Both the position numbers and the translations under genes were made by a program. The notes under the pieces are model-generated. The model did not search any database. It worked only from the letters and a program-made list of their open reading frames with translations, and was not told where the DNA came from. From Terriglobales bacterium (GTDB taxonomy: Bacteria; Acidobacteriota; Terriglobia; Terriglobales; Acidobacteriaceae), in assembly GCA_036511435.1 (NCBI GenBank), contig DATCCF010000088.1, positions 1 through 46,361 on the forward strand: a stretch of 46,361 nucleotides of DNA, written 5' to 3'. This document shows positions 1 to 46,361 of this stretch, piece by piece. Every line of letters begins with the position of its first letter. The stretch's first letter is position 1.

Positions 1-89
1 GCTTCCGCGATACTCTCTCCAGAACGTTTTCAATTATTCCCAGCGGCAACGTCTGTTCCCTGACGCGAATCAGTGAACATTCACGTCAA

Positions 90-299
90 TCAGAGCTTGA
101 GCCGCTCTTCTACGCGGATGAGGCGGTTGTCTATGTCCACCGCGTTGCTGGTAAGATTGTCGAACTTTTGATCGAAGCGGCTGAAGCGCAAGTTCATGTC
201 GGAGCGCAGATCGCGAATGCCGGTGTTTTGAAAGTAAAAGCCAACGAGAATCACAACCAATGGCAGGCACAGCGCGGTGAAAAACTGAGCATTGCTCAT
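90..299 (-). CDS. small membrane-anchored hypothetical protein (69 aa)
   Basis: ORF 4 nt downstream of ccmE on the same strand. Hydrophobic stretch FFTALCLPLVVILVGFYF is followed by a charged, heptad-like tail. No family recognised. Confidence 0.4.
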   Translation of the reverse strand: MSNAQFFTALCLPLVVILVGFYFQNTGIRDLRSDMNLRFSRFDQKFDNLTSNAVDIDNRLIRVEERLKL

Positions 300-303
300 A
301 GAA

Positions 304-777
304 CTATTCTAGGCCTCCACTCAAAGCCGCTTTCTGGGCATTGCCCTCGGCTGCCGGAGCAGCGCCAGGCTGCCCTGGCTGCTTGGGAGCGTACTTGGAG
401 GCGCACTTGGCTTGAATATTGGTGGCGTGGAAGACGCCATCGCGTCCGTACTTTCCTTCCGCCAGGGCCTGTGCATTATCTTTGAAGGTATCGGGCGGCG
501 CTTCGCTCCCGCTGTAAACCACTGGCAGGGTGCGGTCCTGCTCCATCAGCAGGAATTCCAGGTGTGTTCCCTGGCGCTTAATGGACCCGGGCTCAACGTT
601 TCCGGCCACGCGCAGCCGTTTGCTGTACGCGCCATTGCCCATGCCGTTCAGTTCCTTGATGGTGACATAGTAGCTCTTGCTGTCCTGCACGCCGGTGTAG
701 GCGAGATAGCCGAGAGCCACAATAATTACGACGATCACCGCGCCGAAGCGCACGTACCTGCGTCCCTGATCTGACAT
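304..777 (-). CDS. ccmE: cytochrome c maturation haem chaperone CcmE, Cys-variant (CxxxY)
   Basis: N-terminal TM anchor, then an OB-fold-like core (KRLRVAGNVEPGSIKR...LEFLL...LPVVYSG..PDTFKDNAQALAEGKYGRDGVFHATNIQAKCASKY) that aligns to CcmE. The canonical HxxxY haem-binding motif reads C-A-S-K-Y here. Confidence 0.8.
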   Translation of the reverse strand: MSDQGRRYVRFGAVIVVIIVALGYLAYTGVQDSKSYYVTIKELNGMGNGAYSKRLRVAGNVEPGSIKRQGTHLEFLLMEQDRTLPVVYSGSEAPPDTFKDNAQALAEGKYGRDGVFHATNIQAKCASKYAPKQPGQPGAAPAAEGNAQKAALSGGLE

Positions 778-952
778 TGAGATCTAAACCCTCTGAGCTG
801 CTGAATGCCTGACTGCGGAAGCGTTAGGCTTCCGCCCAATGGTTTAAGGATACCGCTTTTGACAGCACAGTGCCATGTGATTCACATCACATCGGCGACT
901 TTCCCCATTGGGTACGGCAGAAACAAGCTGGCCCAGGCTTTCCGGAGGACGG

Positions 953-1333
953 TTAAGCGGCGCCGCGATGGCGGTTTGCCTCGGCCAGGCTTGATCGCAC
1001 CAGTTCGATCAAATCGGGCGGTGGGAAGGGCTTGGCCCGGAAGACGACCTCTAGCCCTTCGTACTCGGAGACGGCGTCTGGCAGGCCACTGAGCACGACG
1101 ATCGGGATCCAATTGTTTTCCGCTCGGATTCTGCGGACTAATTCCGGCCCGCCACAGCCCGGCATCAGGTGATCGGTGACGATCACCCCAATGCGATTAC
1201 GGATGATGCGGAGCATAGCCAGGGCGCTTTCGGCGCTGGTAGCTACGGACACCTGGAACCCGGCCCTCCGCAGGACCGCTTCGCGGACGCTCAGTTGTAC
1301 TGGATTGTCGTCAACGAGTAGAACCTGGTTCAA
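953..1333 (-). CDS. single-domain response regulator (CheY-like receiver)
   Basis: Receiver signature: VLLVDDNPV...IGVIVTDHLMPGCGG...IPIVVLSG...KPF. The ORF is open to 1498. A TTG at 1333 preceded by AGGAGA gives a typical ~126-aa receiver starting (M)NQVLLVDD, so the start is uncertain. Confidence 0.7.
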   Translation of the reverse strand: MNQVLLVDDNPVQLSVREAVLRRAGFQVSVATSAESALAMLRIIRNRIGVIVTDHLMPGCGGPELVRRIRAENNWIPIVVLSGLPDAVSEYEGLEVVFRAKPFPPPDLIELVRSSLAEANRHRGAA

Positions 1334-1606
1334 AAATCCATCTCCTGCACCTCTTCCCGGAGCACTGTTGCCGAAAACGCAAAGCCACAAGGACGGGGTA
1401 CACAACCAGATACTCAGAAAGACTTCCTCCGACATGCACCAACCAGATACTCGCGACCAGAATGTGACGCAACCGCGGTCAGCCGCGAAGGAAGGCACTT
1501 CCCGCGCGGCGCGCCGCTATCTTCGAACGCAAATGGTCACTGGCTGATGCAAGACCAAGATCTGGCTCACCAAAACCCAAGAATGACTGCCGACTACCTC
1601 AAGGCC

Positions 1607-1903
1607 CTAAGCGGTGCGCTGCTGACCGCAAACCTCTTCCTTCGCTCGTAACCAGTCCTGCTCGGGAGAACCGCCCTTGCCTTCGCGTTGCAAGTACAGC
1701 TCATAGGCGCGAGCGCGGACCTTCTCCTCCACTACCGGCGAGGCTTGAGACGCATGAGCGAATTGGGGCGTCGTCGTCACCGGTTGCGCTGCCTGAGTGG
1801 CGTTTCCGTTCTCAGGCTGAGTACCATTCCCGACCTCGGGAGTAGTCTTGCGGCTCCGTTTTTTCGGCGTGGTGCCATCATTGGCTCGTGTTGCTTTCGG
1901 CAT
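1607..1903 (-). CDS. DUF2934-like small protein
   Basis: C-terminal motif RARAYELYLQREGKGGSPEQDWLRAKEE is typical of DUF2934. The N-terminus is disordered and basic. Family name from memory. Confidence 0.6.
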   Translation of the reverse strand: MPKATRANDGTTPKKRSRKTTPEVGNGTQPENGNATQAAQPVTTTPQFAHASQASPVVEEKVRARAYELYLQREGKGGSPEQDWLRAKEEVCGQQRTA

Positions 1904-2191
1904 TGTACTTGACTCCTAGACCAAGAAATTTGCAGCTGGTCCGCGCTCAACTGACAGTCGCGGCCGATCACTACTGCTTCAACTATAAACGAATCGGATG
2001 CGGTTATGGAGCGCCAAGAACCTTTTTCCACAACTTTATGCAACTCAAATGAACATTCTGTTACTGATCACAGGTTGCTATCGTTTCAATGCTCTTTGTT
2101 GTCCAATAGGGGTTGGGAGCTCGACGGTTCAGGAACCAAGCTTCCCGCGCTTGCGTATAACTTAAAGGGGGCGGAGCCCCGGTTCACCCCG

Positions 2192-3439
2192 ATGCTATTT
2201 TTCGAGACTCTGCGACAGATGTTGCGAACCTTGTGGGCGCACAAGCTGCGCTCCTTCCTGACCATGTTTGGCATTGCCTGGGGAGTGGGATCTCTATTGC
2301 TGCTGGTGGGATTGGGAGAAGGATTTCGCTCGGGCAACCGGCGCGAACTGAACTCGCTCGGGGAAGACATCATGTTCATGTTTCCCGGACGGGCTCCCGC
2401 GGTGGCGGGCAACATGAGTTCCGGCCGCGAGTACCGCCTCACCTACAAGGACTACCTTGATGTTCAGCGCGAAGCCCCGCACGTCCGCGCGGTTGCGCCC
2501 GTGCTAAGAAGGCAGGACATTCGCGAAGTCAGCGACTACGGCAACACCAACGGCGAGGTCGTCGGCGTTCCACCGCACTTCAACACGATTCGCTACCTGC
2601 CGCTCGATAGTGGCCGCTGGCTCAATGACGCTGACGATACCCAGAAGCGCTTCGTGTGCGTGGTCGGGGACGAGATGGTGAAGAACCTGTTTCCCGGCGG
2701 TAGAACCGCAGTCGGCAGCGCCATCCTGCTGAATGGCATTCGCTTCGAGGTTGTCGGAGTCGTACAGCGCGTAGGCCACGGCGATGACAACTCCACTAAC
2801 AACCGGGTGCTCCTTACTTACACAATGATGCACCAGTTCTTTCCGCTGGCCGGAGAACAGCAGTTGGATGCCGTGTCGTTCTTGAACTATCGGCCGCGGG
2901 TGCGCGACGAGCACGCCATCGCCCGTCAGGAAGTGCGAAAGATCGTCGCCCGCAATCACGGCTTCGATTGGCGCAATGAAGATGCCTTCGAGGACTGGGA
3001 CACCGTCAAGAACGCGGAGACAGTGGGCAAGATCTTCGACGTGATGGATATTTTCCTGGGCGGCGTTGGCCTGGTCACGTTGACTCTGGGCGCGATTGGC
3101 ATCGTCAACATCATGCTGGTCGCGGTGAGCGAGCGGACCCGCGAGATCGGCTTGCGTAAAGCGCTGGGCGCAACCAACCATAGCATCCTGTTGCAGTTCT
3201 TTCTGGAGGGTGCCTTTCTCACCCTGATGAGCGGAGCCATCGGCATGGGCGGCGCTGCGCTACTGATGCACCTGATGAGCGGCATGGGAAAGGTGCCAGG
3301 GTTCGATCCTCCGACCATGTCGTACCTGTCGGCGACGGTCGCCATTGGAACGCTGGCACTGGTCGGAATTTTCGCCGGACTTTATCCCGCACGCAAGGCC
3401 GCAATGTTGCAGCCCGTAGAAGCCCTGAGGCAGGAGTAG
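2192..3439 (+). CDS. ABC transporter permease, MacB/FtsX type
   Basis: N-terminal TM (LRSFLTMFGIAWGVGSLLL), a large periplasmic domain, and a C-terminal FtsX region (VSERTREIGLRKALGAT...YPARKAAMLQPVEALRQE). The ORF is open from 2006; the ATG at 2192 fits homolog N-termini. Confidence 0.8.
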   Translation: MLFFETLRQMLRTLWAHKLRSFLTMFGIAWGVGSLLLLVGLGEGFRSGNRRELNSLGEDIMFMFPGRAPAVAGNMSSGREYRLTYKDYLDVQREAPHVRAVAPVLRRQDIREVSDYGNTNGEVVGVPPHFNTIRYLPLDSGRWLNDADDTQKRFVCVVGDEMVKNLFPGGRTAVGSAILLNGIRFEVVGVVQRVGHGDDNSTNNRVLLTYTMMHQFFPLAGEQQLDAVSFLNYRPRVRDEHAIARQEVRKIVARNHGFDWRNEDAFEDWDTVKNAETVGKIFDVMDIFLGGVGLVTLTLGAIGIVNIMLVAVSERTREIGLRKALGATNHSILLQFFLEGAFLTLMSGAIGMGGAALLMHLMSGMGKVPGFDPPTMSYLSATVAIGTLALVGIFAGLYPARKAAMLQPVEALRQE

Positions 3440-3441
3440 TT

Positions 3442-4683
3442 ATGGTCAAAGATCTGCTGACACAGGCCTACGGCGCCATGCGCCACAATCGGCGACGCAC
3501 TGCGTTGACCATGCTGGGAATGGCTTGGGGAATCGCGACGGTGGTTCTGCTGCTGGCCTACGGCGCCGGATTCGGCCGCGCCATCGAGGTCATCTTCGCC
3601 AATTGGGGAACGCGCATTATCGGCGTCTTTCCCGGGCGCACTTCCCAGCAGGCCGGCGGGCAAAAGGCCGGCACCAAGATCAGGTTCACTTTCGAAGACA
3701 TCGATCGCATTGTGAATGCTGCCCCTCTCGTGCAGCGCATCACCCCGATGGTGGAGAAGGACTGCGTTGTGCAACAGGATGTTCGCACCTACACTCTTCC
3801 TATCAACGGCGTTTATCCCAGCATGTTCAAGATTCAGGCTTTGACGCTGGGCGAGGGCCGCCTGATGAACGAGGACGACGAGTTGTCGCGCGCGCGGGTA
3901 GCGGTCATCGGCTCCGAGGCCAAGACCAAGCTATTCTCCGGCCAGCCCGCTCTGGGCCAGTACGTGCGCATTGACGGTATCAGCTACCGGGTTGTGGGCG
4001 TTCTTGCGCCGCATATGCAAGAGGGCGATGACAGCATCAACAAAGTGATCTATATTCCCTTCAGCACCATGAGCGATTTCAAGGACACGCATTACCTGGA
4101 CGGCATCTGGCTCGACTACGAAGGCAATGAATATGAGTTGGTGGAGCACCAGGTGCGCGCAGTTCTCGCCCAGCAGTACAACTTCAAGCCCGACGACAAG
4201 CGCGCTGTGTTCGTCTTCAACATGATGCGCCAATTGAAGCAGTTCCAAATCATAACGGCGGGCTTGCAGGTTCTGCTGGCCTTCATCGGGACGCTGACCC
4301 TGGGCATCGGCGGCGTGGGGCTGATGAACATCATGCTGGTATCGGTCACCCAGCGCACGCGTGAGATTGGCGTGGAAAAGGCCCTCGGCGGCCGGCGCCG
4401 CGACATCCTGTTTCAGTTCCTGGCAGAAGCCCTGGCGATCACCTTTGCCGGCGGCATCGCCGGCATCGCCATGGCCTATGCGATTTCGATTGGCGTGGGC
4501 CGTCTCACCTTCTACAGTGCGGTTGCCAAGAATGCCGAAGCCGCCGACATCCGGCTGATTATCGATCCCAAGATCGTCTTCATTGCCACCATTATTCTGA
4601 CGTTGGTGGGCCTGGTCAGCGGAATGCTGCCCGCCATCAAAGCCTCGCGGCTCGATCCCATCGAAGCGCTGAGGTACGAGTAG
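3442..4683 (+). CDS. ABC transporter permease, MacB/FtsX type (tandem paralog)
   Basis: Same architecture as the preceding gene (VTQRTREIGVEKALGGRRRDI...LPAIKASRLDPIEALRYE). It starts 2 nt after the preceding stop. No ATPase or adaptor gene is adjacent. Confidence 0.85.
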   Translation: MVKDLLTQAYGAMRHNRRRTALTMLGMAWGIATVVLLLAYGAGFGRAIEVIFANWGTRIIGVFPGRTSQQAGGQKAGTKIRFTFEDIDRIVNAAPLVQRITPMVEKDCVVQQDVRTYTLPINGVYPSMFKIQALTLGEGRLMNEDDELSRARVAVIGSEAKTKLFSGQPALGQYVRIDGISYRVVGVLAPHMQEGDDSINKVIYIPFSTMSDFKDTHYLDGIWLDYEGNEYELVEHQVRAVLAQQYNFKPDDKRAVFVFNMMRQLKQFQIITAGLQVLLAFIGTLTLGIGGVGLMNIMLVSVTQRTREIGVEKALGGRRRDILFQFLAEALAITFAGGIAGIAMAYAISIGVGRLTFYSAVAKNAEAADIRLIIDPKIVFIATIILTLVGLVSGMLPAIKASRLDPIEALRYE

Positions 4684-4729
4684 GCACCCCGTCTAGCTTT
4701 CACCCCGGTTAGAATAGAAATCTAACTTT

Positions 4730-5590
4730 ATGATCCGATCAATTGTGTTCCCTCGCATTGCCGGGAAGTCGCTGGAGGAGTTACAGCCTGCGCTGGAGTT
4801 GTTTCGCGCCCTGGGTTTCGCACTGGGCAATGAGTGGCATGAGGGCGGAAACCACGGAATCGAGATGCTGGCTCCAAGCGGAGGCATTGAGTTCCTTGCC
4901 GCCGCGGATGCGCCCAGCGTCGATGCGATGGTGGAAGTCTCCGATGCCGACGGCGCATGGCAGATCGCTAAAAAGCTTGGCGTGACCATCCGTCGCGAGA
5001 TCGGCGATACGCCTTACGGCGCGCGGCTCTTCGAAGTGGAACTGAGTGGGCTTCGCGTTGGGTTCCTGACGTACGCGAGAAAAGCTGGAGAGAGTCGCGG
5101 GCTGGAAGCTTCGCTGAATGCGGCCGGAAAGCAGTTCGCTATCGTGGCGAGCCGCTTTAATTCGTTCATTACCGAGCGTCTGCTGGATGGCGCGCTGCTG
5201 GCGTTGCGGCAATGCGGAGCGAATCCAGACGACATCACTATCGTTCAGGTGCCGGGGGCCTTCGAGATTCCCGCCGCGGCACGACAGCTTGCGCAGAGCG
5301 GACGCTACCATGCCATCGTCTGCATCGGCTGTCTCTTGCGCGGCGGTACCCTGCACTATGAGGTGATTGCCAACGAAGTAACACGCGGAGTGGGTCAGTC
5401 GGCGCAGGAAACCGGAGTCCCGCACGCCTTTGGAGTGCTTACCTGTGACACCCTGGAGCAGGCCATCGACCGCGCGGGATTGAAGGCGGGCAACAAAGGA
5501 TTCGAGGCTGGCCTGGCGGCAGTGGAAATGGCGTCATTGCGGCAGCAGGTTGTCGGGCACGTGGCCAGTACAGCGGACGGAAAGCGATGA
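4730..5590 (+). CDS. ribH: fusion: N-terminal glyoxalase/VOC-like domain + 6,7-dimethyl-8-ribityllumazine synthase
   Basis: The C-terminal ~155 aa are clearly RibH (FAIVASRFNSFITERLLDGA...VQVPGAFEIP...IVCIGCLLRGGTLHYEVIANE...GVLTCDTLEQAIDRAG). The N-terminal ~125 aa look like a VOC fold. It is one uninterrupted ORF with no ATG, GTG or TTG at the RibH boundary. Confidence 0.8.
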   Translation: MIRSIVFPRIAGKSLEELQPALELFRALGFALGNEWHEGGNHGIEMLAPSGGIEFLAAADAPSVDAMVEVSDADGAWQIAKKLGVTIRREIGDTPYGARLFEVELSGLRVGFLTYARKAGESRGLEASLNAAGKQFAIVASRFNSFITERLLDGALLALRQCGANPDDITIVQVPGAFEIPAAARQLAQSGRYHAIVCIGCLLRGGTLHYEVIANEVTRGVGQSAQETGVPHAFGVLTCDTLEQAIDRAGLKAGNKGFEAGLAAVEMASLRQQVVGHVASTADGKR

Positions 5591-6024
5591 CCAAGGCCGG
5601 CACTCGCAGGAAGTCGCGCGAATTGGCGCTGCAGATGTTGTTTCAAATGGAAATGGGAAAGCAGAATCCCGATCAGGTGCGGCAATCGTTCTGGAGTGAA
5701 CGCCAGGACCTCGATGACAAGGTGCGCGGCTTTGCCGACGACCTGTTCGGTATGGCTGTCGAACGCGGCGAGGAGATCGACCAGTTGATTGAGCGCAACG
5801 CGGAGCATTGGCGGATGGACCGCATGGCCGCGGTGGATCGCAATCTTCTGCGCGCTGGGGTGGCTGAGTTCTTAGGATTCCCGGAAACGCCGCGTGCGGT
5901 CGTGATCAATGAAGCCCTGGAGATTGCGCGGCGTTTTTCCACGCCCGAGTCCGTGCACTTCATCAACGGCGTACTCGACAGCGTGGCCCGCGAACTGGGA
6001 GAAGGCAAGAAGAAGACAGAATGA
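5587..6024 (+). CDS. nusB: transcription antitermination factor NusB
   Basis: SRELALQMLFQMEMG...AEHWRMDRMAAVDRNLLRAGVAEF...PRAVVINEALEIARRFS..SVHFINGVLD. ATGA overlap with ribH, which is the canonical ribH-nusB pairing. Confidence 0.9.
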   Translation: MTKAGTRRKSRELALQMLFQMEMGKQNPDQVRQSFWSERQDLDDKVRGFADDLFGMAVERGEEIDQLIERNAEHWRMDRMAAVDRNLLRAGVAEFLGFPETPRAVVINEALEIARRFSTPESVHFINGVLDSVARELGEGKKKTE

Positions 6025-6043
6025 AAAGCAACGTTCGGGTAGT

Positions 6044-6527
6044 GCGGACCTTCAAGTCCGCGTTCAAGCCTTTTGCTTAATGATTCCAGAGTCGGCTTCA
6101 CAGGCTGCGGAAAAACCCTGTGCAAAACCGTGGAGTGTACTTCTTGGTGGAAGCCCCCGCATTTATGCGGGGGAAGGAGCGCTTCAGCGCTCCGGAAAAG
6201 TTCGGCTTTGAGCACGCGCTTTAGCGCCGGGGATCGAGAATCCCGGGGCTAAAGCCCATTTCAAAATCGCCCCCTTTTACGCTGGACTAAAGTCGAGATC
6301 CCATGCTGAAGCAGGGGGCTTCTACCAAAAACCTTCCCTCGAGTTTTCTCGCAGCCTTAAGCTAGGTACCGATCTCAAGGCCCATCCTACGCAGCCATCC
6401 CCGGCGACTTTCCAGCAGCTTGCTTAGAGCAGTTTAAGAATTACTGTAGTCGAGCGAGCACGGGTAGAGCGGCGCTTCAGCGCCGCGTTCCCGCTGATCC
6501 TTCACCTCCGAGCCGGCTTCAGCCGGC
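6044..6527. repeat. cluster of short GC-rich stem-loops with T-rich tetraloops (REP-like) in a ~520-bp ORF-free gap
   Basis: Hairpins read directly:
- GCGGAC-cttcaa-GTCCGC (6044-6061)
- CCCCCGCA-ttta-TGCGGGGG (6154-6173)
- GGAGCGC-ttca-GCGCTCC (6176-6193)
- GCGC-ttta-GCGC (6216-6227)
- GCGGCGC-ttca-GCGCCGC (6469-6486)
- GCCGGC-ttca-GCCGGC (6512-6527). Confidence 0.5.
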
Positions 6528-6549
6528 GGCACCTAGACTACACAAATAA

Positions 6550-7050
6550 CTAAACCGCTCTAGTCAGCGCCAGCGCATCGTGGAGTGCAGTTGCAAGCTG
6601 CACAGCATTCCCCCGGGCGGCTATGTGCATGTACATGACCCTTGGGCTTTCATGCAGCAAGTGGTTGTGAAGGGCCGTCTGCTCGATGCCGCCCTGCTGC
6701 AGTTTCAGCATCACGGGTTCGACCTCACCTTCACTGAGAACCAGATCGCCCATGACCATAACCTGGCCACCCATTCTCTTGAATGCCAGCCACGAACCCA
6801 ATGCCAGTGGAGCGCTGATCAGAGTGCCATCCACGGTTACCTGCATGTCGGTGCGCGGCATGCCGAACTTGTAAACGTCTCCGGGCTGCAACTTGCCGGC
6901 ACGGCCGAGTGCGGTTTCCACCTGTTTCCACTCGGCACTTGCGCCCGGTCCGCTGTTGGTTTGCGCCCGTGTGCCTGCTTGCACGAGCGCGATGAAAAGG
7001 TACGCTAAAACTGTCCAATCAGAAATTTTCTGTGTGTGAACTGACCGCAT
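6550..7050 (-). CDS. secreted DUF1259 (LppY/LpqO-like) protein
   Basis: Signal-peptide-like N-terminus plus VYKFGMPRTDMQVTVDG...GSWLAF...VMGDLVLSEGEVEPVMLKLQQGGIEQTALHNHLLHESPRVMYMHI. Family name from memory. Confidence 0.6.
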   Translation of the reverse strand: MRSVHTQKISDWTVLAYLFIALVQAGTRAQTNSGPGASAEWKQVETALGRAGKLQPGDVYKFGMPRTDMQVTVDGTLISAPLALGSWLAFKRMGGQVMVMGDLVLSEGEVEPVMLKLQQGGIEQTALHNHLLHESPRVMYMHIAARGNAVQLATALHDALALTRAV

Positions 7051-7067
7051 GTCACTCTCCTTGTTGT

Positions 7068-8321
7068 TTATCTTGCGGAAATGTTAGCTGAGGTTGAGGA
7101 ACGAACAACCAACTCCTCCGGAGGTTTCAGGTGGCGGAAGTTGCGATAGAGCAGCAGGTCGTAGGCGATTTTCAGCGTCCCGCCGATGACCACCGGCGCT
7201 GAAAACGCAAGCCGTTGCATCACAAGTCCAGACAACGCCGCCGCCGCTGCCCACGCACCAGTTCTGGTGACGTTCGTAATCCCGCTGGCGTACGGACGTT
7301 CCTGTGGTTTTACCAGCGCCGCCACATAGGACTGCCGCGTCGGCACGTCCATCTCTACGAAGATCTCTCTGAGAAGAAACAGCGCGATAGCCAATTTTGG
7401 GCCGGTGGCGAGTGGCACGGTGATAAGAAAAATGCTCGATGGCAAATGGGTGAACACCATCGTGTTCACAAGCCCGATTCGTTATGCTATCCACGCCGCT
7501 CCCAGATGCGAAGCGGCGTTCAGCACATGGACTGCGAAAAACAAAATCCCCAGCTTCTGCTCGCCGATGCCAAAGCGGTGAAAAAACCAATACGCAACCA
7601 GCGCGTCAGTAAGAAAGCCGCCACCGAATGCGTCAATCGCGAACAACGCTGCGATTCGATGGACGATCCTCCGGCTTTGTAGTGAAACGGTGGGTTCCTG
7701 CCTGGCGGGTTCCTGCCTGTGCGTTAGCTGGCTTTCCACGGGAAGCAGAAGATACAAACCTGCGATGACAACGTGAAGGCCCGTGTATCCCAGGAAGACA
7801 TAACGGTATGCAGCGACTAAGTCCACATGCGACCAGAGGCTCACCGCCAGGGGTAGAGCGGCCCCAAGGGCGCCGATTGCTCCGCCGCTGTCGAGCAAGA
7901 CGTTGTACCACGACAACCCCCAAGTTCGACTTCGTTCGGGAACAAGGCCCGGGATGATGGCCTGTTCCAGCGCAAACGCCGCACTTCGGTCGGTCCCCAT
8001 CCCATTCACCATGCCTATGAAAACCAGAAGCAGCAGGACCGGAAAGGATGGCAGGGCCGCGAGTGCGCCGCCGCCGACTGCCGCAAGCAATGACAGAGCC
8101 ACAAGAGAGGTCCTGTACCCAACTCGCGACCCGGCCCACGCGACCACTGCCGTTGCGGCACACGCTCCCAGCAATCCAGCGCCGATTGCGACCCCGATGC
8201 CGGTGGCGCCGACGCCAACACGCGAGAGGTACACGGCGAGAATGACACCGAGCAAACCAACTCCAAGCGAGCGCAGGAATCCCGCCACATAGATCAATAG
8301 AAGCGTGCGTGAGAGCCGCAT
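7068..8321 (-). pseudogene. MFS transporter interrupted by one in-frame TAA
   Basis: ORFs 7482..8321 and 7068..7469 are in the same frame. The join reads ...HLGAAWIA-TAA-RIGLVNTMVFTHLPSS..., a continuous MFS-like sequence. The stop codon is at 7482-7484. Confidence 0.75.
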
Positions 8322-8323
8322 CC

Positions 8324-8761
8324 CTAACTCTCCGACCGGCGGGCGTATTCGTAGAGCGCATCATAGATCGGGAACCCTCGCGCCAGCCGCTCTTCGTCGC
8401 TCAGTTGCATCGCCGCGAAACCTTCGGCGATTGCTCGCAGCCCCAATCCTTCCGCCGCGACCGATTCCTGGCCTTTCACATCGGCTGCACGAACAATCAG
8501 CGCCAGCCGCGCCAATCCTGGAGTCTGCAGCTTATAGTCGGCGATGATGGCCTCAAAGCTGCACATATCCCCACGGTGATTCAGCTTGACTTCGGGAATC
8601 TTGGGGGCGTCGAACGGAACTGCCTGCTCGGCGTTCGCGATATTCAGCAGCTGATCTTCCTCGACGAAGAGAAATTGGGCTTCGGGATCGACAAAACGCC
8701 TGATCAGCCACGGACAAGCGACTCGGTCCACTTTGACGTTTTTTCGAGTGATCCACTTCAA
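8324..8761 (-). CDS. chromate-resistance (ChrB C-terminal-like) domain protein
   Basis: KWITRKNVKVDRVACPWLIRRFVDPEAQFLFV is typical of the Chrome_Resist family (from memory). A TTG at 8761 preceded by GGAGGTG is the likely start; the ORF is open to 8815. Confidence 0.65.
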   Translation of the reverse strand: MKWITRKNVKVDRVACPWLIRRFVDPEAQFLFVEEDQLLNIANAEQAVPFDAPKIPEVKLNHRGDMCSFEAIIADYKLQTPGLARLALIVRAADVKGQESVAAEGLGLRAIAEGFAAMQLSDEERLARGFPIYDALYEYARRSES

Positions 8762-8787
8762 GCGACACCTCCTACTGCACTTGGCAC

Positions 8788-9765
8788 CTACCTGGCAGCG
8801 CGCTCGAACTTGCACTCCTCAGGCTTCTTGTCGAAGCGCAATCCCTGAAATACCGGAGCGCGCATCTTGGTTCCGCCGCTTTGCCCCTCGTGCGTCCATT
8901 CGGAGAACTTGATTTCGGCAACTAGTTCGGGCCTCACAAAGTGGACCGGCCTGGTGCTATCCACTTTGCCGAAGAACGGACTGCGCTTGATCTCCAGCGC
9001 GTGCATCTGCTTCCACAAAGCTGCGTGCGAGGCTTGCGTGAAGCCGCTGCCAGCGTGTCCGACGTGAATCAGGCGACCCTGATCGTCGTAGAGGCCGAGC
9101 ACGATGGAACCAAAGTTTTCGCGTGAGCCACGCGGGTCGGTGTAGCCGCCAATCACGCACTCCTGCCGCTTGACGATTTTGATCTTCAGCCAGTCACTGC
9201 TGCGCTTTTGCACATAAGGACTGCTGCGGCGCTTGGCGACGATGCCTTCCAGTTCGCGTTGTGCCGCCGCTTCAAACAAGGCTATGCCGTTTCCAACGTA
9301 ATGGTCGGAGTAGCGAACGAGGTCGCCCGGCGCCAGTATGGAGGCCAGTAGCTCCTTGCGTTGCTCCAGTTCGGCTTGCATCAGGTTGTAGCCGTCAAGG
9401 TAGAGCAGATCGAAGACGTAATACACCACGGGAACATCGTCGCGGGTGCGACGAATGCGACGGCCGCCTTCGCCAACCCCCGTCCGCTGCTGCATCAGGC
9501 TGAACGAAGGCCGTCCCTCGGCATCGAGCGCGACGATCTCGCCATCCAGAATTGCCGTCCGTGCGTTGACGGAATCTGGGAGCGAGCACAATTCGGGATA
9601 CGCTGCGGTCATATCGTTCTGGTTGCGCGAAACCAGGCGCACCGAGCCACTCTCCAGGAAGGCGATGGCGCGATAGCCGTCCCACTTGATCTCGTAAAGC
9701 CACTCCTGGCCGTTAAACGGCTTGTCCACAAGAGTTGCCAGCATAGGATGAATAACCCGGGGCAT
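8788..9765 (-). CDS. ligD: ATP-dependent DNA ligase (LigD ligase module)
   Basis: HPMLATL...EWLYEIKWDGYRAIAF (KxDG adenylation lysine) ...LDGEIV...YYVFDLLYLDG...EGIVAKR...WLKIK. The ATG at 9765 removes the overlap with the upstream gene. Confidence 0.8.
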   Translation of the reverse strand: MPRVIHPMLATLVDKPFNGQEWLYEIKWDGYRAIAFLESGSVRLVSRNQNDMTAAYPELCSLPDSVNARTAILDGEIVALDAEGRPSFSLMQQRTGVGEGGRRIRRTRDDVPVVYYVFDLLYLDGYNLMQAELEQRKELLASILAPGDLVRYSDHYVGNGIALFEAAAQRELEGIVAKRRSSPYVQKRSSDWLKIKIVKRQECVIGGYTDPRGSRENFGSIVLGLYDDQGRLIHVGHAGSGFTQASHAALWKQMHALEIKRSPFFGKVDSTRPVHFVRPELVAEIKFSEWTHEGQSGGTKMRAPVFQGLRFDKKPEECKFERAAR

Positions 9766-9827
9766 CGGCGTTTTGTGACCAATACGTGCTGGGTGGGGAT
9801 TCGGGCTATTCCTGTGTCCGTCGCCGG

Positions 9828-10688
9828 CTAAGAGTTTTTTTTTACTCTGCTCGAGGAGGCGCTGGTGGAATGCGTGGTTTTGCCCGGCTTGCGTTTCGCA
9901 GCGGCTGGGTGCCCCATCCAAGCTTCTTTTGCTTGGGCGGGACTCGTCGGCGCGCGTTTCGCGGCAACCCTCTTCGCCGTGACAGAGGACGACTTGGAGG
10001 CTGCGGATTTCTTCCCGGCTTTGGCCTTCTTCGCGTCAGCTTTCGCGATCGATTCGGCGAGCCAGTCGTTCTTCTTCGTGGCGCCACCCACCGACGCCTT
10101 TCGACTGCTCTTCCACTCCGCCGAGCCTTGATCGCCGGCGATCTCGTCCATCGTGCGCTTGGTCAGCACCGAGTAGTCATACTTGTCGATGTCGTAGCCT
10201 TCCTGCACGTAGGCATCGCGATGCTTGATCAGCAGCCACTCATTTCCTTTGCTTCCCGGCCGGCGCGACTTCATGTGCACCAGCGCGAAGTCGCCTTTCA
10301 GCTTCTTGCCGTCGAGCCGAAACTTCAGGTCGCCCTTGCGCAGCATCTCCGCGGCATCCCCTTGCGGCTGCCAGGTACCCATGTCCCACACCATGACGGT
10401 GCCCGCCCCGTAATTGCCGGCCGGAATGATGCCCTCGAAATCGAAGTACGAAACGGGATGATCTTCCACCTGCATGGCCAAGCGCTTGTCGGTGGGGTCG
10501 AGCGACGGCCCTTTGGGCACGGCCCACGACTTCAGCACGCCCTCCATTTCGAGCCGGAAATCATAGTGCAGGCGGGTGGCGCGGTGCTTCTGTACCACGA
10601 AGCGGCGGCGTTCGCCGCGTTCTACCTTCGCGGGAGGTTCGGGTGTCTGTTTGAAATCGCGTTTGCGCTGGTACTCTTCGAGTGCCAT
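9828..10688 (-). CDS. LigD 3'-phosphoesterase module with a Lys/Ala-rich basic tail
   Basis: YQRKRDFKQTPEP...RFVVQKHRATRLHYDFRLEMEGVLKSWAVPKGPS...VEDHPVSYFDFEGIIP...GTVMVWD is the LigD PE domain. It is followed by ~90 aa rich in K, A and S. ATG at 10688. Confidence 0.75.
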   Translation of the reverse strand: MALEEYQRKRDFKQTPEPPAKVERGERRRFVVQKHRATRLHYDFRLEMEGVLKSWAVPKGPSLDPTDKRLAMQVEDHPVSYFDFEGIIPAGNYGAGTVMVWDMGTWQPQGDAAEMLRKGDLKFRLDGKKLKGDFALVHMKSRRPGSKGNEWLLIKHRDAYVQEGYDIDKYDYSVLTKRTMDEIAGDQGSAEWKSSRKASVGGATKKNDWLAESIAKADAKKAKAGKKSAASKSSSVTAKRVAAKRAPTSPAQAKEAWMGHPAAAKRKPGKTTHSTSASSSRVKKNS

Positions 10689-10952
10689 ATGCCACTTAGA
10701 TGAACACGACGGAGAGGCGTGCTGCAATCCCTCTTGGCAGGCGGCCGTAAAGTGGTACTTTCGCTGCATCCCAACCACAATGAGCTCACGTTTTTCTGTC
10801 GCACTAGGCGGGAATTCATTCTATGCTTACGCAACACTGGCAAAGATACTCTATGGGTTGAACGTTGCAGGAGGTGGAATATGGGGCGCCCCTCTTCCGA
10901 GCTTTATCTCGGTGAAACCATCGATCGGGGAAATTGCCGTTTCTACGCGAGA

Positions 10953-11915
10953 ATGGCAGGACGCGTTCAAGGCTATGTGTTTTTGGGACTCCTGCTGCTG
11001 CTGCCACTCTCGCGGGCAGAGGGGCAATGCAATCCCGAAACCGGCAACAACTGCCAAAAACCACAAGCTCCCCAAGCGCCGAGTGAGCCCAGCCGGACTG
11101 TGATCTTCGTCCCACCGCCGATGGATCCGGGATGCCTCGGCTCGATGTCGCGACCCGAAGGGGACTACGAAAAACGTGCCGACATGCTGGACAAACACGG
11201 GCCGCAACTGCCGCCGATATTCAGCATGAGCACCTTTTCGATCATGGGATTTTCCAAGGGGAATTGGCCGGTAGTAATCGACTATGTGTTAGAGCAGGAT
11301 AGTTTGCTGCTGGTGGTGATCGCTCCCGAAGGACAAAAACCCCAGATTTTTCGCCTCGACGGCAAGAAAGGACACTGGCAAACCAAGATTCAACTCCCCC
11401 CGGAAATCGGCGACCAACTGCGAGTTTCGGAGTACCTGGTGCAGACTCTGGACAACAACATCGGACAAGTCTCCCCCGCGCATATGCACATTCACGGCAT
11501 AGCGGTTGGTAACAAAGCAGTGGGATCGATCGGCATCGATCAGGTGAGTTTCTCGCCCGCCAGTATCCGATTGGACCAGCATCAACGGGCGCAGTACAGT
11601 TTCCACTCCATGTTCGATTTCAAGAACACGGAAGTGACGTTTGTCCGCCTGGCCAAGTCCAGCATCGGTGAGATTATCGCCGCCTCGGTTGGCAGTAAGT
11701 CGATGGGAAGCGTAAATCAGAATGCCCAGAAAAATGGAGAGTGGGATGGAAGCGTCAAGCCTCCGGCGACCTTGAAAAACTACCCTCCGGAGCTGCAGCA
11801 ATGGCTCCAGCTTCCGGTCGGACAACACGCGCTGCAGGTGCGCGCATGGTTTGGAATAAAGGATGGCGGCGATTGGGTCACAGCGCTGTCCGAGACGCTT
11901 GTTTCCGTTGAGTAA
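10953..11915 (+). CDS. secreted hypothetical protein
   Basis: The ATG at 10953 gives a signal-peptide-like N-terminus (MAGRVQGYVFLGLLLLLPLSRAEG). No family recognised. 6-nt gap (11916-11921) to the next gene. Confidence 0.5.
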   Translation: MAGRVQGYVFLGLLLLLPLSRAEGQCNPETGNNCQKPQAPQAPSEPSRTVIFVPPPMDPGCLGSMSRPEGDYEKRADMLDKHGPQLPPIFSMSTFSIMGFSKGNWPVVIDYVLEQDSLLLVVIAPEGQKPQIFRLDGKKGHWQTKIQLPPEIGDQLRVSEYLVQTLDNNIGQVSPAHMHIHGIAVGNKAVGSIGIDQVSFSPASIRLDQHQRAQYSFHSMFDFKNTEVTFVRLAKSSIGEIIAASVGSKSMGSVNQNAQKNGEWDGSVKPPATLKNYPPELQQWLQLPVGQHALQVRAWFGIKDGGDWVTALSETLVSVE

Positions 11916-11921
11916 AACCAG

Positions 11922-13055
11922 ATGCCTGAAGCGCGCCAGCAACAAAGTGGGTCGGCTGAAATTCCCCCTGAACAGCCAGACTCTGTAACCAAGAGCCCCA
12001 CAGAGCCCTCATGGAGGACAGGGATAGCTCAAAAGGTCGCAGCCCTGACGTGTCTGATCGCGGCTGCAGCCCTGGTGTCTTACCTGGTGAACATTCCCGT
12101 CGGTGAGGTGGGTGGACAATTTCCCGCGACGGTTCGAGCGCGCGCCGAAATAGTAAGTTTCGACAATCCCGGATTGGTGGACGGCGGCATCTTCTCGTTT
12201 GGGTATACAGCCCCAACGGAAGCTGAAAAAGTGCTACTGGATGCTTACTTCGATAATGCCCACCTTTCCCCGCAAACCCTGCAAGCCCTGCACGCGCTGC
12301 GAGTCGACGCTCCCTCCTCCAGCGCTTCGATCACCTACTTGACGAGCACAGTGAGTCATGGCGCATGCAGCACTCAACTGGAGGCACAGCCGACCGGCCC
12401 ACATCTGTCGTCGATTCAATTCTCGCAAACCAGTAGTGACTCCCTTGAGGGGTATAGAAGCCTTGGGGCCAGCTTTGATGGGACCGATACTGAGGTGGTG
12501 CTCACTTCCCAAGGAGCTCTTCAGGACATCCTTTCCCCTTGCCGGGTGGAGTTGTCCGTCGGAGACTGGAAACAGGTGACGGCGGGATTTGTGCCTATCA
12601 AGATCTTGGTTCCTGCCGGCGCACACTTTCGGTTCCGCTGGCAAAATTTGAATGAAAAGTCGAGCACTTGGGAAAACAAAGGCGCAGCGCTGCCTCTGGT
12701 GCAGTTTGGGTCCTTAGCAACCGACGAATTTACGGCCAGTGCCATCAAAATCAGCACCGTCAACCTGAAAAATGGCGCGACGAATGCACCGCGCCTCGAA
12801 GCGCTCGGCGAAAAACAATCGCCCCTGACCGTGGAGTCTTTCGCCATCAACAAGAATCAACTGGGAGATAAAGGCGTCCGGAAAGGGGAGGGTGCAGAAG
12901 GATGGGAAGGTTGTCACCAAGACCGACGTTTTAGAGACGGTCACCAAGAACCCCATTCTCTCTGCAGTGTTCGGCGCGGGAAAGCTGGCTCTGATCGGAT
13001 GGGTAAAGCGCGCGTTCTTCCCGCCCCGGCGCAAGTCGGAGGCTTGAGCGGCTGA
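11922..13055 (+). CDS. membrane hypothetical protein, probable frameshift near 12864
   Basis: N-terminal TM (VAALTCLIAAAALVSYLV). The last ~63 aa in the annotated frame look non-native. The +1 frame from 12865 reads EIKASGKGRVQKDGKVVTKTDVLETVTKNPILSAVFGAGKLALIGWVKRAFFPPRRKSEA and stops at 13045-13047, which looks like a C-terminal TM anchor. Confidence 0.5.
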   Translation: MPEARQQQSGSAEIPPEQPDSVTKSPTEPSWRTGIAQKVAALTCLIAAAALVSYLVNIPVGEVGGQFPATVRARAEIVSFDNPGLVDGGIFSFGYTAPTEAEKVLLDAYFDNAHLSPQTLQALHALRVDAPSSSASITYLTSTVSHGACSTQLEAQPTGPHLSSIQFSQTSSDSLEGYRSLGASFDGTDTEVVLTSQGALQDILSPCRVELSVGDWKQVTAGFVPIKILVPAGAHFRFRWQNLNEKSSTWENKGAALPLVQFGSLATDEFTASAIKISTVNLKNGATNAPRLEALGEKQSPLTVESFAINKNQLGDKGVRKGEGAEGWEGCHQDRRFRDGHQEPHSLCSVRRGKAGSDRMGKARVLPAPAQVGGLSG

Positions 13056-13124
13056 TGTTATCCGGTACGGCTTTGCGTTCCTGCGCGCAGGTTTGGTAGA
13101 TTGGAAGAATTGAGTCTCAAGCTT

Positions 13125-13199
<75 letters not shown>

Positions 13200-13284
13200 A
13201 CATATCTGCTTACCGCACAGCCACTTACGGGCGGCTGTCGTTTCTTGCCGGCAAAACTCCAGCCCGACGCCAACCCGATGGAGG

Positions 13285-14493
13285 TCACTGAGCGGCCTCC
13301 GACGCCGGCTTGGCTGCCAGCAACTGCTCCATGTACTGCCGCTGGGCATCCAACGCCTTGGGGAAATTTCCGTGGGTGTAGACGGCGGTCATCTCGGGCT
13401 TGCTGTGACGAAGTAGGGTTTGGGAGACCGTGATGTCCTTGGTGGTCTCGTTCGCCCACGTGCTCAAGCTGTGGCGAAACCGGTGCCAGCCAAAACTCTC
13501 ACCCTTGGCTACCAACCCCAGAGCCACGACGGCTGGCTTAACGAAGTCGGCGTTCATCGTCTGACCCCACAGCGGTTGCTTTCCCTTCAGCTTCGACGAG
13601 GCAAAAATGAAGTCCTCGTCCTTGTCGTACGGGGTTTGCTGCCTCCAATCGGTGAGGAACGCTGCCAGCGCCGCACACATCGGGACGGGTGCGTTGCTGG
13701 CCTTGGTCTTCGTCCGATTCTGCATCTCGCCCCGCCTGAACGTCTGGTGAATGTAGATGCGATTGTTCGCCCACTCCACATGCTTCCACGTCAAGCCAAG
13801 ACACTCGGAGATGCGGACGCCCGTGGAAGCGACCAAAAGCACGGCAATCTTCACCGGGTAGGGGAGTCGCTCCAGCAGAGCGATGACCTGCTCGGGCAAG
13901 AGCACCTTCACTTCATCTTGATCCTCCTCGCTGGCCGGAATGGTGACCTTATCCAGAGGATTGCGGATGGAGCGAATCTCGTTGTGGTCAACAAAGCTGA
14001 AGACCAACGACATGATTCCCGCAATCTTTGAGCAGGTTTCCCACACATAGTCTTCGCCGTCGTGGAGGTCAACGAGCCAGTTGCGGATGGCGAGAGGCTT
14101 CATCTCCTCAGCGACGGCATCTTTCCAACGAGGAAGGATATGGTTGTTAATGTGGTACTCATACGTTTCGATGGTGCCTTTCGTCTTGCGGCGACCGTCC
14201 TTCTTGCGGAATGGCAAGCCGTCCTTGACGTAGGCGGCACAAAATTCGCCAAAAGTCGGCTTACCAGAGAGGGGGTTATTGATGTACTTTTCGACCAGGC
14301 CAAGCTCACCAACTTTGAGCCAAGCGGACGTTTCATCATCTCCGATGTCAGCGACCAGACCGAGCCTGACGGCGTTTTCTACCATCTCACCGTCCCTCTC
14401 TCTCTGCCTTTGGTAACACCAGAGCCAAATCATCCCATCCGCCCGTTCACGCTGCCTGAGCCAGCCGCGTGCTTTAACTTCCTTGTTAGCCAT
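13285..14493 (-). CDS. tyrosine-type site-specific integrase
   Basis: Catalytic boxes: LLVASTGVRISECLGLTW (Arg box), HRFRHSLSTWA (HxxR) and LLRHSKPEMTAVYTH (Tyr). Located next to the tRNA gene. Confidence 0.9.
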   Translation of the reverse strand: MANKEVKARGWLRQRERADGMIWLWCYQRQRERDGEMVENAVRLGLVADIGDDETSAWLKVGELGLVEKYINNPLSGKPTFGEFCAAYVKDGLPFRKKDGRRKTKGTIETYEYHINNHILPRWKDAVAEEMKPLAIRNWLVDLHDGEDYVWETCSKIAGIMSLVFSFVDHNEIRSIRNPLDKVTIPASEEDQDEVKVLLPEQVIALLERLPYPVKIAVLLVASTGVRISECLGLTWKHVEWANNRIYIHQTFRRGEMQNRTKTKASNAPVPMCAALAAFLTDWRQQTPYDKDEDFIFASSKLKGKQPLWGQTMNADFVKPAVVALGLVAKGESFGWHRFRHSLSTWANETTKDITVSQTLLRHSKPEMTAVYTHGNFPKALDAQRQYMEQLLAAKPASEAAQ

Positions 14494-14734
14494 TGGATTT
14501 GCTCCTCCGGCTCGTCGGGGCTGCTGCCGAGATTGTACTCTGGGCAGGCTTCGTCAAGGCCGTTATGTCTTCAGCCACCTCACTCAGCCGAAAGCGCCAC
14601 TGATTACGAATGCTACCAATTGGATACGCACGAATAACCCGCCTCCTTGCAAGCTCCATGACCTTGCGGATGGGCAGGGACAAATACTGGGCAACAACCT
14701 CCTTTGGTACGAACTGTTCGCTATTCATCGTCAT
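14486..14734 (-). CDS. excisionase-family / HTH DNA-binding protein
   Basis: 82 aa; EVVAQYLSLPIRKVMELARRRVIRAYPIG resembles an AlpA/Xis-type HTH. 8-nt overlap with the integrase start. Confidence 0.65.
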   Translation of the reverse strand: MTMNSEQFVPKEVVAQYLSLPIRKVMELARRRVIRAYPIGSIRNQWRFRLSEVAEDITALTKPAQSTISAAAPTSRRSKSNG

Positions 14735-15171
14735 GGTGACTCACTTCCGCAGTTGTGTAGCCCCAGAGAGTTGGTCGCTGAGAGCAGCTTTAGTTTTAGT
14801 CGGTTTGTTGCGTGTCGTGTGGCTTCTTCTCGATGCCCGTGCGCCGGACGCAACAGTGGCCTTTCAACCGCTGTTCTTAGCCTCAAATCGACGCTTCGTC
14901 AAACGGCCTCATCATGTCAGCAGACCGGGGCACGGGTGTTGTGGACTGATTTGGTGGTGACTGTTTAAGAGGTGGGAAGAAGACCTCGCTCAAACTGTTC
15001 GGCAACAATGTCCTTGGTGGCCTATTAGTCGAACCACCGACGCGCGATGGAGCCGCAATTCTCCGCTAACAATATTTCACCGATTACACTTTGACTGGGC
15101 AAAGCAGCTTGTGCGCAGGAATTCGCCGCCAAATTTGATGCCACAAAAGTGGGCACGAATTGGCCCGTGAT

Positions 15172-16701
15172 TCACTCCGCCATGGCCGTTGCAAAATCAG
15201 TTCCTTCCCCGATACGTTGCCTGACTTCCTTGAGCCACGCTCGCGGATTGGTGCCGTGAATCACGCGCCCCAGAAAGCCCAGCCGCTCGGCTGCATTATT
15301 GCGGTTCCGACGGACGTCGTCCTTCGTGGTCTTGGTGTACAGGGCAAGAAAGGCATCCATGCTGCGGGGTTTGGCAAAAACGTAAGTGGCGTGGCCAAGC
15401 TGAGGGGTTTCTACGACGACGGATTTCTCAACGTCGAAAATGTATTCCTCCCGAAACAGATAGATCCGGCGTGCCCGGCGTGCGAGCTGGCGATAGAAGA
15501 ATGGGTCATAATCAGGGCGCCAACTGATCTGGGCGACATCAAAGTCGCCGGGAACATGCAGCTCGGAACACATTCGCTGCAACTCCGCTCGCTCGACTGC
15601 CCGATGCTCCAAGCACAGCCGGATCTGATCCAGAGCGCGCGAATACTGGCCAAAGCGATGATAGGCAGTTTTGGCAGATTCGATTTGCAGATGGAAATCG
15701 GGCGGCAGTTTGACCTCCAACCGGCTCGGCAACGCAGTTTCCCAGGTAACGAGCTCCCACTGCTCACGACGCTTGCGGTATTTGCCGCTCTGTACGAACG
15801 TGCCTTCGACCTCGATCTTGGTTCCCAACAGATGCTTCCACTGATTCCAGGTGCGGTCCCAGAGTGTATGGAGGGCGGCTGGATCGAGCCACAACTCGAT
15901 CTTGCGATGCACGTCGCGGCAGAGTGCCCGGTCGTCATAGAAATCACATTTGCGCAGTGGCACTTGGAACCGCCGGCGCCGGAGATCGGGTGAAAACGCG
16001 AGGATGCGGCGGGCAAAGAATGTTTGTCCGCCTCGGGAAGGCTCGCCGGCCACGAGAAGAGAGCCGAATCCACCATAGGGAAATATGGCCGGTGCTTCGG
16101 GATCGGCGAGCAGCACGTCATAACAAGCGCGCAGTTCCGGCTGACCAAGGATGTTGAATGCCCGCTCCAGCGCCACTCGTTCACTGTGCGGAACCCCCGC
16201 CGTTCTTAGCTCTAGATCACGCAGCTTGAAAGCCACGCGAAGTTCAGAGGGCGAAGCGCTGGCCGGGATACTCAACACCTCGTACAGAGTGGGATGATCG
16301 ACTCTGTCGGACGTATGCGGCAGGCGATAGAAGTACTCGCGCAGGACCTCGCAAGTCAGGAAAATCGTGCCGATGCCAAGGCTTGCCCGGCGAACCTCAG
16401 CAGAAACGAAGTACTGATTTCGTTTGTCCTGCTTGGGCTGTCTGACGTATGCGATTGGCGCCTGGTAGATATAACGGCTCGGTCCTGAGGCGGCATTCTT
16501 GCTGACGAGGATTTCCGGGCCCACTGCATCTGGTGCTGGAATCGGAAACGTGATTTCGTCGCCGACAGCGACAGACTTCGCAAGAAAACGGGACACGAGC
16601 AGCTTGGTTTGATTGGCGAACACACAGGCAGCAGGGTCCCCCTGCAGTTGGAGGTTCGCCACACGCTCCCGACAGACCGGAATGGGCAACGTAGCAGCCA
16701 T
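15172..16701 (-). CDS. hypothetical protein with a degenerate J-like domain (no HPD)
   Basis: 509-aa ORF. TLYEVLSIPASASPSELRVAFKLRDLELRTAGVPHSERVALERAFNILGQPELRACYDVL aligns to J-domain helices I-IV, but the HPD tripeptide is absent. The rest is unrecognised. Confidence 0.5.
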   Translation of the reverse strand: MAATLPIPVCRERVANLQLQGDPAACVFANQTKLLVSRFLAKSVAVGDEITFPIPAPDAVGPEILVSKNAASGPSRYIYQAPIAYVRQPKQDKRNQYFVSAEVRRASLGIGTIFLTCEVLREYFYRLPHTSDRVDHPTLYEVLSIPASASPSELRVAFKLRDLELRTAGVPHSERVALERAFNILGQPELRACYDVLLADPEAPAIFPYGGFGSLLVAGEPSRGGQTFFARRILAFSPDLRRRRFQVPLRKCDFYDDRALCRDVHRKIELWLDPAALHTLWDRTWNQWKHLLGTKIEVEGTFVQSGKYRKRREQWELVTWETALPSRLEVKLPPDFHLQIESAKTAYHRFGQYSRALDQIRLCLEHRAVERAELQRMCSELHVPGDFDVAQISWRPDYDPFFYRQLARRARRIYLFREEYIFDVEKSVVVETPQLGHATYVFAKPRSMDAFLALYTKTTKDDVRRNRNNAAERLGFLGRVIHGTNPRAWLKEVRQRIGEGTDFATAMAE

Positions 16702-16936
16702 ACTCTCGGCGGCCAGTGTAGAACTGCTTTACGGAACTGCAAAACGCCGCTTTGGACCCAATGGCTTTGCTGGTTGCAGACGGTTGCGACGATCTTGGTC
16801 ATCCCGGCATAGTCCTTTGCTTGGCTGCTCAGAGATGGTCGTCCCTACCGCGATAGTTGGTGCCGGATGGGCCCGTGCGCGATGGCGGCGAGGTACCCGA
16901 GGCACCGGTCACAAGTAGACGTACAATCACCTAAGG

Positions 16937-17761
16937 ATGAACGCCGACCCACACGCCGTTCAGATCTCGGTCGATGGATCATGCTATCCAAACAAAGGGA
17001 GGAAATCGGGATACGCCGGAGTAGTCGTGTATCCAGATGATCCGACTGAGCACCAGGTCGTGTTTCAGGGATTCAAAGAAAGCACCATCAATCGGATGGA
17101 AATTTTCGCGTGCATCGCCGCCATGGAGTGGGTGAGAGAAGAAGGAATCAGGCGGCGGTACAGCAGAGTGCAAATATTCAGTGACTCACAGTACGTGGTT
17201 AATGGTCAGTTCTCCGCTCCTTTTTGGCAGAAGGCCAAATGGAGTACCGCTGCTGGACGGCCGATTGACAACTGGAAACTTTGGAAAGAGTTCTTGTCAG
17301 CGAAGTCAAAGGCGGGAGTTCGGATCGACATTTGCAAAGTGCAGAACAAATCTACCCCGCTTCTGAAGCGGGTGGACAAGTTGGCGAAAGCTGCTGCGAA
17401 AAGTCACCCTCGCATTGACCGAGGACTCGTCGTAGGGAAAATCGGACGCGCCAAGATCAAAGGCACTGCAGCGATGTTTCCCGCCGCGAACCAGGTGCTC
17501 GTCGTTCGTATCGTTGGCTCGAAAACGGTTGGACGCATGCAGGAGAACCGATTCGTCTTTGAGGTGTTTGATGAGAACACGAGTACCTACATCTCCAAAC
17601 ACTTCGCCTACTGCACTCCCGAAACGGGAGCCCAGTTGCACCGGCAGCGAGGTTTTCGGGTGAGGATGAACGACAACAATGATTACCCGCAGATTCTTGA
17701 CGTCATAGAAGAGGTGCGGCTGCCGAAAGAAGAACGAAAGAAGAAACCATCAGCGGCATAA
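16937..17761 (+). CDS. RNase H (type 1)-like domain protein with an unknown C-terminal domain
   Basis: DEDD-type pattern: ISVDGSC (D), NRMEIFACIAAMEW (E), IFSDSQYVVNG (D) and LKRVDKLAKAAA (D). The following ~110 aa are not recognised. Confidence 0.65.
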   Translation: MNADPHAVQISVDGSCYPNKGRKSGYAGVVVYPDDPTEHQVVFQGFKESTINRMEIFACIAAMEWVREEGIRRRYSRVQIFSDSQYVVNGQFSAPFWQKAKWSTAAGRPIDNWKLWKEFLSAKSKAGVRIDICKVQNKSTPLLKRVDKLAKAAAKSHPRIDRGLVVGKIGRAKIKGTAAMFPAANQVLVVRIVGSKTVGRMQENRFVFEVFDENTSTYISKHFAYCTPETGAQLHRQRGFRVRMNDNNDYPQILDVIEEVRLPKEERKKKPSAA

Positions 17762-17924
17762 GAAGATTGCTACCCGCCTGACCCAGCAAGTCTTTCCCGG
17801 CGCTGGTAAAACTTACCGGCCTCGGATGCACAGTCCTCGATAACCCTCATGTTTTCAGCCTCCAGCTCTGGCACACCGCTTGCTCTTAGCACAACCTCGA
17901 CGAACCAGGCCCGGTATGCACTGA

Positions 17925-19304
17925 GTGAGGATTCGTGTCCCAAGGGGAGTGGTATTTGTAGCGGCCCTTGTTGCGGTCGTAATTCCTGTCTCGCGCTACG
18001 CCTACACGTGGCTCCGCGACATTTCTGCCGACAAACACATCAATACTTCCGGTCGTTCGGAGCATCCGGAACGTTCCACGGATCCGCAAGTCCTCCTGTC
18101 GGCGGCCAATCGCCTTTACTGGCTAAATAACGGGCCAAAAGCTGCCCCGTTGTACGCGAAAGCCGAGAGTCTCTTCGCAAATCGAGGCGATACTCGGAAT
18201 GAGCTCTACGCCAAGATTGGCCGCCTCAGGTCAGAAGCCGAGACGATGTCTTTCGTCGATCTTTCGCGATTCTTGAACGACCAGTTGCAGAACCCGATCA
18301 TGCGTAACGATCCCAAGTTGCGCGTCTGGTGCCTCGCCGCAAAGGGGTACACCGACATCGAGATTGATTATCGAGCGGAGAAGCAAGACTGGTTGGAGGC
18401 CCAACAGATCGCAAAGAGTCTGGGGAACGATCGTTTAGCGACCAGGGCCTCCGGTGAATTGGGCGTAATCGCTTTCCTGGAGGGAAATTCCAGCCGGGCG
18501 GCGAAGCTCTTGGGCGGAGCCCTCGTCTCCACGATGGCTAATGGCGACGAGGGCGGTCAGATTCGCTTTTTGGAAATGCTAGGAAACGGCCTGGTAGAGG
18601 TCAACCGTCCCTCTGACGCTCTGATGTTTTTTGAGAGGGCTATCAAGATAGCGGAGGCTGACGAAGATTCCGGACTTCCTTTCATGGGGTACGAGGGAAA
18701 GGCGCAAGCGCTGGTTGCCTTAGGGAGACCAGATGAAGCAAAGAGGGTGCTGCAGGACGCTCTTGCAAAGGCCCGATCGCAACAGAAGCGCGGCCATGAG
18801 GCGCAACTGCTGATTGTCCTCGGCAAGCTCGCGGCGCAAACCGGAAACAAACAAGAGGCCATCGCCGATTTGGAGGATGCGGGGCAGTTCGCAGCAAGAG
18901 TCCAGTTCTACCGAATGGAAGCTGACGCCATGTTCGAGCTAGCGAAGCTTTATCGTGATTCCGGAGATCTCGCCGCCGCAGACGATCGTGCGACACAGGG
19001 TCTGGTCGCGAGCCAGCGTGTCGGAGATCGATACTACGTACCGCGGAACTTAACAATTTTGGCTGACTTGAAAGCACGACGCGGGCGCATTGCAGAAGCG
19101 AAGGCACTTTACAAGCATGCCGAAGACGTCATTGACGGCATGCTTGGCGGCGATGACTCCTATTGGAACAGTTCCATCGCCGCTGCCATGAGCCAGACTT
19201 ACCTCCAACACTTCGAACTCGTTGCGAAGGAGGCTGACACAGCCGGTGACGGCGTCTCCAGGCCTGAAGTACAGGAGGATGGCGGGCAGGGGAAGATCCA
19301 ATGA
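17925..19304 (+). CDS. TPR-repeat protein, apparently 3'-truncated (expected CHAT-type C-terminus missing)
   Basis: N-terminal TM, then multiple TPR-like repeats. The last ~20 aa (..DGVSRPEVQEDGGQGKIQ) look non-native. The ORF overlaps the convergent ORF 19050..20141 by 255 nt. Confidence 0.55.
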   Translation: MRIRVPRGVVFVAALVAVVIPVSRYAYTWLRDISADKHINTSGRSEHPERSTDPQVLLSAANRLYWLNNGPKAAPLYAKAESLFANRGDTRNELYAKIGRLRSEAETMSFVDLSRFLNDQLQNPIMRNDPKLRVWCLAAKGYTDIEIDYRAEKQDWLEAQQIAKSLGNDRLATRASGELGVIAFLEGNSSRAAKLLGGALVSTMANGDEGGQIRFLEMLGNGLVEVNRPSDALMFFERAIKIAEADEDSGLPFMGYEGKAQALVALGRPDEAKRVLQDALAKARSQQKRGHEAQLLIVLGKLAAQTGNKQEAIADLEDAGQFAARVQFYRMEADAMFELAKLYRDSGDLAAADDRATQGLVASQRVGDRYYVPRNLTILADLKARRGRIAEAKALYKHAEDVIDGMLGGDDSYWNSSIAAAMSQTYLQHFELVAKEADTAGDGVSRPEVQEDGGQGKIQ

Positions 19305-20141
19305 GTGGTAGCTGCGCTGGGATTCGAGCCATTCTTCGTCCAGTGGTGGTCGGTCCATCGAGTGGGAGATGCGGTGCAGTTCTAGGGTTGCTTCGACCAG
19401 CTCCTTCAGCGCCGGTTCAGTCGGTGCCGGGAAGGAATCCAAGGATTGTGAGGACTCTGACGATTCGCGGCTTTTGAGGCACTCGGGCAGGTCTTGGTCG
19501 AGTTTCGGGATCTCGTAAGAATCGGGGTCTTCCTCCCCTTCCTCCCATTCGACCATCTGCTCGATCCGGTTGCGGGCGTCCCAATCGTCATAGACCCGGA
19601 TCCAGCGATAGAGTGCTTGGCGCAGGGTTTCGTAGAAAGCCACTCCCATTCCTGGATGGCACGCCTCCAGTTCTTCAATCGTGCTCCCAATGCGCAACGG
19701 GAAGGACGACTCGGTGTTGAGCACCAGAAATAGGTGGCCATTGGAATCGGCACCAGAGTCGGAGTACCGGGCGTCGAAAATGGATTCTCCCAGCGTTAGG
19801 TACAACTCAAAGTGCTCAGCAATGACTTCCTGCCCGCGGTTTCGGAGAAAACAGCGGAACACAGAGTCGACCAGGGCGGCAGGAATTTTTCCTGCCGCGA
19901 TCCAGTCGGATTCAGTGGCGAGGTCGATTTCGACCAAGGCCTGAGCCAAGGAGTTTAGGTCGGAGCAGCCGAAGGTGATTCGGTTTCCGGCGTGGCCTAC
20001 TTCCAGCTTGGGTATTCCGATCAGGCTGGCGGGATTGGCCAGATACCCGCCCCGGGGAATACGGGATCTCCGCTTCCTTGCATGGAGAGAGCCCGTGCGA
20101 GAACACTGCTTGCTTCTTGCGAGTCTTTGCATTCGAGCCAC
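19050..20141 (-). CDS. PRTRC system protein F-like, probably 3'-truncated or fused
   Basis: Called from its position after PRTRC E and C homologs and from general resemblance (memory of TIGR03742). The last ~65 aa are antisense to the TPR gene. Confidence 0.5.
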   Translation of the reverse strand: MARMQRLARSKQCSRTGSLHARKRRSRIPRGGYLANPASLIGIPKLEVGHAGNRITFGCSDLNSLAQALVEIDLATESDWIAAGKIPAALVDSVFRCFLRNRGQEVIAEHFELYLTLGESIFDARYSDSGADSNGHLFLVLNTESSFPLRIGSTIEELEACHPGMGVAFYETLRQALYRWIRVYDDWDARNRIEQMVEWEEGEEDPDSYEIPKLDQDLPECLKSRESSESSQSLDSFPAPTEPALKELVEATLELHRISHSMDRPPLDEEWLESQRSYHSLDLPLPAILLYFRPGDAVTGCVSLLRNEFEVLEVSLAHGSGDGTVPIGVIAAKHAVNDVFGMLVKCLRFCNAPASCFQVSQNC

Positions 20142-20240
20142 CTGCGGATCAGTCCGGTCAGAGGGTTGGCACTGGCCTGCCGACCCTCTGATTCGCGGAT
20201 TTCTTGTAACAGCGATTGTTTGCTGGCGTCCGGCATCTCA

Positions 20241-20444
20241 TCAGCCCTTCGAGCCGATGGCCCGCTCAAAGCTGTAACGCAACCGGTCGCCAGCCGTTTC
20301 AGGCCCGGTAATGGCTGCATTGGTCAGCTCCGGAAACTGAGTGGCATAGAACGAACGGACCTCTTCAATCGAAAACTTGGGGTTCGGGTCCGCCAGAGTG
20401 GTGCCGTGATAAACGAACTCGCGTTCGACCAGGTTGATTTTCAT
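20241..20444 (-). CDS. PRTRC system protein C (small ubiquitin-like)
   Basis: 67 aa; REFVYHGTTLADPNPKFSIEEVRSFYATQFPELTNAAITGPETAGDRLRYSFERAIGSKG matches my recollection of the PRTRC_C family, including the C-terminal G-x-K-G. Confidence 0.75.
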   Translation of the reverse strand: MKINLVEREFVYHGTTLADPNPKFSIEEVRSFYATQFPELTNAAITGPETAGDRLRYSFERAIGSKG

Positions 20445-20887
20445 GATGCTTCACCTCCCTCTTGTGCTGCCCTCGTCTCCGCTTGCGCCATCGGCGCGAA
20501 CAGCGACGGCGCCTCCGGTTCCGGTGGGGCAGTCGTCGTCGCTGGTGTCGATTGAGTTGTTGGACTGCTCACGCTAGACGGCTTCGAGGTTTTCTTCCGT
20601 GCCTCTTCGCGAGCCGCTTTTGCGGCTGCATCCATTTCGGCTTTGGCAGACGCCAGGGTGGTTCGGAGTTGCAGGTGCGCCCCAGTGAATTCCACCAGTT
20701 GCTGAGGAAGGTCGCGGTCGAGTTCCTCGGCTGTGCCGGTGATTGCTAATGGGGTGGTGAGGGCGTTGTCTTCGGTGTCAGACGCCTTCTGCGGAACGAC
20801 GGTGGCTCTGATCGTATCGCCCTCAACAAGGGAGATCGTCAGTAGCAGCCTGCGTTTCCGCAGCAATGGCATCAGTTCTGTGAACAT
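20441..20887 (-). CDS. PRTRC system protein E
   Basis: MFTELMPLLRKRRLLLTISLVEGDTIRATVVPQK...NALTTPLAITGTAEELDRDLPQQLVEFTGAHLQL matches PRTRC_E (memory). ATG at 20887 preceded by GGAGGAG. ATGA overlap with protein C. Confidence 0.7.
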   Translation of the reverse strand: MFTELMPLLRKRRLLLTISLVEGDTIRATVVPQKASDTEDNALTTPLAITGTAEELDRDLPQQLVEFTGAHLQLRTTLASAKAEMDAAAKAAREEARKKTSKPSSVSSPTTQSTPATTTAPPEPEAPSLFAPMAQAETRAAQEGGEAS

Positions 20888-21056
20888 GGGTTCTCCTCCG
20901 CGTATAACGCGTTGCAGGATTCGATTCAATCGCAATGGGATGCAAACGGCCTTGAGGATTGGCCTAGCTCGTATACCTCAGGTCCTAGCGCAGGCACCGA
21001 CCGGGCGCTACTCAGACACAGTGGGTCTGCCACGGCAAGCGATGCCGGCTAACGAG

Positions 21057-22196
21057 TCAGCGACCTGAGGCGGATCGCGCGGAAGCTTCCAATATTCGCG
21101 CCTTGGTCCACCTGTAGACCTCATCTTTCCTTGATTGTGGCTTGACGATCCGCGAATGGTCGTAATCAAACGCAATGGGTGTCTCATCAGAGAGGTCGGA
21201 AGTGTAGAGAGCCGGAACGACGGCTACACCTGCGATCGGCTGAGTCTCATACGCGACGAACGTCAAAGGAAAGGGGCGAGCAGGCCCCCTTTGTCGGAGC
21301 ACCGTCGCCCAATCGCTCTGAATCGCTTGCAAGAAGCTTTGCGCGTCGCTAGGTCGCATGTCCCGAAACTGCGGATTGTGACTGACCCAGGCTGCGATCG
21401 AAGCTATCTCCGCACCAGCATTGGGAACCGCAAGAAAAATCGTCGCCCGGACGTGTTGAAGATATGGTCGCATGTCATCCTGACCGTTAAATGTTGAAAG
21501 CATGCGTTCAGTTATCAGACCACCCATGCTGTGTGCAATGAAGTAGATTTCGTCATAATCGCGAAAGAAATCCTCATCGCGCAATTGACGGCCAAAGCGC
21601 TCCGCAATTTGAGTAATGTTGGAGGCATTGCCCCGACATGGCGTAAGGTAACCGTAGACGTAAACATCGAAACTGACGAAATCCGGGTCATCGGCGACCA
21701 TCTCGGGCCAAGACCCTCGTGCTGTCGGACTCTTCCATGTGTTATCAATATCTCCTAGAACGCCGTGCACGAAAATTATCACCCGCTTATTTTTCTTTGG
21801 TGCAGAACTCCGCAAGTCAGAGGTTACAAAATGCGGTTCTGGAACTGGCAACGCCGGGCAGCGCTGTGAGTAGAGCCGCCACCCAGCGCCGATAGCAATT
21901 AGCGCTGCGACTGTAACTCCGGCAAGTACGTACCCTAAACGCCGACCTGGCTGGGTCGATTTAACTTGCGTATCGACTTCATCTCTCGAAGACGCATCGG
22001 ACGATTCCTCTGACGCCCCGAGCATTGATCGGATCAACAGGGTAGCGTCCGCGCCGGCTTGGTCCTTGGCAGCTACTCTCTCCTGGTAATACTGCTGAAT
22101 AATTTTCAGTTTGTTTGTGGGGTCTCGGTCGATGCGCGCATTCAACTCGTGCATCTGTCGGAGTAGAGCAGAGTCGCTGTCGCTCTGGCCTGTCAC
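21057..22196 (-). CDS. membrane-anchored alpha/beta-hydrolase (serine esterase/lipase-like)
   Basis: N-terminal cytoplasmic helix region, a TM (LGYVLAGVTVAALIAIGAGW), then VIIFVHGVLGD...IYFIAHSMGGLI (GxSxG nucleophile elbow) ...AFDYDHSRIV (candidate His). GTG start overlaps the upstream stop (GTGA). Confidence 0.7.
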   Translation of the reverse strand: MTGQSDSDSALLRQMHELNARIDRDPTNKLKIIQQYYQERVAAKDQAGADATLLIRSMLGASEESSDASSRDEVDTQVKSTQPGRRLGYVLAGVTVAALIAIGAGWRLYSQRCPALPVPEPHFVTSDLRSSAPKKNKRVIIFVHGVLGDIDNTWKSPTARGSWPEMVADDPDFVSFDVYVYGYLTPCRGNASNITQIAERFGRQLRDEDFFRDYDEIYFIAHSMGGLITERMLSTFNGQDDMRPYLQHVRATIFLAVPNAGAEIASIAAWVSHNPQFRDMRPSDAQSFLQAIQSDWATVLRQRGPARPFPLTFVAYETQPIAGVAVVPALYTSDLSDETPIAFDYDHSRIVKPQSRKDEVYRWTKARILEASARSASGR

Positions 22197-22558
22197 CTGA
22201 GTGCTGCCCGACGGAAAACTGGAATAACGTCCGCGTCGGCTGTGGCGAAGTATCTATTGAACCTGTCCGGGAGCGTCTCTGGAATCTTGGTCGGGTCCTC
22301 GAACTCGTTATCATCCAGCACGCCGGAAGGTGTTAATACTTTGTAGCGACGTTCAAGAAGACCGGCATGCTCCGCCTCGCCCAGCGCACCGGCCAGGTCC
22401 AACGGGTTGAAGCTTTTCAGTTCTTTGGCTAGGGCGGCCGGATTGATGACGTCAACCGAAGCATGCGCGCGGATCCACCCGTCCAGAGCCCTCAGGGCGT
22501 CTCCATAGCGTGGTGTCTTATTTGCTAAATCCTCGAAGCTGATCGGTGACATACTCAA
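22193..22558 (-). CDS. hypothetical protein (121 aa), middle gene of a three-gene operon
   Basis: TTG start in the ORF track; an ATG two codons later is an alternative. Overlaps the upstream gene by 41 nt and the downstream gene by 4 nt. No family recognised. Confidence 0.5.
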   Translation of the reverse strand: MSMSPISFEDLANKTPRYGDALRALDGWIRAHASVDVINPAALAKELKSFNPLDLAGALGEAEHAGLLERRYKVLTPSGVLDDNEFEDPTKIPETLPDRFNRYFATADADVIPVFRRAALR

Positions 22559-23558
22559 TATCCAAAGCCGAACAGTGGCTAGCGATGAGAACTTCGTGGG
22601 TTTCCTTTACACCCAAGAGAGTTCGCAATTCCCGAGAAGGAACGTTAGACGATTCGCTCGTCTTCCATCTTACCGCTAGCGCCTTCAGCTTGCCTCCATC
22701 ATTCACAAACTTGTTTACTGCGTTACGAGCGAGAGTACTCTGAAAAAGGTTACCTTGGTCGGAGATCGCTTGGAATTCCCCGATTACTTCATTCGTTTCA
22801 TCGATAACACCCGCATCTCGAAAATCGTAGACGTTTTCATGCCTGTGTGCTTCCAACACGATCCGTCGCATGCAGGGAGTCACAGGCCATTCAGAAAACT
22901 GCGCGCGCGTTAGGGCAGGCGATAACATCCGCCAGACCATTTGCTGCCATTCTTCAATTCTGCGGCGAGACTCGTCCCGCTGTATGCGGATTTCCAAGAG
23001 GTCCGGAGCGTTCCACCTGGCGCTCAACACAATTCTAAGGGGCTCCTCCACGAACTCTCGCCAGATGTAGCCACCAGGGCGATGTTCTACCTTGCCGGTC
23101 GCCCTCACAATCGCCTTCTGCCCGTAGATCTTGAGAAGCCAATCGTTGGGTTTCTTGCTGCCTGGAACCCGAAGATCGCTATACGAGAAACTGTCAGGAA
23201 TGAGTGTCAGATTCGGAAAACCGGCAACCATGCTTTCTTTCCGCGTGCCCCACAACTGTCGTGCCACGTTCTCGAGAGAAAGCGCTGCCGCTAATTTCTT
23301 GGTTTCGGGGCGATAGTAAAATATGTGCTGGTTTCCATTTTCTTCAGCATCTCTGATGAGATCGAATACTTCGGAGATGCTGACCGCATTTGAGGTGATC
23401 GCCTCGCGCAGGTTGCGTCGAACGAGGTCCTCTTTCTTCTCAGCGGTGATTCGAACATCTTTCGTTTTGTGGACACGAAGAAGGTCGCGAACCTGGTCGG
23501 CTGTGCAAAGATCCTCGACCAGACGCAAAGCTTCTTCTAGATGTTTAGGATCGGCCAT
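22518..23558 (-). CDS. hypothetical protein (~346 aa), first gene of a three-gene operon
   Basis: Long ORF, no motif recognised. ATG at 23558 (MADPKHLEE...); the ORF is open to a TTG at 23582. Confidence 0.55.
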   Translation of the reverse strand: MADPKHLEEALRLVEDLCTADQVRDLLRVHKTKDVRITAEKKEDLVRRNLREAITSNAVSISEVFDLIRDAEENGNQHIFYYRPETKKLAAALSLENVARQLWGTRKESMVAGFPNLTLIPDSFSYSDLRVPGSKKPNDWLLKIYGQKAIVRATGKVEHRPGGYIWREFVEEPLRIVLSARWNAPDLLEIRIQRDESRRRIEEWQQMVWRMLSPALTRAQFSEWPVTPCMRRIVLEAHRHENVYDFRDAGVIDETNEVIGEFQAISDQGNLFQSTLARNAVNKFVNDGGKLKALAVRWKTSESSNVPSRELRTLLGVKETHEVLIASHCSALDIEYVTDQLRGFSK

Positions 23559-23690
23559 TTTGTCTATGCGCCGGGACAGCAACTATAGCATGAACGTGAC
23601 AACCGGCGAAATATTGGGCTGAGGTTCGACTTTTCTGGCTGCTACCGTCTCAGCCGCAGCCTATGATCGTTTACTTGTGATCCTGGATTT

Positions 23691-23993
23691 TCACCAACCC
23701 TTGCGGAGCTCAAATCTGCCGTCTTCCTCAAGCAGACTGAATTTGTACCGCTTGCCCCTGAACCCTACCTCGATCCCAGCGCCGAACCTGACGTAAAGGA
23801 GCTGTTCCGGTGTAACGCCAACGAGTTTTCCGCCAAAAGACTCTGGAAATCCGCGCTCAGAATACTGACCAAGATCTGCTTCTGCCACAATAGTGGTGAT
23901 TGCGCTTCTACGCTGGTATTGCTGAGCATCAGAGTCAATGAGGCTGGTGATCGAAAGAAGATATTGCATCGAAAAGACCCTACACATTCCCAC
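23691..23993 (-). CDS. small hypothetical protein downstream of the SNF2 gene
   Basis: ORF begins 15 nt after the helicase stop on the same strand. Start ambiguous (23993, 23987 or 23969). No family recognised. Confidence 0.35.
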   Translation of the reverse strand: MGMCRVFSMQYLLSITSLIDSDAQQYQRRSAITTIVAEADLGQYSERGFPESFGGKLVGVTPEQLLYVRFGAGIEVGFRGKRYKFSLLEEDGRFELRKGW

Positions 23994-24008
23994 TTGGTAC
24001 AGCCATGA

Positions 24009-26705
24009 CTACTGCCATCCCTTCATCAGCGCATCCCGTCGACTGGTGTTCTCCAGGACCTTCGTGCATGATTCCCAAGGCACCTTTTCAATTCGGTCGT
24101 ATTTGATTTCGAAGGGGTGCTGTTCGGGCAGAGCATTGATGGTTCTCTTGGCGCTCTCGATCTTGCCCAGCGCCACATCAATCCATACATCTTCAAGCAC
24201 ATCGGGGATTTGGCCGAACAATTGGTAGATCGACTGGAGCCGGCTGGAGAGAAGTTGATGCACTCGATCTTCCACCGAGTCCTTATAGCGCATGTTGTAG
24301 ACGTAGACCGTGTCCCGAAGTTGGCCGATCCGTTGGATGCGGCCTTTACGCTGCTCCAGACGCGTCGGATTCCAAGGAAGATCGAGGTTGATCAGCGTAC
24401 CAAGGCTTTGAAGATTCAACCCTTCGCTGGCTGCGTCTGTGCCGAGCAACAAGCGGATCTCATGTCGCCGGACCATCGCCTTCAGATCTTCGCGATCCTT
24501 TCGGGCATACTCCCCGTGCTGGATGACTCCTGACTTCTGGCTGCCTGCGTAAATCCCAATCAGTTCAGCCGGAAGCTCCGCCGAAAGGAGGTTGGCAAGC
24601 CACCAAACTGAGTCGAAGTACTGCGAAAAGATGATGCAGCCAAGGTTGAGCCAACCGCGATTCCGGAGTACGTCTCTTACGACCTCAAACTTCGGATCGC
24701 GTTCGCGGTTCGCCTCCAAGGAGTCCAGTAGCTCTTTGAGCTTTTGGCGCTCTGCCGAGGTGAGCGATCGAGCAGAATCAGGAGTCTGGTCATCACCGTC
24801 GCTGTCGTCATCTTCCTCGTCGAGGTCCTGCCATTCACCGAGCAGCTTCTGGGCAGTATTCATTCCTGCTTCAATGCTGCTTCCAATTCGTCGGAGTAGA
24901 AGCGTCTTCAGGAAACCGCTCGCCTGCATTCTGTGGCCCAACAATTCACAGAACTCTTCGGCCTTGTGGTAGGCGTCCATGAGATATGGAGGTAACTTAA
25001 CCGCCTCTTCGTCGCCCTCCCCGAACAGCTCTACTCTCACCGGCTTCAGATACGGTTCCCCGGTTTCAGGATCTGTCGTGTTCTCCAGGAACTCGCGGGT
25101 GCGTCGGACGATGTGCCGAATGAAGGGGTTGTGTTGCTCCACAAACACCTTGCCAACTCGACGAACCCTGGCCAAGTCTGGCTGCGACAGACTCCAGAGC
25201 GATTCCGGCGATGCCACGCAGTCTTCTTCGCGGAGCCGTAAAGCGCGGCGCATCAAAAGGAAGTCGTTCGATTCCGAGGCAGGCGGCAATGGGTTCCGCA
25301 TCCAGTCCCAGGCTTCATCTTAATCCTCGGGCAGCGTCCTCTTCACCATCACCATGTTCAGGGCTTCATCGGCGCGCCTCCAGTAGCTGCGCCAATTGTT
25401 ACCGAGCACGGATTCATTGTTGACTGCCAAAGCGTTGAGCAAATCCCAAGCCTCGATTGGGTACATCTGCACCGGCGTGGCCGTTGCCAGCAGCAAGCTC
25501 TTCGTGCGAGGAGAAATCGCGTAGAGGAACCGGAGCAAGTTGTTGGGATCGGGTTTCTCGCTATCGCGATTCGGCCCTAAGTTTCGCCGGCGTGCCCGGT
25601 GGCATTCATCTACCACCACACACTCGAAGGTCATTTCCTTGAGGATGTCAGCTACGTCAGAATCCCGAGTGATGAGTCCCTGGGAGATAAGTCCGACCCG
25701 GCGTGGGCAGCGCTTCACGCCTTCTGAACCGGCCACTGGGTGCTCGATTCCGTTCTCGTCAACCCAAGCTTTGCCAGTCCATACGGCGGAAGGCATGTCG
25801 AGCAGGGTCTTCATCTCGTCTTGCCATTGCCACAACAGCAGCTTCGGGGCGAGGACGAGAATCGGCCTGTCGCCGTAAAGAGCCGCCAGCATTGCCGACA
25901 GGGCGAGCTGGATCGTCTTCCCCAATCCGACCTGGTCCGCCAGAACGAAGCGGGCGCCATGTGGTCCACGGTGGGCATCGAACGCCAGATTGACGAAGTA
26001 TTTCTGGTGCTCCCACAATCCATATTCACGCCGATAGACAGGCGATTCCACGATCGTCGCCGCGGCTTCGGGCGCCTGCCGCCATACGTCGACTCCAGCT
26101 ATAACCGTTCGATGAGCAAGTCGTCCAATGTCCTCTATTACGAAGTCGGCCAGAGCCACCGCCGCTGGGCAGGTCCAGAGCGCATCAAACTCCTCCTGCA
26201 CCCAAGCGACCGCATCAGGAGAGTCGTCCTCCCACACAAGTTCGTAGTTCAACTTCCACGCCGCCAACGTCTCATTCGTGCTGCCCAGGAATGAAGTGCG
26301 AGTGCCGTCTGCCATGGTCACAACGCCAGCCTTGCCGTGCACCAAACCGAATTTCTCGGAGGGCAGTACCTTCACCTGCATCTTGCCGGAGCGGAGGAAA
26401 TCAAAGAGTCGACGAAACCGCTTCGGAGAATTCTCGTGAATCAGTTTTTCCGGTTCCGACGCGCACCACTCCCGCCGCATTGCGAGGTTGGCGGCGCGCG
26501 CTGTTTCCACATCCCTCGGGTTGAGGTCGGAATTGCACACCACCCGGATCAGGCCTGAGATGGATTCCAGCGCCTCGCCGGCAACTTCCAGAATGGAGGA
26601 GCTGAAGTAACCGGCTATGCGGTCGTAGCTTCGAGCCCCAATCAGTCTTTGGTTCAGGAATGAATGATCCAGCGGTTGCCTGCGTGATGAATATCGGTTT
26701 GCCAT
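24009..26705 (-). pseudogene. PLD-nuclease::SNF2-family helicase, interrupted by one in-frame TAA
   Basis: N-terminal HKD motif (LVHGKAGVVTMADGTRTSFLGSTNET). SNF2_N motifs (LADQVGLGKT, VVDECHRARRRN, LLLATATPVQ). Helicase C motifs (LLGTDAASEGLNLQ..., QRKGRIQRIGQ). ORFs 25320..27053 and 24009..25301 share a frame: ...KRTLPED-TAA-DEAWDWMRNPLPP. The ATG at 26705 fits the PLD N-terminus. Confidence 0.8.
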
Positions 26706-26758
26706 AGGTGCGGTTACACGCTGTCGTTTTCTAAAGCACCAGCCACGAGTCCAGCCGC

Positions 26759-27188
26759 ATGACCGTCGTCCTTCCACGTGGATATCTTCACTTCCATGGA
26801 GGCCAAGTAGCGCAGGATTATGATCAGGGACTTGCGCTGACCCCAGTACCCAGCCAATTCTGTTTTCAGCCAGTTCCGACCACCCATGCTGGACTCCCGT
26901 GGCTGAGGTACCTCCGTATGCGGGTACCCGGCGTGCACTTTTGGCCATTTGACGGCTGGGAGATTCCTGCAGGAAGGTCAGTCGTGGGCAGAAGTGTATC
27001 CATCTCTCTGGAGTAAAGGTTTCGCGCGAGAGGAGAGGAATGGCGATCAGCATGATGCCTTTTCGGTTGCAGCATGGATGCGTTACTCCGACCTTGATGG
27101 CAGGCTCGCGGACTTCTTGACTCCCGCGCTCACGCCTTCAGAGCAGGAGACAGCGCAGATTGAGGATTGGATACTTGGAGTTCAGTAA
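26759..27188 (+). pseudogene. frameshifted 3' remnant of a conserved hypothetical gene (possibly DUF429-like)
   Basis: Two overlapping frames join as ...VHFWPFDGWEIPAGRSVV / AEVYPSLWSKGFAREERNGDQHDAFSVAAWMRYSDLDGRLADFLTPALTPSEQETAQIEDWILGV, with the shift near 26985-26995. Only the C-terminal part of the family appears to be present. The family assignment is weak. Confidence 0.35.
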
Positions 27189-27285
27189 GATCTTGGGATG
27201 CGACAGTTTTGTAGGCCCAATGATTGTGGTCTGACGCAAGTACACCACACCAAAATGACACACAGGGTGGAAGGAGAAACACACC

Positions 27286-30144
27286 ATGTTCTCTTGGATT
27301 CCGATCTACACCGAGTTGGCGAAGAAACTCCTGCCGTATCGCGATCGCCAGAGCGAACTCATCGAAATGCTCAAAGCGCTGGAGGCCGACGGAATTCCTG
27401 TCGGCTCCATAGTGGACCGCGACAACGAAGGGAAGGAAATTCCGCTCGCGGTAATTGATCCCTTCACCTTTTACGCTTCATTCAACCGTGGCCTCACGAC
27501 GGACAACAGGAGACGAATATTGGCCTATCTCAAGACCAAGTTCGATCTCGAATCAGAAGTTCCTGCTGATTTCGAGGGAATCCCAGTGGTCGACGCGAGG
27601 CGTGCGTGGTTCTTTCCTTACAAGAACAAGCGCAAATCCGATGACATATCGAGTCTCTGGGCGCTCGGTGAAGCAGTCGTACAAGGCCCTCCGGAAGATC
27701 TCGACTCAAAACTCTTCGAGCGGTGTCTCCAAGTGGAGACAGTTGGCCCTGCAAAACTAACGATGGGCATGTTTTGGCTCAATCCAAAACGGTATATCGC
27801 ATGCGATTCGAATTGCCGCAAGTTTTTCAAACTCAAAGGCATCGACGGCGAGGTTGAAACCCTATCGTCTTACCTGCAATTGGTGAAGAACGTGAACGCA
27901 AAGCTCGGTACCGAATACCCAGAGATTTCTCGAACCGCGTGGGAAACGGCCAATCCGGGAGATAAGGAGATAAACCGTGATAAACCTCCACAATTCGCTA
28001 TCACACCGCAGCAGCTCGAGAAGTTGTGGACGCGCTTCAATAAACGTATCTCTGGATTTACCGACTTTGGATCACCTGGTGATCGTTTCCACGAGGAGGA
28101 GTTGGACTACAAGCGGAACGCCCTGAAGCGTTACGAAGAGGAAATCGGCAATGCGCAGTTGCGAAAGTTAGTTCAGGCGGGGCAAGGCAATAAAGCTCGC
28201 GAGGAAATAAGCAGGCGCATCACGACGAATCTCGTGGCATATCAGTCCTGGCGGCCGAGTATTGGTTCTGACGATGAGAAAAGCTCTGTAGTGCTCAGGG
28301 CGTTCCTCGATGCGGCTGAAACTCCGTATGCTGGGCCATCAACAGTTGAGCCCATTGTCCAAGCCATTGTCGCGCAGGGGATGACTCCACATTGGGATAC
28401 GCTGTCTACGCTCCTATGGGCCATGCGTCCCTCCGACTATTTTCCGGTGAAAATCAAATACTACCGAAAACTGGCGGAGGAACTGGGACATCCTCTTCCC
28501 GATGGGCCGCCCACGGGCGAGAGATTCGATCAAGTATTGAGATTTGGTCAGGCATTCTGGCGAGCATTAGAGGCGCAGAATCCAGCGGACTGGGTTGATG
28601 TTCAGAGCTTTATCTGGGTCGTCTGCCCGACGAGTTACAAAGATGGGACAGCGGGCCCAGAGCAACCAAGCAATGAATCTGAGGAAGAATCGACCATCCT
28701 CAATGACGAATCAAGCGCCATGAATCTCATCCTGTACGGACCGCCGGGTACTGGCAAGACATACGAGACAATCGAGCGCGCAGTGAAGGTCATCGACCCA
28801 GCTTTTGCTCGGGAAAACTCGGGGAACCGCGTGGCGCAAAAGCGGCGATTCGACGAGCTGGTTCTGCAAGGGCAGGTCGAGTTCATCACGTTTCATCAGT
28901 CGTATTCCTATGAGGACTTCGTCGAAGGCATCCGGCCTGTTCTGGATGCGGATGAGGAAGGTGGTCCGCCTCGATACGAATGTCGACCGGGCGCCTTCAA
29001 GCGACTGGCATTCAATGCCCTATTCGATTGCCTTGAAAGGGCTGAGGCGGCTAAAGGGCTCGTTCCTTTCGATGCTCTGTGGAAAGCACTGCTTGCAAAG
29101 ATCGAATCGGATCCCGAAGCCAAGTACCGAGGATTATCAGACAAAACATCTTACCAATTGGCCCTGACTCAGAAGGGGAACATCGAGGGCGTCAATGTCC
29201 TGAGCGACAAGAAGTTCCTTTGCTCCCGCAAAATCCTCGAGCAAGTGTTTGATGCGAAGCGAAGCCAGGATGCCGTCACCGTTTCTGAAGTAATGGAAGT
29301 TGTGGCGCGCGGATGTCATTCGCAATTGGTGGCCGCGGTTTTTAACGAATTGCGCCGAATAGAGAAATCGCAGTTTCGGGGAAAGGTCCAACCCCCACGG
29401 CCCACGGCTCACACGGAGGACGAAAAAGCGGAAATTGTGCAGCGCTTTCTCGCCGAAGGTGAAAAGAGCGGGTACCAGTTAAAGCCTGAATCTCATTGGA
29501 ACCGATTTGTTTTGGTCATCGATGAAATTAACCGTGGCAACATCAGCAAGATACTCGGCGAACTCATCACCCTAATCGAGCCCGACAAGCGGCTTCGGAC
29601 AGGAGACAACCAAAACAGCTTAGTCGTAACCCTACCCTACTCCGGCGAGAAGTTTGCTGTTCCAGCCAATCTGTACGTCGTGGGAACAATGAACACTGCT
29701 GACAAGAGCATAGCCCTCGTAGACGTAGCCCTTCGGCGGCGATTCGAGTTTGAGGAATTACGGGTGGATCTGACGTTGTGTAGCGGCTTGAGCGAAAAGA
29801 TGCGATCGGTCCTTCAGGAACTCAACCGACGAATCGCTCTACGCAAGGATCGGGACCACCAGATTGGACACGCGTATTTCATCAGAGTGGAGGATGAGGC
29901 GCGCTTTAATCAGTGTTTCCGAAAGCAGATCATCCCCCTTTTGCAGGAGTATTTTTACAACGACTGGGACGGGCTCCGGTACGTCCTCGGTGAGAACTCG
30001 GGAACCGTGGATGGTGGGTTCATCCGCAAAATCAGCGGCGCTGATGTCAAAGAAGCCCGGACGAAGTGGCAGTGGTTCTTCGACGCGGATGCAGGCGATA
30101 TAGGTTGCTTGCAGACGCTGTGCAGTAGCTACTCAATCGTTTAA
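27286..30144 (+). CDS. mcrB: McrB-family AAA+ GTPase with a long (~480 aa) N-terminal region
   Basis: Walker A LILYGPPGTGKTYE, Walker B FVLVIDEINRGNISKILGELITLIEPDKR, and the McrB signature GTMNTADKSIALVDVALRRRFEF. Confidence 0.85.
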   Translation: MFSWIPIYTELAKKLLPYRDRQSELIEMLKALEADGIPVGSIVDRDNEGKEIPLAVIDPFTFYASFNRGLTTDNRRRILAYLKTKFDLESEVPADFEGIPVVDARRAWFFPYKNKRKSDDISSLWALGEAVVQGPPEDLDSKLFERCLQVETVGPAKLTMGMFWLNPKRYIACDSNCRKFFKLKGIDGEVETLSSYLQLVKNVNAKLGTEYPEISRTAWETANPGDKEINRDKPPQFAITPQQLEKLWTRFNKRISGFTDFGSPGDRFHEEELDYKRNALKRYEEEIGNAQLRKLVQAGQGNKAREEISRRITTNLVAYQSWRPSIGSDDEKSSVVLRAFLDAAETPYAGPSTVEPIVQAIVAQGMTPHWDTLSTLLWAMRPSDYFPVKIKYYRKLAEELGHPLPDGPPTGERFDQVLRFGQAFWRALEAQNPADWVDVQSFIWVVCPTSYKDGTAGPEQPSNESEEESTILNDESSAMNLILYGPPGTGKTYETIERAVKVIDPAFARENSGNRVAQKRRFDELVLQGQVEFITFHQSYSYEDFVEGIRPVLDADEEGGPPRYECRPGAFKRLAFNALFDCLERAEAAKGLVPFDALWKALLAKIESDPEAKYRGLSDKTSYQLALTQKGNIEGVNVLSDKKFLCSRKILEQVFDAKRSQDAVTVSEVMEVVARGCHSQLVAAVFNELRRIEKSQFRGKVQPPRPTAHTEDEKAEIVQRFLAEGEKSGYQLKPESHWNRFVLVIDEINRGNISKILGELITLIEPDKRLRTGDNQNSLVVTLPYSGEKFAVPANLYVVGTMNTADKSIALVDVALRRRFEFEELRVDLTLCSGLSEKMRSVLQELNRRIALRKDRDHQIGHAYFIRVEDEARFNQCFRKQIIPLLQEYFYNDWDGLRYVLGENSGTVDGGFIRKISGADVKEARTKWQWFFDADAGDIGCLQTLCSSYSIV

Positions 30145-30150
30145 CTCGCC

Positions 30151-31548
30151 TTGGAGGGCGCTCTGCCGAGAGAGATACGGCTCTGTGAATGGTCGCGGGC
30201 AGATCACGGACTGAGCGCCGACGTGTGCCGCGACATCGATGCGGCTGCAGAGGCTTGGCGTATCCTCAACGGTTTGTCCGTCTCGCCGCTCTCCTTTGCT
30301 GGGCCGGATGGCCAACAGCTTTGTGCCCGGCAATACGTGGGTGTAATCGAGGTGGACGAGGTTGCGCTTGAAATCTACCCAAAGCTCGATGCTGCTTTGA
30401 TCGAGGTCAGCGAAAGACAGCCATTATCGTCTGCCACGACGATTGATTCGGTGATGCGCAATCTCTTGTGGATGCTGGAGGTCGCTGATCATCGCGATCT
30501 CGCCGAGACCGCAACTGCGCACCTTGAGGAGGCGCCTACCTCATTTTTCGATCTGTTCGCCTACTTGCTCGGGAAGAACCTTTTGCCTGAACTGGAGCGG
30601 GGCGTCGCCCATGCCTATGTAAAATTCACAGACGATCTCAAGGCCGTACGTGGGCGGATCGACCTCGTCGAACAGGTGACCAGAAACTGGAACCGGCTCG
30701 ACCGGGTGTTGTGCGCCTGGGATGAATTCACGTTGGACACCGCGATTAATCGCCTTTTCAAGTGCGCCTGCCGATTCCTATCCGAACGGGTGAACTATTT
30801 GGAGGCATCACGTCTGCTTCTGGATTGCCAGGCACTAATGGGCGAGGTCGAAGATGTTTCTCCCGCCACCGCGCTGTCGGGCGTTTGGAATTTGCGGTTT
30901 GACCGGTCTATGGAGCGGTTCAGAACAGCTTTCGATCTTGCCCGACGGCTACTAGCAGGGATCGGGCACAACCTCGGTGTGGGCAGTGCCAATACATTTG
31001 TTTTCCTGTTAGACATGAACCAAGTTTTCGAGAACTACGTGCACGCTGTGCTGGAATCGCACTTCAACACTGCCGTAGAAGAGCAAAAATACGTCGGTAA
31101 ACTCCTCGAAGTCCGCGCGGGAGGGATTTCTCAGCTGGCAGACTACTACTGGCGGCACGAAACAACCATTTGGATCGGCGATGCCAAATACAAACACCTG
31201 GCAAAGGGCCTGCAACGTGCGCTGCGTTTTAGTGACTTGGAAGGCGAACAGAACGGGGTGGACGAGGCAGCTCCTCTGGCAGGTCATGTCCTGAGCCCAG
31301 CGGACGTCCGACAGCTTACCGTCTATGCCGAGCTAGTCCGGCGGCGGGAACGAATGGCAACGACTCCAGACCTGATGTTGCTTTATCCGTTTGTCGGTCC
31401 TCCCGCCGAATGCATCCCAGACAGAGTCGCTGCATGGAATGGATCCACGTTTTGGCTCATGCCGGTCCTCGTGCGAGCTCAGGACTTCGTCGGTACCGCA
31501 ATTCGATTTCCCGTCTTCGAAGCCCCAGCAATCGACCCTGTCCCGTAG
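30151..31548 (+). CDS. mcrC: McrC-like nuclease subunit
   Basis: Starts (TTG) 7 nt after mcrB. C-terminal PD-(D/E)xK-like IWIGDAKYKHL, typical of McrC. Confidence 0.8.
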   Translation: MEGALPREIRLCEWSRADHGLSADVCRDIDAAAEAWRILNGLSVSPLSFAGPDGQQLCARQYVGVIEVDEVALEIYPKLDAALIEVSERQPLSSATTIDSVMRNLLWMLEVADHRDLAETATAHLEEAPTSFFDLFAYLLGKNLLPELERGVAHAYVKFTDDLKAVRGRIDLVEQVTRNWNRLDRVLCAWDEFTLDTAINRLFKCACRFLSERVNYLEASRLLLDCQALMGEVEDVSPATALSGVWNLRFDRSMERFRTAFDLARRLLAGIGHNLGVGSANTFVFLLDMNQVFENYVHAVLESHFNTAVEEQKYVGKLLEVRAGGISQLADYYWRHETTIWIGDAKYKHLAKGLQRALRFSDLEGEQNGVDEAAPLAGHVLSPADVRQLTVYAELVRRRERMATTPDLMLLYPFVGPPAECIPDRVAAWNGSTFWLMPVLVRAQDFVGTAIRFPVFEAPAIDPVP

Positions 31549-31742
31549 AAATCGGCATCGTAATCTTGGCAGATCGCGCAGCCGTTCTCTGACGTTGGTC
31601 TATGCCTTGCTGAACACAGGCTGGGATAGTGAGTTAGGAATTCTCATAGTCTTCAAAGTAATCGGCCACCAGAATGAAAACCATGGCATCGCCAGCGTAG
31701 CGGACGCTGTGCGACTTTTCAGAAATGCAGACACATAGCCTT

Positions 31743-32354
31743 CTAAGATTCCGTTACGCAAACTGCCTTAATCCCAAACCGTTCGACTATCTTCACCACC
31801 TCATCGCCGGGTAGAGATCTTGCCGATGTCTGGTCCGACCATTGTGTACCGCTTTTGAGCGGCTTCAGCGGCGCTAAACTCGTTGAGGCTACCTCGCGGG
31901 CAACGGCCTCGATCGCCGGCCAATGCTGCAGAACCAACTCCGCTGCTCGCTGCTGCAGGAGTTCATGCACCTCGGGAACGGTCCTCTTGCCCAGGTACTG
32001 CCTTGAAAGATTGGTTTCTATTCCGCGCGCCTCTTTCGAGTCCGGGCTCAAAGTAACTTCGAGGTCGTCGGGCAATGGGCAAGAATAGCCATGCTCCTCG
32101 CAGAATCGCTTCTGCGCTAAATACCCGGCAACGGTGGCAACGATAATGGACTCTTTCGACTCGTCGGACTCGTCCGGTTCCTTGTAGAAGCAGGCAAGGC
32201 CCCACGCACCCTTATCGACCATTATTCCTTCCGGGCGCAACCGCAATCCCATTGCTGCCGCTATCACAATGTGTCCGGCTTCATGATGGGCTGCAATGGT
32301 CAACCTCGTGTCCAAATTGTCGGTTTTAGCCGCAACTTGCTCGCCACGTTCCAT
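31743..32354 (-). CDS. stand-alone HEAGH zinc-metallopeptidase (FtsH/M41-like catalytic domain)
   Basis: TIAAHHEAGHIVIAAAMG resembles the M41 HEAGH motif. 203 aa, with no AAA+ or TM part. Starts 45 nt after the reconstructed HNH stop. Confidence 0.6.
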   Translation of the reverse strand: MERGEQVAAKTDNLDTRLTIAAHHEAGHIVIAAAMGLRLRPEGIMVDKGAWGLACFYKEPDESDESKESIIVATVAGYLAQKRFCEEHGYSCPLPDDLEVTLSPDSKEARGIETNLSRQYLGKRTVPEVHELLQQRAAELVLQHWPAIEAVAREVASTSLAPLKPLKSGTQWSDQTSARSLPGDEVVKIVERFGIKAVCVTES

Positions 32355-32399
32355 GTCCCCATGATAATGCCCGCCACAATGCGGTTCACTGAGCGGTCA

Positions 32400-32508
32400 T
32401 CAATCTCCCGGTCTGCTCGATCCCTTTTCGGAGTTGCACCACCAATGCACGGCTTGGATGTTTTCCGAATGGTCATCTCGCCAGGCTCCTCCCATTCCTT
32501 TCGGGTGT
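32400..32508 (-). pseudogene. 3' fragment of the HNH endonuclease gene split by the Tn7-like insertion
   Basis: After removing 32514-44339 and one CTGTG copy, this reads in frame as RHPKGMGGAWRDDHSENIQAVHWWCNSEKGSSRPGD, with the stop (TGA) at 32400-32402. Confidence 0.8.
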
Positions 32509-32513
32509 CTGTG

Positions 32514-32563
32514 TGTGATTTAAACCATAAAGTTGCCGTTTGGCAGCGTTATGCTTTAAATGG
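32514..32563. repeat. Tn7-like left end: terminal site followed by an inverted copy
   Basis: TTTAAACCATAAAGTTGCCG (32519-32538), then tt, then TGGCAGCGTTATGCTTTAAA (32541-32560). The arms are complementary at 16/20. Confidence 0.7.
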
Positions 32564-32715
32564 TGCCGATGTGCTGGGCCAGCCCGCGACGGCGCCATTG
32601 CACACGACTGAGATTCGGAGCTGCATCGCGCGGGCGCCAGCAACGCGGAGATCGCGCGTCGGCTCCCTACCGGCCGCATCTCGGTGCGTCGTATCATTAA
32701 GGAAAGGATTCGCTG

Positions 32716-33096
32716 ATGAGCCATTCGTCGATGGAATTTCACAAGATCTGGATCGAACAATGCGCGGCCACCGAAGACATCCGTGAGCAGTTCGGGGCGA
32801 AAAACGCGTTGGACTATCTGATCGGGGAGAAGCTTTTTACGTTCGTGATGGCATCGGAGCAGGACTCCGAGTTCGCTGCGCAGTTGCCGGCATTCGTCGC
32901 CGCTATTCAGGGGCTGTTTTCCGCCGAGGAGATTCGTGCCTATCTCGACCATCTGGAGAGCGCGAAGTTTCTGGCTTCGCCTGAGGCGGAGATCGAGGAC
33001 GAGGACGAAGAAGAACCTTGGCCGGCAAATCCCGTGCTGGGCGCAGCGGAGCTGTTGCGTTTTTCGCGCATCCGCCAGCTGCTACAGTCTTGCTGA
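32716..33096 (+). CDS. acidic hypothetical protein (transposon cargo)
   Basis: 126-aa ORF with an EIEDEDEEE tract. No family recognised. Confidence 0.45.
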   Translation: MSHSSMEFHKIWIEQCAATEDIREQFGAKNALDYLIGEKLFTFVMASEQDSEFAAQLPAFVAAIQGLFSAEEIRAYLDHLESAKFLASPEAEIEDEDEEEPWPANPVLGAAELLRFSRIRQLLQSC

Positions 33097-33486
33097 CGGT
33101 CCGCGACAAAAAAGCCGTGGCCAAACCCAAGCGAGACCGCCTCCGCGAGGAACGAATCCACAACGAAGTCATCGTCGACGCCTATGGGCCGGAAGAGCAA
33201 GCTCTGGGCTGGTATTACTTCCTGGAAGATAAGCTACGATTCCCTTTCCCCGCCCGCTGCATCTCGGCCAAGGTGGTGTCGCCGCTCCGCAAGGGAGAAA
33301 CCGTCGAGGTCCTCCGCATGGCGCCCGAAAGATGCGTGTGCCGGCGACATGCTGGTGTTGATTCGCTGGCAGGGACGCAATGTCGCAGTTCCTCTGTCCC
33401 AACTAGTTGCCATTGACGCGGATGAATCTACCCTCGAGGCCATCGGCGACTGGCACTACTGGCTGGCGCAGGGCTACTGTTTCTGA
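33090..33486 (+). pseudogene. frameshifted conserved small protein (family often annotated 'calcium-binding', from memory)
   Basis: Frame 0 gives ...IVDAYGPEEQALGWYYFLEDKLRFPFPARCISAKVVSPLRKGETVEVLRMAPE. The +1 frame continues DACAGDMLVLIRWQGRNVAVPLSQLVAIDADESTLEAIGDWHYWLAQGYCF. The shift is near 33328-33335. The start (TTG 33090) is uncertain. Confidence 0.5.
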
Positions 33487-33539
33487 GTCAGGCAGCCCCG
33501 TTGAGAGTTACGCATGCGGGCTGGATATCGAAGACGCGT

Positions 33540-34094
33540 ATGGCAAAACGTCAGTCGAAATCGCAAACCACGTGGGCTGATGTCAAAGCCAAGCTCGCCG
33601 CTTTTGACCGGGGGGCCTTGCTGGACTTGATTCACCATCTCTATGCCGCGCACAAAGATAACCAGGCCTTCCTTCATGCCCGCTTTGGCTTGGGCGAGGA
33701 TGTGCTCGAACCCTATAAGAAGACCATCGATCGCTGGCTTTGGCCCGACGTGTTTCGGAACCAGGACACATCCGTCTCCCAGGCGAAACGGGCCATTGCC
33801 GATTACAGAAAGGCGGTGGGTGACCCCGCGGGACTCGCCGAGTTGATGGTTTTCTACTGCGAGCAGGCCGCTGGGTTCTGTCGGGATATCGGCTATCAAG
33901 AGGAAGAATATTTCGACGCCTTGGTTCGCATGTTTGAACAAGCCATCAGATCGACCAACACGCTATCCGCTACCGGCCGCGACGGCTTGATCGCGCGCTT
34001 AGACCGTGTGCGGGAAATCAGTCATTCGTTTGGCTACGGCGTCGAAGATGACATGGATTTCCTTCTCGCGAAGTACACCAGGCGTTCCGGCTGA
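33540..34094 (+). CDS. hypothetical protein (transposon cargo)
   Basis: ATG at 33540 (MAKRQSKSQ...). Helical-looking 184-aa product. Its 3' end overlaps the convergent tniQ ORF by 96 nt. Confidence 0.5.
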   Translation: MAKRQSKSQTTWADVKAKLAAFDRGALLDLIHHLYAAHKDNQAFLHARFGLGEDVLEPYKKTIDRWLWPDVFRNQDTSVSQAKRAIADYRKAVGDPAGLAELMVFYCEQAAGFCRDIGYQEEEYFDALVRMFEQAIRSTNTLSATGRDGLIARLDRVREISHSFGYGVEDDMDFLLAKYTRRSG

Positions 34095-36092
34095 TAAGCT
34101 AGCGAGTTCATCGATTACCCTTGGCGGGGAGAACCCAGTGCAGTTGTGCGGGCCTGTCGCAAGCACATTGCGCGCTTCACGAACCGCCGAGGAAATGGTC
34201 TTCCAGTCGCAGCGAGATCTTTCGGGAAGCCGCTCAACGACTCTTTCTACTGACGGGTACATGCCCCTACTTTGAAGTTCAACGGCAATGGCATGGATGT
34301 CGTGAAACAACCGTTCACGTCGGTGCGCTGTCTTAGCCGAGACGAACCGCCGGTGCTGCTCGATGATCATTCGCGCCCCAGCCGGGAAGTGCTTGTTCAT
34401 GAACGGTACCGTAACATCGAGTCGCCTGCAGACGGCTCGCAAAGATGGCGCCGGAGTTTCCCGGAGCGCCGCCATCGCTTCCTTCTCCAGACCAGATCTG
34501 CGCTTCGCAATGTAGAACCTGTATTGCGCCATGAGTTGATCGCATAGAGTGGGTTCATGCCTGCGTAGAATGGCTGAGTGCGAATAGCCGACACGGTGGC
34601 TCAAATCCGTGAGGGTCGGCGGTGGATGTTTGTGGAGCGCGTTTCTTAAGGTCCGGCGCAGACTTTGGAGACGATCTTGTTTCGCCTGTACGATCTTCTT
34701 GCCGATGGCTGCACATAGCTCTGGGAATTTTTGTTGAATATAGCCACTGTTTGGATGTTCAAGGCGTACAGCAATCTGATGAACTGAGGTTGGTTCGGTC
34801 GAGCTGAGAGACTGCTCTAAGATTTCCTTCAGTAGAGTCTCACACACTCTGGGCGCTCCAGGTTTCTTCCACCAATGACGCCCGCCCGACTGTCGATATC
34901 GGGCAGTGATTTTGTAGCAGATCGCTCGGTCGACTTCATAAAGGCTGTACGTGGTTGTGTAGCCCAGTCTGCGCGCAATCTCTGTGACGCTGAGCGGCAC
35001 GGCATCATCAAATGCTGCCAGAAGAGCTCGCCGAATTTCGAATGCATGCCGGGATGGGGACACAGAGCGCTTTCCTCTGATGGCAACCGCTTGCTTTGCG
35101 GCGGCTATGTTCGTGGGCGTCGGTCCCAACGGAGCATAGAAGCTAGAAATCGGAACATTCAAGTATCGAGCGATTCGCAGCAGGTTTTCGAGTCGAGGGA
35201 GTGCTGCACCAGCCAGCCAACTGTGCAGCATAGAATGGGGACACCGAACGTACTCTGCGAGGGCGAGGACATTGCCGCCTGCAACCTCTTCGAGATACAC
35301 GATGAGGCTTCGGCGAAGTGATTCCCGGGCAGCCACCGGGTCGACCCGGGGAAGCATCGCCAGCAGCCCTCCTACTTGGGTACAAGACCACGTTTGGTCT
35401 TCTCCGCTGGTCGAGCTAGGTTGTGACTGGTCACTGTCGGCATATGGCGCGCCCAACCAACCGCCACAGCGCTCGCAGAATCCCGGCTGGGAGAAAACGC
35501 CGAGTAGATTTAGCGCCCGCCCACAGCAAGGACAAGTGTGACTGAGCGGCCGCTGGTGTACCGGGCAATGGGATGACACTTTGATTGCCCAGAGAAGCGG
35601 CTCATAGACGGTTTGCCCGTTCAGCCGCCATTGTTCGAAACAGGGCGCGCACCAGGTCCGGTGCCGATGAAACAAATGATCAGGCAGCGCGTAGCGGAAC
35701 GGAAGGAGAGTGAGACACCGCAGGTCACGCCGGCTCGTCGCCACTTCCAGAGCGTGGACCCACTTTTTGGCACGGTCTGTAACGCCGTTAACCGTATAGC
35801 CACAAACTCGAAATCCATGTCCGCCGCGTCCGCCAGCTTTGGCCACCGGCGGGATGATCGCGCCTTGGGCATTCGGAACCTCTGAGAGCACCCGGCCTAC
35901 AAGGTCTCCAACGCTTACCGAGTGCGCTTCGGCAAGCCGGGCAACGTAGCCGCTCAGGCTCTCGACCAATGCGGTACCGATGCCAATCGGCTCAAGCGAA
36001 TAGAGCCGGCTTCTCGGCGGAATCGGCGAGCTTGAGAGTGACCACGAATCAAAGAGCGGCTGCACTTGCATCCATTTGTCCAATGACGTCAC
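33999..36092 (-). CDS. tniQ: TniQ/TnsD-family target-selection protein (697 aa)
   Basis: N-terminal TniQ pattern (PPRSRLYSLEPIGIGTALVESLSGYVARLAEAHSVSVGDLV) and a Cys cluster (CPVHQRPLSHTCPCCGRAL). Long C-terminal region with repeated HTH-like segments. The 3' end is uncertain because of the convergent overlap. Confidence 0.8.
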   Translation of the reverse strand: MTSLDKWMQVQPLFDSWSLSSSPIPPRSRLYSLEPIGIGTALVESLSGYVARLAEAHSVSVGDLVGRVLSEVPNAQGAIIPPVAKAGGRGGHGFRVCGYTVNGVTDRAKKWVHALEVATSRRDLRCLTLLPFRYALPDHLFHRHRTWCAPCFEQWRLNGQTVYEPLLWAIKVSSHCPVHQRPLSHTCPCCGRALNLLGVFSQPGFCERCGGWLGAPYADSDQSQPSSTSGEDQTWSCTQVGGLLAMLPRVDPVAARESLRRSLIVYLEEVAGGNVLALAEYVRCPHSMLHSWLAGAALPRLENLLRIARYLNVPISSFYAPLGPTPTNIAAAKQAVAIRGKRSVSPSRHAFEIRRALLAAFDDAVPLSVTEIARRLGYTTTYSLYEVDRAICYKITARYRQSGGRHWWKKPGAPRVCETLLKEILEQSLSSTEPTSVHQIAVRLEHPNSGYIQQKFPELCAAIGKKIVQAKQDRLQSLRRTLRNALHKHPPPTLTDLSHRVGYSHSAILRRHEPTLCDQLMAQYRFYIAKRRSGLEKEAMAALRETPAPSLRAVCRRLDVTVPFMNKHFPAGARMIIEQHRRFVSAKTAHRRERLFHDIHAIAVELQSRGMYPSVERVVERLPERSRCDWKTISSAVREARNVLATGPHNCTGFSPPRVIDELASLSAGTPGVLREKEIHVIFDAVAKRMTDFPHTV

Positions 36093-37200
36093 GCGTCGGA
36101 AGCCGCTGGCCCGGTCGCCGGCGCTTGACCGGAGGGGCTGGCCGTGTCGGATCTACTTCTGTTGTCGCGTGAGTGCTCAAACCCAGTCTCCCGCGAAGCC
36201 GCGCTACTGCCTCGCTGCGCTCGTTCAGCTTGAGTTCGCCATCTGTAGTCTCCGCGTACAGTTGCTCGCATTGAGCTACGCACAAGGCTTGAGATTCAAG
36301 ATCGGCTCTCGTCAACCGGCGGCCACCCTTTCGAGACGCGACGGTAGCAGCCCGCATCAGCCATTCCTTCAAAATGCCGACGCAACCAAGGCTCCGCTCG
36401 TACAGGAACTCCCAGTCGCTTACAAGGTCTGACTGATCCTCAAAAGCAAGTTCCTTCTCGAAGGACTGCACGACATTGATGAAGGTTTGGCGGTCTCCCG
36501 AATCTTCGGCACGGTAACGAGCGAGGTGAACGTCGACGCTTCGTCTGCTGAGTTGCCCATTCAGATTTCGGAACGCGAGCAGGTCGTAGGTCCCGAACAA
36601 AACGTGTACGGTCTTGGTCTGATTGGCGATGGACTTGACTACATCCAATTGATCGAGCAGGCGGCGGCCTGATGAAATCTTGCCGAGGTGCTGGGCTTCA
36701 TCGATCATGACCGCGACGGGCCGGCGATAGCGGATAGCCTGCTCCACGGCGTATCGGTATTCGGTACCGACCGCTCTGAATGTGGGCATGAAGCGCATGC
36801 TGGGTTCGACGAAGGCCCGCTCCACCTGTCGATTCAGCTTACGGTCGATCAGCGGCTCGTCAAGTTGGTGGAGGAGACGTTTGTAGTGATCGCGCCAGTT
36901 GAAACTCCCGGACTCAGGAGCTACGGCTTCGACACTAACCACCGGGACCCGCGTGATGTCTTCATGGAGTTCGCTCAAGAGCTCCGCAGTAATCAACTGC
37001 TCCGTTTTCAACCGTAACGTCGTCTTACCGACCCCGGTCGGTCCAAACACAAAAATGAGCGAATTCGGCTCGGCCCCCCGTATTGCATTTATCAGTGTCT
37101 CTTTGGCTTCCACGAGCCGAGGATGCGCCACCGTGAAGGAACGAAAGCGGTCAAGTCGCAACTCAGTACCATCCGGTTCCCGATTGTGGTTAGCCGCCAT
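36049..37200 (-). CDS. tniB: TniB/TnsC-family AAA+ ATPase
   Basis: Walker A IFVFGPTGVGKTT and Walker B VAVMIDEAQHL. The start overlaps the tnsAB stop by 1 nt, and the end overlaps tniQ by 44 nt. Confidence 0.85.
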   Translation of the reverse strand: MAANHNREPDGTELRLDRFRSFTVAHPRLVEAKETLINAIRGAEPNSLIFVFGPTGVGKTTLRLKTEQLITAELLSELHEDITRVPVVSVEAVAPESGSFNWRDHYKRLLHQLDEPLIDRKLNRQVERAFVEPSMRFMPTFRAVGTEYRYAVEQAIRYRRPVAVMIDEAQHLGKISSGRRLLDQLDVVKSIANQTKTVHVLFGTYDLLAFRNLNGQLSRRSVDVHLARYRAEDSGDRQTFINVVQSFEKELAFEDQSDLVSDWEFLYERSLGCVGILKEWLMRAATVASRKGGRRLTRADLESQALCVAQCEQLYAETTDGELKLNERSEAVARLRGRLGLSTHATTEVDPTRPAPPVKRRRPGQRLPTRDVIGQMDASAAAL

Positions 37201-39734
37201 CAGAAGTCTCCGTAGACCGCGCTGGCCTCAGCTTGACCGGGTACTGATATCGGCGGCGTAGCGTTCCCAGACTGTGATTCCTTGAAGGCCTCTCGACTGG
37301 AGGCTGCGTCTGGAACAACAGCGGGGCCGTTCTGGCGGATCGACTTGCTTTCCCGATCACGCAATCGCTGTAGGAGACACTTCTCTTCCGCTTCGGCTGA
37401 TCCAAGAAAATCTGCCAGTTTCCGAGCCGTCAGAGTGAATCGCTCCCGAGAGTGCAACTGGCTTCGTCGGCGTACCTCCTTGGACGCCAACATTATTTCT
37501 TTCTCCGAACGGCCCCGCAGCGCCGCATAGTGCTCAGAGTGGCCCTCCGTCCATCGGTTCTTCACAAACGCGTAAGCTTTGCCGATATCAAAAGGATCGT
37601 ACCGGACGGCGACGTCGTGATTTTCAACCGTGGGATCGCGGAATGCCTCGGCCCAGTAGTACACGCCGTTGACGATGACCCCACGCCCAGGTGACACTCT
37701 CGCAGTGCCCCGTTGAGTTGTTGGAAGGGTAGCCATTAAGAACGCTTGATCGTAGGGAATCAATCTATTCGGGCGAACGCCGGTGCTTTCCAGGCTCTTG
37801 AAATACGCCTCTCGCGGGGTTTGCCCGAGAGCGGGGTGCTCGATGGTATCGTAGATCTGGAACAGGAAAGACGACAGATAGTCATAAAGATGAACGAGGG
37901 TCCAAGCCGCCTGTCCCACAGGGTCGTTGCTCTTTGTGACCTGTCGGACGTTGCGCATGATCTGAGTGTTGCCCCGCAGGCTGTGAATAAACTGAGTGTT
38001 TGTGGTGCCGAAAAGCCGCTCGCAGACGGAGCCGAACCTCGCCTTTGCCGGCGGCCGCGTCTTCTTGGTGCATTCATAGCGGGCCAGGAGCGTTTCGAAA
38101 TATGTGCTCTGGAATTCGGGGCCACCGTCAATGACGATAATCTGCGGCAGGCGGCCATGGCGCCGGACACAATCCCGCAGAATCATCATGCAGGACCTGT
38201 AGCTCGGAGCGTCGAATGTCAGATAGAGCGCAAGGCAACGCCGTGAGAAGGCATCCGTGAGAATCGTCATCCACGGCCGCCCGAGTGGACGGCCGGTGTG
38301 GGAGCAGACGACTTCAACGTCCAACTCGGTATGATCGATGTGCCCGATCTCGAAGGGACGGTCTCCATGGCGCGGCGTAGTCGGTTCCAACTCGAAATAG
38401 AAGAATGCATGGGTGTACGCGGCGCGTCGCCCCCGCCGCTTTAACGTTTGTTCGAAGGTCGCACGCTCGCGCACGGCAACACAGAACGTGACGTAGCTCG
38501 GCGCTTCGATGCCACGCTCGTCGCATTTGCGCTTCAGCGCTGCCCACGACGCGATCTTTGTCTTTTGCCTGAGATTCTCGTAATCGTTCTCGATAAACTG
38601 AATGAGCAGGTCGCGCGACTCCTCGGACAAGCGGCTGGTTCTGTTTCCTCGCTTACTGGTCTTCCCCAGCAAACCCACATACCCGTTGCCGTACTGCTCT
38701 TTCGCGAGCCTATACTGCGCCGCCCACAGGCGCAGCGTCCTCGCCGGGATAGAATGCGGAGCTTTTTCCCCTCCAAGATGAAGTTTCACAAGATCGAAGC
38801 GCCGGTTCGCGGCGACCAAGTCCTGCTCGCTGGCCGTTGCCAGGAGATGGAAGGCCTCGCTATGCGCAACTGGCGCTTGAGCAGACGGGCCGCCGATGCG
38901 TCCGCAGTTCGCCACACGCTCCTTCAACTCATGACAAGCTAGCTGGTATGCAGTAGCAACTTCTGCGTTGACAAAGACGCGAACCTGGTCTGGCTCGACG
39001 ATCGCGGCTGCGCTAAGGTCCACGTAGACGCCGCCGCTTGCGATCAGTAGGTAAATCTCGTCAGGTTCCGCAACGCCGCGGACCTTTTCCAACAGCTCCT
39101 GCAGAAGTATTCCTGGTTCTGCTTCGATTGCCGTTTTGATGGCGGCGTCGATAAAGCCTGTCGCACCCGCAGAGTCGAATCGCAGATAGTCGTCCAGGAA
39201 CTGGAGGTTCCGCTGGAGAATCCAATTAACCTCCGCCGATGACCATACTCGGTAGTCCAAGCCCAGTGCCGAGGCGTGCACTTCTCCCGGCGGGCAGCGC
39301 CAGTCGCCGTAATTATCTCGAAGGTAGCGGTGTGGACTCTTGATGGCCAGCTTTTCGAGATCCTCCGAGCTTTTGCACTCTACCCATCCCGCAGAGTCGC
39401 GGCGAAGCACAAAATAGTCTGGGGTATGCAGAATCGACAAGCGTCTGCCGTTTGCCGCGTGATAGATGAGCGGAATAGAGGGCGGCTGGTCGTAATACTC
39501 CAGTACTCCGGGATCGTGCTCCATTTCGTATACGAAGGGCAGTTCAACTCGGTGGCTTTCGAACTGGATGGTGATGCCCATTTTGCGGCTGGGATACCGA
39601 CCGGAGACGTTTTGGCGACCGCCTCCAACGCGACGAGTAGGATTACGGGACCGGACCGCAGTGATCGTCGCACGTGTTGTCTCGGTCAACCCGAGCCGTG
39701 CACACCAGCCAAGAAAGTCCGCCTCGTTGAGCAC
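37200..39734 (-). CDS. tnsAB: TnsA-like endonuclease fused to a TnsB/TniA DDE transposase (844 aa)
   Basis: N-terminus: FESHRVELPFVYEMEHDPGVLEYYDQP...LHTPDYFVLRRDSAGWVECKSSEDL, a TnsA-type E...D...K pattern. Middle and C-terminus: HIDHTELDV, VIDGGPEFQS (rve-type DDE) and a Mu-transposase-like C-terminal part. GTG start. Confidence 0.85.
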   Translation of the reverse strand: MLNEADFLGWCARLGLTETTRATITAVRSRNPTRRVGGGRQNVSGRYPSRKMGITIQFESHRVELPFVYEMEHDPGVLEYYDQPPSIPLIYHAANGRRLSILHTPDYFVLRRDSAGWVECKSSEDLEKLAIKSPHRYLRDNYGDWRCPPGEVHASALGLDYRVWSSAEVNWILQRNLQFLDDYLRFDSAGATGFIDAAIKTAIEAEPGILLQELLEKVRGVAEPDEIYLLIASGGVYVDLSAAAIVEPDQVRVFVNAEVATAYQLACHELKERVANCGRIGGPSAQAPVAHSEAFHLLATASEQDLVAANRRFDLVKLHLGGEKAPHSIPARTLRLWAAQYRLAKEQYGNGYVGLLGKTSKRGNRTSRLSEESRDLLIQFIENDYENLRQKTKIASWAALKRKCDERGIEAPSYVTFCVAVRERATFEQTLKRRGRRAAYTHAFFYFELEPTTPRHGDRPFEIGHIDHTELDVEVVCSHTGRPLGRPWMTILTDAFSRRCLALYLTFDAPSYRSCMMILRDCVRRHGRLPQIIVIDGGPEFQSTYFETLLARYECTKKTRPPAKARFGSVCERLFGTTNTQFIHSLRGNTQIMRNVRQVTKSNDPVGQAAWTLVHLYDYLSSFLFQIYDTIEHPALGQTPREAYFKSLESTGVRPNRLIPYDQAFLMATLPTTQRGTARVSPGRGVIVNGVYYWAEAFRDPTVENHDVAVRYDPFDIGKAYAFVKNRWTEGHSEHYAALRGRSEKEIMLASKEVRRRSQLHSRERFTLTARKLADFLGSAEAEEKCLLQRLRDRESKSIRQNGPAVVPDAASSREAFKESQSGNATPPISVPGQAEASAVYGDF

Positions 39735-39771
39735 TTGCCCTCCGCAGCCGGAACGGCAGAGACGCCGCTGG

Positions 39772-40107
39772 CTACTTTCGGATGTGCGAACTGCGCTCGT
39801 TCTTTAGCGCCAACGTGTACCTTCGCCCGGCTTCAGCCATAAGCTTCTGAAGATCGCGGCCGTTCCGGATGGCCCTTTCCAAATCCTCGGCCAACTCGTC
39901 AGGCACATAGATCGAAAACCGGCGATTCCCCTTGCGGCCATACAACGAATAACTGGAGTGTCCCTGCCCTGCTTCGCATAGCTGACAGCGCTTTCGAATA
40001 CAGGGGCTCTTCCGCAAGGACAGAGACCCGATGGCCACAGGCCAGAGATCGCGAACTGCCCTCTGAAACCAGAGTCTGACCTGTTCCGGGGTTTCTGTTC
40101 GAGTCAT
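39772..40107 (-). CDS. small Cys-containing protein (DUF6788-like, from memory) upstream of tnsAB
   Basis: ATG at 40107; GSLSLRKSPCIRKRCQLCEAGQGHSSYSLYGRKGNRRFSIYVPDELAEDLERAI. 37-nt gap to tnsAB. Confidence 0.5.
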   Translation of the reverse strand: MTRTETPEQVRLWFQRAVRDLWPVAIGSLSLRKSPCIRKRCQLCEAGQGHSSYSLYGRKGNRRFSIYVPDELAEDLERAIRNGRDLQKLMAEAGRRYTLALKNERSSHIRK

Positions 40108-40118
40108 TGTATAGGTGC

Positions 40119-40147
40119 ATACTAGCACACATACATTGTCGATACAA
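40119..40147 (-). promoter_or_regulatory. putative sigma70-type promoter of the small-gene/tns operon
   Basis: On the minus strand: TTGTAT (40147-40142), 17 nt, TAGTAT (40124-40119), 11 nt before the ATG at 40107. Lies in the only AT-rich patch of the region. Confidence 0.3.
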
Positions 40148-40179
40148 GACAAAAACTACAAGCAACTGAAGGCCCGGGT

Positions 40180-42636
40180 CTACAGGTGTGCCGGGGGATG
40201 GGGTGGAAACGTCTCCTGCTCGATCACATAACCAATCGCGGCATAGCCCTTCAGCCTGCGCTCGTACATTCTGGCCAGCATTGGAACGTAGTTGTCCACA
40301 TAATCGTAGACCTGCACGAATCGTTTGTTGTCGTGAAGACGATGCAACCGCCCCACATACTGCTGCAACGTGCCCTTCCAGGAGATCGGCATGGCCAGGA
40401 ATAGCGTGTCCAGACGCGCGTCGTCAAACCCTTCTCCGATGTAACTTCCCGTCGCCAGAATCACCCGCGCTTCGTTTTCCGGCACTGATGCCAGGGCCGC
40501 CGCTGTTGCTCGACGCTGCTTCTTCCCCATGCCGCCCTTCAAGACGAAGACGTGCTTGGCAACACCCTCAAGTTTGGCTGCGAAATGCTGGAGATGCTCT
40601 GTCCGACCGGTCAGAAGCAGCGGGCAACGTCCAGATTCTATGGCGCGCACGATGTCGTTGGCGATCATCTCGTTGCGCGAGACATCATCGACGAGCGCGG
40701 CGTAGATGTCCTGGATCGTGACCTCGGTGAGTTCGGACGCCATCCGGAACTCCGTATGGCGGGGAGTCACCTTGTGCTCAAAGGGTGTCGTTTCGGTCAT
40801 CGTCCGGGCGCTCATGCTGAACCGTACGGGGCCACACTGCATGTAAATGATCGGATGGTGCCCGTCCTTCCGCGTCGGCGTGGCGGTCAGACCGACAACA
40901 TACTTGGCCTTTACCTGCCTCATGACCTGTTCGAACGTGAAAGCGGATATGTGGTGGCATTCATCGACGATCACCTGGCCGTACTCAGCAACGAAGTCCT
41001 TCACTTCGTCTTTTCGGTACAGGCTTTGGATGACGGCGACATCCACGTAACCCGTCCGGTCCATTTTGCCGCCACCGATATGTCCGATCGATTTGGCTGG
41101 CAGATCCAAGAACATCCCAAGGCGCTCCTGCCACTGATCGAGCAACTGCTGCCGGTGAACGACTACCAGAGTGTTGACCTTGCGTTTCGCGATCAGCCAC
41201 GCCGCAACGGCGGTCTTTCCGAACGCTGTCGGCGCGCAGAGGATACCTTCGTCGTGTGCGGTGATCTTCGTGACGGCTTCCTCCTGGAACGGCCGAAGCT
41301 GACCCTGGAACTCCGCTTCAATCGCTGAGCCTGAGTACCGTTCGTCCCGAACTTCGGGCCGGATCTTGTGCGCCTCGAGAAGAGCCAACGTCTCAGTCAG
41401 GCAGCCACGAGGCACAGCAATGTGATGGGCGAATTCCTGGCCGCATGCGATCACACGCGGTTTGTCGAACGTCGAGAGCCGCATCGCCTGAGCCTTGTAG
41501 AACTCCGGGTTCTGAAATGCGGCCAGCCGGAGTAACCGATTTAGCATGGCTGGTGGGAGATCCTTCTTTTCCACGTAAACAAGATTCGCGCGAACGACCT
41601 GAACAGTCTTTGGTAGCGGCCCTTCGATCGGCCGCTCCCTCCGCTTGCCAGAATGTGGCAAGGTCCACGGGTCTCGTGCATCGTCGTCATCGGCGATGCT
41701 AATCCGGACTCCGATCAGGTCGCCTTTGCGCTGAGCTTCCGCAACGATCTCCTCGGCGGCGTCGGCCGGCATTCGTCGAATTGTCGAAAGAAACTGCCAT
41801 TGGTCGGGGTACGGTTGGAAGTCTGAGTCAATGAACACACTGTTGCCCAACTTGCGTGGCGCAAACTGCAAGGGGAGCGCAATCAGATTCCCGAGCCCTC
41901 CCTTGGGCATCGTGTCCTGGTTGGGGAAAAAGCGATCATAGGAATCGAGACCGAGCTGATGCCTGCGCTCCATGGTGCGCGTGAGAATCAGGCATCCCAG
42001 TTTGCGCGCGGTAATCGCTGACAGCGCACGATCAAAGAAGATCCAAATGTGGCCGCCGTTCCCGGAGCGAGAACGCTCCAAGGCAGCTGGCACACTCAAC
42101 TCCTGGCAGGTCTCAAGGAAAGCCTGGGCGTCATACTCCCAAGTCTTCTTGTCGAAGTCTGCCGCGAGAAACCAGCACGTTTCGTCGGACAGGAGGGGAT
42201 ATACGCCAACGGCTTCCTTGCCCAAGAGGTGGTTCTCGATGACGGCGTCGGTCACCGGGAGGAACTTCCTTGTCTTCTGGTCGACTTTCTTCCGCTCCTC
42301 CGGGCGGCTTTTGTTAATGGCCTTCCAGTCCTTTACGGCCGCCGGCACATATCCCGATCGGCCGTCGTCATTCTTCCATCGCTGTGCGTAGACATCTTCT
42401 CTCCCGCGAAACAGGCTTCGAAACAGCGCGATTCTTTTTCTGGCACGCTCCTCCTTGTCCACCGGTGGCGCCGTCTCGACGGTTTTGGTTGGAGGCCGAT
42501 TCTCTGGCGCAAGTTGCGGAATCGGAATGCTGTGAACCGCCAGGAGCCGCCGCAGGCGAGCGTTTTCCTCCCGGAGGCGAATATTTTCCTGCTCTGGAGG
42601 CTCGAATGGAAGAGATTCCGAAACCTTCTCGGTCAT
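40180..42636 (-). CDS. AEP (PrimPol)-like primase-polymerase domain fused to an SF2 DEAD/DEAH-type helicase (818 aa)
   Basis: AEP motifs: FLAADFDKK (DxD), ERSRSGNGGHIWIFF (sGxGxH), SYDRFFPNQD...GGLGNLIALPL. Helicase motifs: CAPTAFGKT, VIVDECHHISA, GLTATP, QYVGRLHR. Starts 7 nt after abiEii. Confidence 0.8.
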   Translation of the reverse strand: MTEKVSESLPFEPPEQENIRLREENARLRRLLAVHSIPIPQLAPENRPPTKTVETAPPVDKEERARKRIALFRSLFRGREDVYAQRWKNDDGRSGYVPAAVKDWKAINKSRPEERKKVDQKTRKFLPVTDAVIENHLLGKEAVGVYPLLSDETCWFLAADFDKKTWEYDAQAFLETCQELSVPAALERSRSGNGGHIWIFFDRALSAITARKLGCLILTRTMERRHQLGLDSYDRFFPNQDTMPKGGLGNLIALPLQFAPRKLGNSVFIDSDFQPYPDQWQFLSTIRRMPADAAEEIVAEAQRKGDLIGVRISIADDDDARDPWTLPHSGKRRERPIEGPLPKTVQVVRANLVYVEKKDLPPAMLNRLLRLAAFQNPEFYKAQAMRLSTFDKPRVIACGQEFAHHIAVPRGCLTETLALLEAHKIRPEVRDERYSGSAIEAEFQGQLRPFQEEAVTKITAHDEGILCAPTAFGKTAVAAWLIAKRKVNTLVVVHRQQLLDQWQERLGMFLDLPAKSIGHIGGGKMDRTGYVDVAVIQSLYRKDEVKDFVAEYGQVIVDECHHISAFTFEQVMRQVKAKYVVGLTATPTRKDGHHPIIYMQCGPVRFSMSARTMTETTPFEHKVTPRHTEFRMASELTEVTIQDIYAALVDDVSRNEMIANDIVRAIESGRCPLLLTGRTEHLQHFAAKLEGVAKHVFVLKGGMGKKQRRATAAALASVPENEARVILATGSYIGEGFDDARLDTLFLAMPISWKGTLQQYVGRLHRLHDNKRFVQVYDYVDNYVPMLARMYERRLKGYAAIGYVIEQETFPPHPPAHL

Positions 42637-42643
42637 ACCGCGT

Positions 42644-43528
42644 TCACCGCTCCGTGCGACGTGTCAGCACTTCTTGGAGATACTCCTGTACGCCCGCAAA
42701 CACCGCGGCGATATCAGTTGGGAGCCCGCATTCTTCCACCAGGGCTTGAAACGGGATCTGCCAATCCGCTGGCGGCGGAACCAAACCCCCCGGCAAATCG
42801 TGTGTTCCTCTTCTCTCAAACGTCAGACGCAAGGCGTCCAGGATTCTCTGTTTATCCATGCCTCCTGATCTGATCAGGAGAGCCAGGTCCACCAAGTCCT
42901 TCACTCTGCTGTTCGCAGCGTTCCGCGGGAGCGTGTAGGCATGAATCTTTTCAGCGAACTGCTGCTCGCGAGCGATCATCCGGACGCGCGCCGATTCGAT
43001 GCCAGCGAATCCCAGCCAGTCCCGGCAGATGATTGTTTCCAGCGGCTGCATAACCACGTCACCAATGCCGGCATCCAGGTGGAATCGGGCAAAGATCCGT
43101 TCGTCCATTCGAGCTTCGACAGGATAGCGAGCCCCGCCGCACGGCGCGGCGGTCAAATCGATGACAGGCGGTCCGATCGCGTACTCGAACCAGTCACCAA
43201 GAGGGATGTCAGCCACGCTCTGCAGCATCCCGCGTACAACCTGGTTCGTGTCACCACCCGCCGATGTTGCTGCCCCCACTCGCTGCAATGTCAGGTCGAT
43301 GTCCACCGTTGATCGAGCAGCCTTGAAGCGCAGCTCCAGCGCATAACCACCCTTCAAAACCCAGGGCGCTGGTTCTTCCCGGAACAGCCTTGCCAGCAGA
43401 CGGTCGAATGATACCTGTCGCCGGAGGCGGTTGAGATCGATCTGATCAGTAAGAGAGGCCCTCTTCAGGCGTTCTTCAAGAGCCCTTCGGAATGCTCCCG
43501 CCGTCGCATATGTCCTGGGTGACGGCAT
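42644..43528 (-). CDS. abiEii: AbiEii/AbiGii-family nucleotidyltransferase toxin (type IV TA)
   Basis: WVLKGGYALELRFKAARSTVDIDLTL... is typical of DUF1814/AbiEii. Overlaps the abiEi stop. Confidence 0.85.
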   Translation of the reverse strand: MPSPRTYATAGAFRRALEERLKRASLTDQIDLNRLRRQVSFDRLLARLFREEPAPWVLKGGYALELRFKAARSTVDIDLTLQRVGAATSAGGDTNQVVRGMLQSVADIPLGDWFEYAIGPPVIDLTAAPCGGARYPVEARMDERIFARFHLDAGIGDVVMQPLETIICRDWLGFAGIESARVRMIAREQQFAEKIHAYTLPRNAANSRVKDLVDLALLIRSGGMDKQRILDALRLTFERRGTHDLPGGLVPPPADWQIPFQALVEECGLPTDIAAVFAGVQEYLQEVLTRRTER

Positions 43529-44139
43529 TATGCAGCTCGCCGCAGCACTTCCTCTACGATTTTGCGCGCAGGTCCGCTCATTTGCGTGTTCCGAATCTGT
43601 TGGCGAGTGATCAGACCACGGTCGACAGCCTGCCTTAGCGCCTGGCGGATGAAGTTCCGCTCGACCGTGCCAGCCTCGATCAGGTCAAGAATCGTCCGCA
43701 GAGGGCGAGTAAACTTGAAGCCCTGCGCCGTCTGTACGTCGCTCTCGGACAGGTCGGCATAATGAAGTACGAGGATGCCGGGAATATCGCTGTTGCGCCG
43801 GAAATCTGTCGGAACGGTCATGTGGAGCTTCGCCGGATTCAGGTCTGACAGATCGTAGAGGCTGAGCGCCGTGTGGTGGCTGTACGCACCCTCGACTTCC
43901 TCGTTCCGGTTCCGGGACCACAGTGCCCAAAGGACTAGGTCGGGCCGATCAGCCGCCGGAAACAGAGCGAGCCGGTAGATACCCCGGTGCTCGCGGATCC
44001 AGTTCCCGACCTGCACATGATAGGGGTGCGTGTTTTCGGCGAATCCGGCCGCCTTAGCCTGCTTGGTAGTGAAGAAACCTTGCTGCTGCTCAGCAAACTC
44101 GAAGAGCTGCCGCGAGGCTTCACGGTGAGACTGGGCCAT
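43528..44139 (-). CDS. abiEi: AbiEi-family antitoxin / transcriptional regulator
   Basis: GFFTTKQAKAAGF...WIREHRGIYRL... and C-terminal TRPLRTILDL are AbiEi_4-like. First gene of the operon. Confidence 0.8.
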   Translation of the reverse strand: MAQSHREASRQLFEFAEQQQGFFTTKQAKAAGFAENTHPYHVQVGNWIREHRGIYRLALFPAADRPDLVLWALWSRNRNEEVEGAYSHHTALSLYDLSDLNPAKLHMTVPTDFRRNSDIPGILVLHYADLSESDVQTAQGFKFTRPLRTILDLIEAGTVERNFIRQALRQAVDRGLITRQQIRNTQMSGPARKIVEEVLRRAA

Positions 44140-44145
44140 AACACA

Positions 44146-44174
44146 ATACTACAACTTTCTTGACGCTAAATCAA
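44146..44174 (-). promoter_or_regulatory. putative sigma70-type promoter giving a near-leaderless abiEi transcript
   Basis: On the minus strand: TTGATT (44174-44169), 17 nt, TAGTAT (44151-44146), then 6 nt (TGTGTT), then the ATG at 44139. No Shine-Dalgarno sequence is possible in that space. Confidence 0.35.
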
Positions 44175-44214
44175 CAGCAGGTGATTGGGGAAGCCTACGG
44201 CCGCACTGCAATTC

Positions 44215-44339
44215 CGGCAAGGTTATGGTTTGAGAGCCTCCGCCGGCGACGGCGGCCTTCCAAGCGAAATCAACAACTTGAAGGAGATCATGCGGCAAGG
44301 TTATGGTTTAGGTTCGGCAAAGTTATGCTTTAAACCACA
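44215..44339. repeat. Tn7-like right end with three direct TnsB-type sites
   Basis: CGGCAAGGTTATGGTTT at 44215-44231 and 44293-44309; CGGCAAAGTTATGCTTT at 44315-44331, followed by the terminus AAACCACA, which ends at 44339. Confidence 0.8.
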
Positions 44340-44599
44340 CTGTGGTCCGGTACGATATCGCTGCAGTCGTCAAATTCACGGTGGCAAATGGCGCACTTCC
44401 CTGTCTGCTCCACGACTTTTCGGCTCAGCAACTTCCGCATCTCTGCTGGTGACCGGAGTTCCCGATATCCCCTTGGATGGTGCGGATCTTCGATGCGCTG
44501 AACACCAAGCTGAAATCTGCGTCCTTTCCGTACCTGCTCGCGACCGCAGCAGAAGAGCGATCTATGGATCGGACAATATTCATTCCGACGGAGTTTCAT
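44340..44599 (-). pseudogene. 5' fragment of the HNH endonuclease gene split by the Tn7-like insertion
   Basis: MKLRRNEYCPIH...GKCAICHREFDDCSDIVPDH, then the reading frame runs into the transposon end (SVV-stop). Confidence 0.8.
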
Positions 44600-44793
44600 G
44601 GGAATGCTCCAGTGTGACTTGCATTGGTATTCGTTTTGGCTTTTCAGGGATTGGACTACCGAGAGAGAGCAGGATGGACGCTATGCACCGGGCTCCGGTT
44701 TTACAAACTGGCGCCGGCTCTCACGTGTTCACTCATCCATCATTTTGCAGACGAGTTTGTGTTACAACCGGAACAGAAGTCCAAAGGATTGTC

Positions 44794-45051
44794 ATGTCTG
44801 GTTTACGGGATCGATTTGCTCAAGCTCAAGAAGACGTGAACGGCCTTGGCGAGCGCCCGGACAACAACACGATGCTGAAGCTGTACGCTCTTTACAAACA
44901 GGCGACTCAGGGCGATGCCACTGGGGAGCAGCCAGGGGGCTTCGACTTTGTCCGCCGCGCCAAGTTCGACGCCTGGAGCGAGATCAAAGGCACCTCCACC
45001 GAGGACGCCATGCAGCAGTACATCGACCTGGTTGCCTCCTTACGGCGCTGA
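44794..45051 (+). CDS. acyl-CoA-binding protein (ACBP)
   Basis: 85 aa; FAQAQEDVNGL..RPDNNTMLKLYALYKQATQGD...GGFDFVRRAKFDAWSEIKG.STEDAMQQYIDLV is a classic ACBP pattern. The longer ORF from 44185 is spurious upstream. Confidence 0.8.
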   Translation: MSGLRDRFAQAQEDVNGLGERPDNNTMLKLYALYKQATQGDATGEQPGGFDFVRRAKFDAWSEIKGTSTEDAMQQYIDLVASLRR

Positions 45052-45128
45052 GACCGTGCCGCCATTTGGCGCACTCTCTTCGATGTTGGAGCACTGCCTA
45101 GGAAGTCAGATGCCCCACTCCGCCGCGC

Positions 45129-45356
45129 CTATCCGTCCCTTCTCAAGCTGGTTAGCAGCCCCGAATACCGCCGTTGTGGACGGTCATTATGGACGGCGAT
45201 ACCGAGCGCCTTCCGCTGGCCAATCAGTACGAGCAGCCGCTTGCCCCGTGTGATCCCGGTGTAAACCAAGTTGCGTTGCAGCAGCATGTAGTGCTGCGTG
45301 GTTACTCGCACGCCATCTCGGACCAGGACATTGCGCTCGCCAATGACGGGACACAC
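45129..45356 (-). pseudogene. C-terminal remnant of a RecD2-like SF1 helicase
   Basis: HYMLLQRNLVYTGITRGKRLLVLIGQRKALGIAVHNDRPQRRYSGLLTSL matches the last ~50 aa of RecD-like helicases. No upstream helicase body is present. Confidence 0.55.
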
Positions 45357-45371
45357 AGTTTATGGGCACAG

Positions 45372-46187
45372 TCAGCTTTTTTTGAACCTTTTCATTATTA
45401 GCTCTAGGGCTCTCATTCGAAGTGGCATGTCATCGGGACCCGTATCGGGCACTTGCAGGTATTCGTGAAGCCAACGAGCACGTGCCGCCATCTGGAGAAC
45501 CTCGTTTTCCAAAAGGCCATCCATTTTGGCTAATGACGGAATGAAACAGACATAAGCGATTCCGTCGAGAGGATCTTTGTTCTCCACATCTTTGCACCAG
45601 GCACCGAAACTTCGGCTCCTCGTCCAGTTGGTTAGTTCGGCAATGTTGAGTCGATTGGCGAGCTCGACATTTTGAGAGACTCCGGGAATCAAGGGAATCT
45701 TTAGCAGAAGGAACACCCCGCCGCCCAATTTCGGGTGAGTGACATCCGTTAAGACCCGCATCATCGCCGTGGATGGGACACAGCCGGCGAAGGAAAATTC
45801 TACCGTGGCACCCTTCTCGTCTGAATTCGCAATCACAAAAGGGCACGGTGACATCTTTTCGATTCTTGCACACTCTTCCCCAGCAAATGCAGATGGTTGT
45901 GAGCCTGTCTGCTTAAACAAATGCAGCACATTGAGCATGTCGTCGGGATTGGTTCGGAGGCCGTTAGGAGGAATCGTCTCGTCGGCAGGTGCGCCAAGCA
46001 AGTCGGCGAAGGGATCCAGCTCGGCATGCGCCTGAGCTGCCTGGATCGCCACCGCGGTCGCGAAGTACGGAGCCTGCCAACCTGCGTTCTCCGCATGGAA
46101 GTACGCGCAGCAAGCCAATTTGAGTTTCATCTGTTGTGGGTCATAGACGTATCGATTCAGGTTTGCGGCGGAATTGGCGAGCGCCAA
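45372..46187 (-). CDS. hypothetical protein (271 aa)
   Basis: Clean ORF; no family recognised. Confidence 0.45.
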   Translation of the reverse strand: MALANSAANLNRYVYDPQQMKLKLACCAYFHAENAGWQAPYFATAVAIQAAQAHAELDPFADLLGAPADETIPPNGLRTNPDDMLNVLHLFKQTGSQPSAFAGEECARIEKMSPCPFVIANSDEKGATVEFSFAGCVPSTAMMRVLTDVTHPKLGGGVFLLLKIPLIPGVSQNVELANRLNIAELTNWTRSRSFGAWCKDVENKDPLDGIAYVCFIPSLAKMDGLLENEVLQMAARARWLHEYLQVPDTGPDDMPLRMRALELIMKRFKKS

Positions 46188-46278
46188 GTATGCAAATGTC
46201 TTCTGGGTTGGTGGCAGTTCCTTTAGAGCAGTTCCTTAGAAGCTATATCCGAAAGTGAGGGGAGGCAGTAGGCTGCAG

Positions 46279-46361
46279 ATGGCGATCTCCGCAAGCCCAG
46301 CCATGCCACGACCATATTCGGATGATTTGCGCTGCAAGCTTCTGCAGGTCTATGAGCGAAG
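46279..46361 (+). CDS. IS630-family transposase, N-terminal fragment (runs off the window)
   Basis: MAISASPAMPRPYSDDLRCKLLQVYER resembles the PxPYSxDLRxR HTH N-terminus of IS630/Tc1-type transposases. Confidence 0.45.
   Translation, partial: MAISASPAMPRPYSDDLRCKLLQVYER

Follow-up and report, generated by a model that had tools for sequence, protein, structure and literature searches.

A mobile three-gene cassette with interchangeable effectors as a candidate abortive-infection-type defence family

Gene organization of the locus

The window, i.e. the whole stretch of 46,361 nucleotides from a Terriglobales bacterium that was analysed, carries at 21057-23558 three minus-strand genes, here called A, B and C, with products of 346, 119 and 379 aa, respectively. 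They lie in an integrative island at a tRNA-Val gene, in which no phage structural genes were found and which also carries a Tn7-like element, a TOTE primase-helicase and AbiE. The main features are:

13125-13199: tRNA-Val
13285-14493: integrase
19050-20935: PRTRC_E, Prok_Ub and alpha-hel2
21057-22196, minus strand: gene C, ORF with a GTG start, 379 aa; putative effector of this locus, with an adaptor, one transmembrane (TM) helix and an alpha/beta hydrolase
21114-21797, minus strand: alpha/beta-hydrolase domain of C, DUF676/PGAP1-like lipase/esterase type (residues 134-361, from Pfam and PHROG matches)
21156-21158 and 21528-21530, minus strand: codons of His347 and of Ser223 (nucleophile in AHSMGG), which with the oxyanion pair H144-G145 are the key residues of C, by invariance in homologs
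21882-21938, minus strand: single predicted TM helix of C (residues 87-105, Kyte-Doolittle scan)
22002-22196, minus strand: helical adaptor domain of C (N-terminal ~60-65 aa); no other part of gene 3 is shared by the effector classes
22193-22552, minus strand: gene B, ORF with an ATG start at 22552, 119 aa (121 aa from the TTG at 22558); obligate partner of A
22518-23558, minus strand: gene A, ORF with an ATG start at 23558, 346 aa; conserved cytoplasmic component, presumed sensor
24009-27053: PLD-SNF2
27286-31548: McrB-like AAA_5 and McrC

The tRNA gene, the PRTRC genes, PLD-SNF2 and McrBC named in the original prediction were all found, and the three same-strand genes with overlapping boundaries were found as described. 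The ORF list gives A as 22518-23582 from a TTG (354 aa) and B as 22193-22558 from a TTG (121 aa). For A the ATG at 23558 was chosen from an alignment with 24 homologs, in agreement with the predicted size of about 346 aa; for B the homologs agree on the ATG at 22552 (MSPISF..., 119 aa), and the predicted 121 aa holds only for the TTG. The overlap between A and B measures 35 nt with the ATG start of B (41 nt with the TTG), and B and C share the GTGA at 22193-22196, a 4-nt overlap. Both overlaps are conserved and not due to chance, since gene 3 begins within an identical 4-nt overlap in 36 of 64 related loci and A/B overlaps of ~30-45 nt recur among the relatives.

Conservation and distribution of the cassette

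We collected 92 related loci, among which the gene after a complete A could be evaluated in 73 and the gene after B in 64. B was located directly downstream of A in 73/73 loci and was followed by a same-strand third gene in 64/64, and the trio persists at ~23-30% A identity. In five distant relatives (P0180, P0199, P0237, P0238 and P0262) B is fused to the C-terminus of A (B-HMM scores of 39-64 bits), and the fusion gene is in turn followed by an effector-like gene. The three genes are kept together, in line with the original prediction, and because A and B were invariably found side by side and in some cases in one polypeptide, these two proteins work as one unit.

The A family comprises at least 549 clusters (50% identity, E<=1e-3). 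Acidobacteriota and other soil bacteria are the main hosts of the cassette, which has a patchy distribution and non-conserved neighbours. Only 3 cassette loci were recovered from the 2.9 million viral contigs of IMG/VR and no match was found in 50,697 phage records or in plasmid collections, and the cassette is therefore not prophage-borne like Rex. Decayed copies were observed as well, for instance a truncated A gene with doubtful overlapping ORFs beside it, as well as copies with frameshifts and fragments of the N-terminus, a pattern that is typical of defence islands.

The neighbouring genes of the relatives include some with a role in defence (e.g. a type I HsdR (7.5e-190), a type IIG restriction-modification protein (1.5e-77), SoFic, an AbiO/Nhi-like protein, TIR and Schlafen/AlbA_2), several toxin-antitoxin pairs (HicAB, MazEF, BrnT and HigBA-like) and genes of mobile elements (TrwC relaxase and rolling-circle Rep, and six integrases and two resolvases among 121 neighbouring ORFs). 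Its surroundings, unrelated from locus to locus, abound in integrases, transposases, toxin-antitoxin pairs and restriction/defence genes, and the cassette moves between them. The expectation that homologs would not sit in metabolic operons was borne out by these mobile, toxin-antitoxin and defence neighbourhoods, although several related loci also have ordinary metabolic neighbours. Directly downstream of C in the window lies PRTRC_E, and the trio adjoins co-directional PRTRC genes both here and in L092; this association was absent from the other loci examined and appears limited to the lineage of the window. No conserved immunity gene was found downstream of gene 3, the neighbours there being different in every locus examined, and a potentially toxic effector that lacks such a gene must therefore be gated. 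The loci show the operational traits of a defence system, namely a conserved gene set, a patchy mobile distribution and co-location with known defence genes.

Effector swapping on a common adaptor

The third gene was found to be modular. In tblastn searches only residues ~15-60 of C matched loci whose gene 3 is otherwise unrelated, and this stretch follows the motif ELNxRI..P..K..IIQxYY.E.V.A.D..GAD..L.IRS (alignment A4). Beyond the adaptor, eight C-terminal classes with at least seven unrelated modules were distinguished; the modules are mostly membrane-associated and comprise 3-TM and 2-TM proteins, a ~190-aa class, two families of TM-anchored alpha/beta hydrolases and a PNP-type nucleoside phosphorylase (PNP_UDP_1 domain at 3.2e-14 in L013). 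In most family members gene 3 encodes a 3-TM protein of ~160 aa, and full-length homologs of C follow A-B in L001, L032/33, L050-54, L080/81 and L092/93. The alpha/beta hydrolase does not define the cassette, as other effectors can take its place.

The identity of the adaptor tracks that of A (Spearman 0.64), as does the identity of B (Spearman 0.73), and effector swaps occur inside single A clades. For instance, L020 and L023 have near-identical adaptors, followed by a 3-TM module in the former and by a TM helix plus an unknown domain in the latter. A swapped effector on a co-evolving adaptor of ~60 aa is a pattern typical of immune cassettes. Several types of gene 3 product match known abortive-infection effectors, i.e. 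the PNP_UDP_1 protein of L013, the LmuA-matching hydrolase and the TM-only proteins.

The membrane-anchored hydrolase C

By profile matches above the curated cut-offs, C is assigned to the alpha/beta-hydrolase superfamily (Abhydrolase_6, 29.8 bits with a cut-off of 26.3; DUF676, 21.7 bits with a cut-off of 20.3); DUF7379 was also matched, as were phrog_1846 (1.5e-10) and, partially, the PADLOC LmuA model PDLC03851 (1.6e-8; residues 191-276 of C on positions 57-122 of 343, the region of the nucleophile elbow). In 7 homologs of C the invariant residues are H144, G145, S223, G225, G226, N274, P275, Q276, H347, K352 and P353, and the nucleophile elbow (A221-H-S223-M-G225-G226), the oxyanion HG and the catalytic His347 are conserved. 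The alignment of these 7 sequences contains no invariant Asp or Glu that could be the catalytic acid; the residue preceding His347 is D or N and is therefore unlikely to be the catalytic acid. Of the predicted layout the helical N-terminus, the single TM helix and the hydrolase with its AHSMGG were recovered, but the proposed DH pair was reduced to the histidine. Of the two flanks of the TM helix the one on the N-side (K, R, R) carries more positive charge, from which we infer an N-in/C-out orientation that would place the hydrolase domain on the periplasmic side.

Proteins A and B

Neither A nor B had a significant match in Pfam (none at E<=1 for A), NCBIfam, PADLOC (PADLOC-DB v2.0.0, 5027 models) or PHROGs, and 45 diverse homologs of A were without significant Pfam or PADLOC match. 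The statement in the original prediction that both products match nothing recognised therefore stands for their sequences but not for the fold of A. The AlphaFold model of A (pLDDT 90.5, pTM 0.87) begins with four helices that by eye look SAP/HeH-like (residues 1-73) and continues with two alpha/beta sheet domains, the first of which is basic. Foldseek, proposed earlier as a check, returned phage 'RdgC' proteins as best matches of this model in BFVD (E 1.5e-7 to 1e-6, TM 0.35-0.50, ~330 columns) and in the PDB CENP-N (E 3.9e-4), Iml3 and Chl4 (range 3.9e-4 to 1.5e-2); the TM-scores of the fold matches are modest (0.3-0.5). RexA has been grouped structurally with RdgC-like, CENP-N, Chl4 and Iml3 proteins (PMC11077077). 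The modelled fold of A thus resembles that of RdgC-like and CENP-N/Chl4/Iml3 proteins, a fold class that includes lambda RexA.

Neither the RexA structure 8TWQ nor the RdgC structures of E. coli and Pseudomonas were among the top 50 PDB matches of the A model. Comparison of the A1 and A3 profiles with lambda RexA by hhalign gave probabilities of 0.3% and 0.1%, and that of A3 with a 4-sequence RexA profile 0.2%, which lends no support to homology. Membership of A in the RdgC family (PF04381) was rejected, as no profile match was obtained for A or the 45 homologs.

Residues that are near-invariant or fully invariant among 45 diverse members of the A family are E72, E73, G75, Q77, D128, R130, W140, K143, Y145 and R191. 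Several of the most conserved residues are acidic and lie on a beta-sheet (E72, E73, D128, D139 and E189), which suggests a ligand or catalytic site and not plain DNA-backbone binding; the invariant acidic face may be an enzymatic or small-molecule site instead of a DNA-binding surface.

The model of B (pLDDT 88.9) shows a winged-helix-like fold with a small beta extension, and its Foldseek matches were weak (E>=0.18) and mostly to winged-helix regulators (Fur, MarR, ArsR, TubR and TFE). B is acidic (pI 5.1; family median 5.3), and a pI of about 5.2 does not fit a DNA-binding winged helix.

Proposed function and alternative explanations

We consider it somewhat more probable than the opposite that the trio is a self-contained, horizontally mobile conflict cassette, likely an abortive-infection-type defence against phages or other mobile genetic elements with a Rex-like logic. 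Since A and B match none of the 5027 PADLOC models, the link to defence is made by context and architecture, and judged from sequence the cassette is a strong candidate for a new defence family of this type. The original proposal of a novel defence system with a membrane- or lipid-directed effector is in keeping with the synteny, the neighbourhoods and the effector swapping. In a more specific version, to which we give slightly less than an even chance, an unnamed family of immune cassettes (at least 549 A clusters) would use A, with its SAP-like and RdgC/RexA-fold parts, and the winged-helix B, which are sometimes fused, to sense infection and fire at least seven interchangeable and mostly membrane-directed effectors through the dedicated ~60-aa adaptor, making it a chromosomal counterpart of lambda Rex with a diversified killing module.

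In the proposed mechanism the A-B complex would be the cytoplasmic sensor of a cue that stems from the phage, either nucleic acid or nucleoprotein; A is modelled with an RdgC/RexA/CENP-N-type fold, as in non-specific DNA binders, and also has an N-terminus resembling SAP and a first sheet domain that is basic. Upon sensing, A-B would switch on the effector through the adaptor. The effector in the window, a signal-anchored hydrolase of the Ser-His lipase/esterase type, might then attack envelope lipids and cause membrane integrity to collapse; in sister loci a small multi-pass membrane protein could play this part as a pore or channel, like RexB when activated by RexA. The infected cell would stop growing or die before the phage cycle is completed.

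The alternative that survives best, which we nevertheless regard as unlikely, is an addiction or toxin-antitoxin-type module that mainly stabilises its host mobile element, phage defence being secondary, with C as membrane toxin and A-B, or B alone as a winged-helix autorepressor, as antitoxin or regulator. The occurrence on integrative and conjugative elements and beside other toxin-antitoxin pairs, the tight translational coupling of the genes, the potentially toxic effectors with no separate immunity gene and the winged-helix-like fold of B, as found in many antitoxins and autoregulators, would all fit. However, A (346 aa, with two domains and many invariant polar residues) far exceeds the typical size of an antitoxin; B, being acidic and in some relatives fused to A, is hardly a free transcriptional repressor; and effector swapping on a common adaptor marks sensor-effector immunity, not classical toxin-antitoxin pairs. 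The toxin-antitoxin and defence readings are not mutually exclusive.

That A-B binds DNA on behalf of the mobile element, for instance to control excision, replication or partition, with gene 3 as an accessory membrane tether, seems to us very improbable. The predicted RdgC/RexA-type fold of A, the adjoining PRTRC genes in the window and L092 and the regulatory role of RexA independent of RexB (PMC11077077) speak for such a service. The lineage-limited PRTRC link, the lack of a consistent association with one particular class of mobile element among the loci and the repeated exchange of enzymatic and pore-type modules, for which a tether has no need, speak against it. A role of this kind would parallel the effect of RexA on the lysis-lysogeny switch of lambda and the modulation of RecA by RdgC.

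Two further explanations have hardly any credibility. Lipase-type and pore-forming modules are common among antibacterial toxins, and the conserved N-terminus and variable C-terminus of gene 3 resemble the layout of a polymorphic toxin against competing bacteria, with a trafficking domain in front of the toxin and A and B as export or loading factors; B even has a weak match to Pfam Imm3 (E 0.022), but this stays below the threshold (15.2 bits versus 25), gene 3 is not followed by a cognate immunity gene specific to its class, neither secretion-system genes nor PAAR, Rhs, LXG or VENN-type domains turned up in the trio or among the genes around it, and the short cytoplasmic helical N-terminus and the TM helices would hold the protein in the membrane of its producer. 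A housekeeping or stress operon for remodelling of envelope lipids, with C as membrane lipase/esterase regulated by A and B, would agree with the bona fide DUF676/PGAP1-type hydrolase and with the metabolic neighbours of some relatives, but not with a hydrolase that the cassette can do without, TM-only, PNP or unknown modules taking its place in close relatives, nor with the patchy distribution, non-conserved neighbours and decayed copies or the position of the window trio in an integrase-bearing island among defence genes.

If the defence role is confirmed, the cassette would represent a new defence family that escapes Pfam, NCBIfam, PHROGs and PADLOC v2 and is widespread among soil bacteria, in particular the Acidobacteriota, whose immune repertoire is poorly known. 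It would connect the fifty-year-old and mechanistically unclear Rex paradigm, in which a soluble DNA-binding sensor gates a membrane effector, to a far wider range of systems. The combination of the same sensor with pore-, lipase- and PNP-type effectors is a natural swap experiment that could show how an RdgC/RexA-type fold transmits its signal. With the 60-aa adaptor there would be a new means of coupling proteins to each other, portable between effectors, and with the signal-anchored alpha/beta hydrolase an accessible example of an abortive-infection effector directed at envelope lipids.

Comparison with known systems

RexAB-type systems include RexA/RexB of lambda, the gp30/31 type of Sbash, CarolAnn and Butters and PP_5643/5644 of P. 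putida. They are encoded by prophages, as a rule next to the immunity repressor, and exclude superinfecting phages by depolarising the membrane. In these systems a soluble protein of the RexA fold class is paired with a small multi-pass membrane effector (PMC12894663). As in RexAB, the gene of a soluble protein, here with a predicted fold of the RdgC/RexA/Chl4-Iml3 class, lies in most loci of the family ahead of one for a small multi-pass membrane protein, with B in between in the trio, and in the proposed logic a cytoplasmic sensor would likewise activate a membrane effector and bring about growth arrest or abortive infection. The likeness is one of fold class only, as comparisons of sequences and profiles showed no resemblance of the trio to RexA or RexB (hhalign of the 3-TM effector with RexB gave a probability of 0.5%, i.e. 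no similarity). The trio moreover has an obligatory winged-helix-like B and an additional N-terminal helical domain in A, its effector has a dedicated N-terminal adaptor on which hydrolase, PNP and TM modules are swapped, and it is neither prophage-borne nor located beside a cI-type repressor. RexB has 4 TM segments, whereas its counterpart in the window has one TM helix and a hydrolase, and that of sister loci is the 3-TM protein of ~160 aa.

RdgC is a recombination-associated protein that binds DNA as a ring-shaped dimer. Phage 'RdgC-like' proteins come closest in structure to the A model, a predicted similarity at the level of the fold that is not accompanied by a Pfam RdgC match. To our knowledge RdgC genes are not coupled to B-like or effector genes, and we know of no counterpart in RdgC of the invariant acidic residues of A.

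The LmuA effectors of Lamassu occur in several variants, hydrolase and lipase types among them. With Lamassu the trio shares an alpha/beta-hydrolase-type domain as one of several interchangeable effectors, C matching the LmuA model. This match covers the nucleophile-elbow region only, A and B are unrelated to Lamassu proteins and no SMC-like LmuB or LmuC was found in or near the trio. Assignment to Lamassu was rejected on these grounds, and that to any system of PADLOC-DB v2.0.0 because A, B and the 45 homologs of A were without match.

Modular phospholipase, TM and PNP effectors are known from CBASS, Pycsar, Thoeris and Detocs-style systems. Unlike these, the trio lacks a cyclase, a TIR, a kinase or any other enzyme known to generate a signal, and its coupling apparently runs via a protein adaptor, no SAVED, CARF or SLOG domain having been detected. 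What it would have in common with them, by analogy, is the effector repertoire itself: a lipid hydrolase, small TM proteins and a PNP-type enzyme, swapped on a constant sensing module.

Conservation of the three-gene unit

The three co-directional genes with overlapping boundaries described in the original prediction are conserved as a unit in their relatives, and the first two products (A and B), reported there as unrecognised, are indeed without a significant match in Pfam, NCBIfam, PADLOC and PHROGs. The A/B overlap measures 41 nt, or 35 nt when counted from the ATG, and B and C share GTGA.

22518-23582 (from TTG), minus strand: gene A; 346 aa from the ATG at 23558, the start set by homolog alignment
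22193-22558 (from TTG), minus strand: gene B; the ATG at 22552 gives 119 aa, and this start (MSPISF...) is kept in homologs
21057-22196, minus strand: gene C, an ORF of 379 aa with a GTG start
23691-23993, minus strand: ORF of 100 aa without a Pfam match, flanked by gene A and the PLD-SNF2 gene

A search with A returned 149 clusters, all annotated as hypothetical; none has a Pfam domain, and most come from Acidobacteriota. An exhaustive profile search yielded 549 representatives at 50% identity (E<=1e-3), 430 of them with E<=1e-10. The loci sampled comprised 13 genomic, 65 metagenomic and 3 viral-contig loci, others being reached via protein look-ups; no match to the trio was found in plasmid and cultured-phage collections. 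A word-index limit kept a search with the single B sequence to 6 proteins, and homologs of B were therefore recovered by tblastn and an HMM applied to the loci. A B homolog followed A, or was fused to it, in every locus where A was complete and at least 330 nt of sequence lay beyond it (73/73). Where 450 nt or more remained past B, a same-strand ORF of at least 140 aa always began within 160 nt of the B stop (64/64 loci), and in 36 of the 64 this third gene starts with the 4-nt overlap of the window. The order was still present at ~23-30% identity of A. In five distant relatives A and B are fused (467-519 aa), and the B-family HMM covers the C-terminal extension of the fusions end to end (39-64 bits); an effector-like gene follows the fusion in both of the two that were looked up.

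Several copies are decayed: A is cut short in L069 (with adjoining overlapping ORFs of uncertain nature), divided between two reading frames in L012, present as an N-terminal fragment only in L074 and L076, and called as two ORFs of 94 and 249 aa in L092. The 100-aa ORF upstream of gene A was considered as a further member; it has no counterpart in any of the related loci and is thus unlikely to belong to the system. A promoter and terminator scan of 20800-24100 gave none on the minus strand and a lower number of sites than shuffled sequence; this result is uninformative, and the consensus applied may not fit the promoters of Acidobacteria.

The third gene: a conserved adaptor with exchangeable effectors

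Searched with tblastn, C gave a full-length match in some loci and a match to residues ~15-60 only in many others. When the region of gene 3 after residue 65 was clustered, eight classes were obtained.

Classes of the region after residue 65 of gene 3
~160 aa, three TM helices: 19 loci
~190 aa, no predicted TM helix: 16 loci
TM helix and DUF676-like hydrolase (the type of the window): 11 loci
Different alpha/beta-hydrolase with a C-terminal TM anchor: 4 loci; also L075 and L090/91
Proteins with two TM helices: 3 loci
TM helix and a part without assignment, 333 aa: 2 loci
PNP_UDP_1 phosphorylase-superfamily domain (E 3.2e-14): 1 locus (L013, Gemmata)
Degraded copy: 1 locus (L012)

With loci ordered by identity of A, single clades hold several effector classes. 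In the clade of the window (A at least 55% identical) the TM-plus-hydrolase, three-TM and 333-aa types all occur. The adaptors (the N-terminal ~60-aa helical segment of gene 3) of L020 and L023 are almost the same, yet their C-termini are unrelated. In a second clade the hydrolase of the window type is joined to a different adaptor variant, one also found with ~190-aa effectors. The identity of the adaptor tracks that of A (Spearman 0.64), as does that of B (Spearman 0.73). Since effectors are swapped within A clades and adaptor and B follow A, the invariant system is A, B and the ~60-aa adaptor, to which different effectors can be attached. The adaptor profile (A4, ~68 aa) gave one match among 5.8 billion proteins, in a search whose E-values are too strict for such a short domain.

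The ~190-aa class, the second most common, consists of proteins of 183-196 aa without a predicted TM helix or a Pfam match (L005, L008, L010, L011, L046, L048, L049, L055, L057-L063 and L085); they share an Asn/Gly-rich motif (NITYNF..ANFGTQIGNI), a helical middle and a conserved hydrophobic C-terminal tail (LW..FGP.I..FFG).

Properties of the three proteins

The Foldseek comparison put forward in the original prediction returned a coherent though weak set of PDB matches for A and only weak matches for B. The predicted model of A (pLDDT 90.5, pTM 0.87) begins with four helices and continues with two domains that each combine a sheet with helices, and its PDB matches were CENP-N (E 3.9e-4), then Iml3 and Chl4. 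The best matches in BFVD were phage proteins annotated as RdgC (E 1.5e-7 to 1e-6, TM 0.35-0.50). Two profiles of A (A1 and A3) found nothing under E 0.07 among PDB sequences, and a CYTH/triphosphate-tunnel fold was rejected, as it was represented by weak PDB matches only (E 0.03-0.17, TM at most 0.3). The first of the two sheet domains is basic (pI 9.9). Across the A family, the residues conserved best are largely charged (E72, E73, Q77, H78, D128, R130, D139, K143, Y145, E189 and R191), and the acidic ones among them (E72, E73, D128, D139 and E189), several of which lie on the first beta-sheet, would not be needed by a protein that only binds the DNA backbone, which could point to a site for a ligand, a metal or catalysis.

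The matches of B (model pLDDT 88.9) were chiefly to winged-helix regulators. Because B is acidic (pI 5.1, with a family median of 5.3) despite this winged-helix-like fold, it may serve to contact other proteins and not to bind DNA.

The assignment of C as an alpha/beta-hydrolase with one TM helix and an intact nucleophile holds: it scores above the curated cut-offs of Abhydrolase_6 and DUF676 in Pfam, partially matches the PADLOC model of the LmuA effector, has one hydrophobic helix (residues 87-105) and carries Ser223, which, like H144-G145, His347 and an NPQ motif, is invariant in its homologs. The Asp of the proposed DH pair does not hold, being D or N in homologs, and no acidic triad residue could be assigned from the homolog alignment. 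The charge around the TM helix suggests an N-in/C-out topology, by which the hydrolase may face the periplasm.

Genomic neighbourhood

The trio lies, as originally described, in a tRNA-Val island between PRTRC remnants and a PLD-SNF2/McrBC cluster.

13125-13199: tRNA-Val(CAC)
13285-14493, minus strand: tyrosine integrase
19050-20935, minus strand: PRTRC_E, Prok_Ub and alpha-hel2
24009-27053, minus strand: PLD-SNF2 helicase in two ORFs, 18 nt apart
25320-27053, minus strand: first of these ORFs, with PLDc_2 and SNF2 N-terminal domains
24009-25301, minus strand: second of these ORFs, with Helicase_C
27286-30144, opposite strand to PLD-SNF2: McrB-like AAA_5 protein
30151-31548, opposite strand to PLD-SNF2: McrC
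33999-39734, minus strand: Tn7-like transposition module (TnsAB/TniB/TniQ) inside the island, including a minus-strand protein of 844 aa with TnsA-like N-terminal, rve and Mu-transposase C domains
36049-37200, minus strand: TniB
33999-36092, minus strand: long TniQ with several HTH domains
40180-42636, minus strand: AEP primase of a TOTE conflict system fused to a helicase (AEP-TOTE, E 1.5e-94)
42644-43528, minus strand: AbiEii, adjoining the TOTE primase-helicase
43528-44139, minus strand: AbiEi

The adjacent TOTE primase-helicase and AbiE genes add to the evidence that a defence island takes up the whole right half of the window. The split PLD-SNF2 gene is either disrupted or naturally split. 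A repeat of the tRNA-Val 3' end (attR) was not found elsewhere in the window, so the other boundary of the island is either beyond its limits or has decayed. In order along the window, the integrase gene is followed by those for an RNase H-domain protein and a TPR protein, and then by the PRTRC genes.

The PRTRC cassette of the window is truncated, lacking E2 and ThiF, and its alpha-hel2 ORF overlaps an opposite-strand TPR gene (17925-19304) by ~255 nt. At the equivalent position in L092, a close relative whose B is 95% identical, 3292-6596 holds the full set of PRTRC_E, Prok_Ub, a 300-aa protein, Prok-E2_D and ThiF, beyond which come a TIR and a TPR protein. Among the loci examined this lineage alone showed the association, and for that reason the trio was not regarded as part of the adjoining PRTRC cassette.

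Within ~10 kb of the trio, the relatives have neighbours that are never identical, indicating that the cassette moves on its own. We found HicAB, MazEF, BrnT, a P63C protein, Schlafen/AlbA_2, ImmA/IrrE-HTH pairs, DDE transposases, integrases, TniB/TniQ, YhcG, Tn3, a TrwC relaxase, a rolling-circle Rep and Gp49/HTH toxin-antitoxin pairs flanking both sides; the 121 ORFs lying within 7 kb of the trio in another 12 loci included six tyrosine integrases and two resolvases. Strong PADLOC matches included a type I HsdR (7.5e-190) and a type IIG restriction-modification protein (1.5e-77), and further ones a PD-T4-6-like kinase, SoFic and an AbiO/Nhi-like protein. The expectation that homologs occur in mobile, toxin-antitoxin or defence settings (integrases, toxin-antitoxin pairs, restriction-modification, TIR) was thus supported in the loci examined, with ordinary metabolic neighbours also present in some relatives.

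A ~225-aa protein without assignment and an HTH_3/Peptidase_M78 (ImmA/IrrE-type) protein were encoded beside the trio in three loci from different A clades (L083, 6419-8240; L084, 6704-8495; L002, 11976-13796), and this arrangement may represent a carrier element that recurs. A DDE_Tnp_1 transposase is encoded immediately upstream of A in L083 and L084.

A candidate immune cassette

Several features jointly form the signature expected of an abortive-infection-type immune cassette with sensor and effector: a fixed, sometimes fused A-B core with a co-evolving adaptor and repeated module exchange, swapped modules that are membrane-directed or PNP-type and come without an immunity gene, and a mobile, patchy distribution with decay and with defence and mobile neighbours. 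In the proposed mechanism, A-B would detect an infection cue in the cytoplasm, most plausibly a nucleic acid or nucleoprotein complex because of the fold class of A, and would switch on the effector via the adaptor; in the window this putative effector, a signal-anchored Ser-His lipase/esterase-type hydrolase, would then damage the envelope.

Among the explanations that we rate lower, an addiction or toxin-antitoxin-type module is compatible with defence, and a DNA-binding module serving element maintenance was also weighed. A polymorphic antibacterial toxin is likewise rated lower and is opposed by the lack of an immunity gene and of a secretion context. Housekeeping lipid metabolism is contradicted by the effector swapping. 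We consider the sensor-effector family a well-supported, testable candidate.

Comparison with Rex systems

Literature searches in open-access papers and bioRxiv, on RdgC/RexA in defence and on variable-effector systems, found papers on Rex and no description of the trio. The paper on the RexA structure places RexA, RdgC, Iml3 and Chl4 in one fold of non-specific DNA binders (PMC11077077), and RexAB-type systems combine a protein of such a fold with a small multi-pass membrane effector (PMC12894663). We compared A profiles with RexA and the three-TM effector with RexB by hhalign and found no similarity in either case; the RexA structure (8TWQ) was outside the best 50 Foldseek PDB matches of A. 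Since every hhalign comparison with RexA and RexB was negative, the trio was not filed under the Rex family. The overall logic is already known; none of the libraries searched contains A, B or the adaptor. Although by no sequence test a member of the Rex family, the trio is like Rex in its proposed working logic.

Follow-up and report, generated by a model that had tools for sequence, protein, structure and literature searches.

The window, which is the whole 46,361-nucleotide stretch of Terriglobales DNA that was analyzed, most probably contains an intact transposon of the Tn7 family with a fused TnsAB transposase, directed by its TniQ protein to one position of a small putative HNH nuclease gene in a defense-island context; we place the probability of this reading at roughly 0.88. 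Members of its clade are found at one fixed position of the HNH gene, almost always in the same orientation. The element has probably been mobile recently, and near-identical copies are spread over different sites and genomes. Its membership in the known Tn7 family is well supported, and no new type of element is proposed. The source organism is a soil Acidobacterium. The features are collected in Table 1, where L numbers denote loci from a comparison set of 97 related loci.

Table 1. Features of the transposon and of the interrupted HNH gene.
Feature	Position	Strand	Evidence or remark
HNH gene, 3′ part (codons 87-122 and stop)	32400-32513	-	Restored ORF; full-length homologues
Target-site duplication CTGTG, left copy	32509-32513		Perfect 5-bp match to right copy
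Left-end terminal 25 nt, starting TGTG	32514-32538		Holds predicted terminal TnsAB-binding site, 32520-32538
Second predicted left-end binding site	32541-32559		Orientation opposite to terminal site
126-aa ORF, left arm, no assigned function	32716-33096	+	89-98% identical copies in L014, L015, L019, L020, and L022
197-aa ORF, left arm, no assigned function	33501-34094	+	Weak DUF6155 match
tniQ/tnsD target selector, 697 aa	33999-36092	-	PF06527, HTH_3
tniB/tnsC AAA+ regulator, 383 aa	36049-37200	-	TniB/AAA_22 (Pfam); Walker A at residues 53-60
tnsAB fused transposase, 844 aa	37200-39734	-	TnsA_N, rve, and Mu-transpos_C (Pfam)
DUF6788-like protein, 111 aa	39772-40107	-	Cys/His zinc-knuckle-like motif
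PrimPol (AEP primase-polymerase) fused to SF2 helicase, 818 aa	40180-42636	-	AEP-TOTE (E = 1.5e-94), ResIII
abiEii toxin (nucleotidyltransferase)	42644-43528	-	Pfam, PADLOC
abiEi antitoxin/regulator	43528-44139	-	Pfam, PADLOC
Right end: three direct predicted TnsAB-binding sites and terminal ...CCACA	44215-44339		
HNH gene, 5′ part (codons 1-86 and 2 nt)	44340-44599	-	Restored ORF
Target-site duplication CTGTG, right copy	44340-44344		Within the HNH 5′ part

The transposon spans positions 32514-44339 (11,826 bp; ~11.8 kb). The left terminus, read rightwards from 32514, is TGTGATTTAAACCATAAAGTTGCCG, and the right terminus, reverse-complemented and read leftwards from 44339, is TGTGGTTTAAAGCATAACTTTGCCG. 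The element thus has the form TGTG...CACA, with 21 of 25 positions identical between the two ends. A preliminary description had reported exact termini, the CTGTG duplication, and three right-end repeats, and all of these were found again. The repeats, CGGCAA(G/A)GTTATG(G/C)TTT, fall within the predicted binding sites at 44215-44233, 44293-44311, and 44315-44333. At the left end the terminus given in that description was correct, but the second site had been overlooked; the two left-end sites together form a near-palindrome, and the second is conserved in all close relatives. The left-end 25 nt are kept in L004, L005, L007, L015, L017, L022, L040, and others. The predicted binding-site arrays are asymmetric: the right end has three direct sites and the left end two. 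Beyond these five, the 19-bp site motif was matched once, with four mismatches, in the entire 46-kb window. Left-end sites in both orientations have been reported for the TnsAB-fusion clade (PMC9881144). By the naming convention in which the right end lies upstream of the transposition genes (PMC11406308), the right end here is 44339. The TGTG end directly adjoins the CTGTG duplication, which could blur the boundary; the boundary is fixed by the existence of copies with other duplications, such as CATAT in L010 and L005.

On the minus strand, the right end is followed by abiEi-abiEii, the PrimPol-helicase gene, the DUF6788-like gene, tnsAB, tnsC (tniB), and a tnsD-type tniQ. Two conserved genes of the other strand, with no assigned function, follow tniQ toward the left end. 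The tnsA::tnsB fusion and tniB had been called earlier, and the Pfam domains agree with both calls. TnsA and TnsB form a single polypeptide in this element, as they do in over 30 relatives. The candidate catalytic residues are E59/E64, D106, and K121 in the TnsA part and D467, D536, and E572 in the TnsB part. The TnsA-type nuclease domain is predicted from a Tn7_TnsA-like_N match at residues 74-134, and the TnsA_like match fell below the cut-off. In the PDB, TnsAB was aligned end to end with the 898-aa chain 9bw1_M (E = 7.9e-281), and it also matched the TnsB chains of several CASTs and of Tn7. TnsC matched that of PmcCAST (8fcu_Q, E = 6.7e-94). TniQ consists of an N-terminal TniQ zinc-finger core followed by four HTH-like repeats of ~57 aa each, and the core and last repeat matched the TnsD of PmcCAST (8v32_J, E = 3.2e-63). 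The gene had previously been described as encoding 697 aa. The gene was confirmed, but translation probably starts at Met8 (36071), giving 690 aa, since relatives have in-frame stops upstream of Met8.

The close homology of the core proteins to a type I-B2 CAST had been overlooked in the preliminary description. Structures 9BW1 and 8V32 were matched by sequence to work on the TnsABCD proteins of the Peltigera cyanobiont I-B CAST, as far as the available part of that source extends (PMC12585508). The fused TnsAB, TnsC, and TnsD of PmcCAST (type I-B2, Peltigera membranacea cyanobiont 210A; 9BW1, 8V32, 8FCU) are homologous to the proteins found here. The PmcCAST TnsD pathway and the TnsAB-fusion subfamily (Hsieh & Peters 2022, PMC9881144) share left-end sites in two orientations and a 5-bp duplication with this element. 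Site- and orientation-specific insertion via a TnsD-type TniQ, predicted here from sequence, is a further likeness to the PmcCAST TnsD pathway. In contrast to PmcCAST, the element has no cas genes, CRISPR array, or second short TniQ. Its TniQ has ~690 aa with four HTH-like repeats rather than 462 aa, a DUF6788-like gene precedes tnsAB, and the right end is separated from the core operon by accessory genes. The host belongs to the Acidobacteriota rather than the cyanobacteria, and the attachment site is inside an HNH coding gene, whereas that of PmcCAST is beside a tRNA gene. No CRISPR array or Rfam RNA was detected in 31500-45500, and Pfam and PADLOC profile searches found no Cas domain in any ORF. 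Identity as a CAST was rejected on these results. The Tn5053/Tn402 family, which has TniA/TniB/TniQ, a TniR resolvase with a res site, and no TnsA, was also rejected: the element encodes a TnsA domain, and no ORF for a resolvase was found.

Removal of the element and one CTGTG copy joins the flanks in frame and yields a 122-aa ORF, exactly as had been proposed. The insertion splits this gene at His86 of the D-H motif. The restored ORF has 1,467 homologues, dozens of which are exactly 122 aa long and cover the whole restored protein, with identities of up to 88%, and eight uninterrupted HNH genes were read within their own contigs as empty sites. Full-length homologues are thus plentiful, and a natural end of the gene near 44340 is contradicted. 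The restored protein had also been credited with a complete HNH core. The motifs CxxC...DH...N...HxxC are visible in the target-gene sequence, but the Pfam matches of the restored protein itself are sub-threshold, both to HNH PF01844 (E = 0.0027; 18.3 bits against a cut-off of 21.4; residues 69-117) and to Endonuclease_7 (E = 0.0012). Several homologues have precomputed PF01844 assignments, and one NCBI record bears the name HNH. The HNH gene is the border of variable defense cargo in integrative islands, and it can be multi-copy within one genome. A relaxase and a coupling protein are encoded at one HNH-island locus, where the island looks to be conjugative as well.

About 15 independent copies share the exact insertion nucleotide within HNH paralogues, at the His86 codon plus 2 nt (the window, L004, L005, L007, L010, L011, L015, L016/17, L018, L019/20, L022, L028, L029, L038/L064, and L040). 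The HNH flanks of L021/L080 are decayed. The right end adjoins the HNH 5′ part in all same-site copies except L039, which occupies the same position in reversed orientation. The HNH flanks are 72-88% identical at the protein level, while the elements are 97-98.6% identical at the DNA level. In the MAG MFD09286, two copies are each found in a different HNH paralogue. The duplication of each copy reproduces its local target sequence, being CACAG in L022 and L040, CATAT in L010 and L005, and CACAT in others. The duplications CACAT(C) in L011 and L004 and CACAG(A) in L017 may be read as 5 or 6 bp or as a 1-bp shift in position. With these two ambiguous cases, alignment of the related copies bore out the proposed ends and 5-bp duplications. 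Distant relatives at non-HNH sites have 5-bp duplications too, as do the sister and outer TniQ clades at other sites.

In a neighbor-joining tree, the TniQ proteins of the HNH-inserted elements are monophyletic, and elements with TniQ proteins 59-80% identical to that of the window share the same insertion nucleotide. The earlier suggestion that the HNH gene is the attachment site is supported because diverged paralogues are occupied at the same nucleotide. None of the refuting conditions named in the preliminary description was borne out. Four loci of the HNH-targeting clade have no HNH flank. L014 has a non-HNH left flank and a TniQ 97% identical to that of the window; L002 and L003, both nanopore MAG contigs, have housekeeping flanks and lack a duplication; and L009 is a truncated remnant. 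L003 contains a tandem junction with the spacer CCAAT. Tandem arrays are frequent among these elements.

Under the preferred reading, the long TniQ/TnsD would recognize the HNH coding sequence by means of its zinc-finger core and four C-terminal HTH-like repeats. Judging from the homologous PmcCAST TnsABCD transpososome, whose structure is solved, it would recruit the TnsC ATPase, which would activate TnsAB sitting on the end sites. The element would then be excised and inserted at the His86 codon (CAY plus 2 nt), with joins staggered by 5 bp. By analogy with Tn7 and the CASTs, the recognized sequence would lie within the 5′ part of the HNH gene, which adjoins the right end. Recognition of the 3′ half instead, on the left-end side around GATGGGAGG, which encodes G-M-G-G, is considered unlikely. 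The lone non-HNH left flank that accompanies a near-identical TniQ, that of L014, contains GATGGGAAG at offset +18 to +26, the same offset as GATGGGAGG in the HNH 3′ half, a match that may point to a role for the left-side flank. It is, however, a single 8/9 match that may be due to chance or to a decayed HNH remnant. The halves are about equally conserved at the DNA level (mean column identity of 0.84 for the 3′ flank versus 0.81 for the 5′ flank), so conservation does not tell the recognized half apart, although that of the 3′ flank is at least equal.

It is very improbable that the site preference is set by TnsAB/TnsC or by a structural hotspot in the DNA of the HNH gene, with no specific role for TniQ. 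The target, CCNGACCACAG|TGTG..., somewhat resembles the CACA/TGTG termini of the element, but elements with 75-83% identical TnsAB, nearly the same ends, and a TniQ of another clade are found at other sites (L023/L024, L050-L070), and TniQ/TnsD chooses the site in all studied Tn7-like systems (PMC11406308). There is only a slim chance that one ancestral insertion was inherited and spread with duplicating or diverging islands or by gene conversion, with no target recognition. The HNH gene does reside on islands that may multiply themselves, and the mismatched flanks of L019 (CATAA versus CACAG) indicate that recombination between copies occurs. This explanation is nevertheless largely refuted by the divergence between elements and flanks, by duplications that are each a perfect copy of the local target, and by the abundance of empty sites; the use of one nucleotide by elements with diverged TniQ proteins also argues against it. 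The fact that the target is a putative nuclease gene, entered at its catalytic motif, would fit an HNH nuclease that cuts empty alleles so that the element is copied by double-strand-break repair, as in homing-endonuclease cassettes. The probability of this is negligible. The insertion destroys the nuclease gene, the element ends in TGT/ACA and carries the full Tn7 machinery, and near-identical elements with strongly diverged flanks are not expected from break-repair copying; the target-site duplications refute it.

The TniQ-directed transposon that we favor has likenesses to three other systems. With Tn7 (TnsABC+D, attTn7 at glmS) it shares the heteromeric TnsA/TnsB chemistry, here predicted from the protein domains, TnsC, TnsD, the 5-bp duplication, and TGT...ACA ends with several binding sites, here also predicted. 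The fixed orientation with the right end toward the recognized gene is likewise common to both, as is, putatively, the recognition of a highly conserved coding sequence. The insertion point of Tn7 lies downstream of glmS, which stays intact, whereas the element described here interrupts its target gene. Tn7 also encodes TnsA and TnsB as two proteins, in contrast to the fused TnsAB found here, and possesses a second pathway (TnsE). The cargo of Tn7 is confined to the left-end side. In the present element, the AbiE and PrimPol-helicase genes separate the right end from the core genes.

Elements of the Tn6022/AbaR type in comM share an attachment site inside a coding gene that is disrupted, as well as pile-ups and tandem or internal insertions in genomes (PMC11014353). 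They differ in their selector, which is TniQ with the tyrosine-recombinase-like TnsF, plus TnsE; in their separate TnsA and TnsB; and in their target, since comM is a single-copy chromosomal gene, unlike the HNH gene, which can be multi-copy. The cyanobacterial Tn7-like elements that target CRISPR repeats share the protein-directed choice of a multi-copy defense-locus sequence, although that sequence is a CRISPR repeat rather than a coding sequence, according to the part of the source that was available (PMC11837452). We tentatively suggest that a single selector unites safe-site homing with horizontal spread, the site being a conserved multi-copy gene of integrative defense islands, one of them apparently conjugative; this is somewhat less than an even prospect.

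The transposon adds its own cargo (AbiE and the PrimPol-helicase) to defense islands and can travel along with them. The adjacent AbiEi and AbiEii (E = 3.5e-69 and 1.1e-85) constitute an AbiE type IV toxin-antitoxin system. The 197-aa ORF is convergent with tniQ and overlaps its 3′ end; it is 76-98% identical among HNH-targeting relatives and is conserved more than the overlapping ORF of the opposite strand. The 126-aa ORF had no match in Pfam, NCBIfam, or PADLOC. The DUF6788-like gene lies directly upstream of tnsAB in every member of this transposon family examined, and the AlphaFold2 model of its product (pLDDT 88) had no fold match in the PDB. The PrimPol-helicase matched the PADLOC PrimPol profile (E = 1.7e-94) and is also carried by many relatives with other target sites. 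It is improbable that these two proteins, whose genes diverged relatives keep next to the core, are working parts of transposition and not passive cargo. If they were, they could represent a fifth factor and a transposon-encoded priming/repair module, and the latter could also account for the frequent tandem arrays. A TOTE conflict system comprises TPR, OB, and TBP components plus an effector (PMC12458937). A complete TOTE system in the element was rejected, as the AEP-TOTE effector-type domain alone was found inside. TPR and RNase H genes are present in the 46-kb window, outside the element.

Removal of the 11,826-bp Tn7-like element together with one copy of CTGTG restores a 369-nt open reading frame on the minus strand, which encodes exactly the 122-amino acid protein that was anticipated in the preliminary description. 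The predicted empty junction reads ...GTACCGGACCACAGACACCCGAAAGG.... A search for the uninterrupted gene in other genomes returned 1,467 homologues of the restored protein, dozens of which are exactly 122 residues in length and align over the whole length with an identity of up to 88%. Eight uninterrupted genes, corresponding to the expected empty sites, were found in their contigs. The designation of the target as an HNH gene, which is based on the sequence motif and on profile matches, is reasonable but soft. The HNH profile covers residues 69–117 with an E-value of 0.0027, which is under the Pfam cut-off, the Endonuclease_7 profile matches with an E-value of 0.0012, and PF01844 is carried by some of the homologues. 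The D-H of the putative catalytic motif is the point that is split by the insertion. Approximately 45 nt past the stop codon of the HNH gene begins an ORF (31743–32354, minus strand) that encodes 203 aa and includes an HEXXH motif; the family search with this ORF gave no significant match (best Peptidase_M50B-like, E = 0.037), and it is not kept beside other HNH genes. A 271-aa ORF upstream of the HNH gene (45372–46187) was found to be unrelated to the DUF932 protein that occurs upstream of HNH elsewhere.

The left terminus of the element, starting at 32514, is TGTGATTTAAACCATAAAGTTGCCG, and the right terminus, which ends at 44339, reads TGTGGTTTAAAGCATAACTTTGCCG in reverse complement. The two ends were described as identical at 21 of 25 positions and as flanked on both sides by CTGTG, and both statements hold. 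Scanning with a 19-bp motif for the predicted TnsAB-binding site identified three direct sites at the right end and two sites at the left end (see table), and the scan of the 46-kb window outside the ends gave only one match, with 4 mismatches. Left-end sites in both orientations have been reported for the TnsAB-fusion subfamily (PMC9881144), and the two left-end sites determined here show exactly this arrangement. In the related loci L016–L018 the right terminus is TGTC, not TGTG. A 6-bp duplicated stretch, or an insertion point shifted by 1 base, is seen in L017 at 4047/12356 (CACAGA), in L011 at 1756 and L004 at 10455 (CACATC), and in L018 at 390.

Positions of the element's predicted binding sites, accessory genes and neighbouring island, in window coordinates unless a related locus is named
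Feature	Position	Strand	Remark
tRNA-Val	13125-13199		island start
Integrase	13285-14493	-	island
RNase H	16937-17761		island, next to TPR protein
TPR protein	17925-19304		island
PLD/SNF2 helicase	24009-27053		island, split over two ORFs
McrBC	27286-31548		island
Left-end sites	32520-32538, 32541-32559		n = 2, 19-bp motif scan
DUF6788-like gene, 111 aa	39772-40107	-	immediately upstream of tnsAB
AbiEi/AbiEii and PrimPol (AEP) fused to SF2 helicase	40180-44139	-	between right end and core operon
Right-end sites	44315-44333, 44293-44311, 44215-44233		n = 3, direct, 19-bp motif scan
Tandem junction, L003	12869-12875
Tandem junction, L012	5873-5881

The proposal that the HNH gene serves as the attachment site is supported by the related loci. 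Scans with TniQ provided 12 loci from MAGs of Acidobacteriaceae, Terracidiphilus, and Korobacteraceae and a further 80 from metagenomes of peat and soil, and one scan confirmed 139 metagenome stretches of the Acidobacterial family. Element ends directly adjoin HNH halves broken at residue 86 in the window and in L004, L005, L007, L010, L011, L015, L016/17, L018, L019/20, L022, L028, L029, L038/L064, and L040; the flank of L021/L080 is a decayed HNH remnant. The insertion point at the HNH-inserted loci is the His86 codon plus two bases, and the duplication in every case copies its own local target: CACAG (the reverse complement of CTGTG) for the window, L022, and L040, CATAT for L010 and L005, and CACAT(C) for L011 and L004. 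The protein identity of the flanking HNH halves is only 72–88%, whereas the DNA identity of the elements is 97–98.6% over 9.5 kb, and thus the insertions are independent and recent. Two copies of the element are found in MAG MFD09286, each in a different HNH paralogue. Insertion is precise and repeated at one codon, mostly in one orientation. This would represent a new attachment-site class for Tn7-like elements, namely one precise position in a small nuclease gene on mobile defence islands.

There are exceptions. L039 (11337–11423) uses the same HNH position with the orientation reversed. L014, whose TniQ is 97% identical to that of the window, has a bona fide left end beside unrelated, non-HNH sequence, and its left flank (3738–3770) contains GATGGGAAG at the same offset as GATGGGAGG at the HNH site. 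This likeness may be due to chance, may be a decayed remnant, or may hint at a role of the left flank in recognition. In L002 and L003, both of them MAG contigs from nanopore sequencing, the element has housekeeping flanks (dnaJ and peptidase M16) without a duplication, and L003 additionally contains a tandem junction and a permuted abiEii; these two loci may be rearrangements or misassemblies through the repeated element. L009 is a truncated remnant. Tandem arrays are common among the family members (L003, L012, L051/52, L055, L061, and L081/82). The members are arranged head to tail with 2–7 bases from a left end to the next right end, and the subfamilies sometimes differ, which suggests that the same site is used repeatedly and that target immunity is weak.

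The insertion site follows the TniQ clade. In a neighbour-joining tree, one clade holds the TniQ proteins of all of the HNH-inserted elements, and elements of the sister clade (L023/L024) and of the outer clades are flanked by clean duplications of 5 bp that lie at other sequences. Elements with similar TnsAB and ends but a different TniQ insert elsewhere, which argues for TniQ as the selector. In its C-terminal half (residues of about 366–600), TniQ consists of an array of HTH-like repeats, four in number and ~57 amino acids each. Repeat 2 is absent from the TniQ of the L002/L040 type (L002–L005 and L040), and the same HNH site is still used. A swapped TniQ module in L002–L005 had been read from a tblastn identity of 65%, and this reading was discarded when the alignment gave 85% identity, with one repeat deleted (50 aa). 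Recombination has made the window element a mosaic, with a breakpoint within tniQ around residue 413: L002/L010/L040 are the match for the right part and L014/L015 for the left arm. In-frame stops in many TniQ hits were considered as signs of pseudogenes or recoding, but most of them precede Met8, the true start, or coincide with the natural gene end. The internal stops that remain are found in L021/L080 (191 and 193), L037/L090 (538), L071, and the nanopore contig L010. The family offers a natural model for how a TnsD-type selector with modular HTH repeats could gain a new DNA specificity.

The core proteins are those that were first described. The Pfam searches placed TnsA_N, rve, and Mu-transposase-C in a single 844-aa protein (the tnsA::tnsB fusion), TniB/AAA_22 in a 383-aa protein (tniB, TnsC), and TniQ and HTH domains in a 697-aa protein (tniQ), and candidate catalytic and Walker motifs are present. 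TnsAB matches PDB chain 9bw1_M (898 aa) with E = 7.9e-281, TnsC matches 8fcu_Q with E = 6.7e-94, and TniQ matches the 462-aa TnsD 8v32_J with E = 3.2e-63 over residues 11–378 and 541–642. By sequence, these entries correspond to two assemblies of the type I-B CAST from the Peltigera membranacea cyanobiont, namely the TnsC-TnsD-att complex and the TnsABCD transpososome (PMC12585508). The analysis shows the structure of the element and its close homology to the solved TnsABCD transpososome. No cas genes, CRISPR array, or Rfam RNA were found within the element, and it is not a CAST. By homology, TniQ would bind the HNH DNA and then recruit TnsC, and TnsAB would perform cut-and-paste transposition with 5-bp staggered joining. 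By analogy only, the recognised sequence would be the 5′ half of HNH, beside the right end; the comparison of flank conservation did not discriminate between the 5′ and 3′ halves. Since the core proteins are close to the solved transpososome (9BW1), the element provides a system that lacks CRISPR and consists of three or four proteins.

TnsA-TnsB fusions constitute an already described subfamily, to which the I-B2 and I-D CASTs belong; its known members come chiefly from cyanobacteria and have tRNA attachment sites and also "other unstudied non-CRISPR targeting systems" (PMC9881144, PMC11406308, PMC10293859). Fused TnsAB, TnsD-directed homing, the orientation of the left-end sites, defence cargo, and pile-ups are already described for Tn7-like elements. 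The searched literature, which does not cover all journals, contained no report of the HNH attachment site, of the large Acidobacterial family, of the conserved DUF6788-like gene, or of the long-retained right-side PrimPol-helicase/AbiE module, and no mention of DUF6788. To our knowledge, Acidobacteriota are hardly represented in earlier surveys.

The target gene of the window, and with it the transposon, lies in an island that starts at tRNA-Val and that, besides the genes in the table (13125–31548), encodes an alpha/beta hydrolase. The RNase H and TPR pair is possibly TOTE-like. As for the far end of the island, the search of the window for a repeat of the tRNA 3′ end was negative. An ATP-dependent DNA ligase gene (8788–9921, minus strand) is located outside of the island, and in L009 a ligase ORF (8904–9992) directly adjoins the truncated tniQ remnant. 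At the empty sites, the HNH gene is located between a recurring backbone (DUF6094-helicase-DUF932, an HTH gene, and E2/ThiF/JAB) and variable defence genes (Thoeris-like TIR, BrxL, GAP1/DO-GTPase, CBASS, and type I restriction-modification). At 2 of the 8 empty sites (L013 and L094), an integrase gene or a fragment of one is found within a few kb. The region downstream of one occupied HNH site in MAG MFD09286 (L004, 13348–19369) encodes a deaminase, a TrwC relaxase, and a TrwB/TraD coupling protein, and DUF932 is encoded upstream of another (L010, 513–1352). In some genomes, the island that carries the HNH gene may be conjugative. A 924-aa ORF of L040 was considered as a relaxase and is not the TrwC relaxase of L004. 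As regards a link to phages, IMG/VR contained, with the patterns used, no relatives of the HNH gene or TniQ. The neighbours of HNH at empty and occupied sites therefore mark the attachment site as a conserved feature of integrative islands, some of which may be conjugative, and not as a housekeeping gene. This suggests a route to the assembly of defence islands, in which site-specific transposons that carry AbiE and a PrimPol-helicase insert at the border of the variable part of the islands.

The DUF6788-like gene directly precedes tnsAB in every relative with this region present (L001, L006, L008, L012, L016–L093, and L097), even in those without other accessory genes. The protein has 400 homologues, and its AlphaFold2 model, which is confident (pLDDT 88), contains a helix, a Cys/His knuckle borne on three strands, and, at the C-terminus, a second, long helix; neither the PDB sequence search nor Foldseek against the PDB (best E = 0.25 for Foldseek) provided an assignment. 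The protein may belong to the core as a fifth component, or it may be a regulator. In canonical Tn7 the cargo is carried on the left side, whereas the accessory genes of the window element are on the right side, and their placement and persistence are unusual. The AbiE and PrimPol-helicase module is kept in relatives that use other target sites (L023, L035/36, L039/L064, L075, and L093). Among relatives, the identity of the AEP-helicase is 77–95%, compared with 69–83% for TnsAB; the module has diverged about as much as TnsAB or less and has therefore long accompanied the core. Other insertions were observed within the elements themselves: L040 contains an insertion of ~4 kb within a 197-aa left-arm gene (12106–16151), and L097 contains an IS21-type element within tniQ (14404–17066).

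Follow-up and report, generated by a model that had tools for sequence, protein, structure and literature searches.

The window, the whole 46,361-nt stretch of DNA analysed here, carries a three-gene cassette in which an AbiE pair (abiEi and abiEii) is followed by a gene for an 818-aa protein that joins a primase-polymerase to a helicase. We read this locus as a composite cassette of two self-sufficient modules that share one operon, travel as cargo of a Tn7-like transposon and act in parallel, and we give this reading a probability of roughly 45%. Judged from sequence comparisons, the trio appears to be a facultative combination of two known modules, each of which usually occurs alone, with a putative role in defence.

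All three genes are on the minus strand, with ORFs at exactly the coordinates claimed in an earlier note on this DNA, and their products were searched against Pfam and, as that note had proposed, PADLOC. abiEi (43528-44139, 203 aa), the antitoxin and transcriptional regulator, matches PF13338 (6.1e-11) and the PADLOC AbiEi profile PDLC02228 (3.5e-69, residues 7-188). abiEii (42644-43528, 294 aa) encodes a nucleotidyltransferase toxin of the DUF1814/MenT family (PF08843, 2.6e-28; PADLOC AbiEii, 1.1e-85). The third gene (40180-42636) encodes the primase-polymerase/helicase fusion, which matches PF22548 (1.5e-94), ResIII (4.9e-25), DEAD, Helicase_C and the PADLOC Cas-associated PrimPol profile (1.7e-94). 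The E-values of all three products are far past chance, and the original identification of AbiEi, AbiEii and an AEP PrimPol-SF2 helicase fusion holds. The claimed packing on one strand agrees with the ORF coordinates and with the junctions: abiEi and abiEii meet at TAATG, a 1-nt overlap, and abiEii is separated from the 818-aa gene by 7 nt (TGA-acgcggt-ATG). A weak terminator-like hairpin lies downstream of the helicase gene.

A 26-nt block (CAAGAAAGTTGTAGTATTGTGTTATG, 44162-44137, minus strand) that ends in the abiEi start codon is unchanged in 10 cassette copies, among which the DNA further upstream is unrelated. Based on this conserved block, TTGATT-17 nt-TAGTAT (44174-44146, within a minus-strand feature at 44137-44174) is a candidate abiE promoter from which the cassette may be co-transcribed; a generic promoter scan returned nothing significant and did not flag this site. 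Since the block ends at the start codon, the mRNA would have almost no leader.

The 818-aa protein combines a primase-polymerase of the PF22548 "AEP-TOTE" family with an XPB-like SF2 helicase in one chain. The AEP (Prim-Pol) domain occupies residues 68-295 (41752-42435, minus strand; 316 bits), and an XPB-type N-terminal domain (approximately residues 340-440) precedes the helicase core (residues ~446-800; 40237-41301, minus strand). Every previously quoted motif was found, with DFD at 160, SGNGGH at 191 and DSYDRFFPNQD at 231 in the AEP domain and GKT at 473, DECH at 558, TATP at 584 and QYVGRLHR at 759 in the helicase. D160, D162, H196, GKT, DECH and motif VI do not vary among 32 homologues (35-52% identity). 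The AEP domain matches the CAPP Prim-Pol domain 7nqd (phmmer, 2.4e-15) and the CAPP structures (Foldseek, target TM-score 0.76-0.83, rmsd 3.1-3.8 A), and the helicase part matches XPBII 6p4f (phmmer, 1.9e-21) and XPB 6p4w (Foldseek, 3e-20 over ~490 columns). The proposed structure prediction gave a confident AlphaFold model (pLDDT 86, pTM 0.81) with an AEP fold like CAPP Prim-Pol and a helicase like XPB. Pfam and NCBI names assign the AEP domain to a conflict system, and the NCBI label "conflict system primase" mentioned in the earlier note does exist, as homologue P0069 carries such a name. The helicase family is very large and occurs on mobile elements and chromosomes; a full-length homologue was found in none of 50,697 phage records, and IMG/VR (2.9 million contigs) holds only 38 loci of the family. 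A C-terminal PLD or DUF559/Vsr nuclease is fused to 59 of 150 representatives and 24 of 80 GTDB members, and the copy in the window has no nuclease domain.

The AbiE pair belongs to a family whose biology and plasmid-stabilising effect have been described (PMC13064643). A profile of 12 AbiEii homologues matches AbiGII (9hlo, 4e-40) and MenT3/Rv1045 (8e-14), and residues G60, D76 and D78 are invariant among homologues.

The Tn7-like element spans 32514-44339 (11.8 kb) and has TGT ends with terminal inverted repeats (TGTGATTTAAACCATAAAGTTGCCG at 32514, its partner ending at 44339). The right end (44215-44339, minus strand; terminus TGTGG) carries three TnsB-type 17-nt repeats (44215-44231, 44293-44309 and 44315-44331), and of the two repeats in the left end (32514-32557, plus strand; terminus TGTGA) the first has the expected orientation (32522-32538) and the next is inverted (32541-32557). 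A pattern search for the 17-nt repeat returned 4 matches against 0.08 expected by chance. A 5-bp target-site duplication, CTGTG, can be read directly at 32509-32513 (left) and 44340-44344 (right), and joining the flanks after in silico excision restores an intact HNH-like target ORF. Together, the inverted repeats, TnsB-type repeats, duplication and restored ORF confirm the claim that the trio lies between the right end and tnsAB. Homology with a copy inserted at a different genomic site (L001, 98.5% identity) ends exactly at 44339, and right-end repeat arrays also lie upstream of abiEi in L001, L023, L004, L085 and L086; no TnsB-type repeat was found between the 818-aa gene and tnsAB.

The transposition genes are also on the minus strand and comprise a tnsA-tnsB fusion transposase (37200-39734, 844 aa; Tn7_TnsA-like_N, rve and Mu-transpos_C domains, NCBIfam TnsA_like, HTPDY and VECK motifs), a tnsC/tniB-type AAA+ ATPase (36049-37200; AAA_22, 1e-14; TniB, 2.4e-9) and a tniQ/tnsD-type target selector (33999-36092; TniQ, 1e-10, plus HTH domains). 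Homologues of a 126-aa zinc-ribbon-like ORF (39772-40152, minus strand; DUF6788, 8.6e-5, under the Pfam cut-off) were found only beside TnsAB homologues (L001, L004 twice, L006 and L023), and this ORF appears to travel with tnsAB, not with the cassette. Left-end cargo (32716-34094, plus strand) consists of a 126-aa acidic ORF, a CcbP-like gene broken over two frames (33018-33486, with PF11535 matches in both) and a 197-aa DUF6155-like ORF. Homologues of the latter two genes also flank three helicase copies without AbiE (L002, L003 and L005).

The conserved linkage to AbiE on which the earlier proposal of a three-gene defence module depended was recovered in a neighbourhood survey spanning several phyla. 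AbiE lies directly upstream of the helicase, in the same orientation, in 9 of 64 informative species-level GTDB loci (~14%); in the four other GTDB loci with AbiE nearby it is upstream but non-adjacent, or inverted, and never downstream. By a rough binomial estimate, the presence of 9 of 13 nearby AbiEii genes in one slot has p ~1e-11. Linkage also occurs in four metagenome lineages (L100, L109, L142 and L164) and one viral contig. Six copies (L007, L014, L085, L087, L088 and L096) share only 40190-44176 of the window, at 72-88% nucleotide identity, a block that holds the three genes and 37 nt upstream. The cassette genes co-diverge, with correlated distance matrices (r=0.82, p=2e-4), also in a pruned set (r=0.44, p=0.03). 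Three families share first place among the neighbours of the helicase: AbiE, CcbP-like genes and an unknown ~400-aa protein.

This pattern is in part what would be expected of a true three-component defence system, in which the primase-helicase and AbiEii share one pathway; the helicase/PrimPol could, for instance, sense or process invader DNA, and its product or activity could release or feed the AbiEii toxin. Adjacent genes always have the order abiEi-abiEii-helicase, and this arrangement, whose gaps to the helicase are mostly of 7-21 nt, is seen in at least five independent lineages; all three genes co-diverge, and the same slot upstream of the helicase is filled by two AbiE subfamilies with 21-27% mutual identity. 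No third gene other than the helicase recurs behind these AbiE pairs, and pairs without it are followed by unrelated or convergent genes. Eight of the nine directly linked helicases lack a fused nuclease (a trend that is not statistically significant), so AbiEii could be the missing effector. However, the three helicases without AbiE mentioned above are 89-91% identical to the 818-aa protein, ~86% of sampled helicase loci are not linked to AbiE, and the helicase is missing from ~90% of AbiE pairs below 60% identity (4 of 39 carry the helicase; by AbiEii identity, 2 of 18 homologues at 44-60% and 2 of 21 at 30-44%). In four copies (L006, L022, L023 and L095) abiEii is split by a frameshift beside an intact helicase, and other partner sets (fused nucleases, CcbP-like genes or the ~400-aa neighbour) are equally frequent. 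We consider a single three-component pathway unlikely. What stands of the proposed module is a recurrent, co-inherited operon; a dedicated, obligate three-gene system is disfavoured by the near-identical helicases without AbiE, the many AbiE pairs without helicase and the equally frequent other partners.

In the composite cassette that we favour, AbiEi would, by analogy with studied AbiE/MenT systems, repress the single conserved promoter and neutralise AbiEii, whose nucleotidyltransferase activity would arrest growth, probably by modifying tRNA 3' ends. By the same analogy, the pair may give abortive-infection-type protection and make loss of the element costly. Domain logic and naming suggest that the primase-helicase is a nucleic-acid-directed conflict effector. 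Its XPB-like part may track along or open foreign or replicating DNA, driven by ATP, and its primase part may couple de novo priming or extension to this translocation, derailing that DNA. DRT7 antiphage activity is known to need a working AEP primase domain (bioRxiv 10.64898/2026.02.16.706125). The helicase gene would be transcribed from the AbiEi-controlled promoter and hence co-regulated with the toxin, and the AbiE and primase-helicase arms would work side by side and not as steps of a single biochemical pathway. Three observations run the other way: the 818-aa copy has no nuclease to explain how priming and translocation would harm an invader, the co-divergence and the recruitment of two AbiE subfamilies suggest that the arms may depend on each other more closely than parallel action implies, and the strong ties of the helicase family to mobile elements also fit a role in element propagation.

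In that role, the primase-helicase would serve the element by priming and unwinding for replication or gap repair, in the course of transposition or excision or afterwards, or in target choice, and AbiE would be a mere addiction module holding the transposon in place. The slot is conserved in six related Tn7-like copies (the window, L001, L023, L004, L085 and L086), and on alphaproteobacterial plasmids the gene directly follows tniQ in TniA-TniB-TniQ transposons (in Sphingobium pTB1 the two genes overlap by 4 nt). The helicase also occurs beside tyrosine-recombinase trios or integrases, 98 plasmid records hold a full-length homologue, and PrimPol-helicase fusions are known plasmid and satellite replication initiators (PMC5862659). 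Such replicases, however, use SF3, SF4 or MCM helicases, whereas this one is a monomeric XPB-type SF2 helicase; an origin-binding domain is not evident in the 818-aa protein, and one third of the family bears PLD or Vsr nucleases. Tn7-family genes are detectable near only 2 of 80 GTDB loci, the host plasmids have their own replicons, and, because the catalytic motifs of the TnsA domain are retained, transposition is expected to be cut-and-paste, which needs little synthesis. We regard a service to the element as improbable. Adjacency without functional meaning, with mobile-element or defence-island genes hitch-hiking and one chance fusion spread by a successful transposon, would fit the concentration of 11 of 15 linked AbiE loci (metagenome sample) in one Acidobacteria clade, the heterogeneous helicase neighbourhoods (550 neighbours in 445 clusters) and the other TA types nearby (BrnT, HipA, VapBC and Fic), but is very unlikely given independent linkage in Verrucomicrobia, Gammaproteobacteria, Zixibacteria and a viral contig at helicase identities down to 34%, the constant orientation and order, the two AbiE subfamilies and a co-divergence that stays significant with the big clade pruned.

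The composite cassette shares parts with several known systems. Like TOTE (TPR, OB, TBP, Effector; Aravind, Iyer and Burroughs 2022, to the extent quoted in bioRxiv 10.1101/2025.09.15.676423), it has an AEP domain of PF22548, and NCBI names homologues of the 818-aa protein accordingly. Its partner, however, is AbiE, and neither the transposon nor the genes that recur around 84 homologues yielded a TPR-cold-shock/OB or TBP gene, so it does not qualify as a canonical TOTE system. Among solved structures, CAPP (PDB 7NQD/7NQE/7P9J) comes closest to the N-terminal domain (25-26% identity; TM-score ~0.8 on the target), and it also has the matching PADLOC profile, but the 818-aa protein scores 95 bits against the 200-bit cut-off of the NCBIfam CAPP model, its fusion partner is an XPB-like helicase, and the transposon has no cas genes alongside it. 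The archaeal XPB-Bax1 helicase-nuclease pair and other helicase-nuclease defence proteins are also similar, since both the sequence and the fold of the last 480 residues of the 818-aa protein match XPB and its relatives fuse PLD or Vsr-like nucleases; unlike these, it lacks a nuclease and has an N-terminal primase-polymerase. The antiphage reverse transcriptase DRT7/UG10 also has an N-terminal AEP primase domain (weak PADLOC match, 2.5e-4), whereas the 818-aa protein has no reverse transcriptase domain and belongs to another AEP subfamily.

As in the Tn7-like elements with defence cargo surveyed by Benler et al. 2021 (PMC8649781), the element has TnsB-site arrays and carries defence-type cargo. 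That survey reported AbiE as cargo of 19 Tn7-like elements and barely sampled Acidobacteriota, the host phylum here; the present element has its cargo between the transposase genes and the right end instead of beyond tniQ, and its transposase is a TnsA-TnsB fusion. The pair itself resembles AbiE type IV TA/abortive infection systems and M. tuberculosis MenAT in its two overlapping genes, its wHTH-type AbiEi and a DUF1814 nucleotidyltransferase that keeps the catalytic G and DxD and whose profile hits the solved structures of AbiGII and MenT3. A literature search found no published link between AbiEii and a primase-polymerase. Described AbiE systems consist of two genes, whereas here a third, the 818-aa gene, follows immediately downstream and is co-inherited with the pair.

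All three genes of the cassette lie on the minus strand exactly where the earlier note had placed them: abiEi (203 aa, 43528-44139), abiEii (294 aa, 42644-43528) and the gene for an 818-aa primase-helicase (40180-42636). Both junctions are also as described there. The antitoxin gene comes first and has one base in common with abiEii (TAATG), and a gap of 7 nt separates abiEii from the helicase gene (TGA acgcggt ATG). AbiEi was recognised by Pfam PF13338 (6.1e-11, residues 10-58) and by the PADLOC AbiEi model (3.5e-69, residues 7-188), and AbiEii by Pfam PF08843 (2.6e-28) and the PADLOC AbiEii model (1.1e-85). The nucleotidyltransferase residues G60, D76 and D78 of AbiEii are invariant in an alignment of homologues. 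Single-sequence searches of the PDB with AbiEi and AbiEii returned no match, and only a profile of AbiEii homologues matched solved structures, namely AbiGII 9hlo (4e-40) and MenT3/Rv1045. As judged from sequence, abiEi and abiEii make up a textbook AbiE pair.

Residues 68-295 of the 818-aa protein match Pfam PF22548, "AEP-TOTE" (1.5e-94, 316 bits against a 27-bit cut-off), and are followed by ResIII, DEAD and Helicase_C domains. The AEP and SF2 helicase motifs that the earlier note quoted are all present (at residues 160, 191, 231, 473, 558, 584 and 759), and the catalytic positions do not vary across 32 aligned homologues (35-52% identity). The closest matches by sequence were the CRISPR-associated Prim-Pol domain 7nqd for the primase part (phmmer, 2.4e-15) and the archaeal XPB 6p4f for the helicase part (phmmer, 2e-21). 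An alignment-based AlphaFold model of the whole protein was confident (pLDDT 86, pTM 0.81); in Foldseek searches its C-terminal ~490 residues matched XPB (E 3e-20) and its N-terminal domain resembled the CAPP Prim-Pol (target TM-score 0.76-0.83, rmsd 3.1-3.8 A). Every part of the cassette is assignable to a known family. The helicase family is large, with at least 8,000 close relatives among 90% identity clusters and 3,786 clusters at 50% identity (E<1e-30); of the best 150, over 100 are full-length fusions. NCBI names one homologue (P0069) a conflict-system primase, in line with the earlier note, and our literature searches found no experimental study of the family, despite its label as a conflict protein. 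No full-length helicase homologue was detected in 50,697 phage records.

The proposal that the three genes form a translationally linked defence module built on AbiE stands in part: the linkage is ordered, recurrent and co-diverging, but it is facultative, and both modules mostly occur apart. With an iterated profile search we looked for AbiE genes around helicase homologues at 80 GTDB species-representative loci, 64 of which extend 2 kb or more upstream; because ORFs were called simply by taking the longest reading frame, gaps and some neighbour assignments are approximate. An AbiEi-AbiEii pair lies directly upstream of the helicase, and co-oriented with it, in 9/64 of these loci (L006, L007, L014, L022, L023, L026, L059, L062 and L074, where L-numbers denote GTDB, metagenome, plasmid or viral loci fetched for comparison). 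AbiEii is 505 nt upstream with one ORF between at L054, the pair is 4.4 kb upstream at L034, and it is nearby and inverted at L047 and L063; AbiE was never found downstream of the helicase in the surveyed GTDB loci. Among 550 neighbour ORFs, AbiE is the commonest family, tied with the CcbP-like and ~400-aa protein families. By a rough estimate, the probability that 9 of 13 nearby AbiEii genes fall in one of ~40 slot-and-orientation states is near 1e-11. AbiEii is also directly upstream at one of 38 IMG/VR loci (L206, helicase 34% identical). The AbiE-linked loci are scattered across a neighbour-joining tree of the helicase. Sister to the window's own clade are L002, L003 and L005 (helicase 89-91% identical), which lack AbiE and are homologous to the window only from 13 nt ahead of the helicase start codon onwards.

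The same picture emerged from the AbiE side, for which 80 metagenome loci with AbiEii relatives (35-96% identity) were examined and counted only if at least 500 nt of downstream sequence was available. The helicase is directly downstream in 11/13 loci where AbiEii identity is at least 60%, in 2/18 at 44-60% and in 2/21 at 30-44%; two of the 11 linked loci in the highest band (L095 and L092) are decayed remnants. In these two the helicase is cut after ~75 codons, by a deletion in L095 (2964-3392) and by an integrase/IS91-like insertion in L092 (5103-5330), and another decayed copy, L117, has a transposon-end repeat (at about 1250) just past the end of detectable helicase homology. AbiE pairs without the helicase are followed either by a convergent gene or by an unrelated housekeeping gene, which rules out AbiE as an all-purpose front end for a variety of effectors.

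The trio persists in at least five lineages: an Acidobacteria clade, Verrucomicrobia (L022, L100 and L109), gammaproteobacterial loci (L074 and L142), L059, and L026 and L062. The helicases of L062 and L074 are 60% identical and their AbiE pairs come from different subfamilies (26% identity), so the slot has been filled more than once. Across 17 linked loci the three proteins of the trio have correlated identity matrices, with r=0.82 (p=2e-4) for AbiEii against the helicase and r=0.44 (p=0.03) when the large clade is pruned.

Six loci (L007, L014, L085, L087, L088 and L096) match the window only over 40190-44176, at 72-88% nucleotide identity, and the block that they have in common consists of the three genes and the 37 nt that precede them. 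No transposon end array was detected upstream of abiEi in these copies except in L085, where the contig ends inside the helicase gene. The trio is a unit within a clade. Directly before abiEi, the stretch CAAGAAAGTTGTAGTATTGTGTTATG is invariant in ten cassette copies (a block of 26 nt, 44137-44162) and forms a candidate promoter, TTGATT-17-TAGTAT. Comparison of the copies revealed no comparable conserved block before abiEii or the helicase gene. The promoter proposal rests on conservation, since nothing rose above background in a generic scan for promoters and terminators, and no convincing long inverted repeat for AbiEi autoregulation was seen in the promoter region.

We consider the trio to be a composite cassette, at a probability of roughly 45%: two modules that each work by themselves would have been joined under an AbiEi-controlled promoter and co-inherited in some lineages. 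The AbiE module would provide growth arrest and addiction, and the primase-helicase module a DNA-directed activity that is most likely directed against invaders. The repeated, ordered and co-diverging linkage would also fit a genuinely integrated three-component system, but the facultative nature of that linkage makes such a system unlikely. In its most specific form, which we regard as slightly less probable again, DNA that invades or replicates would be the target of the helicase-primase, whose activity or short nucleic-acid product would in turn trigger the AbiEii nucleotidyltransferase or supply it; the cassette would have been repeatedly selected, and placed at a privileged promoter-proximal slot of a Tn7-like transposon. 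If integration were real, AbiE would gain the infection sensor that it has so far lacked, and any interaction between the modules would hint at how AbiE-type toxins are triggered.

The cassette is carried by a Tn7-like transposon that extends from 32514 to 44339, with TGT-type termini TGTGATTTAAACCATAAAGTTGCCG and TGTGGTTTAAAGCATAACTTTGCCG. A 17-nt end repeat occurs in three copies within 44215-44331 and in one inverted copy at 32522-32538 (0.08 expected by chance), and a 5-bp target-site duplication, CTGTG, flanks both ends (32509-32513 and 44340-44344). A 98.5% identical copy at another genomic site (L001) retains homology exactly to 44339, and removing the transposon and one CTGTG in silico restores an uninterrupted HNH-endonuclease-like ORF, reading ...CAICHREFDDCSDIVPDHRHPKGMGGAWRDDHSENIQAVHWWCNSEKG. 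The broken HNH-endonuclease-like gene is small (flanks 32300-32513 and 44340-44620). Insertion is apparently not site-specific, because the L001 and L023 copies have different flanks. At the left end (32514-32557), one correctly oriented repeat and an abutting opposite repeat make a near-palindrome; there are three direct repeats at the right end. According to Pfam the Tn7-type set is complete: a TnsC ATPase, TniQ/TnsD, and a fusion of the TnsA endonuclease to the TnsB-type DDE transposase. Read along the minus strand, the transposon runs from the right end through abiEi, abiEii, the helicase gene, a 126-aa ORF, the tnsA-tnsB fusion, tnsC and tniQ to small left-end cargo genes.

The earlier note had placed the module between the right end and tnsAB. 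An inner transposon end concealed between the helicase gene and tnsAB is ruled out, and the absence of any end-type repeat in that interval indicates that the cassette truly occupies the slot between right end and transposase genes. In L001, L023, L004, L085 and L086, abiEi is likewise preceded by related repeat arrays, so the slot is conserved within this transposon lineage. AbiE is known as cargo of 19 Tn7-like elements, in an account that does not mention the primase-helicase (PMC8649781), and the presence of cargo between right end and transposase genes in some Tn7-like elements bears on how cargo is annotated. The 126-aa cysteine-rich ORF (39772-40152, minus strand; DUF6788-like below the cut-off) always accompanies the tnsA-tnsB fusion in this lineage and may belong to the transposon as an additional core or regulatory gene; it is ruled out as a fourth cassette gene, as its occurrence follows tnsAB, not the cassette. 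An McrB-like AAA_5 ATPase (952 aa) and an McrC-family protein (465 aa) are encoded at 27286-31548, ~1 kb left of the transposon, which has therefore landed in a defence-rich region. To its right are ORFs judged by eye from their translations, an acyl-CoA-binding-protein-like ORF (44795-45051, plus strand) and a 75-aa apparent C-terminal fragment of a RecD/TraA-type helicase (45129-45356, minus strand). No RNA family was found by an Rfam search of 32000-45000.

Elsewhere the helicase keeps other company. Fusion to a C-terminal DUF559/Vsr-like nuclease was found in 24/80 GTDB helicases, and a PLD nuclease in 59/150 helicase representatives. A small CcbP-like gene (PF11535) adjoins the helicase in 9/80 loci, mostly immediately downstream (L002, L003, L005, L006, L008, L009, L011, L079 and L081), and a ~400-aa protein without a Pfam match does so in 9/80, often after the CcbP-like gene; these genes may be a second partner set. 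The left cargo of the transposon includes a CcbP-like gene split over two reading frames by frameshift or decay (33018-33486, plus strand) and a 197-aa DUF6155-like gene (33501-34094, plus strand), both far to the left. Homologues of these two genes lie directly upstream of the helicase in the AbiE-less L002, L003 and L005 (8650-9830), the layout expected if the transposon ends were joined, and the ends and AbiE removed.

On alphaproteobacterial plasmids the helicase gene comes right after tniQ in TniA-TniB-TniQ transposons (L166, Agrobacterium pAtA74a_b; L169, Sinorhizobium pMl1; L171, Sphingobium pTB1, with a 4-nt overlap). The slot after tniQ is the position of tnsE in Tn7. In Paracoccus pAMI8 (L165) and Paracoccus sp. 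SCSIO 75233 p1 (L170), the helicase is beside three tandem tyrosine recombinases, a context that resembles a recombinase-in-trio element. The tniQ-linked copies raise the question of whether such enzymes help the elements themselves, and together with the recombinase-linked copies they would suit a role of the primase-helicase in propagation of its own element. We consider this role improbable, given the XPB-type helicase, the nuclease fusions in the family and how seldom transposon genes lie near the helicase across the broad sample. Tn7-family genes are near the helicase in only 2/80 GTDB loci, which rules out such a link as a general property of the family in that sample; on the alphaproteobacterial plasmids it is real. 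Meaningless hitch-hiking of AbiE and the helicase is more doubtful still, as the linkage has recurred independently.

The composite cassette is a clean, testable way into a very large enzyme family, and a categorically new system is not evidenced. Its compact 4-kb size, well-understood AbiE partner and candidate promoter make it a practical construct for probing primase-helicase function. In AbiE systems, AbiEi acts as a repressor and AbiEii is bacteriostatic, binds GTP and probably modifies tRNA 3' ends, and AbiE stabilises plasmids (PMC13064643). The literature searched contained no paper linking AbiEii with a primase-polymerase, nor the ordered cassette of AbiE and PrimPol-helicase or its placement at a Tn7-like right end. 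TOTE systems, named for TPR, OB, TBP and Effector (Aravind et al. 2022, as quoted in bioRxiv 10.1101/2025.09.15.676423), share with the cassette the effector family PF22548. However, Pfam scans of the ORFs tested within 32514-44339 identified no gene with TPR plus OB (S1/cold-shock) or TBP domains, and such genes were absent from the top families of 122 neighbour representatives and from recurrent clusters; on this second-hand definition, the cassette is therefore not a canonical TOTE system. The 818-aa protein has the Prim-Pol catalytic fold of CAPP (Foldseek, phmmer) but is not a CAPP, because it scores 94.6 bits against the curated 200-bit cut-off of NF040561 and no cas family was found among the scanned transposon genes. 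Nor is it DRT7 (UG10), since a Pfam scan detected no reverse transcriptase domain in the protein and the weak PADLOC match covers the primase part only. DRT7 itself establishes that phage defence can require a primase domain of the AEP superfamily (bioRxiv 10.64898/2026.02.16.706125).
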